Shown here: positions 1-64,000 of the stretch, piece after piece
How the letters are laid out: each line of letters begins with the position of its first letter
Position numbering within the stretch: position 1 is the first letter of the stretch
From: Octopus sinensis
Lineage: Eukaryota
Length of the DNA: 64,000 bases
Assembly (NCBI RefSeq): GCF_006345805.1
Contig: NC_043018.1
Span: 13,082,001 to 13,146,000 of the forward strand
Direction: 5' to 3'
Program-made: the position numbers and the translations under genes
Notes under the pieces: generated by a model
The model's input: only the letters and a program-made list of their open reading frames with translations
What the model was told of the DNA's origin: nothing
Database searches by the model: none

Positions 1-895
1 TCTTAGTATTTTTTTTTTTTTATTTCCTTGGAAAAAATGTTTGTAGTTTGGATTTGAGTGTATCATGGCTACTTGAACAAAAGATGAAATGTATTTTAAT
101 CTGTCCTTGGTACTGGATATTTAGAAAATGTTTCAAAGGAGAATAAGGGAGTTGAAGCCCATATACCATGGGGAGAGTGGGAGGATTAAAGCTAGTTGAA
201 TATAAGCAACCACTACAAATATGAGAGAAGGCAAACTAAAATCTGAAAATGCAGCTTCCATTGCTCAAATATAATCAATCATTGACTGAGTTGGTCCTTA
301 AAGCCCTTAAGGGAAAGGAGGAGCCATTTTTAGATAAGTTTCCCAAACGTATGGCAAATTTGGATAAGACTATAAATATTCTTTTTAAATTTTGCAGGCA
401 TACATTTTTTTGGAAAGATTTGGGAAACTTTAAACATATATATATATCAATATTGAAATTTTAGACTAAATTACCTTACAACTAAAATTTTATTTTCTAT
501 AAATAGAATAAGTAACAGGAATGAGAAATTATAAACTTTTATAACTTGAAAAACTGAAATGAACAAATTCTAAAATAGGAATTTATTTCTTGCCTTGCAG
601 TAAGTTGTCTAGATGCGAATAAAAAAATAAGTTATGAACATTTCTCATACAAATACAACAGAGTGGTCATCTCAACACAGGGAGGAGGAGGAGGAAAGGG
701 GAGGGGGTACTGCACACAGCACACAATGGGGTTGGGGAGCCTGCTTAGTGAGCAAGGCAAACAGACTTTGAAAAAGTTTAGGTGAGCAAAGCGGCAAGAG
801 AACTTTTCAATGTTTGAAGTGTTTATTTTAAGAGGTAAAAGTTTGAGGCAGTTAAACTTTCTGTTAGTGCAGATAGCTTGTTTACTGTCACCAGC

Positions 896-928
<33 letters not shown>

Positions 929-3041
929 ATTGTTGCTATAGATACTGGCCTGTACTGGAAAGTAGATTAACACACACACACACATCTTCAACTATCAAAT
1001 CTAAGCAAGCAAACTCTTTAAAACATTTTGGCCAAACAATATTTACAGATAATTAAGGCCATCTCAGATAAGTGTTTGGTTTGTCTATTCTTCTTGCACT
1101 CAACATTGTTGGAATTGAGGGTCAAAGAAAAGAGGGGGGAAAAAAACATCAAACAACAAAATAAATAACTTAAAAGATAAGTTGGAAACATTTGGGTTTT
1201 ACAAAATTTCTGGAGTGTTCATTTCTGAGGTAGGGGGCAAAAATAAAAAAAAAACAAAATAAAAATAAAAAAAATAGTCATCAGACTTGGTCAACTTCAA
1301 TTTTTACTTTGCCTTTACAAAAAGAGGAGGAACGAAAATGAAAAGATGTGGGAAGGGTTTAATAAAAGACAGTTTTAGAGAGTGACAAAATGAAAAATTA
1401 TACAAATGTTATACAAATATTTACACCTATGACTGATATCCACCTTTGTTGTTTTAACATTAAAAGGTTGAGGGACAGGGCCTTACAAACACAAGAGTTC
1501 ATCACATCAAACATGAGACAGCAATTCTCTTATTTAGCAGTTTTAAATAAAAGTGAAAGTGAATGGGGATCATGTGTAGGTGTGTGTATGTTTTGTGTGT
1601 GTGTGTGTGTGTGTGTATGACATGTACACTCAAGCGTTTTATTGGAAAAAAAGGTTTATTTTATTGCAATCAATGCACATCAGTATTTTCTTTTAAAACA
1701 AAATTGCTGTTTTCCTCTTTTTTTTTTTGAAGAAGGAAACAAGTTTAAGATTCCATGAAATGCAACAAACAATTAAAATCAGGAAAGTGATATAAAGGGG
1801 GCGTGGGGACAGATCTACAAAGCCGAAAATGACAGTGGAAGGGTGGGAGAATGGGTTAAGGGCTGGGGGTGGTAACTTGGAAATTTTTCTCTAATACATA
1901 AAACACCGAGATGGCTAACTGGCTATCTCTGGTGATACAATGCTGAAAAGACTCCAAACACAAGCAAATAACATATCTAAGTTATTAAACAATTTTTTTC
2001 TTTTTTTTTTTTCTTTGGAACATGGTATTAAACAGAAGAGACAGCTTCTCTTAAGAATGGCTTTGAAGCTTGTTTTGGAATGGACCATACAGTAGAAGAA
2101 AGAAAAAAATTTTGAAAAAAAAAGGCAAAGTATATTTAACTATAAAATATCTTGCTTGGGAAAAACAATAGCTTATATATACAAAATGATGAACGTGTCA
2201 AATGTAAGGGACTTAGCAATATGAGGTTTTGGTTTTATTTTGCACATTACTACTTGTCGTCTTCAATTGGTTTCTGGGGAATAATAATTCCAAAAATGTC
2301 CAAAACATAATGTGGCACCTACTGTTTGCATTTGTTGCTCCTAGAAAACTTTAAATCCTAGAGAACGGCAGAAGAAAGTTCAATTGCAGCAGTAATACAA
2401 GAAACAGTCAGGGCGCCAACTTGAACAGAATGAACAAGGGTACCACAATTCCTAAAGTTCTGTCTGTGGGTTTCGATGCAGAACAAGCATTTCGTAACTC
2501 TTCTTAGCACTGTAGTAGTAGTAGTAGTAATCACCACCCACACCAATTCATTTTTCCCTAAATCTAACTGTGCCTAAAACCTAGAACCCAATTAGCTGCT
2601 AAGATGATTAATTCAGCTAAAAGAAAAACAGAAAGACCCCTAGAAATGAAAGAAAGGTTGCAAAGTGGTTGTGATAGGTAGGCGTACAGTGCACATCTGA
2701 CATTAAGACAAGCAGTCATGTGTGCGTGTGTGGTGTGTGTGTGTGTATAAAATTGATCTGGCAGCTTCAGTGGAGCTATTATGGCTGTCTTATAACAACG
2801 ACCACCGTTCAATATCGTGGTGGTGTGGTGGTGGTGGTGGTGGTGGTAGTAGTAATAATAGTGATGTGTGACAAGTGGTCTGCAGAGACAAGTGGCAACA
2901 AATGCTCAGTCACATACACACAAACATACACACACACATACGTACACACAGACACACACACATACGTACACACACTTCTGACCAGCAGCTTTTTTTCTCT
3001 TAATTTTATTCATTGTAATTTGTTTTTTGTTTTAATTATTT
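1..3041 (-). other. Probable 3' UTR of the distal CK1 terminal exon (U-rich, with microsatellites; the true end is not determinable)
   Basis: Directly follows the TAA at 3042 on the minus strand. No coding-like frame. Multiple AATAAA hexamers on the minus strand (e.g. 1638-1665, 822-827, 489-494). Confidence 0.65.
1638..1665 (-). terminator. Cluster of three AATAAA polyadenylation hexamers
   Basis: + strand tttatt at 1638-1643, 1655-1660 and 1660-1665. No clear GU-rich downstream element, so use is uncertain. Confidence 0.4.
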
Positions 3042-3277
3042 TTATTTGCGCAAGTGTCTCGAAGAAGTTGACCGTCCAGTTGTCTCATCTTTGGAAGCAC
3101 TGCCTCGTCGAAGTCCTGAATTAATTTGTGCTGATGGTGGAATCATATTTGATTGAACAGGATTATTTGGAACTCTAATTTGATCCTTGTTAACCTCAGT
3201 GCTAGTGGGGAGACCCCGATGTAGTCTGCTGCTACTGCGTTTCTCTCGCTCTCGTGTTCCAGGTCGTGTTCCAGACA
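3042..3277 (-). CDS. CSNK1D: CK1 distal terminal coding exon: (M)SGTRPGTREREKRSSSRLHRGLPTSTEVNKDQIRVPNNPVQSNMIPPSAQINSGLRRGSASKDETTGRSTSSRHLRK*
   Basis: Acceptor ttttcctttttgcag|TG is phase-1 compatible with exon 7 (A|TG). REREKRSSSRLHRG matches the vertebrate CK1 delta/epsilon tail motif RERKVSMRLHRG. Stop TAA at 3044-3042. Confidence 0.9.
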
Positions 3278-6200
3278 CTGCAAAAAGGAAAAGGAAAGAA
3301 GACATGAAAAAGAATCTAAATTTAACAATAATGAGAGGAATTTTTTTTTTTTTTTTTAAATGCTTTAAGTTTCACAAAAACACACAAAACTAGGAACAAG
3401 TGATATCTGTTACAGGTACTTGTTACATACAGGATATTCACTGCAGTTTCCCAAATGCTTGAAATTTTGTCATAAATCTGAAGTGACAAACAATGAATGC
3501 TCTTCAAAAACGAGAAATCTAACCAAATAATCTATTCTACTGTCAATGTATTATTATTGTAAAATAGTTGAAATGGACCAATTTAAATTGAAACAACCAG
3601 TAAGAAATAGTGAGTGCCTATCTATAAGACAGCAGCTCCTTGGTAGAGGCGGGGGGAGAGATTAATTTTTGCTAGAACACGGTTACAAATTGATGGTAGT
3701 GCAACAACTGCAAATAGTTTGGGGCAGATTTTGGAATATTTATTCCCCCACCACCATCAAAGACACTGGTTGAAGAGAACATCCTTGGTAGATATTTTAT
3801 TGATATTGGAAAGAGATGAACAGAATCATCAACCATGGTAGGATTATAAACGAGATTATAAGGCATTTGGTTCAAGACACAACCAATTCTACCAGTTTAC
3901 TGTTCTTATTTGGTATGTGGAATTTCAAATATCTTGGGAGAGATGAAAATGCCATAAGAATGTGTTGAAGTTGTTGATGAAGACAGGCTTCTATGAACTT
4001 CTATACTGACTAAAGGGTGACAAGAAGCTCCTACACCGACCCACCCCTGCAAGCCAACCACCACCACCTCCTCTGCTCACTCATTTAACCTCTTGATATT
4101 TAAATCAGCCTCTCACACCTATCTTACAATGTCGTTTTAACAATAAGCAATCACATCACTGACATCTCAAAGCTAGAAGTTAATGCATGATTAATCCAAA
4201 GCAAAGGGAATAAATAAGGATTATATTTGAGAGAGTAACCTGAGTGGCGAAGTATTTGGACACCTGACCTTTCATTAACTATACAAGTGCTACCTTCATG
4301 TCGTGTGCATCTGGAGAAAGCACTAAGAAACTACAATATCCACCGACCCAACACACCACCATCATAAGCGAAGACACCTTTAATACTTTAATACAACAGA
4401 AGCCAATGTCATTGCCTTTTTAATAGGAAACTTTTCCATCTAAATGTCAATTTTGGGTGATTTCAATTCTGACAGTTTTAGTGAGGCAAAAGTTGATAAT
4501 GATCGAGATACAGTTAATTAGCTGAAGAATTTATTTTAAATCTATAAAATTAAAACAGAGTAGCTTTAATCTTCAACGAGTCCTTGTTTCTTCTCAAGTC
4601 TATGCTGTAAATGTATCTGATTCTAGTGAACAATACAACATGAACATGATGATGATAATGCAGTGGTGTGGGGGAGGGGTGCAAGTTTAGCTTTCTTCTC
4701 TGTGTCTGAAATAAACTAATCAAAGCTGGTGCCTTGACTTGAAGAGTTTTACCACTGAAGATTATTCTCAGTTGGTTCTTTAGTAACTAACTGAGAAAGA
4801 GTAGAGACTACAACTACTACTACTACCTGCAAGGTGTATATTTCACAGTGTGGGCGTAGCTGTGTGATTTACTTCACAATTCCAAAACACCACAGGTAAA
4901 TGTCTTCTATTGTAGCCTCTGGTTAGCCAATGCCTTGCAAGTGGAATTCGGTCAACAACTATAGAGATGCTCATCGTGTGTGTGTGTGTGTGTGTGTGTT
5001 GTGTTTATTGAGCTCTGTCAGTGAAAAGTATGAGTCAAGTTGTACTCTTTTTAAATAGTAAAGTAATTAGGTCATTCAATAAAGGTTGGTCAAATAAGTA
5101 CAAGACTAAAATGTTACTTACTGAGATTGATCTGACTAAAATACAGTTGAATGATCAAACTACTAAAAGAATCACAGAGAAATCAATTGATAAACCAACA
5201 GAAATTACTTTGCACCATCAAAATGTACTCCTGCTCAATAAAACAATATAAAAGTTTATGTAAACAAATATCTTTCGCTCTTGAGTATATCTAAAACAAT
5301 AGTAACTGAGTTAACCATCTGAAACATTCACACTGAAATCCCCAGCTCTATTTCCTGTGCACTAGAATATAAAAACCTGTAGAAAAATGAAAATTGCAAC
5401 AACAAAGTTCCCTGCTGAAATCTGCTATAAAATTGCATTTCACACATTGCACTCAACTAAGAAAATATTCTCCAAGATGGTAGGGCTCAGTCCACAGGAT
5501 GAGTGAGGAGTAAAAGGAGTGAAAATAAAAGATAAAAAGTGAAAATTCCATGTGTAAATTATAAATTTGGGAGCCCCAAAAGGTTCTTGGCTGGATGTGA
5601 TCAGCAGGTTGTTGATAAATATAACATGCTTACACAAGACGAATGGTGCCTTAGATGACCAGCGCAATTTCAAGAGAAGGAGGAACTAAAAACAAAGGTT
5701 GAGGATCATTTTTTCCAGATATGTAACCTCTAGAGTGTGTTACCTGCTTGCTACAAATAGTAGCCAAAATCACTCTCCAGCAGCATAAAAAAAGAGGGAC
5801 ACGTTTAATATTGTTTTGTTGGGTCTGGAGGAAGGAATAGTACCCATGGTCTTCACAGACCCTCTATGACTGATGAGAAGATTGATGCCATTGTTGCTTA
5901 AACTGTTTCAAGCCAACTCCTGCAGAGATCAAGGGGCAGTCAAGTTTGATAAGAGGCTTTGCTCAAGTCAAGTGTGACAGCACTGTTTCCACTAAGTTTC
6001 TCTAACTTAGTTAGTATTTAAACTGACCATATCTGGCCTAAATATTCTATCAGTTGTATTTCAAAACAGCCAGATCCAGCATCTTACACTTACGCTACAA
6101 AGTCATTTTAAAATTAAACAATTATGCCATCGAAATCTTGAAGCTACAAGACAGTGTATGATTAATTCAAAACAATGAAAGTAAGCGTCACATTTGACAG

Positions 6201-6801
6201 GATAATCTGAATGGTAAAGGGTAAAGGTACCCGGAGAATAGAGTATGTCTTTAATGGATTCGGTTTAATGAAAGATGTTGTGAAGAGAGAGCAATTCAAA
6301 GTAATGAAGAATGTTGTTGCTAATGGTTGTCTCCATTAGTTTTGAGATATTAGAAATGAGTAATAGGAAAATAATTGGCAAGATCAGAGCGGATTACTTT
6401 TCTTGGGGGAGATGCATGCAGAGGATGTAGGAGTGGGGAGTGCAAACAAAAAATTTGGTTTCTGTACCAGCAGCAGAAGAATGAAACGAGTGGGAGAGAC
6501 ACTACGTGTAATACGACTCCCAGTATGTATATATCATCATCATCACTTAATCTCCACCTTCCATGCTGGCATGAGTTGGACAGTTTGACAGAAGCAAGCC
6601 AAAGAACTGCACCAAGCTCCTCTCCGCTTTGGCATAGTTTTTACAGCTGGATGCTTTCCATGTACGAGCACCAAAAAGGTTGCCAAGTAACTTGCAGAAC
6701 AAAGGTCGTTTGGATGGCAGCTTTGTGCCAGATGAAGAGAAATGATAGAGGGACAGAAACATGTGTCTTGTAAAGAAGATACATTGTTATTCCAGTCAGA
6801 G

Positions 6802-6972
<171 letters not shown>

Positions 6973-8820
6973 AAAGTGATGGTGGCGAAGTGTCAGGGCA
7001 TGTCCTAAAGGTATGAGGATAAGAATATAAATGGGATGGTAAAGCATTGCTGAGGGTGAAGGAATAGAGAGTTCACATGACTGCAAAGAGGGGATGAGAA
7101 TGCATGACTGGTGAAACCTGGGTATACAGAAGGGGCAGGGGCAACAGGCTAGCAACTCTACGGGTATGTGCCCTAGAAAGAAATGTCCAAGTCACAGATA
7201 CATAGTCAACTCTGAACAAAATAAATCTTGAGGCATATATCTACACACACACACTCTCATCCTTTACATGTATCACATACCGAGATAGTTTTCCCTCTTG
7301 CACACTAAACCTGACTCCTCGTGTATCCACCTCGTCTCTCGGCTCATGTACTCTCCAACACTTGATACACTCAAAGCTTGCTCATCCCATGAAGAACAGT
7401 TGCTTCATTTTCTTTCCAGCTTCCACAATCCTCGCAATCTTCATACAATTTCCCCATCACTAAGAACAAAATTTATTGCTGCCAACAGAAGAAATAACTC
7501 TTTGATTTTTCCCCCACCATTCTTATTCTAGCTGCTACACTTGTAGAATACTCACTACCATGAGTTAATGTCACCTGCATAACAAAACGGCAATTAACTA
7601 CATTTACAGAACCTTCAAACCATTTGAATGAATCTATGCTCATGTGTGCTTTTATTGAGCAAATTGTAAAATATCTACCTATATATATAAATATATTATA
7701 CATACATACATACATACATACATTCATTGTGTGTGTATGTGAGTATAATGTGACTTAAATATCAGTGAAAGTAGATAGATGTTCTGAAAGCATGGTAGCC
7801 AGTGTTGGAACAGACTGAAAAAGACTGAAGGACAAATTGTATGCTTCTGAATAAACGAGTGGTGCATGTTAGTAAGATGTGAGTAGTGAATGCAGAGAAT
7901 TTCAGAAGATGAGAAAAATAAAGTGAGCTTAATCCACTGGGTGTGCAAAAACAGCTGAGCACAAATTGACTGAATAGAATTGGGTTAGGGTTAGAAACAA
8001 GAGGTGTTCATTCGACCCATCTAAGGGGTTAGTAACTCTCGTTTAAGACTAACCCTAACCGGATACAAACATAATCAGAAGCAGTTTTCAAGAGAAAATT
8101 ATGAGTATTTGATGGATATAGTGGATGATAGCTGTACAAAGCAAGTTAAGATACTTAAAGTGAATGGAATAAGTGGAAAACAGAGACCTCAGAAAATACA
8201 CAGCAGAGTGGTGACTACCGAACTAAGAATATTGAGTCTCACAAAGGCAACAGCAAAGAGACAATGATAGAAAAGCCAGTTCTTGAGAAGAACCATTCAT
8301 CTGTGCAAGAACAGCAAAAAAAAACAATCACCGAAATGATGGTAGCAACGGAAGCTGGAATGTATATGTATCCATATTTGTATGTTTGGGAAGAGGGCAG
8401 TAAGTGGAAGTAAATGGAAATTTAATAATGGTGATTAGGTAAGAGACACACTTGCTACTTTAAAAGTGTTTTATCAAGATGCCTATGTATGAAGGGTAGC
8501 ATCAGATCTATACCTTGCCAATACATTGTATTTTCAACGTTTCTATGCAGCCAGCCATCACTGATGCCCCCCCCCCCCCCCCGGCAAATTGTTATTGAAG
8601 TCCCTCACTCTCCCTTATAGGCCTCCTTAGACTGAACAGAGACTTCCCAGTTGGGAACCTCAGTTCAACCAGGAGGATCTAGGAATATACCAACAAATAG
8701 TGAATGCAGCAACAGCACATGACCCCATAATTTTCTTACTGCCACCCATCAATATCACCATGCAGGACTTGATCTCTCTCTCCTGCCATTACCATCTCTC
8801 GTACTCGTCCATCTGTCTTT

Positions 8821-8880
8821 TGGTCCCCTCCTCTTGGTCCCCTCCTCTTGGTCCCCTCCTCTTGGTCCCCTCCTCTTGGT
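8821..8880. repeat. Minisatellite, 14-bp unit TGGTCCCCTCCTCT x4.3
   Basis: Units start at 8821, 8835, 8849 and 8863. Confidence 0.95.
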
Positions 8881-11800
8881 AACACTGCCCAGAATCAAAC
8901 ATCACAGAGTGTTGAATACATCTGAGGCTGGCTCAGTACAAGGCAGCAACAGCAGTGCTGGTGCCACAATGAAACATATCCAGAACATCTGAAGTGGTTG
9001 ACAAACAAGCAGAGATAAGAGAGGGTCTAGAAAGTTGTTTCAACTGGACAAGGACACTATTCACTCAAGCATTCGGGCATCCAGTTGTAGAAACCATGCT
9101 AAAAATGGAATGCAGATGCAAGATGTGCTCATCCAACCCATCTAAGAGGGTAGTAACTCTCGTTAAAAACCAAGTAGGCTCGTGAGGACCTGTCCAGTCC
9201 ACATCAGCATGGAAAACACAAGTAAAATAATGATATATACAAATTATATTAATTAAAATGCTGAACATTGTCATCTTATGTCCACACTTCATGTTGGCAT
9301 GGGTTAGAGGTGTTGTCATAATCAGAGTCAGTTCTTATTTAGAGTCACTGTCCTCATAGAGAGGTCAGAAGTCCATGCCATGTCCTTCTAATTACCAGCC
9401 ACTTACAGTGTACTAGACACACACAGACACATACACAGGATATACACATTCTTCTACTCTCTCTCCTTTTCCATATGTGTGTGTGTGTGTTTTATATCTT
9501 TTCTTTGCTTGCACAAGTTTTTCTGTGTCTAATCTCACTACAAGCCTCTTACAACACCGATATGCAAGGTACCGATATACACACACACACATATATATAT
9601 ATATCATCATTGCTTAACAAATGCCTTCCATGCTGGCATGGGTGGGATGGTTTCACAAGAGCTGGCCAGGCAGAAGCCTGCACCAGACTTCTGTGACTGT
9701 TTTGGCAGGATTTTTACTGCTGGATGCCCTTCCTAACACCAACTACTCAGCTATATATATATATATAGGTAAGAGGTACACTTGGGCAAGTGTCTTCTAC
9801 TATACTCAGACAGGCCAGCCATGCCTTGTCAGTGAAATTTGGTAGATGCAATTTGAATGGAAGCCTATTGTGTGGGATTCCGAGTGACATCACACTGGCA
9901 GTATTTAGGGGACAGTAATGCTCATTTACACACATTATATCTTGCAGCCCGACAATTTTAATTTCAGTTGGTGATGACCAGTGGAATAAAAAGTATCACA
10001 CTTAAAAAAACAAAGACTGGCAATAGGATGGCCATCAAGCCATACAAAACTAACTCAAAATGTCTGGTGGAATTCATGTCAACATACGGAATGCATATGT
10101 AAACACACAGATACACATTAATGGTTATTTGTATAGAAACAGAGATTCCAAGCAGGAAAGGAAAATTTTCAATCAATGATTTGATATGAACCCATGGTCA
10201 AAATCTTGTGCAGTACAAAACTGAAACATGTAGCTTTGTCATGCTGGAAAGCGTAAACTAAAACCAATGTTACATTCAGAATTAAAATAGGCTGGAATAG
10301 CAAATTTAGAAAGACAGAAGAAGATATCACAGAAGTTTCCAAAGTGAGTGAAACGTAGGAAGCACACACATTTCTCAGTGTGTGCCAATTTTCTTTCTAC
10401 ATGCATGCGCACACGTGTATAAATGGCTTATGAGGAAGCAAAGAGGGATGCATGCCCACAAATTTCATTCGAAGCATAGCAACCATCCAAAGTGCCTGTT
10501 GTGGAAAAAAGAAATCACCAGAGCAGTATAAATAAGAAAATATGTAATTATTATTTTTGAAGTTGGAGAGGAAGTTAAAAAAATAAAAATGAAAATACTG
10601 TTGTTTTGTTTTTTTAACCACTGTTTTGTCGAGTCCAGAAGCCTGCTCTTAAGAGTATCTCAGACTGACTTTAAGCTGAATACAATCTAGTTTTAGTCAA
10701 CATATTTCACACAGCAATTACATACATGCATACACATGCATATATAACTACATGAAAACACGCAAATATATATATGTATACACACACAGATACATAGTAA
10801 ACACACACAAATACACGTTTATAATTTATATGTACAAACACCCAGATACATATTAATATATGCAATAAGCCCGTATTATACATATTTCTGCATATCCTTC
10901 ACAAACTATACACACCTCCACTACCCACCATAATTGCTTATATCATCTAAAGAAATAATACGAGACAAAATATATTCGTGTGGGTATAACTGAGGGAAAA
11001 CTTTCAGACTTTCTGTTTTCATCATAAAAGTGATTTTGGAAAGAAAAGAAAAGAAAAGATTTTGTTTTTGTATTTGGTTTGCAAGATTCTTTCTGTGAAT
11101 TCATGTGTTGAAACGAATTCTGTTGTGTCTGGCGAGAGCCATTACACCAATACTTATAACACAAGCACCTGTCCAATTCCACTCTTTCATTATTAGTCAG
11201 TTGGTTAAATATCTATCCAACCAACTGACTGATGTGTGTGTGTGTGTGTTTATATAGTTATATGTGCATGTTTATGCATGTAATTACTGTGAACGTTGAC
11301 TCAAACTAGATTGTATCTAACAGAGTAAGTCAGTCTGAGAAACTTTTAGGACCAGGCTTCTGGACTCGACCCACGACCTTTTAATAGTAAAGTAGTGGAA
11401 TTGAACCAGTGCATGTGTTATTAATATTGGTGTAATGGCTCTCCCCAGGCACAACAAAGGAAAATATTGTTGCAGTAGATATATGTTTATATATCATGTT
11501 CCTTTTCGTCTTGAGAGAGAGTAATGAAAGATTGAAGTTTTGAACTAAATGAAGACAAAAAACGTTTAAATTTCATCATCCACCACAACTTTGAAAATGT
11601 TCTTGTTCCTTTAAGGAGGAGCATGCTTGTATAGTTTAATAATTGCTAGAATCCTATGCAATATTAAAGGCAATAAGTATGAGGTGGGTGACACAGCACC
11701 CAAAAGCTGTTAGCAGCAGAAACGGTGGCAAGATGGTTTTTCTAAGGCTCTGAAGATCAATTTCTTCTGATAAATATGATAATTTACAAAAGCAAATGTG

Positions 11801-14800
11801 ACAATTATCAAACTAAATAATAAGAAAAAGAGGAGGGGAAATAAAATCAAAGAACCTCATAACAGATTGGGATGTGAAAATATGCTTACAAAGTAAGGTT
11901 TCAGTCTTCTTCTTGTCTAGCAAACTCAATATTTTTTTTTCAACCTGAAATCTGAAGTATTGTTGGAAAAAAAAAAAAAGAAAAAAAAAACAAAGCATTA
12001 AAACTAAAAATAAAAAAGTTTTAAAAAAATAAAACAAAGCACAAATATTAACATTGATTTGCTACAACATAAAATGGCTACAAATGCAACAGAGTAATAA
12101 CAGCAACAACGATGAAAGAGTCTACTTCTTAACTGAAAAGCTCAAAATTAACAACATCAGTACTGGACAGATGAAACAATTATACTAATTATACTTATTG
12201 CTTTAATTATATGCAAGATTAAATGAAACGAAGTGTTTGCAAATATAGTCACATAAGAATTATATAAAGGAACATGTATTGACTCTATTTAATAGAGTGA
12301 AGACAGCAGTAATCATTCACTCCTTAACTACCAAACATCTGATGAAACATTGTTATTTATTCATAATAAAACAGACAGAAGATGACATTTTGGGGAGGGA
12401 AAAAAAACACACAGATGTCACCATAGATGAACATAGACCTACAGTCATTTTACTGAAGAAAATGGCTAAAACAAATTATAAATTATATTTGCAGCAAATA
12501 ACTTGCTACGGATATAAAATGTGACTTTATGCATGAAGCTCAAAAGCATAAAAACCATAATTTTCATTAGCTTTTCACTGAGACAAAATGGAGAGAGAAA
12601 AATTATGACAGAACTCTCAAGATATATTTTACATAAATTAACAAAAAGCCGTCATTAAAAAAAATTAAAAATAAAAGCAATATATATGTTCGATCTTTAC
12701 CAGAGCCATGCTGAAAGTCAGATGAGACATCTGGTGTTTTCTTGTCACATTAAAGTATGTGAATACTAAGTCTTTTTTTGAGAAAGACATATTCTAAAAG
12801 CTAGCAAGATTATAGCAAAGAAAAAGCAAAGAAAAAAAAAGAAACTGCTCAAATAAAATAAAAGAATAACAAACAGTGTACTGCTATTTTTGCAAGGCAT
12901 ATCAGCGTTGCATCTTAGTCTATCACCACAATGAGTTAGTATTTAAAATATACACTTCTTAACTATTTCAATCATCTTACAAGACCATTAGAATTCCAGA
13001 TGCTAAAACTGCCTTTCACAAGGCTTACAACATTCTATCAATGAGACAACCACATTTAGAAAAGACAAACATTATTTCAGTTGTATTTTGCCATAGCAAA
13101 CTCCATGGAAGCAAAGATAATTCCCTGCATTTAAACAGCTTTCTATTTAGGACTGAAAACACAAAACAAACACTGAAACTAAACTGATTTGACAGTGTTA
13201 TCAAATTATGTAATGAATAAGAATTAATTTCTTCTTCTTGCTGCCATTTGAAGACTGATGGCTTCAGTTGCTATCAATCTTAAGACATCAAATAAGGAAA
13301 TAACCAGCGAATCAACACACCTGCCTTATATTTAACAAATCAAAATATTAAAGCAACCAGTGAAAAGATTTCTAACCTTGGAACAACACACACTTCCTTA
13401 AAAATAAATAAATAGCTTTAGTCAGCTGATCAACCGTACAAGACTGGTACTTATTGCCAAACTGACAAGAATGGAATCGAGAACGTAAAGAAATAGCAGA
13501 AAGACACAAACGTTTCTGACACCTATAACAATAAAGTCATGCAAAATACATATAATTTGATACTGATGATAGCCCCAAGTAAGTCTGACACAGCAGGCTT
13601 ATTATCAAGCCATTCCAGCCATGACATTCCTCTTTTTAACTTCTACTCAGTATCTGAAACAACATTCTCCAATGCATCTCTTTGGCAGGATGTGATATGG
13701 GGAAATTGGTCTTCTGTTTCTTGTAGGTTGAGCAACCAAGCCGAGGTTCTTTTGCTGGATCACAACGAAAATGACCAATGAAATGGGAAATGTCAGAAAT
13801 TAACAGAGAACAACTCAAACGTACCAAATTAATGCCAGATATAACAATCCTCTCTTTCATGGCAACATTAGACAGTCTTAGTTTCAATAGAATAATGAAA
13901 TGGAAACAAAAGCAGACTAACCTAAACTGTCGACAAAACAGATACAAAACAAAACTGAAGATTATTACAAGGTTAACATCCCTTTTAAACAACTCCCTAA
14001 TCATTCATATTTTAATGATAGCAATGGAACTAAAACCTTTGATTTCTTGCAGAGACACAAAGACCACAAATTTAAAAAGAATGCTGCAATTGAGTGAGTA
14101 AATAGATTGAAAATTCAATATTCTTTCAGGAAGTTTACTTCTTTGTCTGTAAGTACTTGACAGCAAAAAAAAAAAATTTTTTTTTTTTACCACTCATCAC
14201 AATGCCCACTTCAACAGAACCACATTGCAAAATGCTGTCAAATACTAGGTCCAAACCATCCAACATTTAGGTACTGAGTTTATGTTGGAGACAGAGCCAA
14301 TGGTATTTGGTAAGTGCCAGATTATCAGAATTATAACTATAAATAAAATTCATTTGGAACAGCTACAGAATGAAAACAAGCAGAGAAGATTGAAACTCAT
14401 TGTTCTTCAAGTAACAAAACATCAAAGGTAACTGCACTATACATCACTGTCCATCTTACCTGAATTAGTATAAAGAAAAAGACAAACAAAAAACAAAACC
14501 CTTGTAAGTTTTTAAAACAATATATTCACCTTATTCTGCAAGTTTGAAATTATAGAATCTTTTAATTTAGACTCATGCTCAACAATGGTTGCAATCAAAA
14601 ATTTAAATGACAGATTTTTCAAGTTGAGCGTTGTTGATAATAATCTGATAATAAGCTTCAGCTCTCAGCTTTTCAATCCACTGCTGGTATACAGTCACTT
14701 TATATCCCAGACTTTTTAGTTACGTTTAGAAAAGACTCATTCGTTAATTAAATCAAAAGCCCTGATATGTAAAATTCTAAAGACAGAAGGTAATGTTCTG

Positions 14801-16487
14801 GTGCCTAGGCCAAGTGGTTAAGTTTGCTTTCAAACACTGAAGTCCTGGGGTTCAAACCCACTAGATGGCATCTTGGACATATGTCTTTTATCATAGCTTC
14901 CGACTGACCAATGCTTTGTGGAAGCCAGCCTGCCACACTGATTGTACTGGAAATTCAAAAAATCCAGCCTTGTTACGTAGTATCACACTAGAAGCTTACA
15001 TAAATGGCATCTGTGTCAGTGGAATAGTCCACCACTTACATTCCAATTCAGTGAGCAGGTAGTTCAGCTGATTAAGCAATTGTGCACTCATGACTGAAAC
15101 TGACAGAAATATAGGGTGGTGGGCGAGGTGGAATCATCAGAGTGTCACAAAAACAATGCACGACGGTGTCTGTTCAGTCTCTTTACATTCTGAGTTCAAG
15201 TCCCACCAAGGTTAACTCTGCTTTGCATCCTTTTGTTACGAGGAAATAAAAGCACCAGTCAAGAACTGGTGTCAGTAGTGTCAACTAAACCCGTCTCCTC
15301 CAAACTGCTGGCCTTGTGCCTAAATCAGAAATCATTATTTCTAATAGTTTAGAACAGTTGGAGAGAAATATTTTCATGAAGATTGACCGGTCAGTATGTG
15401 TACTGGTAAAACAATTTGACTTCTTCTTTGAGAGAGAAAAATAGATGGGAATTAGATAACATTAAATTCAGATGATTTCAGAGTCACTAATGATAATAAT
15501 TCACACATAGAAGTGTCACACAAACGACACCGTAAATAGACAAGTTCAACTGAACTTATAAAATTAAAGTAGTTGCTGTTTAGTTCCAAATTCAAACTCA
15601 TCAGGAATTTCAGTTAAGACCATTCTGATTTATTTTCCATAGTGTACTTAGGATACCATCATCCACTGTGTCCATTTGAGAAGTTTTGACTATTATTTGA
15701 GGGAGACTTAGATGCTATTTTTAACATATCAAGCAATTATACAAAAGCCCCTTCACTGGTTTATTAAAAAAAGGATATTTTTAATGTGAAGTTGAAATCA
15801 GTTTTTAATATTTACAGAAAAACAATTTTAAACTAAAATAAATTTTTTTTTTTTTCAAATTAGTGGCTGATATAATTTCTTTTTGCCAAATATTTAATCA
15901 GAATGAATAATTCTTAGAAAAATAAATGAAATATTAAAACCCAAATGCAATATACTAATAATGAACTCAATGTTTAGCAATTTCATCAAATAAATATTCA
16001 TGCCTAATCAAAAAAGAGTGTCTTACCAAAATGTAGAATTTTAATCTTTTTAAACTTGCAGAGAATAGCTTTAGAACATTAATTTCTTTTTATATGAACA
16101 GGAAGATGAAGGTACTCACAACAAACTGAATAATATCATTAGACTTTCAATATATTCTAATGAAAAATAAAATTTTAAATGTACAATTCTTAAACGTTAG
16201 GTACAATAGTTGGGAAGCTTAGCTGCTGGACAAATGACCCCTTGATTCAAGTTCAAACACCACAAGAGTGAAAAACTCACTTCTAGGTAAACCACAGAGC
16301 CTGTCTGACCTTATTAAAATGGTTAACGATAATTGGAAGAATAGCAAAAAAAAAAGTACAACTGATCCCAACAGTATACAAATATTTAAATAAGGGAGGG
16401 AGAGAAACCCCCCCACCATCCCACCCACGTGTAAAAATGGATAAAACAAACAACTGAAAATTTTTTTAAAAAATGTCAAATTATAAT

Positions 16488-16493
16488 TTTATT
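16488..16493 (-). terminator. Poly(A) signal likely ending the proximal terminal exon (3' UTR ~1.1 kb)
   Basis: AATAAA on the minus strand, followed by U-rich and GU-rich sequence (gttgtttgtttt near 16435-16455). Confidence 0.55.
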
Positions 16494-16534
16494 GGCAGTT
16501 ATCTTAATAGCAAACTGATTCCATCATGTGATAC

Positions 16535-16708
16535 TGAAATCACCAACAAAGACATTCAGGTAGGCTAATATCTCATGGCCACTTCATATGAGTGTGAGTG
16601 CGTGTGTGTGTGTGTGTGCATTGAAATCACCAACAAAGACATTCAGGTAGGCTAATATCTCATGGCCACTTCATATGAGTGTGAGTGCGTGTGTGTGTGT
16701 GTGTGCAT
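16535..16708. repeat. Direct tandem duplication with an 87-bp period, each unit ending in (GT)n
   Basis: TGAAATCACCAACAAAGAC...GTGTGTGCA starts at both 16535 and 16622. Confidence 0.92.
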
Positions 16709-17609
16709 GTGTGTGTGTGTGTGTGTAACACCTGTACAAAGTCCATGTTCACACACACAAATGAATAAGGTTTATTTGCAACACTGAGTGTGATGTGATG
16801 AAGAATTTCAATTTAAAAAATAAAGGCATATATAATAGCCAGAGTTTGTAATCCATTCTATACTGTTCTGTAAACAATATGACAATTTATTTTACAAATT
16901 TTCTTGGAACAAAGACTTCTTTCAATTTTTTTTTTTTCCCAAAAAACATATTTTTCTCTCCAAAATTTATCACTTTTCACAAATAGACCCAGCCAAATCT
17001 ACAATTCTATTTATTTATTTTCAGTTTGATATATTTTTTTCAAATGTTAAACTATGTGCAGAAAATACGTTTTAGTTTGAAAACAAAACAATAGTCCCAA
17101 ATTAACAGGTTCTATTGTATGTACAACATATATTGTTTGTGTGTGTGTGTGTGTACTCTTTTAGAGTTCAAGTTAAAAAGAATGAGTAATAATCTATTTA
17201 TTTGGCTGGAATGGTAATGGTTGTTTGAGGCCATTTTATTTTTAATAATTTTGAAGTTTTACAATTAAAAATATGAAAAAATAATTTCATTTCTCTGAAT
17301 TAGACCAAAAAACAATTCCTTTCACCTTTATAAACAGAGAATGTTTGTGTATGTGGAAGTAAGTTTCACATTCTAGCAGCGTATTTAATACAACAAAATA
17401 TTACGCTGTGTGTTGAGTAGAAACTGAGAAGCCAATGTACACACACTGATCGGGTTAAATGCAGTAGGAACAATGCTTTCTTTAGCTTCACCACAGTGAT
17501 AGTAGCAATAGACAAACCATTACGCTCATACCCAAGACTTGGGGCTGATCTCTTATTTTTCCCCCTAATTGCAAAATCCCAGTGTCTTTTCCTCTTTTAA
17601 TCCACCATA

Positions 17610-17869
17610 TTATGGTCTATGCTTTGGAACCATGCTTCGACGTTGTTCTGGCAGAATTCCACGTAACTTTGCGTTATCGTGTGAAGTTCCAATGGGCAAA
17701 GGCAAGGCCGAGGCGCGGAGACTCGGCCGATCTCCAGTCGATGGTGTGGCCAGTCTGCTCTCACTCATTTTACTATCAGTTATGGCTTCAAAGGATTCCG
17801 AGTCCCTGGTGGCCAGGGACAGACGCGTAGGTAGTTTATCCTTACACCGAGCTTGAAGACCACGAGAAT
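17610..17869 (-). CDS. CSNK1D: Putative alternative (proximal) terminal coding exon of CK1: (N)SRGLQARCKDKLPTRLSLATRDSESFEAITDSKMSESRLATPSTGDRPSLRASALPLPIGTSHDNAKLRGILPEQRRSMVPKHRP*
   Basis: Checked codon by codon: open for 85 codons in the phase-1 frame after the acceptor cttcttttctgtcactcag|AT. It is preceded by >100 nt of pyrimidine-rich sequence and is a GC-rich island in AT-rich DNA. The product is Ser/Thr/Pro/Arg-rich like CK1 tails. Missing from the ORF track. Confidence 0.72.
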
Positions 17870-18699
17870 CTGAGTGACAGAAAAGAAGTCTGAATCAGCA
17901 GACGAAAATTACTCCTGGAGTTAGAGAAGAGGTGAAAAGGAGGGAGGGAAGAGGAGACAAGAAAGCCAGAAGGAGTTCACACCCTTGTTGAAATGGGGAG
18001 GAAGAGGAGGAGGACACACCATTTCATGCTTGAATGCAACACATGCTCATGGAGGGAGGAGGGAGTTGGACTTTTTTAAAACTGGTTTTCAGCAAAGATA
18101 AACACGTGGACCATGCTGCCGTCAGAACAGATGAACATTTATAGTTAGACTAAACTCCAAAGCTGTTAACTGGGAATAAATAATGTTATCAAATATTAAC
18201 AACAAAATCGTATTTACTGTAGCAGAATTCAGGAGACAAAAACTAATATTTTCATGCATTGACAACCATGGCTGAATGTCTGGAAATCTCATTATAATCA
18301 TGCTATTGTAAGTGTGTGTGTGTGTGTATATACACATTCACACACATGTGTGTATATAAAATCAGAATTTAGGTAAAAACTTCAATGCCTGAGGCTCTTT
18401 TTATATGAAAGGAAATGGTTTTAGAAGCCCAAGGGAGAAAGAGAAACAGAATTCAGGTAAAAATGTCATGCATGGAAAGAATTAAAATAAATAAAACAAA
18501 ATGAACAAAAGGCAAAACAACTAATTTGAAATTACAGTTAACGAGATTCTATGTATACTCATGATTTGAATGAAAGATTGAGAGTTTCGACAATTTTAGA
18601 AATAAAGACAGTGAGAGAGTATGTGTGAGACTTACTCATGCATAAATGATACCTGGTGTTTGAAACAATTTTCAGAATCAACATGAAATATTAATGTGT

Positions 18700-18838
18700 G
18701 AGTGTGTGTGAGTGTGGTGTGTGTGTGTGTGTGTGTGTGAGTGTGAGTGTGAGTGTGTGTGAGTGTGTGAGTTTACAAGTGATGCAACCTGGTCAACAAT
18801 GCCCTAACAAAAATTCAAGCAAAATAAATTTTCTCAAA

Positions 18839-18913
<75 letters not shown>

Positions 18914-18940
18914 TATATATAATATATATATATATATATA
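18700..18940. repeat. (TG)n and (TA)n microsatellites. Other long tracts at ~895-927 (CAC), 2818-2860 (GTG/GTA), 31435-31495, 33610-33690, 33860-33902 and 58255-58295 (TA), 49803-49880 (TG)
   Basis: Direct reading. Confidence 0.9.
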
Positions 18941-19229
18941 GTGGAGGCACATGGCCTAGTGGTTAGAGCAGCATACTCGCGGTTGAGGGAATGCAGGTTC
19001 AAATCTCAGACCGGGCGATGTGTGTGCTTATGAGTGAAAGACCTAAGCTCCACACGGCTCTGGCAGAAGGTAATGGCGAACTTCCGCTGACTTTCGCCAC
19101 AACTTACTCTCACTCTTTCCTCCTGCATCTTGCAGCTCACTTGCGACGGACTGGCCTTCCGTACAGGTGGGGAACCTTTATGCCATGGAAACCGGCCCTA
19201 TGAGCCAGGCGTGGCTTGAGAAGGAACAC

Positions 19230-19240
<11 letters not shown>
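18941..19240 (+). mobile_element. tRNA-derived SINE with (CAA)n tail, inserted in a (TA)n tract
   Basis: A box TGGCCTAGTGG and B box GGTTCAAATCT; flanked by (TA)n on both sides. Confidence 0.8.
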
Positions 19241-19264
<24 letters not shown>

Positions 19265-19530
19265 CATCATCATCATCATCATCATTTAGCGTCCGTTTTC
19301 CATGCTAGCATGGGTTGGACGGTTCTACTGGGGTCTGTGAAGCCAGAAGGCTTCATCAGGCCCAGTCAAATCTGGCAGTGTTTCTACGGCTGGATGCCCT
19401 TCCTAACGCCAACCACTCCGTGAGTGTAGTGGGTGCTTTTTACGTGCCACCCGCACTGGTGCCAGACAGAGCTGGCAAACGGCCACGAACGGATGGTGCT
19501 TTTTATGTGCCACCGGCACGAGGGCCAGGC
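19265..19530 (-). mobile_element. RTE LINE 3'-end copy. Related short copies at ~6536-6620, 9605-9740, 27776-27950, 37738-37990, 43400-43610, 46550-46650, 55300-55400, 57636-57782, 58297-58435 and 62805-62940
   Basis: Shared core GGCGTTAGGAAGGGCATCCAGC...CCAACCCATGCTAGCATGGAAAACGGACG with a (GAT)n or (CAA)n tail. Confidence 0.8.
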
Positions 19531-20984
19531 GAATATATATATATATCATCAAGTGTTTTAAATCTGGATTTTGTAGCAATTAATGGGGTTGGCCAGATCT
19601 ACCAGAATGCTATTAATTCAAAACAATGTGAATAAATAAGTGTTACTTTCAACCTTATAACATGAATGTTAAAGGGTTGTGGGGCATCTTGCAGGCGTGA
19701 ATCCACTGCAGCATGCTTCGGCTGTCGTCTTTGCTAACCTCGGAAATTACCCACGGCAACAGCACCTGACACATTTCACTTCAGAAAAACCTTCAAGGCA
19801 TTTCACACACTGCAACCCTGCAGGAAGATCTTTGAGAATGCACTCACTCGCTTACCTGAGCTTATTTTCCAATGAATAGTGATACATGCACCTGAACCCC
19901 TATATACGTCCTCACGCGCTCGTTTGCTGTACTGCCCAGTCACTGACCGCACACATTTTGGCATGCAAAGCAACACCGCTATTCAAACTAATCCGAATAG
20001 CAGACTGTCCCGTATACACTTCAACAATCCTGTCTCTCATGATAAGCAAAATTTCTCCTCAACCATGCATTTCTTTTGTCTCCTTAAATCGTTCGTTCCC
20101 CGGAACATCATTGTGGAGGGGAGTGATGTAGTGCAGGTTGCAGGCATGAAGTGGATTCAATCCACCACAGCCACATTTAAATTAACAGTTCAACAGAACT
20201 TTTCTCACAGTGGAACAATGGTTTTTTTTTTCAGTGACAGCAGTTTTACCTATGTCAGATGCCTTTAGCTAGGCCAAAATAATGCCTTCACCACTTGACC
20301 CTTATAACCTTTTCTACTTCACCAAAAGCTAGAATAGAGATATCACAGTACCACCAACAAAGCCCATTGTTCTCAATGATATGTCTATCCTTCTGGACAG
20401 TTATAAAAGCAAGAACCCCAAGCAAAACTCAGTTAGTGATTTGGTGACAACTTAATCAGTTAGTTAATGAATGACAAACTTGAGTCAGAGACAGCTACCA
20501 TCAGTTAGGGAGCAGAATGCTTGAACCATGATCCAAAGCAAGGCAAGCTACTAAAGACAATGGTCAAATGGAGAAATGAAATTTACTGCCAGCAGCTATG
20601 AGACCCAACTTCCCACACTCTCTCACTTTGTCTTCTCTGCACTATTACCATATCTCTCTCTATGGTTTACTACTATAATATGAACACACAGGCCAAACTT
20701 TTTTTTACTTTGCACACTCTAAAATTTTATTCTCCTGCCCGTCAAGGCAAGGTATATTCAATGTAACAGTAAATAAATATTTTTCACAACTTCAGCCACT
20801 GTTCTTTCATCTTTACATAATGGCTATCGACGAAGAACCAATCTTTACACACTGATTACGACTCAACATTCTACCATACTGTGTATCGACTATTGTCTTC
20901 CTATATTATTGTTGACTAAATAATCTTCATCCATAACAGGGTTAAACACTGCTTAGTTAAGAATAAATTTTAATTATGCTCATA

Positions 20985-21880
20985 AACTATTTTGAAGCAC
21001 AGACTCAGGTTGAGCAATTTTATTTTATGAGTTCAAAAAGAAATGCAAGGTAGTAGAAAATGCTTGCAATATCAACCAGCATTTGGTCAGGAGACTGTCA
21101 AAGAATGTACAGTAACACTGGTTCAAGAAATTCTGAAGGCCATTATTGAAGTAGACTCACATAAAACAATTCAAGAGCTTGCAGAAGAACTAACATTGAC
21201 CATTCAAGAGTCAGTGGGAAGTCAAAAGATTTCAACAAATGGACACAACAAACTAAATGACAAAATAATTGCCAGCATGAAGTCTTATCTGAGCTTCTTT
21301 TGCACAAGAGAAAAGTACCTATTCTTTTGACTGCATTGTGAAGTGATGAAAAATGGATTTTATATTAGATCCAAATGTATTTCATACACTGGCTGAACTA
21401 AGGTGAATCACTAAGACACTTTCCCAAACCAAAGCAGTAATTTCAGAGAATTATGGTTAATGGCAGTTGTTAAGCAGAATCTTCTGCCATTTCTCAAATG
21501 CTGAAACCATCATAACAGAAATATTACTAGAAAATCAATATAATGCATCAAAAATTACAATATCCAGCACCGCACAATCAAAAAGGACCAATTCTCCATA
21601 ACAATATCTAACCACAAATTTGTACAGAAGACTGCAGAAACTGAACAGACTGGGTAAGGACACAACTTCAGCCAGTTTACTCCCCACACCACTTTCTATC
21701 TCTCTTTCTCTCTGACTATAACGTTTTCAAACATCTCAATAACTTGCTAAGCAGCAGCTCAAAACACCTTCCACAAATTCATTGGTTCTAGGATTCCCAA
21801 AATTATGTGCTACAAGAATGGACCCACTTCTTGTGGCAAAAATATTTAAGTTCTGATGGTTATTTCATTTATATAATTTA
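20985..21880 (+). mobile_element. Highly decayed mariner transposase (Hsmar1/cecropia-like)
   Basis: Remnants of FLYEFK, NINQAFGQETV, ELAEEL, (R)IV(T)xDEKWILY, GPILH and YSP...SDY. Confidence 0.8.
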
Positions 21881-21909
21881 TTCAGAAACACACTGCTTTC
21901 AAGTTGATC

Positions 21910-22300
21910 TTATTTTAGTCATTGGAGTGTGGCCATGTTAGGGCACCGTTTGAAGGGTTTTAGTCAAACACATCAACCCCAGGACTTATGTTTATTTCTG
22001 AAGTCTGGCACTTATTCTGTGGGTGTCTTTTGTTGAATTACTGGGTTGTGGGAATGTTAACAAATCAACACCATTTGTCAAGTGGGGACAGGGAGGAGGT
22101 GGCAAAACATACTGACACAAGACACAAAGACGCACACAACACAGGTTTCCTCACAGTTTCTGCCAACCAAATTCACTCACAAAAGCACTGGTCAGTCAGG
22201 GTTATAGTAGAAGACACTTTCTAAAGGTGTCACACAGTAGGACTGAACCTGAAACCATGTGAATGCAAAGTGAGCTGCTTAATCGCACAGCCATGCCTGA
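21910..22300 (-). mobile_element. SINE family A copy. Further copies or fragments at ~4850-4980(+), 14800-14930(+), 30650-30856(-), 44755-45135(-), 46245-46420(+), 48990-49360(-), 49505-49805(-), 53670-53810(-) and 63060-63235(-)
   Basis: Shared core CTACCAAATCCACTCACAAGGC...GGCTATAGTAGAAGACACTTGCCCAAGGTGCCAC. Confidence 0.8.
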
Positions 22301-25300
22301 ATCAATATAATTAAAAACCACCATTTTCACACCAGTCTGACACATTGAAGAAAGGGATTGAAATAGGTCTACATTGCCTATATTATAGATATATTCTTGC
22401 TCTGGGTTCAACCAGATCGACATTACCTGTACAGACACAAAAAATTTCACATACCCCACCAACCTGTTAAACATTGACTCTCAACAGTTTTGAATGTAAA
22501 CATGAAGAACATGTGGCTTTAATCAACATTGTGGTTGTTCTCAGTAGTTCAGATAGATATACCAATATAACCGTTTTCATGTGGTGAATCCACAATGCCC
22601 ACCCCACCCCCACAAGTGGAGGATAAAGTTGTATGTAAAAGAAGTACCGTCATTAATAAAGTTTTTCCTCTTTTAAAGCAAAAGGTATCATGTGACGCTA
22701 GATTTGACCAACTAATTCAATATTATTAGATAGCTTACTAAGACAACAATTTTGCCCTATGACCATCACAACCTACAAAGTACTGTTGTTGTTGTTTGGT
22801 TATCATATATACTAACCAGATTAACTCTTTTGTCTGACTGTGGTTTTTATGGCTAAATGACCAGCAATTAAAAAGACATCCAGTTATAAAGACAATTCTA
22901 ACAATATGCAAATGTTCAAACTTGAACTAAAAGCATTCGTTGACTGAAAGATAGCCAGCAACTGGGCAGAACCTTATATGAATATATTAGCTCAATTCAC
23001 ACACTTCTCCTTTGTATTATATTAATCATAATTTTACCCCACCCAACTTGATATGTCCAGCAAACTGAATGACGCTGAAAATCAGATACAAAAGACAAAA
23101 CAAAAATGCCCATGATGATTTTTAACCCTTTCATGACTAGATTACTAATAGAATAAAATGTGCTTCCATGAATTTTGAAGGATTTAGTCAAACAGCTGAC
23201 CTGTCCCATTATTAAGCTTGTATATGGAACACAACTTCATCAAAAGTTCTTCAAATTATAATGGATGGTTTTAATTAAAATGTAAACACCTCATAACTAG
23301 TGGTTTTGTATGATATTTTAGGAAGATTATTACTATTATTTCATTTGTTAGACTATCAGTTATATCAACAAATAGTTTAACACGAGCTCTTTGTCTTTCT
23401 AAATTTCAGACAGAAAGCACTCCTCCAAAATATAAAGAAATGCAAACTAGCTTAACCATCAAATATCTAAGACTGCCACATAATCCATCTGGAATACAAA
23501 ATTAAAAGGTTTGAGAATCTATGATTGGAAGTTGAAAACAACATACTGAAATTATGTGGAGAAACTAGAAGAGGTACAAATAAATGGTTTTATTAAGTTT
23601 TGAACTTGTGGCATGCGATCAGCAGTCCAACACCCTAAAGTTGAAATCACTGAGCCTATATACCTCCCAGAGACAGTTGAAGTAGTAAAAGTTTAATGAG
23701 GTCAGCAGTAGTGCAAGGAAAATATGAAACAATATAGTATTGATCTTAAGAAAGAAGAGAGCCTATTCTGATGAAACAGCAAGAGAAACTGAAATATAAT
23801 AATGTATTTATATAATAATAATAATAATGGACATATGAGGGTTCGACAATTTCTTACAGAAGAACTACACAGATGATTTGTTTATAGTGATCAAATGTTC
23901 GTGTAGACATAAGCTCACTCCCTCCACCAGATTGACATTACCTGTACAGGTGCAACGGGTGTCAGATGTCGAAATGATCGCAGAGCAATATGAAATGAAG
24001 TGTTCTGCTCAAGAACACAATGCAACACTTGGTCTGGGAATTGAACCCACGATCTCGCAATCGCAAGTTCAACACCTTAACCACTAAACCATGCACCTTC
24101 ACACACACACAAAAGAGAACTGGACATTTGTTTATATAATCAAATTAATATAACACTGGTAATTGAACTAATATGAGTGTGATAAAAAAAAAAAACTGTA
24201 CTGAAATACATATACACACATAAAAAAAAACTGATATACAGGTATCCAAACTTGAATAATACAATGTAAAGAAACATCACCTCAAAAGATTGTTCTACAG
24301 TGATAAACCTCAGAGAGAATTTTCAGTACTCCAGGCTTTTTTTTTAAAAAGCTTGATTTTGATTTAGATTTTATAATCCATTTAAGAACACTACCAAATA
24401 TTGTTTAGTTTTAGGTTTAGCCTGATCCAGAAAACTTCAGAAATGTTCCAGCTATGACTATCTTCACCACCCTCCCCCATTTTCCCCCCAAAGAATCTAG
24501 ATTACATTAACCAATGGCCTTTTCCCCAGCTGAAAATGAGAAAATTGGTTTGACAGATTTGGTTGCTATTTCTAGCAAGTAAAGCAATCATATAAAGGCT
24601 CCTTCATTATGTACTCCCATAATCTTGATCTATTTAGAGGATTAGTTGGGCAGGAAGTTTGTGAGTAAGAGTCCTGGTAGTCAATCAGTGGTGATTTGGG
24701 TGTATACATTAAGCTTGATACCAAATATGTAATCTCAGATTAACCCTGAACAACTAACCCTTCAATAAAAGCATTCCAGTCATGGCCACCCTATCCAGCA
24801 TCATGTACTCTCAATTATAGTATCCACAGTGTTCTTTTGTAAAGATACCAAGGCAACCAATAAGCAGCTTTCTCACTGGTTTGATACCAAATGAGCGCTA
24901 ATGAAACACTGAAACAGGAGACCAATAGTCAGTCTTACCCAGCATTGCATACCATTTTCCATTGACCATTTTCATGACTGTTGTTTCAAAATAGAATTTA
25001 TGGACATAACCATGCACCAGAATTCTTTAAGAACATTTGCATTGTTGATTTTCCCACCAAAATATTTGATAGATGTGGTCAAATGGGAGAACCAAAGTAG
25101 ATGTTGGTGATGCCATTGCAAAAATTGTCAAAAACTACTGTTTATATAATACTAGCTTAAAACCTGTACTCTGTGCAGGCTTCTAAGCTGGCTCCTGCGG
25201 AGGACTAATTGGGCCTGTGGCCCAAAACTAAAGAGAGTTGAATAGCATGATTATAATACGTCTATAATGACTATATGCCCCAGTAGTGTTTGATCAGAGG

Positions 25301-28300
25301 TTAAGGACGGATGAGAATTAATTCTGTGCTGCAATCATTCCATTGTTCCAGTCCCAAGTTGAATTCCAACTGTTGGCCAATTTGTCTCAAATTATCTCAA
25401 CGTAAAATTAATGAAGCAAATGTCATTTATTTCCCCTTTGATTTCTGATGTCATCTGACAAATGCCAACCATGGCATGAATCAGCCAAGCTTTATCTGCT
25501 AGAAATAGCAACCCAAATGCCTTTAAATCAGATTCCAATGCTGGATGTTCAAGAACCAAAGGAAAGGCAGATTTTCAATCCCAGGATAATCCTGATTCCA
25601 AAAAGGTATAATATGTCTATGTAGGACAAATGTCGACCGAGATACAGGGGTCCCGGACAGACAGAATTTCATTTTTATTATTATAGACAACTATTTCTAC
25701 TGATGTGATACACATATTTACACACTTGGGCATTAAAATGTGTTTTATATACTAAATCAATATATTTACAAATCCTTAATATTACTTAGATTGAGAATTA
25801 TCTTATTAAACTGAAACTGGAAGAAATAAGCAAGATTTTGAAATAACAGTCAATGTTTAGTCAGTGAAAAAGGTCCGGGGGAAAAATGGTATGCAATGCA
25901 GGATAAGAGTGACTATTGGTCTGCTGCTTCAGTGTTTCATTAGTACATAATTGAAATGTTGGTATCAAGACAATAAGGAAGCTGCAATTGGTTGTTCAAT
26001 CTGTTAAAAATAACAGCCAAATCCCATCTTAGTGTCTTTAAAAAAGAACAAACTAGATAATGTAGTTGAGGGTATAGAATGCTAGAAAAAGAAAGTGGAG
26101 TGGCCATGGCTGGAAGAAATACCCAAGATATTGTATGTGTATGTTCTCATATAAATTCATATTTATCTTTTTTTTAAATTCAATCTGTTTCATTTTGAAA
26201 TGCAGGGTAAAAGAACACCAGAAGTCCTTATCATTTTAACATCTCCTGGTTCCACATTCGCATTACATTATTAGGTCAGACAACCAGATGCTATCTGTCC
26301 CCCCCGACTGACTGTACAAGGACGTAAGATAGATGTATATTGAAGAGTTGAAGAAACAGAGTAGAAAGAAAGGAAATCTTTTTTTTTCAGTTTTGAAATA
26401 TTTAAAGGAAAGAAATTTCCTTTTTTGTTTTTACATAGAAACATTAAAAAAAATATTTATAAGCACAATCTCCTAATTAACCATTATTTCTTATGAAATG
26501 TAAGTCATGTTGCTAGCATGGTGGTAAAAGATGAATGATGACAGAATGATACAAAAGAAAAAAGATTAAAAGAATGATGTAAATAATCTTGAGTTAGTTT
26601 CTGTGATTAGATTGTTCCTCCAAGACTGTTTTGGTTCTTACTACTTGTAGTTTGACTTTAATAACATGTTGCCAAACAGCAAGGAACGGTGGTGACCAAC
26701 CTCAAGTGGATTAAGTGCTGCTGTTATTCATCATGCAAATAATAAGCTTAGAACCTAGAATCACAACCTCTGGAAACTGCCCTACATTTGCTTATCTGCT
26801 AAGATTCCAAGATAAACTGGTTAGTTTTGTAATGGCTGTCAAATTATCTTCAGTTCTAGTTATTAATAAACAATTTCAACAACTGATAAGAGATAAACGA
26901 ATACTACTTATAAACTGTGAATTTAATAATAATAATTATAATGGTAATAATAATAATAATATTAATTATAATTGATTTGGAAAACTAAATTTTTATTTTA
27001 TTTGTAAAAGAAAAACAAACTTGATATCTTCTTTGTTCTATATTAAGTCTAATGTCGATCATTTTAAATAATGATTACTAATAGAATGCCATTTTGGTAG
27101 GAGGAGTTATCATGCCTGATGACACTAATGCAATGGAAGGTAGATTAAATTAATAGAAGCAAGATTTGAAACCATGGTCATGCTGTTGCTGAAATTAATT
27201 GCAGCATGCAAAAAGGTTTAAATGTACAGTGTCTGCTCCTCCTCCACCATTCCCCTGAAAATAGAATAAGAGAGTCTAAGCAAAGTCCCTAGAAGCTTAA
27301 AATGCCAAGCACCATGCTAGCAACAAATTGAATTACTCATTGGCACTAAATAACAAGACATGTCAAACCTTAACATCCCAAGAAAGAGAGGGAGAAAAAG
27401 AGAGAAGAGAAACAAAAGAAGGAAGAGAGAGAATTGTCACAGAAGGTACAAATAGAAAAAGTAAAATTTAAAAAAAACAAAACAATTTTTATTGGCTTTT
27501 TAGACTGAGATTGATTTAGAATAAATAAAGCAACAGAAGAAAATGTTTACAAATTAAAGTGAATAAAAAATTTCAATTAAAAATGTACAAATTATCTCAA
27601 TATTTCTGAATGTTTACAACTCTACCCTATAAATTATGTTAGAGTTCATTTGAAATTTCAACTGGATTACAATAGTTAAAACTTGCCTTCTCTTTTGGCA
27701 CTCGGATTGCAAATGACAACATGAATGTATATAAAGGGAGTATGTGTGTGTGTGTGTGTGTACATACATACATACATCATGCAGAGTCTGTTTTCCATGG
27801 TGGCATGGGTAAGATGGTTTGACTGGGGATGACGAGCCAGAGAGCTACACCAGGCTCCAGTTTGTTTTGGCTTGGTTTCCTCAACTGGATGCCCTTCCAA
27901 ACACCAATCACTCCACAGAGTGTACTGGGTGTCTTTTACACATCAGTGGCACATTTACACACGCACATATATACACATATACACCACATATGCATATACA
28001 TACATGTGTGTACACACACACACACACGTATGTATATATTATGTAATAAGATGTGATGGTCTGTCCTTCAAATGTAAACTCTTCCGTACTAATCAAGAAA
28101 GCGAGGTTTCTCACATATGCATGCTCTGACCCTCATTAATATGATAAGGAGGAGATGAAATGAATAAATACCGAAAGTGTTGTCGTTAGATTGTAGATAC
28201 AAAGATTTGAATACTAAAGCATTTGCCACTTCAATGTTTCAAATTATTAAAGAAACCTTGAGTATAAAATCAATGGGAATCCAGAAAACTGGTTTGGAAT

Positions 28301-30902
28301 TCATAGCACTTGGCTTTCATACTCTTAAGACATCCAACAAAAATATATCTTTTCTGAAATTCAATTGTCCAAATTGTATTTTACAACAACACAGGTATTT
28401 TATCAGTTTTATCAATTCAGTCATTATTTGTGATACGAGATTACCTCCATATTTTCAAAGAAGTTAATGTTGGTTTTGGTTTTTTGGTAACCAAATTAGT
28501 TGACTGAATAGAAATGTTCAGAGAAACCTCTTTTGCAGATATATAAAATTTATATATTAAAGATTAAAAATTCAATGTAAATAGCATTAAATTTCCCTGA
28601 AATCCAATTACTTTGTACCACACAACATAAATCTACATCAATACAAGCATACTGCTATGCCAACAAAATGGATCATACTTTATTTCCAATTGCACTCAAT
28701 ATGTATCAAAATGAACAACCCTAAAGTACCAACATTTTGGTCTCTAAAAAAAAAAATAAATAAATAAATAAAAACCCAATCAATGTAAATGATATAAAGA
28801 AGACAAAAGAAGCATATTGCCAAAAATATAAAGGTTTATGAGGAAGCAGAGTAGAACAACAATTTCAATACCAAAATTAATTAAAAAAGCAAAAAATTGA
28901 AACTGAAAACAAAGCGCAAAGTTTTTTTTTGTTTTTTTTAAATTCTTCTATTCGCTTCAGCCTGGCCATATTGGAGCACTGCCTTTAAGGGTACAGTTGT
29001 TCAGATCAACCCTCGTACCTGACTGGTACATATTTTATAGATGTTCAAAGGATAAAAGCAAAGATGACTGGAAATACTGCTAGTTCCTTTCTTTTTTTTT
29101 TTTATTTCTAAGATTGAGGTTTTAAAAAAAAGCAACAAAATCTTACCTAAACTGGTAACAAATGTAAAAAAAAAGAAGAAAAAAAAAGAAAAGGCAGGTA
29201 AATATTCTATTCTAATTGGTTACTTAAATATGAGGATTATTATCAAAATGACTGACACTGAATGTAATAAACAATAGTCAACACATTCTCCTAGTGTGCA
29301 GTTGACTATGTCATGACTTGGTATTGTTTAGTGTTAGTATTGTACAAGTTTTAATTAAATATTAGGATCGGCCACAAGTCAGTCCTAATCAAGCAATTGC
29401 AGCTACCTGACCATTTATCTTATATGCAGACAATACTCCTCAGTGCTTAGTTGGTACTTATTTTTATTGACCCTGAAAGGATGAAAGGCAAATTTGACCC
29501 CAGCGGAATTTGAACTCAGAACGTAAAGACAGATGAAATGCTCCTAAGCATTTCACCAAGCGTGCTAACGATTCTGCCAGCTCACCACCTTACAATACAA
29601 TTCGTGTATAATATTTATTGTGGTTTTCTTAACATGATTCATTATTGTTCCCAATAGCAACCACTCTCTAATTTACAGATTTCATAGTGAAATCTCATTT
29701 ATTCATAAAAGTGATATGACTAAAACATGTTCTTTCATTTTCAATCTTCTTAGAACTAGTTCTGACTATTTGAGTTTACACAGCAGACTAAAGACCCAAT
29801 TAGTAATTTAATTGATAACAGTCTGCTTCATTACATAACATATAAATAACAAAGTGTTTAAAGTGAAATGGTTATGTTAGCCCTTAAAGGAATACACAAA
29901 ATACATACTTTTTAAACAAGAGATCTGTCTGTGGTAGAACTGTACAAAATACAAAAATTTATAACAATATCTCAGGCAACAAAGATAAGAACAAATTGGC
30001 AATCAACCATCCTTAGATAAAAGTGAAACAAGTGCTCAACAAGGAGGTAGTAGGGGAGATGCGGAGACGAAATTCTTTCAGCTTTATGTACCTGTGATAT
30101 CATCAATATTGGTTAAAAGGTAGCATTAAACCACCAAGGAGAGCCAAAGGTTGATGTGTAATATTAAAAAGAGAAATCACAAAGATATGTAGTAATTATA
30201 ACCACAAGTGACCGAGAGGTAATTTAGATCAGGAGTTAGTGTAATATTTGTAAAACTTTCAATAAGCTGCAGAAGGTAAATGACAATTCAAAATAAGTTA
30301 ATCTGCAAACCTCAGAATCAAGTTCCAGATTTATACACACACACACACAACTCTAACCAAATGGTTAAGAAGTTTGCTTCACAATAATAATAACGATGCA
30401 TTGGACTCGATTCTAGAGGATGGCATCTAGGGTGTCTTTTACTATGGCCTTGGGTTGACCCAAGCCTCATGAGTGAAACTGGGTCAACAGAAAGTGTGTG
30501 GAATCCCACCAGGTCTGTACCTGCAACTCAAATTGCATGCATCAACCCTGCATCACACTGATTATGTCTGAAGACTATGTTCGGAGTGCACATGCCAATG
30601 GAATGCTCACTGTTGAAACAAGAACAGATCACTTTCCCTTAATATATATATATTTATTATTCTTTTACTTGTTTCAGTCATTTGACTGTGGCCATGCTGG
30701 AGTACTGCCTCAAAGGGCCGTCTACCAAATCCATTCACAAGACTTTGGTTGGCCTGAGGGTATGATGGAAGACACTTGCCCAAGGCGCCACACAGTAGGA
30801 CTGAACCCAGAACCATGTGGTTGGGAAGCAAGCTTCTTACCAGACAGCCACGTCTGCAGTGATGTAAACAGGAAAAACAGAACTCAAAATACGAAAATAG
30901 TT

Positions 30903-31280
30903 GTAGGAGTGGCTGTGTGGTAAGCAGCTTGCTAACCAACCACATGGTTCCAGGTTCAGTCCTACTGTGTGACACCTTGGGCGAGTGTCTTCTACTATAG
31001 TCTCAGGCCGACCAATGTCTTGTGAGTGGATCTGGTAGATGGAAAGTGAAAGAAGCCCGTCGTATATATGTGTCTGTGTGTCCGTGTTTGCCCCACCCCT
31101 CACTTGACAACTGAGGCTGGTATATTTACGTCCCCGTAACTTAGGTTTGCCAAAAGAGACCGATAGAATAAGTATTAGGCACACAAAGAATAAGTCCCGG
31201 GGTCGATTTGCTCAACTAAAGGCAGTGCTCCAGCATGGCTGCAGTCAAATGACTGAAAAAAGTAAAAGACTAAAAGAATA
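30903..31280 (+). mobile_element. Full-length tRNA-derived SINE (family A here)
   Basis: Head GGAGTGGCTGTGTGG (A-box-like) and GGTTCAGTCC (B-box-like), a central (TG) tract, and tail GCAGTCAAATGACTGAAA...TAAAAGAATA. Confidence 0.85.
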
Positions 31281-31439
31281 TGTTTATTTTTATAGATATT
31301 TAGTGGAAGCAACAGACTGACTCAAGGTTTGAGAGTTTTGTGCATTAGCACTCATCAAATTAGTGTCAGCAGACGAAACTGTCAGAACTCGAGTTACTCT
31401 GTTGCTTCCATTAAATATTAACATAATAATCTATCTATC

Positions 31440-31497
<58 letters not shown>

Positions 31498-33145
31498 ATG
31501 TTTTGCAAACATATTTAGTCTTATTGTGAAAATAGAACCTGTAGTCAAACAGGTTTTTCAGCAGCCAGAGAGAAACGGTTGAGTCACTGGATGAGTTTCA
31601 GCTTCCGTTAAAGTCAATTTCAATTGAGATATAGTAAGCACTGTATCACGTGTGATGAGGTTAACCTCGACTTTACGATAAATGTATTATCAGCTTAGAC
31701 CAGACACTGTGTCACTTTTCCATACGTCTGAAGTCAGAAGTGGAGCTCCTATGTATGACACTTTGAGGGTGGGAGGCTGTGTAACTTGTGGGAAGTTATC
31801 CTCAGACTGGAGAACTGGTGCAAAGGCTTATAATACATTGGAATGTTCTAATAACATCCAAGGGCCATATGGTGTTGTTTAACAGCTTTAGTAACAGTGA
31901 AAAGTTGGCTGTATTTTACTACAGCACCAACAGTAAATACGAGGAGGCTATTGTTTAACCACAGGGGTTCCAGATTCCTAGTGGTGCTAAAAATATGCTC
32001 AGGAAACATGACTACTTTTTTCACAGTTTTGATCTCATACATTTAGTGTCAATGTTCCCCTTAAAATGCACAGCTAACTTTGTCCTGCTGTATAAATAAA
32101 GTCAGACCTAACTTCATTAAGATTAGATTTGTCAGTCTTTTACTAGGTCTTCTCAGTAAACTGAAGAAAGTAACTGAATACAGATGATAACTCTAATGAA
32201 AGGTAGAATTGATTCTTTGCCTTCACGTTTCTCACAGGTGGGTGAAAGACCTATTGTATAACACTGAGGCTAAATGTTCCTTACTGTTATCAATTTTATT
32301 TCAATATATGTGCTGGTTTTATGTATGTGTGTGTGTACATACACATAGATATATACACACAAATCCATGTGCATTGGATATACAAGCTCATACGTGTGTG
32401 TATATGCACATACGTATACACAGATATAAACACAAATATGTATTTCTGTATAAATAGACCCTGATATCAATATAAAACTGTGTATGCATGCACATAGAGA
32501 TAAGCAGGTTATCAATCCATACCATACTGTCACACAGCCAATATGTAAATAGGATGCATTCATATATAAGAGGATATATAAATGATCAAACAAACTGGCA
32601 TGAAAGTGCCATTTAAATTTTTTTATAAATAGTACAAAAATCATAATACTTCTTGTCAGAATTTGGGTGACGACACAATCTGCCATTGTAGCATCAAGTT
32701 ATGTTGAAAGAATATACTATTTGCACAAAGATGGTGTCAGTTTAATAACTGCTTAGAATTTACTGATTCACCAACGCAGCATGAAAAACATGCTACAACG
32801 ATACAAAGGAGCAGAGATTGTCTGGCTACAAAATGAATTCCAGTTACTACAGTTTTGGATGATGGTTGGTCTTCATCAGAGTTTGTTTGACTCGCATAAG
32901 TATATCTGCAAGTGCCATGAGTTAAGTGTACTACTAAGTGTGTATAAGAGTACAAAGAAGAGAAAGAAAAGGTATCCAAAACCCAAAAGTTTATAAATGT
33001 ATTTGATGCTGAGGTTTACTTGCCACTGTTGCAAGTTCCAAACATCATCATGTTTGTATTGAGGAACATGATGATGGAGATGTTTTCCTATCTTAGAGGC
33101 TCGGCTTCTAATAAGTGAATGTATATATGTATGTGTATATATATA

Positions 33146-33367
33146 TATATATACCAATTAAGGACTGAACACGAAAAGTGGACAGTCAACATGCTAGATA
33201 TAGACGTCAAATCGCCATTCACCACAAAAGATTATGTTCTCAGATCAAACTCAAACTGTTGAGTTTGATCTGAGAACATAATCTTTTGTGGTGAATGGCG
33301 ATTTGACGTCTATATCTAGCATGTTGACTGTCCACTTTTCGTGTTCAGTCCTTAATTGGTATATATA
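33146..33367. repeat. Perfect inverted repeat with 109-bp arms and a 4-nt loop (ACTG)
   Basis: 33146-33254 is the exact reverse complement of 33259-33367, checked base by base. Confidence 0.97.
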
Positions 33368-33474
33368 AATATTTTAATCTTCGGATTCTTTTTTAATATG
33401 CTAGACCACTGGTCTTAATTGATAAATATCAATTTCTACCCTTAATTAATTTTATATATATATATATATATATA

Positions 33475-33603
33475 CAGGGTGTCCCAAAAAAATGTATACA
33501 CACCTTAAATAATTGTAAATTTGTTATTCTTTGTAAGCCTAGTACTTAATCTATCGTTCTCTTTTGCCGAACCACTATGTGTATACATTTTTTTGGGACA
33601 CCC

Positions 33604-33605
<2 letters not shown>
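33475..33605. mobile_element. 131-bp Tc1/mariner-type MITE with perfect 28-bp TIRs
   Basis: CAGGGTGTCCCAAAAAAATGTATACACA at 33475-33502 and its exact reverse complement at 33578-33605, embedded in TA/TG repeats. Confidence 0.8.
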
Positions 33606-33674
<69 letters not shown>

Positions 33675-33852
33675 GTATATATATATATATAGTTAAAGCT
33701 GAGAAACTACATTAGGCCAAGAAAGAGTTTCCTATGAACTCACTTATCAAACTTTGCTAAATATGTTCACAGTACATCAATACATACAAACACAAGTGAG
33801 ATGCCTAGTGGTGCTAGTGAAGTTTCAGCTTTAGCTAACTTTTAAACATTTA

Positions 33853-33907
<55 letters not shown>

Positions 33908-35407
33908 CACACATAGAACTATAAATAATAGCATGTAAACATCAGGTTGAAAATCCCTTTTGGATAGAAAAAGTCAAAGGCTGCCAGTGGAACTTGAACT
34001 CACATCTCCTGTAGACAGGACAGGCATTCTACCACTGTACCAAAGCAATCCTTCAGATTTCTCTATCCAGTTTAGAAACTTACCAACAACAACTGTATGT
34101 TGTACATGTCTACAGAAGACATGGGTTCAAGTCCCACAGGCAGCCTTCAACTTTACTGAAAAGGGTTTTCTGACCCAATATTTACTGAAAAGGGTTTTCT
34201 GACCCAATATTTACATGTTATTCAAAGCTTTATGTGTATGCTTTGAGTTATTCCAAAAAAGAATTAGTTCACATTCTCAAGAAAGTTTATATAATTCTTA
34301 TGACATTAACAATATATATATATATATAAATATATATATATATCCCACTTAAAATAGCTTTGGCAATTAAGTGCTGAAAATCCGACCCTAGTCCGTGATG
34401 TCATCAGACCAGAATAATATTGGTTAACTGAGTATTGGTTCCTCAAAACAAAATTCAGCTCAATATACACATGTACACATAAACCAAACAATATTGGGTT
34501 GTCTTTAATTATACAAGTCAAATAATGCTACTTGATTGTTGACTTCTACATAATGTAGAAATCCCTTAAGCTTCATGGTTGTTTTTGATTTGATACAAAC
34601 ACAGATTGTCACAGAAAATTCACTTGTAAGTTCATTCATAATTTGCAACTTCTGATATGGCAACAGGAAGAATATGGCAGTGAAATGGGTACAGAACATT
34701 TGTTCCTTAATATTAGTAAGACATTGGTACAGTTTCATGCAATAAAAGGTATTGTCTAGTCTAGTTGGTAAGAGGATTAGAAAATTTGAGTTTGAAAACA
34801 AGTTTATTATTGTACTAAAAATCTATATTATTTCTATAGGATTTGGTGGCTGTGTTATTGGTAGGGATTATAATAATTCTTTTTTTTTTTATCTAAATTA
34901 CAAACATTACAACAATTTCATTGGACAATTTAAATAAGAATTTGAAATCAGAAAAGATACAACTGAATTATAGAGTAACTTATTGAGCACTCTTTCCAAT
35001 CACGAAACATTAAATCTTGACTTAGACTACTTTAAAAATTGGTCAGTGAAAATATATAAAGTTCATGAAAATAAGAAAATTTGCTTAATATCTAAGTAAT
35101 TAGTAATAGTTAAAACAGTAACAACAGTTATTAGTAACTTGAAAAATTTTATCATGGTCAAACAAAATGTATTAGATTTTTTTTTTGTCTGAAGTAATGT
35201 AATGTAAAATAGCTTAAGCATAATTGATAGGGTAGAGTTGTAGCTAATTATTTATCATATGGCAATTTTTCAACAGGAACTACAAATAAATTAATTTAAA
35301 TAATTATAAAACATATAACTGTTCATTTACATTAACATGTGTCTAATATTGTTACACTATTTTTGAGAGTAAATATATTTTAAATTAAAAAGTCCAGATT
35401 TACTTAC

Positions 35408-35549
35408 TGCCATAATCGCCACTGGGAGAGGCTGCCACAGCTACTTGATCAGATCGCATACGGCCAGCAGTGGTCGTACCTTGTAATCCTCTAGCTGTCG
35501 AGCTGTACATTTTGCGATCTCTATCAAAATCATCATTTGACCTACCTCC
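35408..35549 (-). CDS. CSNK1D: CK1 exon 7 (142 nt, ends in phase 1), start of the regulatory tail: GGRSNDDFDRDRKMYSSTARGLQGTTTAGRMRSDQVAVAASPSGDYG
   Basis: Lies within ORF 35400-35687. Acceptor tttgtcttgcag|GGA and donor GGCA|gtaagt. In frame with exon 6, and similar to the vertebrate FGASRAADDAERERR segment. Confidence 0.93.
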
Positions 35550-36255
35550 CTGCAAGACAAAAAAAAAAACATTCATTAACCAAGAATCAATTTTGCTTTT
35601 TCTGTCTATCAAAAGCTTTTCAGGCAATGAGCCAAAGAGGGAACTTCTAAATGGTTTCTTGACATGGAAGCAATAGCAACCAACCATCCTTTAAATTACA
35701 GACTGCTGTCTTGGACAACACACTAAATAATGTAGTCCTAGAAACACAATGCTTGGGAAAAATATAGAAAAAAAAAAGACAGGATGGTCACATTTGGAAC
35801 ACTACTGACAATCAGTAGTCTGATCAATCAGTGTCAGCATGGGATTATATTATATGCCCTGGTGCAGTACCAGGCAGTGGCTCTCATGGCTTCTGATCTT
35901 AACTGATTGGAAGTGTTATCAGGTACATTGTTTTGTCTTGGTATAAAAAGATGGCCTACAGCAAATATTCTGCTCAATACTACAGATTTGCTTGTCAGTA
36001 GTTTGACCGTAACCAGTTGACCATGTCCCTTAGTGGCTGACGATATGTGCATCTCTGATCATGAGCAGAAGTTGTGGGGGAGTGTTGCAAGGGCTGACTG
36101 TAATATTGTATAAGGGTTCTGCAACAAAATAACCCCTGCAATAAAATACAGGGCTTGGTGATCGGTTAAATCATGTTGAAAAACAGTTAAGATCGAGACA
36201 AATTATTTTCCTGAAAACATTTCTGCTAATACATCATTTATAAAGATATACTTAC

Positions 36256-36404
36256 AAATTTTAGCAAGTTCCAGTCAAAGACATAGTCATAAGTAAATCC
36301 TTGACGGTGGAAGAGATTTCTAAATAGCTGCCTCAAATAGGAATAATCTGGTTTATCATCAAACCGTAAGGACCGACAGAAATTTAAGTATGTTGCAAAT
36401 TCCG
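36256..36404 (-). CDS. CSNK1D: CK1 exon 6 (149 nt): (S)[49 protein letters not shown]
   Basis: Lies within ORF 36238-36450. Acceptor ttcttttacag|CG and donor TTT|gtaagt. Confidence 0.97.
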
Positions 36405-37563
36405 CTGTAAAAGAAAAAAATAATTGCAAAATTAGATTAAAGAACAGCACCTATGATTCTTTCCAGAGGCCCCAAAACCATAAGGTTGCAAGCAAGCTTT
36501 TTAACCATACAGCCATGCCTGTACCAATGTTAACTTTTTATTTTATATAACTGGGACAAATATCTGACCAGATTATATAAAAGAATTGGGAAAATAGTTC
36601 CTATTAAACACAGCCCAACTTAGAACTGATGTGAAACAACAAAATCAAGACATTTATGAAATATAACCAAAAAAAAAAAACCCAAGAAACTGGATAAGAT
36701 AGTAAGATAATCTAAAAGGAAGTAGCAAAGTCAACAGAATTTAGAGAAAGCACCAATCATGGTTACTTCATATAACAGTTTTTGTCCATGCTTGAAGAGA
36801 GAAATACAGGCCACACCTAGCATCTTCGCAGCATGTGTACTGAAACATATGTAACCCGAGTAAGGTTGCTAATTTAAGAAATTTTTTCATTTATTTATTA
36901 TTATTTTTTAATTTCTTTTTTTTTGAGGGGTGGAGTCTGAATAACCAAATTTCTGATTATATAAGACATGTAGTGTTTGCAGAAGAGGAAAATTACTGTT
37001 GCTAGTCTTTGATGATATCAATTCTTTGCAACTATACTTTTTCTTTTTCTCTTAATTCCTTTGATGCCAATCCTAGAGACCATATCTGGTTCTGTTGTAC
37101 AACGTCACCCGTTTCAAAATGTTTAATTGAAGCCAATTGATATTGTACTTCTATTTGGAATAATTTATCCATAACGTAAGTGATGTTATAAGGTTTTTTT
37201 CTTTTTTTAGGAACATGATATTGCAAGATTTTTCTCAAAGTCAGCGTGAGACACCTAAAACTCCACTGTGTCCTTTCTTAGACAAATGACTCACTATCAC
37301 TACACACCTTAAGAATCATGATCAAGGGTGGAATACCTTTGATTGCAGGTTTTTCTCCATCAGGGATGACATAGGGCTTACCAAAAACTAAACTAGGACT
37401 CTTCAATGATATTTATTAAAAAGAAAACTATTTCAAACAACAATTAATACTACAAGAGACTTCACTTAGAATTCTAGAAGTCATCTTTTTTGGCAACTTG
37501 ACCAGAATGCTTCCCAGTCTAAACGTTCTAAAGCCTGATTAAGGAGAAACTTTACTTCCTCTT

Positions 37564-38015
37564 TTAACCCTTTAGCATTTAAACTAGCCACATCAAGCCC
37601 AAACATTTTACCTGTTTTATGTTCAAAACAGCCAAATTCAGTCTATCACACCCTACAAAGTCATTCTAAAAATAAACAATCACAGCATCAAAATCTCAAG
37701 GCTACAAAATCATAATCAATAAGCATTATATTTGACAAGTGAGGTCGTTGCCAGTGCCGCTGGACTGACTCCGGTGCTGGTGGCACATAAAAAACACCAC
37801 TTGAGCGTGGCCGTTGCCAGTACCGCCTGACTGGCCCTCGTGCTGGTTGGAGTTAGGAAGGGCATCCAGCTGTAGAAACTCTGCCAAAACAAGATTGGAG
37901 ACTGGTGCAACCATCTGGTTCACCAGTCCTCAGTCAAATCGTCCAACCCATGCTAGCATGGAAAGCAGACGTTAAACAACAACAACAACAAACAATCTGA
38001 ACACGAAAGGGTTAA
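37564..38015 (+). mobile_element. TTAA-flanked MITE (piggyBac-type ends) interrupted by an RTE tail. Other copies at ~4085-4245, 6015-6220, 19600-19678, 39145-39355 and 54985-55140
   Basis: TTAA|CCCTTT at 37564 and AAAGGG|TTAA at 38006-38015. Shared internal motifs AAACAATCAC...ATCTC.AAGCTA...TAAGCATTACATTTGA.AG. Confidence 0.7.
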
Positions 38016-38423
38016 AGGACCAACAATATTCCATCCGGTCATCCATCTTCTCTGCTCATTATCATTATGAAAGTTGTGGGAATAGAGTTCTCAAGCAGCT
38101 CTTCTAGAGTCCTATCATTAAACATACAACACTATTCATGAGTCAAACACCAGCTTGGTGCCAACAATCATTAATAATAATACACTATCTTTAAATTAAT
38201 GATTGTAAGCAGGACAAAATTACTGTGCACATCCAACACTACATTCAGATGAAATTTCAAAATTGAAAATACCAAGCTCATAAAAGGTTTAAAGTCAAAA
38301 AAGCAGGAATAAAAGTAAAGAAAAAATATTGAATTAGATAGAACTCAAGGAAACTAAAGTACATGAAATAACCGTGTTAACACAAAGCGGAGGCAAATGC
38401 AAAAACTGGTTACAATTACTTAC

Positions 38424-38594
38424 AAGGAAATCCTTTACAAAGCTCTTCAATAGGTGTTGACATTTTCTTTTCACTAATTCTTTCATATTTTTGTCGTTTG
38501 GTTGCTGCTTTCAATCCCTGCCATGGCAAGCTTCCTCTCAAAAAATACATGAAAACATATCCTAATGATTCCATGTCATCTCGTCTACTTTGCT
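38424..38594 (-). CDS. CSNK1D: CK1 exon 5 (171 nt): (E)[56 protein letters not shown]
   Basis: Lies within ORF 38416-38625. Acceptor attttcag|AG and donor CCTT|gtaagt. Confidence 0.97.
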
Positions 38595-39384
38595 CTGAAA
38601 ATATTAGTAACACATTAATTAGCAAAAGAAAACAACAAAATCACAAAGATAACATCATTTCCATTTTTTTATCATTTTTTTGATACTGATGGATGGCAGC
38701 ATCCATAAAGTAATCGTACACCACAAGTACGGCATTTCTAATCACATCCTCATAAATTATGAAGTCTTTTTGCAAAAAAGATGACCAAATGAACAGCTTC
38801 AGTAGTATTGTTCTTCACCATTGTAAGACAGCATTTGTATTTCTTCATTCTGACTTGTGTAGAAAAATTATATTTTGGGAAACTAATAAAGATTAAGGAT
38901 GGTGGGTGAATGACAATCTATGTATGCATGCATACACGCATATATATGATGGCTGCAACTTGATTTTGAGCAATGCCACTGCTTGGTGGTTGTTGTAATG
39001 CTGCATGGATGTGGTAACAAAGAGTAGTAATTCCTGCAGTAGGTCTTCGCAGAGCTTATCACCCATGCTGACACAGGCCTTCATTCCACTATGGGATTTT
39101 TCATTGTAGGTTTTGATTTTTTTTTTGGCTTTGGTCAATAACACTTTATCATTTAAACAGCCTTATCAGGCCCAAATATTATACCTTTTTAATGTTCATA
39201 CTGGCTGGATCTAGCCTCTCACACCTATCCAATAACATCATCCTAAAAATAAACAATCACATCATTGAAGTCACGAAGTTACGAGATAATGCATCATTGC
39301 TTCAAAATGATGTGAGTAAATAAGCACTGCATTTGACAGAGTAATCTGAATGCGCAGAAGTGTTTGTTCGACCAGGTGTTGCTG

Positions 39385-39502
39385 GCTTAATTACGCACGA
39401 CTCAAGTTAGAGACGGGGTGCGTATTATACATAAGGTTTAGGTTTTCCAGAGGTACAGCCCCCTAAAAATCCTCTGCGTATTATACTTGCGGATTTACGG
39501 TA
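39385..39502. mobile_element. Probable terminal fragment of a Tc2/pogo-like DNA transposon
   Basis: Repeated GCGTATTATAC motif ending in GGATTTACGG|TA, typical of CCGTA-type termini. The other end was not found. Confidence 0.4.
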
Positions 39503-40741
39503 ATTTTTTTTACCAGCTGAGTGGAGTGCAGCCTGAAATAAAGTGTCTCACTCAAAAACACCATGTGCCACCAGATACTGGAGCCAAAATCATGAGCTGA
39601 ATATTCTTCTTAACCAGTAAACCATGTGCTTTCACATGCCAGAAACAGTATTGCTGCTGTTAAACAGATAAAAAATAATTTACATGTCTTGCAAGAACTC
39701 ATCCACTAAGAACAGCAAAACACTCAATCCTCATTAGTTGCATTTCCAAAAAAGTCAAAAACTACCATTCTGCCAAACATTCTTATGTTCTTCAAAAAAC
39801 CTCAACTTACTAAATAGATAAATATTACATTTCTAATTTTATCTCCAACTCTCCTGTTTTGGAACAGAGGTGTATTAGAGTTATTTGGAACCTGCTCAGG
39901 GCTGAAGACATCCAGCTTTACCATTTTTTTTTTCCTACATGAATCTAAATTAGGGTAAAATCTGTGTCCATCAGACAAGTACATTCTTGTGACAACAAGA
40001 AAAAGTCACCACCTTTCAAGAAAGCAACACAATGAGAGCTAGTTCGTTGTTACCTTTTTGTTTATTACTACAATAAGCACCAATACTCTCTCTCGTCTCA
40101 TCAAAATAGCACTCCCACCCACTCCTCCAATCCCCAGCTCTTGTTACCTTTATTCCCAGACTTACTAAATGTTGTCCTATCCTTTATTGTCCCAGAACAT
40201 TCTTATAAAATTCCTTTCAAATGCACAATTTTATTCATCACTAGCTGTAATCATATAAAACTTTCTAAGTCCACACTAATCACAAATCTTTTCATTTAAA
40301 CGACTGTTTTTGTTGTTGGGTGTTAGCGCTATGCAAACTATACTTCTTGTGCCAGTGTAAGGTGGTGGTGGGGGAACCAGATTGTACTTCAATGTATATC
40401 CTAGTACTGGATTTTACATATTGCTGTTGTTAACCACACTGCTACAAATATGAATTGAACTTCTTATCATGCTAAATGGCTAAAGTAAGCAGAGTTATAT
40501 ATCTTGTTTACAATTACACAATACAAAAGCTGTAATGATTTTCTTTTTAAGCATTGACTATGCCGTCCAGGCCTCTGACATCCATTGTCCACACACACAA
40601 AATTACCCATCAATAAATTATTAATCTTGCCATAAATTTTTTTTTTAAAATCTTTCATTTCTTGTAACAAAATTCTTCACAACGAGACCAATGACAACGA
40701 TTAATGATGGTGGTGATAATGAAAATGAAGTCGTTACTTAC

Positions 40742-40970
40742 CTATTCCTAAATGTGTGTTTATACTAGCATATCTTGCTGTGCCAGTTAAGTTTTTATTT
40801 TCTCGATAAGAAATATGTTGGTGAGACCTTGGATCCCTGTACTTTTTAGCAAGTCCAAAGTCAATAATATAGACTAAATTTCCCTTTTTCCCTAATCCCA
40901 TGAGAAAATTATCCGGTTTGACATCTCGATGGATGAAATTTTTTGAATGAATATACTCAATCCGACTTAT
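40742..40970 (-). CDS. CSNK1D: CK1 exon 4 (229 nt): [76 protein letters not shown]
   Basis: Read manually (absent from the ORF track). Acceptor aacttcag|ATA and donor ATAG|gtaagt. Contains HRD, DFG and the CK1-specific SIN motif. Confidence 0.97.
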
Positions 40971-43900
40971 CTGAAGTTAGAAAAATAAAAAATAGTTAAT
41001 ATTTTAAGGTCTTTAAGTGTGCATATCAAAATATTAAGGATAGAATACATCTGATCTTTAAACTGAAATAAGATGTGTTTATGAAGCTGCAATATTTGTT
41101 GTGATGAAATGTTAAAAAAAAAAAAGAAAAAGAAAAAGAAAAAGAAAAAAAAGAAGCATATTTGATGCTTTCCAAAATGGCCAAAATTTTCGTTTAACAT
41201 TTTTCATAATACAGCATATATACAATACATACTGTGTTTGTATACTTGCTACATTATATACTATATACAAATATTCTGGCAAACCTGAAACAATAATGCT
41301 TATCATTTTCTTTGAATACTTATGAAAATTATCTTCCTTAAAATATCTAAAATATCTTTAAATGCTCTAATTCGCTCCTCAATCTCTCTGCGAAACCAAA
41401 AATACAATTTATTTTTAAATCAAACATTCAAAACACTGAACCCGACACAGCTCACACAAAGGGAGAGATTCCCAAAATCTGAACTGAACCAATGTGCTGA
41501 CATTTCCAAAATACCATCAACCCATGAAAATATTAGACATTAACACCAGGCTTACCACTTATAGAAGTGGAACCATGTAGTTATCACCTGCCAGTCAACT
41601 ACATAACTAATTGCATAACACAGCACCAGCCATTATTACATCTTCCCAAATTTCAATTATGAAAGATTTTAAAACAGCGCAGAATGTTATTCTCAACATT
41701 TTTGACAGTAAATTCTTCCAAATTGTACACCGCAATCTTATCTTTCACACACGTATACGTAACCATTAGAGAGATAAATAATTTGCAGTGCTCCAGCATG
41801 GATGCAGTCAAATAACTGGAACAAGTAAAAGAATCTAAGATTAAATAAAAATAAGTAGAATTATCTAATTTGGCCAGATGTGCTCAGTATTTGACTTCAA
41901 ATCAAATTATCAGTCATTGCTCTGTTTACTGACTATGTAGTAGTAGTAGTAGCAGTAGTAGTACTATTACTACTTGATAGTAATGCCTGATACAAGAAAT
42001 GTCATCCAAGCATAAAACAAGTGGTTTCCATATGTACACTGATAAGATCTTAGCAACTCTCGACCAATTTCCTCATTCTTTCATTAATATCTCTGATAAA
42101 TTTAAAGGCTAAAGCTGAGCAGAATCAATTTTTCTCCATTTCTCACATTTAATAATATTCCATAACAAAACAAAGTTTGCTCCCCTGTACAAAATTCTGT
42201 TTTCAATATTAACCATAAATTACCCAACTTGTGCAGTGTTGATGTTCTTGTAAAAGAATAATCCTTTATCTTATTTGATACTGAAATCCAAATGGTATTT
42301 AATGTTTTGTAAAACATTTTGAATCTTGGACAAAAACATTTTTCCAGGTAGTGAAATAAACTGTTTTACTTTGAGAATCACTTCTCAGCCAATTAATCGA
42401 CTTCTCTGGGACTGAGTCAACTTAAGAGCAGATATGTGGTTACTCAACTTGCTAAAAACAAACAGTTCTATTTTTAAGAAGGAAGGACACCAATAACAGA
42501 ATTAAATTCATTAGAACTGAAAGAAATTACAGAATGATCAGCTGAAATTCCTTCGCTCATAATTCTGCTGGGACTTAACGAGAACCTGAGTTTTGTAACT
42601 GGATGCTTAATTTTAAAATCATTTGAAATTTCAGATATCTTTAAAAACTAAACTTATCCATCATAGTCAGAATCACAGCTTAATCCTTTTATCACCCCAC
42701 CCTCCACCTACCTTGTATACCTTGCTTCTAAACAACAATTCATAGACTAGTTTATAAGATTCAGGATCTTGTACAAGTATATTCTTTGGATTCCACTTGT
42801 AACAGTAATTCATTTACATCTAACAAGACACTGACATTTATTTTATGGTTCTCAGTCAGCCAAAAGGTCACCATTACAATCAGTGTTTCAAATCACTATA
42901 TTGATGAGTATTGTAGTAATATAAATGAAATAATAAATAAACATTGAAAACACCTAATACCACCACATAAATGCACAGATAATAACATACATCTATAATA
43001 CACACACACACACACACACACAGAATTTTTACTGTAACTAGACAAACTAATTTGGTTGCCTCCTTCACTAGAGATAACTAGAGATAACCTACAAATACCA
43101 ATCCTAATAATTTTGTAGCCATTTCACAACACACAGCTACCCTTTCTTCCTCGTCATAATGTCTGGAGTAGGATTAGTCAATATCAGATTGCAATATAAC
43201 TTGGACAATTTTACAAAAGGCAATATTAAAAGAAAATCCTTTAGGCAACTGATATATATATGTATATATTATTACCCAATATATTACAATCACCACTAAG
43301 TCAAAAAAAAATAAATAAATAAATACCAAAACCCTTTTCAAATTTACAAATTGTACTTAATTGTGCCCAAGAAGATCCAACCTCCACAACAGAAGGGTTA
43401 AGGCCACATCCCCTGATGTAGAGGACTGGCCTGCCATGTAAAAAGCGTTTTATGTTGGCACCATGTAAAAGCACTTGTGCCAGTGTCACATTAAAAGCAT
43501 CCAGCTGTGGAATTCAAGCCGAATCAGACTGGAACCTGGTACAGCTCTTCATCTTGCAGGCTCTGGTCAAACCATCCAACCCATGCCAGTATGGAAAATG
43601 GACATTAAAGGATGAGAGAAAGTAATCTCTACTGATAGAACACACCTCTGAGGTCTATGCAGTCACTTAACTAGCTTAGAACAACCAGAATTTCCATGAA
43701 ACCAAATCCTACTGTCTTGAAGACAGACTGGATTTACTTTCTGAGATACAAAATTGAATAGTCATAGACAGAATGCCTGAAAGCAGTGCTCCGACATGGC
43801 CTTGGCTTTGCTGATTCAAAAGAAATGAAAGAACTTTGATTATAGGTCTGTGTGAGAGGAATTACTATCAGGCCCAAACAAAAACAATCAACAGTTAGAA

Positions 43901-45353
43901 AGGGAAACAAGAAAGTGTTCCTTCTGTATGACGACACCCCCACCCCATTGAGGGATCTCTATTGAAACACATTCACATGTGTTGCTGCAACACAGTGTAA
44001 GCCATCACTTTGTAAGGCCAGGATGTTGCTCTATGACAAGAATTTCATCAATCAATATACATAGTCATATTGAAACAAAAAGTGATTGGAGTGTGTGTGT
44101 GTGCTTGCGTACATGTTGAGAACATACAAACATTAATTTGCCTGAGATAGTCATATGCTAAACATTTTAGCATCTTGAACATTCGTAGTTGAAAGTAACT
44201 TAAGCAAGTTAAAAGTTTATTTCTCTGAATTTTTGCAAAATATCAGTTTCATAGTAAAATGTAGCATTTTCTGTTGTAAGCTGTAAGCGAATACAAAAGC
44301 CAAAACACCATTCACTATTTCCATTTCAATAATTTTATGAATAATCTGTGGCAAAGATATTAAAAATGTGCTGAATATAATAGCTGATTATTTTACATGT
44401 GATTCTAGTTGTTATGAAAACAATATTAGCACTTTTTATTATATCAGATATTAAATGACAATTATTAGCAAATAAATAATAAAAAAAACTGTTTCTTTCC
44501 GGGTAACATATTTATGTGAGAAAAAATGTCCCCACCTTTTCTGTTGCTTTACTTAGCACGACATATTCCAAATGGTATCATAATTTACAAACCAGCAGAG
44601 AATTTACCTCTCAATACACCCGATTCTTTTGATCATTTCTCTCCAATAAATATCTTAAAACTAACAACTGCAGTAATGGTTGTATTAGACTTTTAAAAAA
44701 AATTTAAATCAGAAATTTCACAAAGAGCTGAAACAAATGTCATAGAGAATGATGAGTGTATCTTTTAATTACTTCAGTCATTAGAATGTGGCCATATTGG
44801 GACACAACCTTGAAGACTTTAGTTGAGTCAATCGACCACAGAACACGTTTTTTTTTTTGTTCTTTTTAATAAAGCCTGGTACTTATTCTGTCAGCCTTTT
44901 TTACCATTTCCATTGATGGGGAAAATTACAGCAATGTCACCGCTCATAGCTGAATGATTTTCACAAATATAAAGACATAAGGGATAAACACACTTATGCA
45001 TGCACATGCACACACACACACACACACACACAATTGAGAGGCTTCTCTCAGTTTCTACCTACCAAATCCACTCACAAGGCTTTGGTCAACCCAGGGTCTG
45101 CAGTCAAAGACATTTGCCCATGATACTGTAAAGTGTTATTGAATACATTCCCTACACTCTAGCTGCATTAATTAGAAATATTACAAGTGAAAAGTCTCTC
45201 TCCATCAAAAAGGATATTTTCAGAGAGCAAATAAGTTTGGTGTAAAAATTCATAACAAAAGAATAAATGAACAACACTAGTGACTAGGTTCAAATAGACA
45301 TCAAAATATACAATACAAAATAATTAAAAAATTAAGGAAAATCAAATATTTAC

Positions 45354-45502
45354 CAACTGATCTGCAAGCAAAAGCACAGTTTTTGGACTGAATTTTCTTG
45401 AACAGAAATTAAATAGATCTTCAAGACTGGGACCAAGAAGCTCCATTACCATGACATTGTAATCGCCTTCAGCACCACCCCATTTGATTGTGGGAATTCC
45501 TA
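45354..45502 (-). CDS. CSNK1D: CK1 exon 3 (149 nt): (V)[49 protein letters not shown]
   Basis: Lies within ORF 45342-45536. Acceptor ttttcag|TA and donor TTG|gtaaat. Encodes the hinge (MELLGPSL). Confidence 0.97.
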
Positions 45503-48169
45503 CTGAAAATAGTTTAAAAAAAAAAACAAAGTTCAAAATAATGCCTTTACATTTAAAATTCTGACATAAAAAAAAATAAATAAATTTAATATTCCAATTC
45601 AGTTTGAGAACTTTTTACAATAAACCAATTAACAAAGACAAAAACTATATAGCTTTTAAAATTACAAAATATGAAAAAAAATAATTTAGAGCCTCTGCTA
45701 GAATCAATCACATATGTATATATAATTGTTTCTGATATAGGCACAAGGTCTGAAAGTTGTTGGGGGGGGGGTGAATTACATCAACACCAATATTTCACAT
45801 CTTATTGACCCCAAAAGGATGAAAGATAAACTCAACCCCAGCACAATTTGAACTCAGAACAAAAAGCTGGAAGAACTGCTGCTTAGCATTTTGCCCAGCA
45901 TGCTACCAATTCTGCCAGGTTGCTGCCTCATCTATGACTATAGAATAAATTAACTAATTCACAATTATTATTACACAAGTAAATGATGTGATCAGAGTAA
46001 AAATTAAACATACATTTATTGCTTGTTTTTCAAACAATTTACAATTTTTGTTTTTCAAATCCTCAGTATCAATCTATTTTAACAAATCTTTTATTACAAG
46101 GAAGTAAAATATCAATTTAATTCATACTTGATAAATAAACATTTTCATAAATCTTTTATTGTGTCTGGGGAGAGTGAACACACGAATTCCCATAAAGAAT
46201 CTTGCAAACCAAACACAAACAATATTCAGTTGTTATATGAGGATACAGGCAGGGCTGTGTGATTAAGGAGCTTGCTTCTCAACAATGTGGCTCTGGGGTC
46301 AGTCTCACTTTGCAGCACCTTCAACAAAGTGCCCTCCACGAAAACCCCAAGCCATCCAATGCTTAATAAAGGAATTTGGTAGACAGAAACTGCAAGAAGC
46401 CGTGTGTGTGTGTGTGTGAAGGTTAATAAACTATGCTGCACTATGGTTACAAATAGTGACGTCACTATTTGTGGCTGAGCTGATGGTCATTGACATTTCC
46501 CGTCAACAAACTGTCTGCTAGTTCTGTCATCAAGTTCCTTTGGAATAAAATCAACTCCCTTAGCTTGGAAAACAGGTAAGGGTTGGCAACCAGAAAAGCA
46601 TCCAGCTGTAAAAATACTGCCTTAATTACCTCCCATCTAAACCACGGTAAAAACAAACATTTAGTGGAATAAATGGATGAACAAAGCTACAAAACCTTCC
46701 ATTTGTAACTTGGTTAGCAATGTCAATCAATCAGTGATGGCTTCACAATAACATTTCTGTTTGCATTCAATAACCCATATTTTTCATAAACTACCCCCAC
46801 CAATAACCCAATATTGGGGGGGGGGCAGTTTATGAGGAACCCATTGTGTATGAAACAACATTAAGGGAGCCTTTCCTTCATTGAACAAGTTTATTGATTC
46901 ATTGAACTCTACAAGTGTTTTGCCAAACCAACAAAGAAGAGCGTACGGCAGCTCAAGTTGCTGGAATGTCTCTCAAATGACACAGCGAATAATGAAGTCC
47001 TGGTTGTATTAACTTAGGAAATCTAATCAAATGCTAACAGTTGGGAAGCCTTCAATCACAGAATTGACCTGGGGCTTCACAACATCAACAGTACTTTGTG
47101 TGCACATAGTTGTTTTATTGTGAAGGTTGGACAACCTTTTTCCAGAAGTGGATCACATGAGACATGACTCATCATCTGGCATGTTGCACTACTAAAAAAA
47201 GTGAAGATAATTTTCCATTAGCCATGCCATTCAGAAAGTCCCATGGGCTGCAGGTTACCCAATCTTGAGTTTCATTAGACTCCTGTAATCATTTGCTCAT
47301 TCAACCTTATGTCAATTCATCATTAATAATTTTCAAGTTGATCAAGATTAGTTCCATTTTTTCCCCTTGTTAACTTTAGTCTAGTTGGTACAAAAATAAG
47401 CTTATATGAAATAGATAAATAAAAAGGTTTGATAATAAAAAAAAATTAACAGGTCAAGGCTTAATTTTTTTTTTAAATCAGCAAAAATGATCTTTTCCAT
47501 TTTTCATCTGAATTTTGAAGGTAATAAAAATAATTTAATCTTTGACATCTAAGACAAAATGTAAAAAAAATAAATAAATTGACATCAAAATCCTTATTTT
47601 ACATTGAATTGCTTTACTTTATGATAACATTGAAAGTATTGATCTCTGACCTTGTGACCTTTCAAATAATAAATATACAGATAAAATATGGTCTATTTAA
47701 AATAAATGTTATATTGGTTCACTGCTAAAAAAACCACTGGACTTCTGAACAAGAACCCTACCAACAGACATTGTACTCTATGCCCTTGTGGTGCATAAAA
47801 ACCTTTCAGCTGAATACAATTGTAAGCAACAATCACACCTACTTCTAATTTCACTGGTCAGTGAGTGTTAACAACTGCTCTAAAACATCTGTTTTGTTAG
47901 TCATAAATAAACAAAATGAATCAAATGGACTCTTGACAAGAGTAAACTTACACAATATGTTGGAAGATAAAAAATTGTTTTAATCAAACAAATCACGAAA
48001 ATTTTTAAACAGTAATTGATAGATAACCTTTGTTTCACCAATAGAAACAGTGTCAATCGGTTTCTAATGATTTTAAAAATTTTGTAGATTTTTCAGTATC
48101 AAGCTTTAGAATTTATCTTTGTACAATTGTTTTGAGCAATAAGTCTAAGCCAACAGACTCCTACATTGA

Positions 48170-48700
48170 TTAAGACTATGACCAGAGACTGGGACCTTTG
48201 GAAGTATGCTGTGCATGGGAAGACCCGGCAGGACAAGTGAGACCATAACCCGTGGCCTCTATCTGGGACGTAGCCAGCCCACTTATGCATACCTTTTCTT
48301 CTTGTGACACAAACCCTACTTGTGAAGACCTGTTGAGGCAAGTAAAAATCAAAATCGATCAACATCAATGGAAGTTGTAGCTGTGATACCAGTGCCGGTG
48401 GCACGTAAGAGAACCGTCCGAACGTGGCCGTTGCCAGCGCCGCCCCAACTGGCCTCCATGCCGGTGGCACGTAAAAAGCACCATCTGATTGTGGCTGTTG
48501 CCAGCCTCGTCTGGCCCCCGTGCCGGTGGCACGTAAAAAGCACCATCCGATCGGGGCCGTTTGCCAGCCTCGTCTGGCACCTGTGCAGGGGGCACGTAAA
48601 AAGCACCCACTACACTCACGGAGTGGTTGGCATTAGGAAGGGCATCCAGCCTTCTGGCTTCCCAGACCCCAGTTGAACCGTCATGATGATGACGATGATG
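48170..48700 (+). mobile_element. 3' end of an RTE-type LINE: ORF C-terminus (MTRDWDLWKYAVHGKTRQDK*, 48178-48240), 3' UTR with ~55-bp tandem units and a (GAT)n tail
   Basis: The ORF end resembles RTE C-termini. There are four GCCGGTGGCACGTAAAAAGCACC-type units, then TTAGGAAGGGCATCCAGC and a gatgatgac tail. It identifies the many short copies listed separately. Confidence 0.75.
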
Positions 48701-49823
48701 TCCTGCACTGTGGAACAAAGTCAAGATGCACTTTACTGCCTCCCCAACATCATATTCTGTAGAGTGGAACTTCAGTGCAGTTACCCAGACTCTTTCTAAG
48801 CAAAGAAACAGACTGAAAATTACTGAATGTGGGATTTGAGACTACTTCTTAGTACCTTTCAGCCTGATACTGAGAAGCTCATATCCCAGCACAATATACA
48901 TACATCACCTTAAGAATATGGAGGAAGGAAAAAGACATAGGTGAAATGTAAATTTATTCTTTCATATAGTAAAAAACAAAAAGAGTTAACTATCTTTTAT
49001 TTGCTTCAGTCATTAGACTGCAGCCATGCTGGGGCATCGCCTTGAATAACTTTTAGTCAAGTGAATCGAACCCCAGTGCTTAATTTTTTTGCTAAGCCTG
49101 GTACTTAATTTATAAGTCTCTTTTGCCGGACTACTAAGTTATGTGGACATAAACATACCAACACTGGTTGTCAAGTGTTGGTGGGGACAGACACACACGC
49201 ACACACACACGTATATACAACAAGCTTCTTTCAGTTCCTGCCTACCAAATTTACTCACAAGGCTATAGTAGAAGACACTTGCCCAAGGTGCCACACAGTG
49301 GGATTGAACCTGGAACAGTGAGGTTAGGAAGCAAGCTTCTGACAACACAGCTTTGCCCGTGCTTAGCTTTTATATGTGAAACATAGTTGTTTTGAATTTG
49401 CAGTAGAAAGAGGTCTCTGTTTGTGGTGGTGGGCATGTAGGAAGGCGCTAGGAATGTGACCCGAGAGCCAAAGGAGAGACAGTTCAATAAGGTTCGGAAA
49501 CAACTGGTTCAGTCAAACAAATCGATCCCAGAACTTACTTCTTTACTAAACCTGGTACTTTTTTCTAATGGTAGCTTTTTGTCAAACTGCTAAGTTACAG
49601 ATATATAAACATACTAACACAAAGAGACACACACAGATATATATATACATATACAATGGGTTTCTTTCAGTTTCTGCCTACCAAATCCACCCACAAGTAT
49701 TTGGCTGGCCCAGAAAACACTTGGCCAAGGTGCCACACAGTGTGATTGAACTTAGAACTATGTAGCTTTTGTTATACAACCAGGCCTGCACTTAGTCACA
49801 CCTGTGTGTGTGTGTGTGTGTGT

Positions 49824-49868
<45 letters not shown>

Positions 49869-50469
49869 GTGTATGTGTGTATTCTAAAACTTAATCCAAA
49901 TTTTTTTTATTAAAAGGAAGATAAAACAAGGAGAAAGAGGCTACGATAAAATCTGTTGGAATCACTGCTACATTGAAATACACAATTACATGTAACCACC
50001 TGAATAACCCTGAACTGTGAACAAAGCCATTGCTGAAGTGTAAAGATTGAACAAGGGGAATATTACACTGCTTTTAGATGACAAATTCATAGCAGTGAAA
50101 GTGATAGCAGGTATTGATGTTTAGCATAACAAACAAGTTTTACAGGACTGTATTTCAAAGACTAGCTGACTAAACAGTTGATGACTAATGGATCAGTACA
50201 ACTAGTATGTTTTATTGCAACATAAAAAAAAAAACTAAAAAAAAAAATCAAGAATCAGACACAGTAAAAATAATAACAGAAAGATATATTCTTATGATAA
50301 CAAAGAACCGTTTCAAAGATTTAGAAATATCTTAAGTAGAGTGTGTCAACTGTTTAAAAATAGAATAAAATGCTTAATAGTTTATCACTGATCAGGAAGT
50401 AAAAGTACAATTATAAAATTTTTTTTTTTTTTTTGAAATGATGATAATATAGCTAATTACATGATAATA

Positions 50470-51341
50470 CGAGGTCTGATCAATAAATATCCGGACGGTT
50501 GCCATAATAACGAAACTAAAGCACACAGGGTGAAGCCACTTGGCACAGATTGGCCTTGAACTCTGCTGTGCATGCGCACTAATGATTCACATTCTAGCTC
50601 ACTTCCGCTGCTTACAGCAGTGCTTGGAAGGAAGGTGTGTAATCATCACACTGACCATGACAGAGAAAGTTGTCATGGCGATACCTGCTCAGAGGCCTAT
50701 GCAAAGTTGCAGAAAGTGGATGGAGAGGAGTGTATGAGCCACGCACAAGTGTAGGAGTGGTCAGACGTTTCTAAGATGGCTGAAAAAAATATCGATAATG
50801 ACGAATTTTCTGGGAGACCCACAACCAGTAGAACTGAGGAAAACATCAGATATGCATGCAGCTTTGAGGGGAAATTGTCAAATCACCATCCATGAGTTAT
50901 CAAAGGATGTGCAGATTAGTTATGGTTCAGTTCAGTCCATTATCACTGAAGATTTGAATATGAGACATGTCTGCCAAGTTTGTGTCAAAACTGCTTCCAG
51001 CTGACCAAAAAGACACTCGGGTTTCAGTGGCACAAGATCTTGATTCTGTTGAGAACGATGAAAACTTTGCATAGGTCTCTGAGCAGATATCGCCAAGCTT
51101 TTGGCGAAATTTGATGCAGATTCTCTGCTCAACTTTCTGTGTCATGGTCACTGTGACAATCACACACTACACACCTTCCTTCCAAGCACTGCTGTAAACA
51201 GCAGAAATGAGCTAAAACATTAACATTTAGTGCACATGCACTACAGAGAGGTCAAGGTCAATCTGTGCCAAGTAGCTTCAGTCTGCGTGCTTTAGCTTCG
51301 TCACTATAGCAACGGTCCAGATACTTATTGATCAGACCACG
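50470..51341. mobile_element. Non-autonomous mariner-type element with two inward-facing 5' ends (long inverted arms) and TA target-site duplication
   Basis: TA|CGAGGTCTGATCAATAAATATCC... at the left end and ...GATACTTATTGATCAGACCACG|TA at the right end. The interior encodes decayed transposase N-terminus (EQRICIKFRQKLG; SGRPTTSRTEEN; TEDLNMRHV). Confidence 0.9.
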
Positions 51342-52039
51342 TACACTGGGAAAAAAAAAAAAAAAGTACAACTAAAACCCTATCCCCATCAGTGTTTAAC
51401 AGTGATACACAGTGCTATATGGACCTCAACTTACAAAAAATTAAATTGGTACATTTAATATTAAGCAGAAAAGACAATTAAACCAAGTTGATTTTAATGT
51501 CTAAATTACCAATCATTAAAAACTTTAAAATCTGAACCATTCCAAGCACTTGGAAATAATCATAAAGCAACATTAAATATATATTAAAATGTCGTATATC
51601 TCAAGCTGTTACACTTGAACATCTCATTTATCTATTAAAAATTAAAAAAAACAAAACCAACTGACATAAATCTATTTCTAAATTGCTGGCACAACTAAAT
51701 AGGTCTAAAAAAAAAAAGAAAAAAAGAGTTAGCTTGATTAAGAAGAAAAAGAAACGCAATTCAAAATAAATTTGGAGTTAAAGTTCTAACAGAACAGTTG
51801 ATGTGAAATTTCAATATTCCTAAGATATGAGACAAGATTTATACTAATATAAAGACAATAGCATCTAAAACAATCATTAAGATTCATAAACATTATAGAG
51901 AAATACTTGACTCAGGCAAAGGCAGAATAGACACAAGGTTGAGGTATTTGACAACTAGGTGCAAGGTTCATTGTTCCAATATTAATTTAGCCAAGAGAAA
52001 TAATAATAATAATAACAACAATGACAACAATAATAATAA

Positions 52040-52825
52040 TCTTTTCTATTCTAAGCACAGGCCTGAAATTTTGGGGGAGGGGGCCAGTTGATTAGATCGA
52101 CCCCAGTACACAATGAAATGCCGCTAAGCATTTTGCCCGGCGTGCTAACGTTTCTGCCAGCTCGCTCCTTTAGGAAGTATAATATTCCTTTCTACTATAG
52201 ACACAAGGCCTGAAATTTCAGGGGAGGGGATAAGTTGATTACATCGACTCCCAGTGTTCAACTGGTACTTTTTTTATCGACCCCAAAAGGATGAAAGGCA
52301 AAGTCGACCTTGGTGGAATTTGAACTCAGAACATAAAGACAGCCGAAATACTGGTAAGCATTTTGCCCAGCGTGCTAATGATTCTAATAATAATCTTTTC
52401 TATTGTAGGTATAAGGCCTGAAACTTTCGGGGAGGGGACTAGTCAATTACTTGACCCCAGTGTTTCACTGGTACTTATTTTATCAACCCTGAAAGGATGA
52501 AAGGCAAAGTCAACCCCAGCAGAAATTGAACTCACAATGTAAAGACGGACGAAATACCTACCACTAAGCATTTTGCCCAGCAATTTTGGCAGCTACAACA
52601 ACAGCAGCAGCAACAATAATCCTGTCTACTATAGGAACAAGGCTGGAAATTTTGAAAGAGAGAGAGTCAACTATATTGACCCCAATGATCAACTGGTACT
52701 TATTTTATCAACCCTGAAAAGGATGAAAGACCAAGTCAACCTTGGGGAATTTGAGCTCAGAGCATGAAGATGGAAGAAATGCAGTAAAGCATTCTGTCTG
52801 GCATGCTGACAGTTCTGCCACCTCA
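52040..52825 (-). mobile_element. Four tandem copies of tRNA-derived SINE family B. Single copies at ~15110-15330(+), 29440-29590(-), 45730-45930(-) and 58925-59095(+)
   Basis: The unit GGCCTGAAATTT...CGACCCC...AAAGGATGAAAGGCAAAGTCGACC...GAATTTGAACTCAGAAC...TAAGCATTTTGCCC recurs about every 200-230 bp. Confidence 0.85.
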
Positions 52826-55800
52826 ATACCTTCATGACAATAATAAAAGACTGTCTTAATTCAAGAAAAGCTGTAACACAATAATGAGATCAATCAATAT
52901 AAATGCATGTTGAGGATTTAATTTGGAAGTGAAAGTGCAACTGCAAAACAAAGAATTCCAGGTATGTGAACCGGACACTGATCCTGTAGTTTTCCATTTA
53001 TTCAAGAGGGAGCTAAATAAGGATGTCACTCCTTAAACCACAAAACAATCTACTCCAGAGATCTGTTATTAACCCTCTTTGACAACAAATCATCTCAAAA
53101 TACCTGTAGTTCTACAACAGAACAATCTCCCTTTTAAACTGTTTATATTTCAGTCAAAGCCTTCTATTATAATTATTACAAAACTATAAAAAAATTACTT
53201 TACTAAATACTTTCAAATTTTTGATTATTTGCAATAATAACTGAAACAGTGTATAAGTAGTAAGGCCATGAAAGCTACATAAATAAAATATATTTAATCT
53301 GTACAGGATAGATAGATTCACAACAAAGTATGAAAGAATATGAAAAAGGAAGTGATAACAATGTTTCCAAGAACATCAGAAATAATTTAAACAATAATTC
53401 TAAAGTCAGAGAGAAGAGTAAAAATTGCACAGAACAACATTCATTAATCATCATTTTTATGCTTGCATTTCCATGCCAAGATGGGATGGATGTGTTGAAA
53501 CCAGTATTCTTCAGCTGGATGCACTTGGATATTGAGCCTGACTTCTTTATACGAACCTCTGAACTGAGTAATTTTGTTTACGTAGGACACAAACATTGTT
53601 ACTGATTGGTGTCAATGAAAAGATGTAGAAAAACAAATACACACAAATGCAAAGGGCTTGCTTAGAGTTTTCTTCTACCAATCTCCACACACAAGATCTT
53701 GGTAATCTAAGGATACAGTAGAAGACACTAGTCAAAATACCACACAGTGGTACTAAACCTGAAAGTACATGGTTGCAATGCCAACTTTTTAACTGAACAG
53801 TCTTGCCATATTAGAAAAAATGAAAAGCAATGACCGTCAAGTTCAGAGTCTACAACTACTAAACACATGACCAAGGATTGAAACCTTTTACTATGGCAGC
53901 ACAACAGATAATTTCAGCCTTAATTTTCTTGTCTGACATGACTTCTCTTTCACTTCACAATAGTAAAAAGGAAATCAACTATGGTAATAATAGGCAAATT
54001 TCACAAGTATTACCAAAAATCATAATAACCAAAAATATAATTGGAGTGGTTATTTTACAGTTAGATGGCCTTCCCCCACAACTGGCAACTTAACGATTCC
54101 CACTGCTTAATTTAGACATTGTAATATTTCACATCTTTAAATTAAGTCACTGAAAAATGATCTCATGCATCAAACCACATGCATCTTGAGCTTTTGAGGA
54201 TCCTGTGGGCAATTACTCCTCTTCAGGCAAGGTGTGTGTGCTCAAACTCATCATTCGAGTTTCATTCAGCTGCATATAAAACATATTTTGCAAAAGTACA
54301 CATACAATATACATGTTTGCTAATTGTAACTACCTCTAGTATTATCAAACAGAATAGATTCCAAAAGACAACAGGTAAAAATTAACACAAATCATTAAGA
54401 GAGACCAGAGAAGAAAAACAAACAAAAACCAATCGCCGTAACAGTAAGGTTTGTCCAATCAAATGGCAGGATCTCAGTACTGTATTCAATGAAAGAAATT
54501 TTAATGAAAAATACATTAGGATTTCTTGCAGACTGGTGAAAAACAATAATTGTAAATGCACGAGATATAAGTAGAGCTATTAGAGATGCGGGTAGCAAGG
54601 GAAGGTTTGAAAGAAAAACTGTGGTTAACACAAATGGCTTACAAGAAAACAAAGATAAATTCTGCTAGTTAGAATGTAGTATATATAGAGTCACTAGGAT
54701 AAAAACGGACTGGGACAGAGTCCAGAGAACTGTTACTTCCAATGGTATTGAAAGGTTTTGCTGTGTGTAAGAAAGGCAGACGATATATAAGACATCATAT
54801 AACAGTGAAATATGTATGGATGCTGAACACAGAAGACCAACAATGAGTGGGGAAACGAAAAAAGATAACATATGATCCATTGAATGTGCAAGGCTGGATA
54901 CAAATAAATTAAAGCAGCTTGGTACCTGAGCAATTAGCAATGTACTCGTTAAGCTAGCCAGCTTGGCCAGTGTGTGTGTGTGTGTTTAACACTTTAGCAT
55001 TTAAACTAGACCTATCTGGCCTCTCATACCTACCCTACAATGTCCCTGTAAATAGAAACAATATATATGAAATCTTGAAGCTAATATGAATAAAATAAGC
55101 ATTACATTTGAGAGAGTTATCTGAATGCTGCAGGGTTAATGTAATGCTACATGCTGAACGAAATAGCTAAGAGACAACTGGGTCCTTCCTTTGAACCATT
55201 TGTTCTTCAGTCCCACCATCAAACATAAGTTACAAGGCAACTTCACTAGTGCTGGTCAAAAAATAAAAGAAAACAAATGCAGCAGACACTGTAAAGTGGT
55301 CGGCATTAGGAAGGGCATCAAGCCATTGAAACTGCCAAAACTGAGACACTGAGGAAAGATGTCTTCTGACCCATTGGATCCAATCAAACCATGCCTCCTG
55401 CATGGAAGACTCATGTAAAATGATATCTTTTGCTTTTGACTGGTGACAAGAGGGGTCAAGTACAGCCATCAAAACCATGCAACAACATTAAATAGAATTA
55501 TGGCAAAACCAAAATTCTAACAGAAAAAAAAAAAAAGTTCCTGACATCAGGAGATAGTTCACTAAAATTTCATGAAAACAACATAGACTAATGTATAACT
55601 ATAGTTACAGAGCAATTATATAAAATCCAGATTATTTGAAAATCATTGAGTTTTATCTCATGATCAACCAAAAGGAATTTCAAAATTTATTTTTAGTAAG
55701 ACAGATCACACGTTTTAAAATTATCTGCTACCCCAACCAAATCTTATTTGAAATATTATTTCATATTCCATCACAATCAATGATTGGTAACAATTACGAC

Positions 55801-56364
55801 TATAATATGATACCATATCAGCCACTACTTCACACAATATTCATATAATGTAAAGAAATTTTACAAAACCTAATATTTTAGCTGATTCTACAGAATCTAA
55901 TATTTTAGCAGATAATGGAAAAAGAACTTAGCTGGTCTTCTCCGATTTATATTACAGAAAATACTCCATGGTATTTAGTTACATCCCTTTAAATGTGAGT
56001 CAAATGCCAGTTGGGTCAGCTTTACTGGTCATCCTACAAAGGCCAGTAAATTGAAGTACCAGTTAATTACTGGTGATAATTTTAATGGCTCTTCTCTTCC
56101 ATTAAAAGTTTTGACCAAGTGCCATAAAGGAAGATAGTACCTTTACCTCCTATAGGATAAAACTAGGGCCCAGAGACAAAACACTTGCAATGAAACATAA
56201 AAGTGCAAGCCACAACAGAAGAAAGTCTATCTTATCGGCCTTGCAAAGTATAGAAATCTCATCAAATGGCCAAGGATTCAATTTCACATCATTTCAATGA
56301 CATTTCTTTATAAGTCACAATGGATCTAATTATTAGGCATTTCTACAAACTTCTCTGCATGTTA

Positions 56365-57500
56365 TGGAGGTGGGTTGAAAAGTTCATAAGGAGTGATGCG
56401 AGAGCTGTGAAATCTTGCAGGCATTCATTTCAACTCTTCTTCCTAACAACTGCATTGTTTCTTTCCAGGTAAGCTGACATCTGACTGTTCAAAGAAGACT
56501 TCAAAAGTAACTAGTTGCGACTCCTCTTGAAAACAGACAAAATTTGGCATATCATTAAGTACCTGTGGAAAGAGGGTTTAGCCCCCAAGGATATTCATGC
56601 TGACATGATTACTATATAAGAGGATGATGCTCCAGCTTTATCAACAGTGCAAAAGTGAGCAGCTGAATTTAGGAAGGGAATGACCCAGCATCTGGACATC
56701 CTGCGACTGCCAACACTGAGGAAAACACTTATTGTTTTCACCACATGGTGATGGATGACAGGCGATTGACAATAAATCAAACAGCCAATGCATATGCGGT
56801 GAGAGAGTTGAGAATATTCTGCACAATGAACTTGGCAAGACAAAGGTCTCTGCTCAGTGAGTGCAATGTCTTCGAATACCTGATCAAAAGGGCACCAGGC
56901 TGATCACATCATGGGAAAACCTAACATTGCTTGAGGCAGATCCAGCTCGTTTCCTTTAACATTTCCTGACCAAGGATGAGTGTTGTGTTCATCACTTTGA
57001 ACCAGAAACAAAGAGGCAATCCATGCAGAGGAGACACTCCTCTTTACCTGCTCCAAAGAAAGCCATAGTCGTTTCATCTGCAGGGAAGGAGATGGCCTCA
57101 GTTTTTTTGGGATTCAAAAGACATTGTTTCTTGAATGTCTTCAAAAGGGTAAACCATCAACGGAGAGAGCTATGCCAACATGCCAAGGCAGTTACAAAAG
57201 GATATTAACACCAAACACCTAGGACAACTGATGGAAGGGATCTTGTCTCATCAGGATGATGGTCCAGTATAAAAGTCCTTGTTTCAATGACTGCCGTGCA
57301 TAACTGGCTTTGAGCTGGTTGATCATTCTCCTGATTTGGCCCCATCTGATTATCACCTGTTCTCCACATCATACCTGCCGTTGATGGCTTTTTTGACCAA
57401 CAGGATGAAAGCTTTGTCACCTATGGGATCCAAGCACTGCAACACCAATGGAAGAAGTATGTGGACCACAAGGGAGACTATGTTGAAAATAAACCTCATT
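56365..57500 (+). mobile_element. Decayed mariner (DD34D) transposon, near full length, 3' TIR not evident
   Basis: Frameshifted remnants of APKDIHADM, LSTVQK, TKDECCVHHFEPETKRQS, HQDD(NA)P and SPDLAPSDYHLF. Confidence 0.85.
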
Positions 57501-58251
57501 AACCAAGAAATTGTACACCTAAACAAAGACAAGTCAATTGTCATGTTTATCTAGACATTGTTGTCTATAATATATTTCTTTTTCTACTATATATATATCA
57601 AATTAAATAAATAAAAAAATTATTTTAAACATAATTGGCGTTAGGAAGGGTATCCAGCTGTAGAAACATTGCCAGATAAGACCGGAGCCTGGTGCAGCCT
57701 TCTGGCTTCCCAGATCCCCGGTCGAACCGTCCAACACATGCTAGCATGGAGAACGGACGTTAAACGATGATGATGATGATGTCAAAATAAATAACTGAAA
57801 TATTTACAGTAGATCAAGATGGAAGCAGAAATTCCAGTCTCTAAAGACTCCATACCCTGACAGTTTCTGACAATTCCTTATTCAGGAATACTTTTTGACT
57901 GAGGAAGAGGGGGCGCCATATGACTTCCTTATGAACCAATTAAGTTAGACACAGATACAATCTTTTTTTTAAATTTTTTTTTTAAATGGAAATTAGTGGA
58001 AATAATTTGAGAAAACTTATCACAGACATGCCTTAAAGCAGAGATATGTTACCAGTTTATAATTTCTGCGTTTGCATACACTTGATCATTTTTCTCATCT
58101 AGCTGTGATAACAGTTCTCTTCTTCAAATTCACTTACAAAGTATTGATTGCCAAGGAGCTATAGTGGAGAACACTTCTCCAAGGGGCATTGCAATGGGTC
58201 TAAACATGAAACCATGCAGCCATAACTAGCTAGCCAGAATTACCTAAAACA

Positions 58252-58298
<47 letters not shown>

Positions 58299-59244
58299 TG
58301 TTAGGAAGGGCATCCAGTCATAGAAACCATGCCAAAACAGACATGGAGTCTGAACAGCCCTCCAGCTGGTCAGCTCCTGTCAAACTGTCCAACCTACGCC
58401 AGCATGGAAAACAGACATTTGTTGATGATGATGGCGACATGTGGTTCCCCCCCAGAATAAACCACCTACTTTTAGGAATATTAATAGCTAATATTAAATG
58501 TAGCACCATTCTGCATTGATCTATTTCTGATATTAATAGCTTCACCTTGTCAAGTGTCAACTGTTGCATTATTTTAAACATGAACAGGTTATATATACTC
58601 CAATTGTGTAGACAAGGTCTTCTCTTTTACAAGAAAACTCTTCCATAAGCCTATATATAACCTCTGAAACGCTCAACAGGGGACCAACTTTAACTTATTA
58701 GCTCTACTTCTGTCTGTTATAAAGTACTGATAAGTTTTTAAATACCAATCAAATTCTGAATTTTACATGTCATTTCATAGATATTGATAAACTAGTGATA
58801 AAAATCTTTCAGTACAAGTCGTCTTAATACTGCAGCATCTTTTCCCTGCTGCTACAGCTAACTTCCCTATTGTGCTTCAATTTGGTCCAATAATCATCAA
58901 ATTTATTTTTCAATAATACAACAAACTGGCAGAACCATTAGAGTGCCAGAAAAGGGCTTTCCAGCTCTTTACAATATAAGTTCAAATCTTGCAAAGTTTA
59001 ACTTAGCCTTTAATCCTTTCAGGTCAATGGTATTGGGGGTCGATGGAATTGGGTTGTCCCTTGTCCTCAAACAGCTAGTCTTATGCCAAAATTAGAAACA
59101 AAATGACTTCTGTCATCTACTGGTATCAGGTAAGATGACAGCATCTTTCTGTGCTTCTATTCAATACCACATTACTTGGGAGACAATTTATGCATTCACT
59201 ACTAAGTACTTAGTTATACTTTAATGTCTGCATTCCACATAGGA

Positions 59245-59566
59245 GCACTCCGTCGGTTACGACGACGAGGGTCCCAGCTGATACGATCAACAGAACAGCC
59301 TGCTCATGAAATGAACGTGCAAGTGACTGAGCAATCCACAGACACGTGTACCCCTAACGAAGTTCTCAGGGAGATTCAGCATCACACAGAATGTGACAAG
59401 GCTGACCCTTTGAAATACAGGTACAACTCATTTTTGCCAGCTGAGTGGACGGGAGCAACGTGAAATAAAGTGTCTTGCTCAAGGACACAACGCGTCACCG
59501 GGAATTGAACTCACAACCTTACAATCGTGAGCCGAATGCCCTAACCACTAAGCCACACACCTTCAC
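59245..59566 (-). mobile_element. tRNA-derived SINE family C. Related copies at ~23900-24102(-) and 39510-39640(-)
   Basis: Minus-strand head GTGAAGGTGTGTGGCTTAGTGGTTAGGGC...GAGTTCAATTCC followed by GTGTCCTTGAGCAAGACACTTT. Confidence 0.8.
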
Positions 59567-59839
59567 ATACATCAGATTGAACTGTCATTGAATGTACATT
59601 TTTTAAATGCAATTTCTAGTGTATATCTTATAATACACACTCTACAAACTATAGACTAGATCAAATTTAATGACATGTATGAAATATGCTTGTCATTCTC
59701 AAGGTAACAACAACAAAAAAAACTTTTTTTAAATTAATTAAACTTCCCATGGAAAACATTCTATATTTCTACCTATATCAAACTCAAAACACATTATTGT
59801 TGGCTCCACTCCAAAAGCTGCTTTCCAGAAACAATACCA

Positions 59840-60495
59840 GCAGCCCTTCTTCTTGCCTTGTCTTGAGACAGCATTCACCCAGGGTGGGTTGAGCTGGCTT
59901 CATTCATCTCCAATGCTGCATCTCTCACAAACGCCGGCCAGGCCTGGCGATTTGAGGCTAACGACCGCGTGATCTCCAACCACTCCCTATTCCAGCAGTG
60001 AATGCTGTAGACATGGGGGCCTAGGTTGGGTTCCAGATCAGCCTTGACTGTCATTAGCCAGGTTTTTCATTGTCCACCACATCGTTTTCGTCAACCCTGA
60101 AGGGGAGCTGGGGCAATTGCTTCGTAGATGAATTCTCCTGGTTGACGACGGAGAGCATGATCCAGCCAACGCAGACGTCTCGTTAGGATGACTTGTCGGA
60201 GGGAAGTGATTTTACACTGGTGTTACACCGAATTGTTGGAGACAAAGTAATGCCATCGGACACGAAGGATGCAGCGTAGACAGAGGTGATCGAAGGATTC
60301 TAGTCGCTTAATATCTTCCACCCTCATCGGCCATAAAGGAGAATCGTTCAAACTAGTGCTTGGTAGATCCGTACTTTGGTGGTGCGTCGAATCTCAGATC
60401 TTGACCAGAGTCGTGCAGTGAGTCTGTTGAAGGCTTGGCGAGCATGGTCGATTCGTGTTTTAATGTCAGCCTCACCTTGACCTGTGACCAGCAGC
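59840..60495 (-). mobile_element. 5'-truncated RTE-clade LINE fragment (C-terminal part of the RT ORF, decayed)
   Basis: The minus strand reads EADIKTRIDHARQAFNRLTARLWSRSEIRRTTKVRIYQALV*TILLYG, then LRWLxHALRRQPGE and KTWLMTVKADL. It is a GC-richer island. Confidence 0.8.
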
Positions 60496-60934
60496 CCTTA
60501 TTTACTCACAGTCAGCTACAATCACCAGTCAGGATATTAGATCCCTATTACATCTTTTAATTGGATGACATACACAAATTAGATTTCCTGTCTATATTTT
60601 AAACATGGTCACACCCTATTATCTTAAGGAATAAAGGATGCAATGGATAATGTAGTCCAAGACATACTGCATGTGAAAATATGACAGGATGGCCATTGCT
60701 GAAACACTTTTAATTAACAGTAATAATATACCTATTTCTCTGGTGATGTTGTCTTTTGAATAATTTTAGTTTTATCTTTGGTCCCAATCACCTGAGATCT
60801 GTTCTTGGTAACCACTTTCACAATACAAGAATTATCAGCTTACTATAGAGATCAAACAGTCCAAATACCAGAATGTTTGTGTGTGTGTGTGTAAAATATT
60901 CAACAATGTATGAAATGACAGAATCTCCTCTTAC

Positions 60935-61045
60935 CTCCACCTTGCATCATTTTGTAGATTTTGCTTTCTATGTGTAGCTGTGGGTGTTTTGTCTTCACAC
61001 ATTCTAATTTGATTGCCACTTCCTCACCATTAGATATATCAGTAC
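60935..61045 (-). CDS. CSNK1D: CK1 delta/epsilon exon 2 (111 nt, phase 1-1): (G)[36 protein letters not shown]
   Basis: Read manually; the + strand ORF 60961-61170 in the track overlaps it but is spurious. Acceptor ttttctcttaaag|GT and donor GGAG|gtaaga. Contains the catalytic Lys (VAIK) and the helix C Glu. Confidence 0.97.
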
Positions 61046-64000
61046 CTTTAAGAGAAAAACAAAACAGAAATAGATTTTGGAATTACATTAAAATAATACT
61101 GAATACAAAGGGAAAAGTTTATATTTTAAGGGAAGAAGGGAGAACTAGTTTTACTTTTCAAATCGTTTAAGCAGCAGTGCACCCCCCCCCCCAATCATTA
61201 CCGTTACTGAAGAAGAAATACTAGAAACCAACAACACTAGTGATGGGGTGTTTGTATCTGCACAAAGAAAACAGTTAAAATTTGTAAAGTAAAATAAATT
61301 TGTTGTGCAATGCAAAGAAGAAATGAATTAGGACAGGAAGGAGAGGAACAAACTTTCACTGAAATGAGTTGTTTCACTGATATTAAACTTGAAAGGTAAA
61401 GAATCTTCTTATTCTACCATGCATCACACAACAACAACAAGTGACAGAATAAAGACATAAAAAAAAACTAAGAGAACTTTCAATTGAGTGAACTGTTTTG
61501 AAAAATCCATATAAAAATAACAAAATAACTACACCAAACTATAAAGCATCTAATAAGACAAAGCCATCTCAAAACCTTGATTATCTTCAATAAACATGCA
61601 CAAAAATTACTGCTTTAGCCCTAGGACTAGGTTAAAAATAAAACCTGCTGTTAAGCCATCCAGTTATATCTACTCACAATGACCCCCCCCCTTACCTTAC
61701 TGAAGTGATGCAGGAAGAAAACAACGTGGGTTGCATTTGAAAGAAAAACAGTAAACATAAACTCTTGGTCGAGTTATCAGACATAATGAGAGGGTTCCCT
61801 ATGCATGAGAAAATAGAAGATGGGGAAAGGTGGTGGTGTACGTTTGATCAGAGCTGATTTAAGGTTAAGCAACAACCTTGCTAACAGAACAAACTTAAAA
61901 ACGGTTTCTCAGACTTGTCCTGTCTTCATACTGCTTGCTTAGTTTAGAGCGTTTGTTATGAACCGAGGGAAAATATGCTTTCCAAGAAAATGGCCACATC
62001 AGGTTTGAGAAAGTTCTGCAGATATCACAGCCTCACCAAAGAAAACATGAGAAACTTCCCTTCAAAAATGAGCTTCTAGTATCACCTGCCTGGAGGTTTA
62101 GACCTAAACCAGACTATTAAGCAATTAAAACTTTTGTTAATAATAATTTGCCCAATCATACTGCCTGTTGTTACCTAATCATATCTCTGCAATTTGTAGG
62201 TGCCAGGCAGAGTTTAAGATTAGGGGGAAAAAAAACCCCAGCACCCGAATGTATGATTTGATTGCTCCCAATTGATCTACAAAAGCCGTAGCGTGAGCCT
62301 ACCTTCTCTGCATATCCTAAAAGGAAATCTGTACTAGATTACCCTTTTCAAAATAGAAGGTAAAAGCCAAACGCTTTGCTAAATAAAACAATTATAGATT
62401 TTGAAGAAAGGATTTCAGATATCTGTTAAAATACACAGTTAAAGAAAAAGAGAGAGAAAAAAAAAAAGAAAACTCAAACTGACTACTAGGGTGGAAATTA
62501 TTGATGACGTTTGTATACTTGAGAAGCGTATAATCTTAATATTGTGAGTAAAGCCCTTTACCAAAGTTCCTTATTCCACTGAAAAGCTTTGCTCAAAACA
62601 GTGTGATTCTTGTCTCCTCCCCACAACAAACAAACCGATCCAAATTTAGGAACTTTACAGTTTTCCTCCAGTATTTGCTCACTTCTTTACTTTATGAAAA
62701 TTATAACAATTAAAATAAATTAATTTCACACATATTCATCAAAAATAGAGAATCTTTAAAATCATTTTCATACTATAACCTGCTACATGAAAATAATAAT
62801 CATCATCATCATTTAACGTCCACTTTTCTATGTTTGCATAGGTAGGACAGAGTTTATTGGAAGTAGATTTCTTGAGCTGGATGCCCTTGCTGTCACCAAC
62901 CCTCACTTGTTTCCAAGCAAAGTCATATTTCCCCTCCAGGGCCAGACATGGTCTCAAGGAATGTTGGAAATGAATGACACACATTTACAACTAAATTGAA
63001 ATATCAAAACAAAGAAGCACAAACAGACAGACAGACACTCACAAATATGCACATATTCATATATATACATACAACCAGGGTTTTTTTCAGTTTCCTTCAA
63101 CTAAATCCACTCATAAAGAGCTTTGGTTGGCCTAGGGCTATAATAGAAAACACTTGCCCAAGATGCCATGCAGAGAGACTGAACCCAGAACCATATGGTT
63201 AGGAAGCAAACTTCTTACAGAACAGCCATGCCTACACCATAATGTGTAACAATATTAAACTCCTGGGTTTGCCTTAAAAATAAATTTTAAAAACTGCAGT
63301 TTTCTTTCTTTTACTTCTAATAAAAAGAAGCATCCAGAGCATTACATCAGTAATAATGTTCAGAGTAATGAACATTCAGAAATCTTTTATTTACAGTAGT
63401 TTAATCACTAACCAACACAGTGGGTCTGATTGTTTCACTTAAGAGTTTCATTTAAGTCAAACCCAATGCACCTTTGTCCGAACATGTTTTTTTTTTGCCA
63501 AAGCATACTCATTTAAAAGACTCATTTACACATAATCCTTCATCAGAGGAACAACACAACAAAAACTCTATGTCCATACTTAAACAAAACTGCACAATAC
63601 ATATAGTTAAAAGAAAATCTAAATGAGTCATTAGTATTCTTCGTATTCTCTTCTAACTGGTGCAAAACCATTCAAAGACGGTTTTTGTAAGATTGGCTTT
63701 TGTGAGGAATTAAAATCACTTGAAAAGTATCACATTTTTAGTATCTATTATTCCATAGAAATTAGATAACCTACAAGGCAAATGTAAAAAGGTCCTGGTT
63801 TTCTAATGGCAACCAAGAAAGATCAACAAAATTATCTTATGCAACTATTTTCAATGCTCTACTATCTAACCTTTTAGCTTAAGTTCTAAGAACAAACCTT
63901 TTGAGTTGAACCTATCTGACACTGCCTCTTGTTCTTTTATAAAAAAAACTACCTATTTTAAAGTATTCCTATTAAAACCAAAACCTTCCAATTAAAATTG

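What the first reader, a model, noticed from the sequence alone, without database searches (positions are those of the whole stretch)
17610..17869. Second, unrelated C-terminal tail for CK1 delta/epsilon encoded by an alternative last exon
Seen: exon 7 ends in phase 1 and can splice in frame either to the distal exon (3277) or to this 85-codon exon. This exon has a long pyrimidine tract, its own stop and a downstream AATAAA plus GU-rich element at ~16490. The distal tail keeps the RERxxSxRLHRG motif; the proximal tail lacks it and is a different Ser/Thr-rich sequence. Known: the CK1 delta/epsilon tail is autoinhibitory through phosphorylation, and vertebrate delta1/delta2 tail variants differ in activity on PER2. 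Inference: one kinase domain with swappable ~80-aa regulatory tails chosen by splicing or polyadenylation, a larger swap than the vertebrate one.
Basis: partly seen in the sequence, partly recalled or inferred. Interest (0 to 1): 0.75.

Follow-up and report, generated by a model that had tools for sequence, protein, structure and literature searches.

The report
Alternative C-terminal tail exon of octopus CK1
The octopus casein kinase 1 delta/epsilon gene does carry a second last exon that swaps the whole ~80-residue regulatory tail, but this isoform is already in RefSeq; the only addition here is that the tail is conserved across molluscs and has not been studied.

Summary
On the minus strand, exon 7 (35549-35408) ends in phase 1 at a GTAAGT donor. 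It can join in frame either to 17869-17610 (N + 85 codons + TAA) or to the distal exon 3277-3042, which carries the canonical RERxxSxRLHRG...SRHLRK tail.

ORF length alone does not distinguish this exon, since 19 open stretches of at least 85 codons lie in the same intron. Comparative evidence does:
- dN/dS against a related octopus is 0.075, and the exon has no indels while its flanks do.
- 10 of 11 substitutions against O. bimaculoides are synonymous.
- The same three-exon layout, with the same phase-1 junction, occurs in the limpet Lottia.
- About 30 exon-sized homologues end at the same C-terminus. The named ones are Acanthosepion, Lottia and Tegillarca.

The isoform is not new. Kinase plus proximal tail is identical to XP_029649506.1 (casein kinase I isoform X2, Octopus sinensis), and the O. 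bimaculoides version is XP_014777672.1. Kinase plus distal tail is XP_029649507.1 / XP_014777675.1.

The two tails show no detectable homology to each other. The proximal tail is predicted disordered and has no Pfam family. Different autoinhibition or targeting by the two tails is inferred, not shown. No paper describing this tail was found.

The parts
35408..35549 (-). It encodes GGRSNDDFDRDRKMYSSTARGLQGTTTAGRMRSDQVAVAASPSGDYG and ends in phase 1 (A|gtaagt).
   Evidence: the same phase-1 'A|GTAAGT' end is seen in Lottia L005 and in L007/L008
17870..18070 (-). Pyrimidine-rich tract and AG acceptor of the proximal terminal exon.
   Evidence: 71% pyrimidine over 200 nt, the 99th percentile of the intron; 90-94% identical to two other octopus species, against 83-92% for the intron further upstream
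17610..17869 (-). Proximal alternative last exon, coding part: split Asn codon + 85 codons + TAA (17612-17610). It encodes the 'RLATPS' tail.
16488..17609 (-). Probable 3' UTR of the proximal exon. The end is not determined; there are ten AATAAA/ATTAAA hexamers, the last at 16493-16488.
   Evidence: 96-97% identity to O. bimaculoides over 17609-17167, which is above the identity of the exon's synonymous sites. Conservation continues to about 16500, where the O. bimaculoides assembly has a gap
3042..3277 (-). Distal last exon, coding part: split Met codon + 77 codons + TAA. This is the canonical CK1 delta/epsilon tail (REREKRSSSRLHRG ... RRGSASKD ... SRHLRK).
36256..61045 (-). Kinase-domain exons shared by both isoforms: 61045-60935, 45502-45354, 40970-40742, 38594-38424, 36404-36256.

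Best explanation
Window 17869-17610 (minus strand) is a genuine alternative last coding exon of the single octopus CK1 delta/epsilon gene; the window matches Octopus sinensis.

The donor of exon 7 (35408, phase 1) can be joined in two ways:
- To this proximal exon. The message is then presumably cleaved and polyadenylated in the conserved flank downstream of 17610, giving a 428-aa kinase with an 86-residue 'RLATPS' tail.
- To the distal exon, 14.3 kb further on at 3277, giving the 420-aa kinase with the canonical RERxxSxRLHRG...SRHLRK tail.

Both tails are Ser/Thr-rich and disordered, and they share no detectable sequence. The arrangement is old. The same order (exon 7, proximal tail exon, canonical tail exon), the same phase and the same split Asn codon occur in the limpet Lottia gigantea. 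The proximal tail peptide is also found in cuttlefish and a bivalve.

Shown: the exon structure, purifying selection on the reading frame, deep conservation, and the existence of matching RefSeq isoforms.

Inferred from vertebrate, yeast and Neurospora CK1: the tail folds back on the kinase when phosphorylated, so the two isoforms should differ in autoinhibition, in the upstream kinases that regulate them, or in partners and localisation.
For: Structure:
- Searches give frame, phase, acceptor and stop.

Annotation:
- P0001 / A0A0L8GVM1 (O. bimaculoides) reads ...SPSGDYG-N-SRGLQ...KHRP, which is the exact junction.
- An exact-sequence look-up finds both full-length isoforms in RefSeq for O. sinensis and O. 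bimaculoides.
- The O. bimaculoides gene call spans both tail exons.

Selection:
- Against a related octopus (Logan contigs L001-L004), the exon is 94.2% identical with 0 indels, 11 of 15 substitutions fall at third positions, and dN/dS = 0.075 (P = 1.5e-5). The upstream intron is 82.6% identical and has indels.
- Against O. bimaculoides there are 11 substitutions, of which 10 are synonymous, and no indels.

Deep conservation:
- phmmer against 1.84 billion representatives gives 11 hits.
- A profile search gives 27 hits. All are exon-sized ORFs ending at the same aligned C-terminus, with invariant R38 L39 T41 P42 R47 S49 S53 P56 K67.
- Named members are Lottia XP_009060169.1, whose model also joins an exon-7-like exon to the tail through a split Asn codon, Tegillarca KAJ8318489.1 and Acanthosepion CAE1305739.1.
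- The same three-exon order is seen in Lottia L005 and in the unnamed locus L008, with AG|A(C/T) acceptors in phase 1.

Disorder:
- AlphaFold2 with a 27-sequence alignment gives mean pLDDT 58 and no secondary structure.

Precedent for tail-dependent regulation:
-.
Against: - No RNA reads were examined here. The RefSeq and UniProt entries are predicted models, and A0A0L8GVM1 starts inside exon 7.
- The poly(A) site is not identified.
- One cuttlefish gene model (CAE1305739.1) joins the proximal exon to the distal exon instead of ending in it.
- Nothing here tests kinase activity, phosphorylation or localisation.
- ORF length and an AG acceptor alone would arise by chance in this intron.
Confidence: 0.87

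Rival explanations
1. The exon is mainly an internal cassette. A donor inside or near the end of the proximal exon joins it to the distal exon, so the protein carries both tails in series.
For: The Acanthosepion pharaonis model CAE1305739.1 reads ...LPEQRRNI|ILSGTRPVSREREKR..., fusing the two exons. O. sinensis has an 'isoform X1' that I could not retrieve, since the 428-aa form is labelled X2.
Against: - About 30 homologues stop at the same aligned position, and the peptide is conserved up to that stop.
- No phase-compatible consensus donor precedes the stop in octopus or Lottia.
- The cuttlefish model also uses an acceptor upstream of the conserved one and has an implausible N-terminus, which is typical of an ab initio model.
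- The RefSeq isoforms end in the proximal exon.
Confidence: 0.05
2. Only the first 24 nt are used, as a microexon (17869-17846, donor GGT|gtaagg). This keeps phase 1 and would insert NSRGLQAR ahead of the canonical tail.
For: The donor-like GTAAGG at 17845 keeps the frame and is present in all three octopus sequences.
Against: - The bases are also the conserved codons Arg-Cys-Lys-Asp, which explains their conservation.
- Lottia has no GT at the equivalent place.
- Purifying selection and deep conservation extend over the whole 85 codons.
Confidence: 0.03
3. It is a chance ORF or a non-productive 'poison' terminal exon whose peptide has no function.
For: Long open stretches are common in this intron. 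Other frames of the same GC-rich patch are also open, including two on the + strand. There is no Pfam family.
Against: dN/dS is 0.075 with third-position bias. The peptide is conserved from cephalopods to a limpet and a bivalve, with invariant residues and a fixed stop.
Confidence: 0.02
4. It is a separate small gene nested in the CK1 intron, not part of CK1.
For: The database holds it mostly as stand-alone short ORFs.
Against: - There is no conserved start codon.
- A conserved AG acceptor in phase 1 matches the phase of exon 7 in every locus examined.
- It always lies between the exon-7-like exon and the canonical tail exon of a CK1 gene.
- Gene models in three species splice it to CK1 exons.
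Confidence: 0.02

Closest known systems
RefSeq predicted isoforms of octopus casein kinase I: XP_029649506.1 (O. sinensis isoform X2) and XP_014777672.1 / XP_014777673.1 (O. bimaculoides isoform X1), versus XP_029649507.1 / XP_014777675.1
   Same: The window's exons 2-7 plus the proximal exon (with the N-terminus [26 protein letters not shown] supplied by guess) match XP_029649506.1 exactly. With the distal exon they match XP_029649507.1 / XP_014777675.1 exactly.
   Different: Nothing differs; this is the same object. The entries are computational predictions with no described function.
Vertebrate CK1 delta1 / delta2 splice variants (extreme C-terminus, XCT)
   Same: One kinase domain, an alternatively spliced end of a disordered autoinhibitory tail, and isoforms with different activity on PER2.
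   Different: [quoted passage not shown] Here the whole tail after exon 7, 86 versus 78 residues, is exchanged, including that motif. The two versions have no detectable similarity.
C. elegans KIN-20 (the CK1 delta/epsilon or Doubletime homologue) with three alternative 'exon 5' 3' ends
   Same: Alternative terminal exons attached to a shared kinase core, with all forms expressed.
   Different: No nematode protein was retrieved by the tail searches, so there is no evidence that the tails are homologous. Function is also unknown there.
Neurospora CK-1a long and short isoforms
   Same: Natural isoforms differ in the autoinhibitory C-terminus. Expressing only the short one gives a hyperactive kinase and a short period.
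   Different: The fungal short form lacks 23 tail residues; it does not replace them with a different conserved tail.

Membership tests
CK1 delta/epsilon subfamily kinase gene | Kinase domain highly similar to CK1 delta/epsilon | tested here: met
   83-95% identity per exon to human CK1 delta; the O. bimaculoides orthologue hits Pfam Pkinase; RefSeq name 'casein kinase I' / 'isoform delta-A-like'
CK1 delta/epsilon subfamily kinase gene | Canonical tail with RERxxSxRLHRG | tested here: met
   Met by the distal exon only (REREKRSSSRLHRG). The proximal exon lacks it.
Alternative last exon (splicing-coupled alternative polyadenylation) | One shared upstream donor and two downstream acceptors in the same phase | tested here: met
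   Donor at 35408 in phase 1; acceptors at 17869 and 3277, both in frame
Alternative last exon (splicing-coupled alternative polyadenylation) | The proximal exon has its own in-frame stop, conserved in position | tested here: met
   TAA at 17612-17610, conserved in three octopus species; homologues end at the same aligned column
Alternative last exon (splicing-coupled alternative polyadenylation) | The proximal exon has its own cleavage/polyadenylation site | tested here: inconclusive
   Ten AATAAA/ATTAAA hexamers lie between 17601 and 16488, and the flank is conserved. No 3'-end data are available.
Alternative last exon (splicing-coupled alternative polyadenylation) | Transcripts with each junction | not testable with these tools
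   Only predicted models carry the junctions. No read-level data could be queried.
Vertebrate delta1/delta2-type XCT variants | Variants share the tail up to about 16 residues from the end | tested here: not met
   Divergence starts directly after exon 7, and the whole 78-86-residue tail differs
Mollusc 'RLATPS' alternative CK1 tail (family defined here) | Core ...P-T-R-L-S-L-A...R-L-A-T-P-S-S-G-G-R-x-S-F-K-G-S-G-L-P-V-P...K-L-R-R... ending in a short basic C-terminus | tested here: met
   The octopus tail aligns over its full length. Invariant R38 L39 T41 P42 R47 S49 S53 P56 K67 are present, although cephalopods have diverged (STGDRPSLRASALPLP).
Mollusc 'RLATPS' alternative CK1 tail (family defined here) | Encoded between the exon-7-like exon and the canonical tail exon of a CK1 gene | tested here: met
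   Window, O. bimaculoides L009, Lottia L005, L008. L007 shows the exon-7-like exon upstream but the canonical exon lies beyond the fetched DNA.

The most novel reading that the evidence does not exclude
The proximal tail belongs to a previously undescribed, pan-molluscan (possibly wider) family of alternative CK1 delta/epsilon tails. It has been kept next to the canonical tail exon since before cephalopods, gastropods and bivalves split. Its invariant R-L-A-T-P ... R-x-S ... S-G-x-P ... K-x-R core looks like a set of short linear motifs or phosphosites. It would then be a natural whole-tail swap that gives the kinase a second mode of autoinhibition, upstream control or targeting. No paper in the searchable library mentions it.
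Probability: 0.55. Interest if true: 0.45.

Novelty: already known. Interest (0 to 1): 0.3.

Why it matters
How the disordered tail controls CK1 delta/epsilon is an active question for circadian timing and Wnt signalling. In mammals a change in 16 residues between delta1 and delta2 alters autoinhibition and period.

Molluscs appear to have kept two complete, unrelated tails on one kinase over a very long time. That offers a natural comparison for which tail features matter. It also offers a handle on clock and tidal-rhythm biology in animals where CK1 regulation has not been studied.

For genome annotation the case adds nothing new for octopus. It does show that several mollusc gene models are split or fused at this exon (Lottia, Tegillarca, Acanthosepion, and the 2015 O. 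bimaculoides model).

Tried and rejected
- **Tail-only word-index search.** It returned only A0A0L8GVM1. This was misleading, because relatives are hidden inside clusters whose representative lacks the tail. CAE1305739.1 sits under a 91-aa representative, and the full-length isoforms sit in kinase clusters.
- **Search with exon 6-7 plus the distal tail.** It found no full-length octopus protein, for the same reason.
- **The look-up of encoding contigs for P0001, P0102 and P0141.** None is on record, so no cuttlefish or O. sinensis DNA was obtained.
- **Pfam on 12 tails.** Nothing meaningful.
- **Ancient exon duplication of the two tails.** I suspected this because of SR-x-[KR]-[DE]-R...RL at the start and LRR...GR...S-[ST]-S-R at the end of both tails. 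hhalign gives probability 0.1%, so it is not supported.
- **ORF length as evidence.** Rejected, because such ORFs are common in this intron.
- **Structure of the tail.** The prediction is disordered, so no fold search was run.
- **Long ORFs elsewhere in the window.** They are low-complexity or repeat-like and were not pursued.
- **Species and library type of runs SRR11869384/90/91/94.** Not found in the literature, so I cannot say whether contigs L001-L004 are genomic or unspliced RNA.
- **Taxa of the unnamed ENA/Logan/JGI contigs.** They could not be determined, so distribution outside molluscs is unknown.

Full report
**What is in the sequence**

The window carries most of a CK1 delta/epsilon gene on the minus strand. 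tblastn with human CK1 delta finds kinase-domain exons at 61045-60935, 45502-45354, 40970-40742, 38594-38424 and 36404-36256, at 83-95% identity. It also finds the canonical tail motif at about 3250. The first ~26 codons lie outside the window. In O. bimaculoides the gene starts about 22 kb beyond the point that corresponds to the window's edge.

The last shared exon, 35549-35408, ends GGC A|gtaagt, which is phase 1. The acceptor ...ctgtcactcag|ATTCTCG puts an exon start at 17869. A + AT makes Asn, then 85 codons follow, then TAA at 17612-17610. The distal exon starts at 3277 (tttgcag|TG TCT...), is also in frame, and stops at 3044-3042. The products differ in an 86-residue tail versus a 78-residue tail.

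**Is it more than chance?**

Not from the ORF alone. The 32-kb intron holds 19 sense-strand open stretches of at least 85 codons. Seventeen AG sites read at least 85 codons in the right phase. Other frames of the same GC-rich patch are open too. The decisive evidence is comparative.

- **A related octopus.** Four identical Logan contigs (L001-L004), about 85% identical overall, cover the exon. The exon is 94.2% identical with no indels. The upstream intron is 82.6% identical and has indels. Of 15 substitutions, 11 are at third codon positions and only 3 change an amino acid. This gives dN/dS = 0.075, with P = 1.5e-5 for that many synonymous changes under neutrality.
- **O. bimaculoides.** The orthologous locus (L009, CM046622.1) is about 88% identical in aligned non-coding DNA. 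It has 11 substitutions in the exon, 10 of them synonymous, and again no indels.

**Deep conservation**

phmmer with the 85-residue peptide against 1.84 billion cluster representatives finds 11 proteins. A profile of 12 tails finds 27. Almost all are exon-sized ORFs called on genomic contigs. They align end to end and stop at the same aligned position, with endings such as ...KQRQT...KQRP...RQRQQ and ...KGKR. Residues R38, L39, T41, P42, R47, S49, S53, P56 and K67 are invariant.

The named members are:
- Lottia gigantea XP_009060169.1
- Tegillarca granosa KAJ8318489.1
- Acanthosepion pharaonis CAE1305739.1

In Lottia (L005) the kinase exons are followed by an exon-7-like exon ending TTT AAT A|gtaagt, then the tail exon (ctctcag|AC ATG CGG...TGA), then the canonical tail exon (ttttag|GT ACC...RERERRTSTRLHRG...SKHIRK*). 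This is the same order, the same phase and the same split Asn codon as in octopus. An unnamed ENA locus (L008) shows the same three parts. L006 and L007 show the same AG|AT phase-1 acceptor, and L007 also has the phase-1 donor. The alternative last exon therefore predates the split of cephalopods, gastropods and bivalves.

**Is it already known?**

Yes, at the level of annotation.

- UniProt A0A0L8GVM1 (O. bimaculoides, 'uncharacterized protein', 120 aa) is Met-in-exon-7...SPSGDYG-N-SRGLQ...KHRP. That is the exact 35408->17869 junction.
- I guessed the missing N-terminus ([26 protein letters not shown]) and looked the full-length products up by exact sequence.
- Kinase plus proximal tail as encoded by the window is XP_029649506.1, 'casein kinase I isoform X2 [Octopus sinensis]'.
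- The version with Gly instead of Ala at FEAITD is XP_014777672.1 / XP_014777673.1, 'isoform X1 [Octopus bimaculoides]'.
- Kinase plus distal tail is XP_029649507.1 / XP_014777675.1. It clusters with an Argonauta hians 'isoform X3'.

The window therefore matches O. sinensis, and both isoforms are already catalogued. To my knowledge, NCBI's pipeline predicts extra isoforms only where transcript alignments support them. I could not check that here.

No paper in the searchable library describes this tail or mollusc CK1 isoforms.

**What the tail is like**

There is no Pfam family. AlphaFold2 with a 27-sequence alignment gives mean pLDDT 58 and no secondary structure, which indicates disorder. By my own count from the translations, 18 of the 85 residues encoded within the proximal exon (excluding the split Asn) are Ser/Thr, against 20 of 78 in the distal tail.

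The family consensus is ...K-[DE]-R-x-P-T-R-L-S-L-A-T-[RK]-G...S-[DE]-(S)-R-L-A-T-P-S-S-G-G-R-x-S-F-K-G-S-G-L-P-V-P-V-G...D-x-A-K-L-R-R...[KR]-Q-R-x. Cephalopods have diverged in the middle (STGDRPSLRASALPLPIG).

A profile-profile comparison with the canonical tails gives probability 0.1%. 'Unrelated' therefore stands, and my suspicion of an old exon duplication is not supported.

**How it most likely works**

The shown part is that this is an alternative last exon. The splicing machinery joins exon 7 either to the proximal acceptor, after which the transcript ends in the flank downstream of 17610, or to the distal acceptor 14.3 kb further on.

That flank is more conserved between O. sinensis and O. 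bimaculoides than the exon's own synonymous sites: 96-97% over 17609-17167, with good conservation down to about 16500. This fits a functional 3' UTR.

The inferred part concerns function. In vertebrate CK1 delta/epsilon, S. pombe Hhp1 and Neurospora CK-1a, the phosphorylated tail binds back on the kinase domain and inhibits it. Small tail differences change activity and circadian period. Exchanging the whole tail should therefore change which phosphosites mediate autoinhibition, which upstream kinases act on it, or which partners bind. The invariant Thr-Pro and R-x-S sites are obvious candidates for upstream kinases. None of this was tested.

**Rivals**

- **Tandem tails.** A cuttlefish model fuses the proximal exon to the distal exon. 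That model has an implausible N-terminus and a non-conserved acceptor. The conserved stop and C-terminal motif in about 30 homologues also argue for termination in the proximal exon.
- **Microexon.** A 24-nt microexon ending at GGT|gtaagg (17846) would keep the frame. Lottia has no such donor, and selection covers all 85 codons.
- **Chance ORF, poison exon or nested gene.** These are contradicted by dN/dS, by the conserved phase-1 acceptor without a conserved start codon, and by the constant position inside CK1 genes.

**Comparison with known systems**

The kind of feature, alternative C-terminal tails on CK1 delta/epsilon, is known from three systems:
- vertebrate delta1/delta2, which differ in the last 16 residues
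- C. elegans kin-20, which has three alternative exon 5s
- Neurospora ck-1a, which has a short form lacking 23 residues

The octopus/mollusc case differs in that the entire tail is replaced, including the RERxxSxRLHRG motif, by a second conserved sequence.

**Verdict**

The object is already annotated in RefSeq, so it is not a discovery. The modest added value is the demonstration of strong purifying selection and mollusc-wide conservation of an unstudied tail family.

Noticed in passing
window 16540-16720 (- strand): A ~110-bp unit (...CACGCACTCACACTCATATGAAGTGGCCATGAGATATTAGCCTACCTGAATGTCTTTGTTGGTGATTTCA) is tandemly duplicated next to (CA)n runs, inside the probable 3' UTR. O. bimaculoides has a single copy, so the duplication is specific to the window's lineage.
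   Followed up: partly
window 17167-17609 (- strand): The 440 nt after the stop are 96-97% identical to O. bimaculoides. That is more conserved than the exon (95.8%, nearly all changes synonymous) or the upstream intron (92%), which suggests constrained 3'-UTR elements.
   Followed up: partly
window 17846-17869 (- strand): The first 24 nt of the exon end at a donor-like GGT|GTAAGG that keeps phase 1, so a microexon isoform (insert NSRGLQAR before the canonical tail) is formally possible. The site is present in three octopus species and absent in Lottia.
   Followed up: partly
P0102 (Acanthosepion pharaonis CAE1305739.1); L005 5472-12667 (Lottia); P0121 (Tegillarca): Public gene models are broken at this exon. 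The cuttlefish model fuses both tail exons. Lottia splits the gene into a 310-aa kinase model and a 134-aa 'partial' model. The Tegillarca model reads through the acceptor from intron sequence.
   Followed up: partly
RefSeq O. sinensis casein kinase I gene (not in window coordinates): The 428-aa proximal-tail form is labelled isoform X2 in O. sinensis, so an isoform X1 exists that I could not retrieve. The 428-aa product is also 'not on record' as the longest product of its gene. A third variant may exist.
   Followed up: no
window 35480-35500 and 17853-17867 (- strand): Exon 7 contains STARGLQG and the proximal exon begins (N)SRGLQA. Lottia has STARALQG and (N)MRGLSS. This is a short repeated motif at the two sides of the junction, of unknown meaning.
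   Followed up: no
window 6350-7190 and 30500-31210: These GC-richer patches have long open stretches in several frames on both strands. The translations are low-complexity (SLSLSL...) or repeat-like, so they are probably microsatellite or transposon remnants rather than exons.
   Followed up: no
(database behaviour): Searches against cluster representatives missed the cuttlefish homologue and both full-length octopus isoforms. Each of these sits in a cluster whose representative lacks the queried tail. Exact look-up of a reconstructed full-length protein recovered them.
   Followed up: yes
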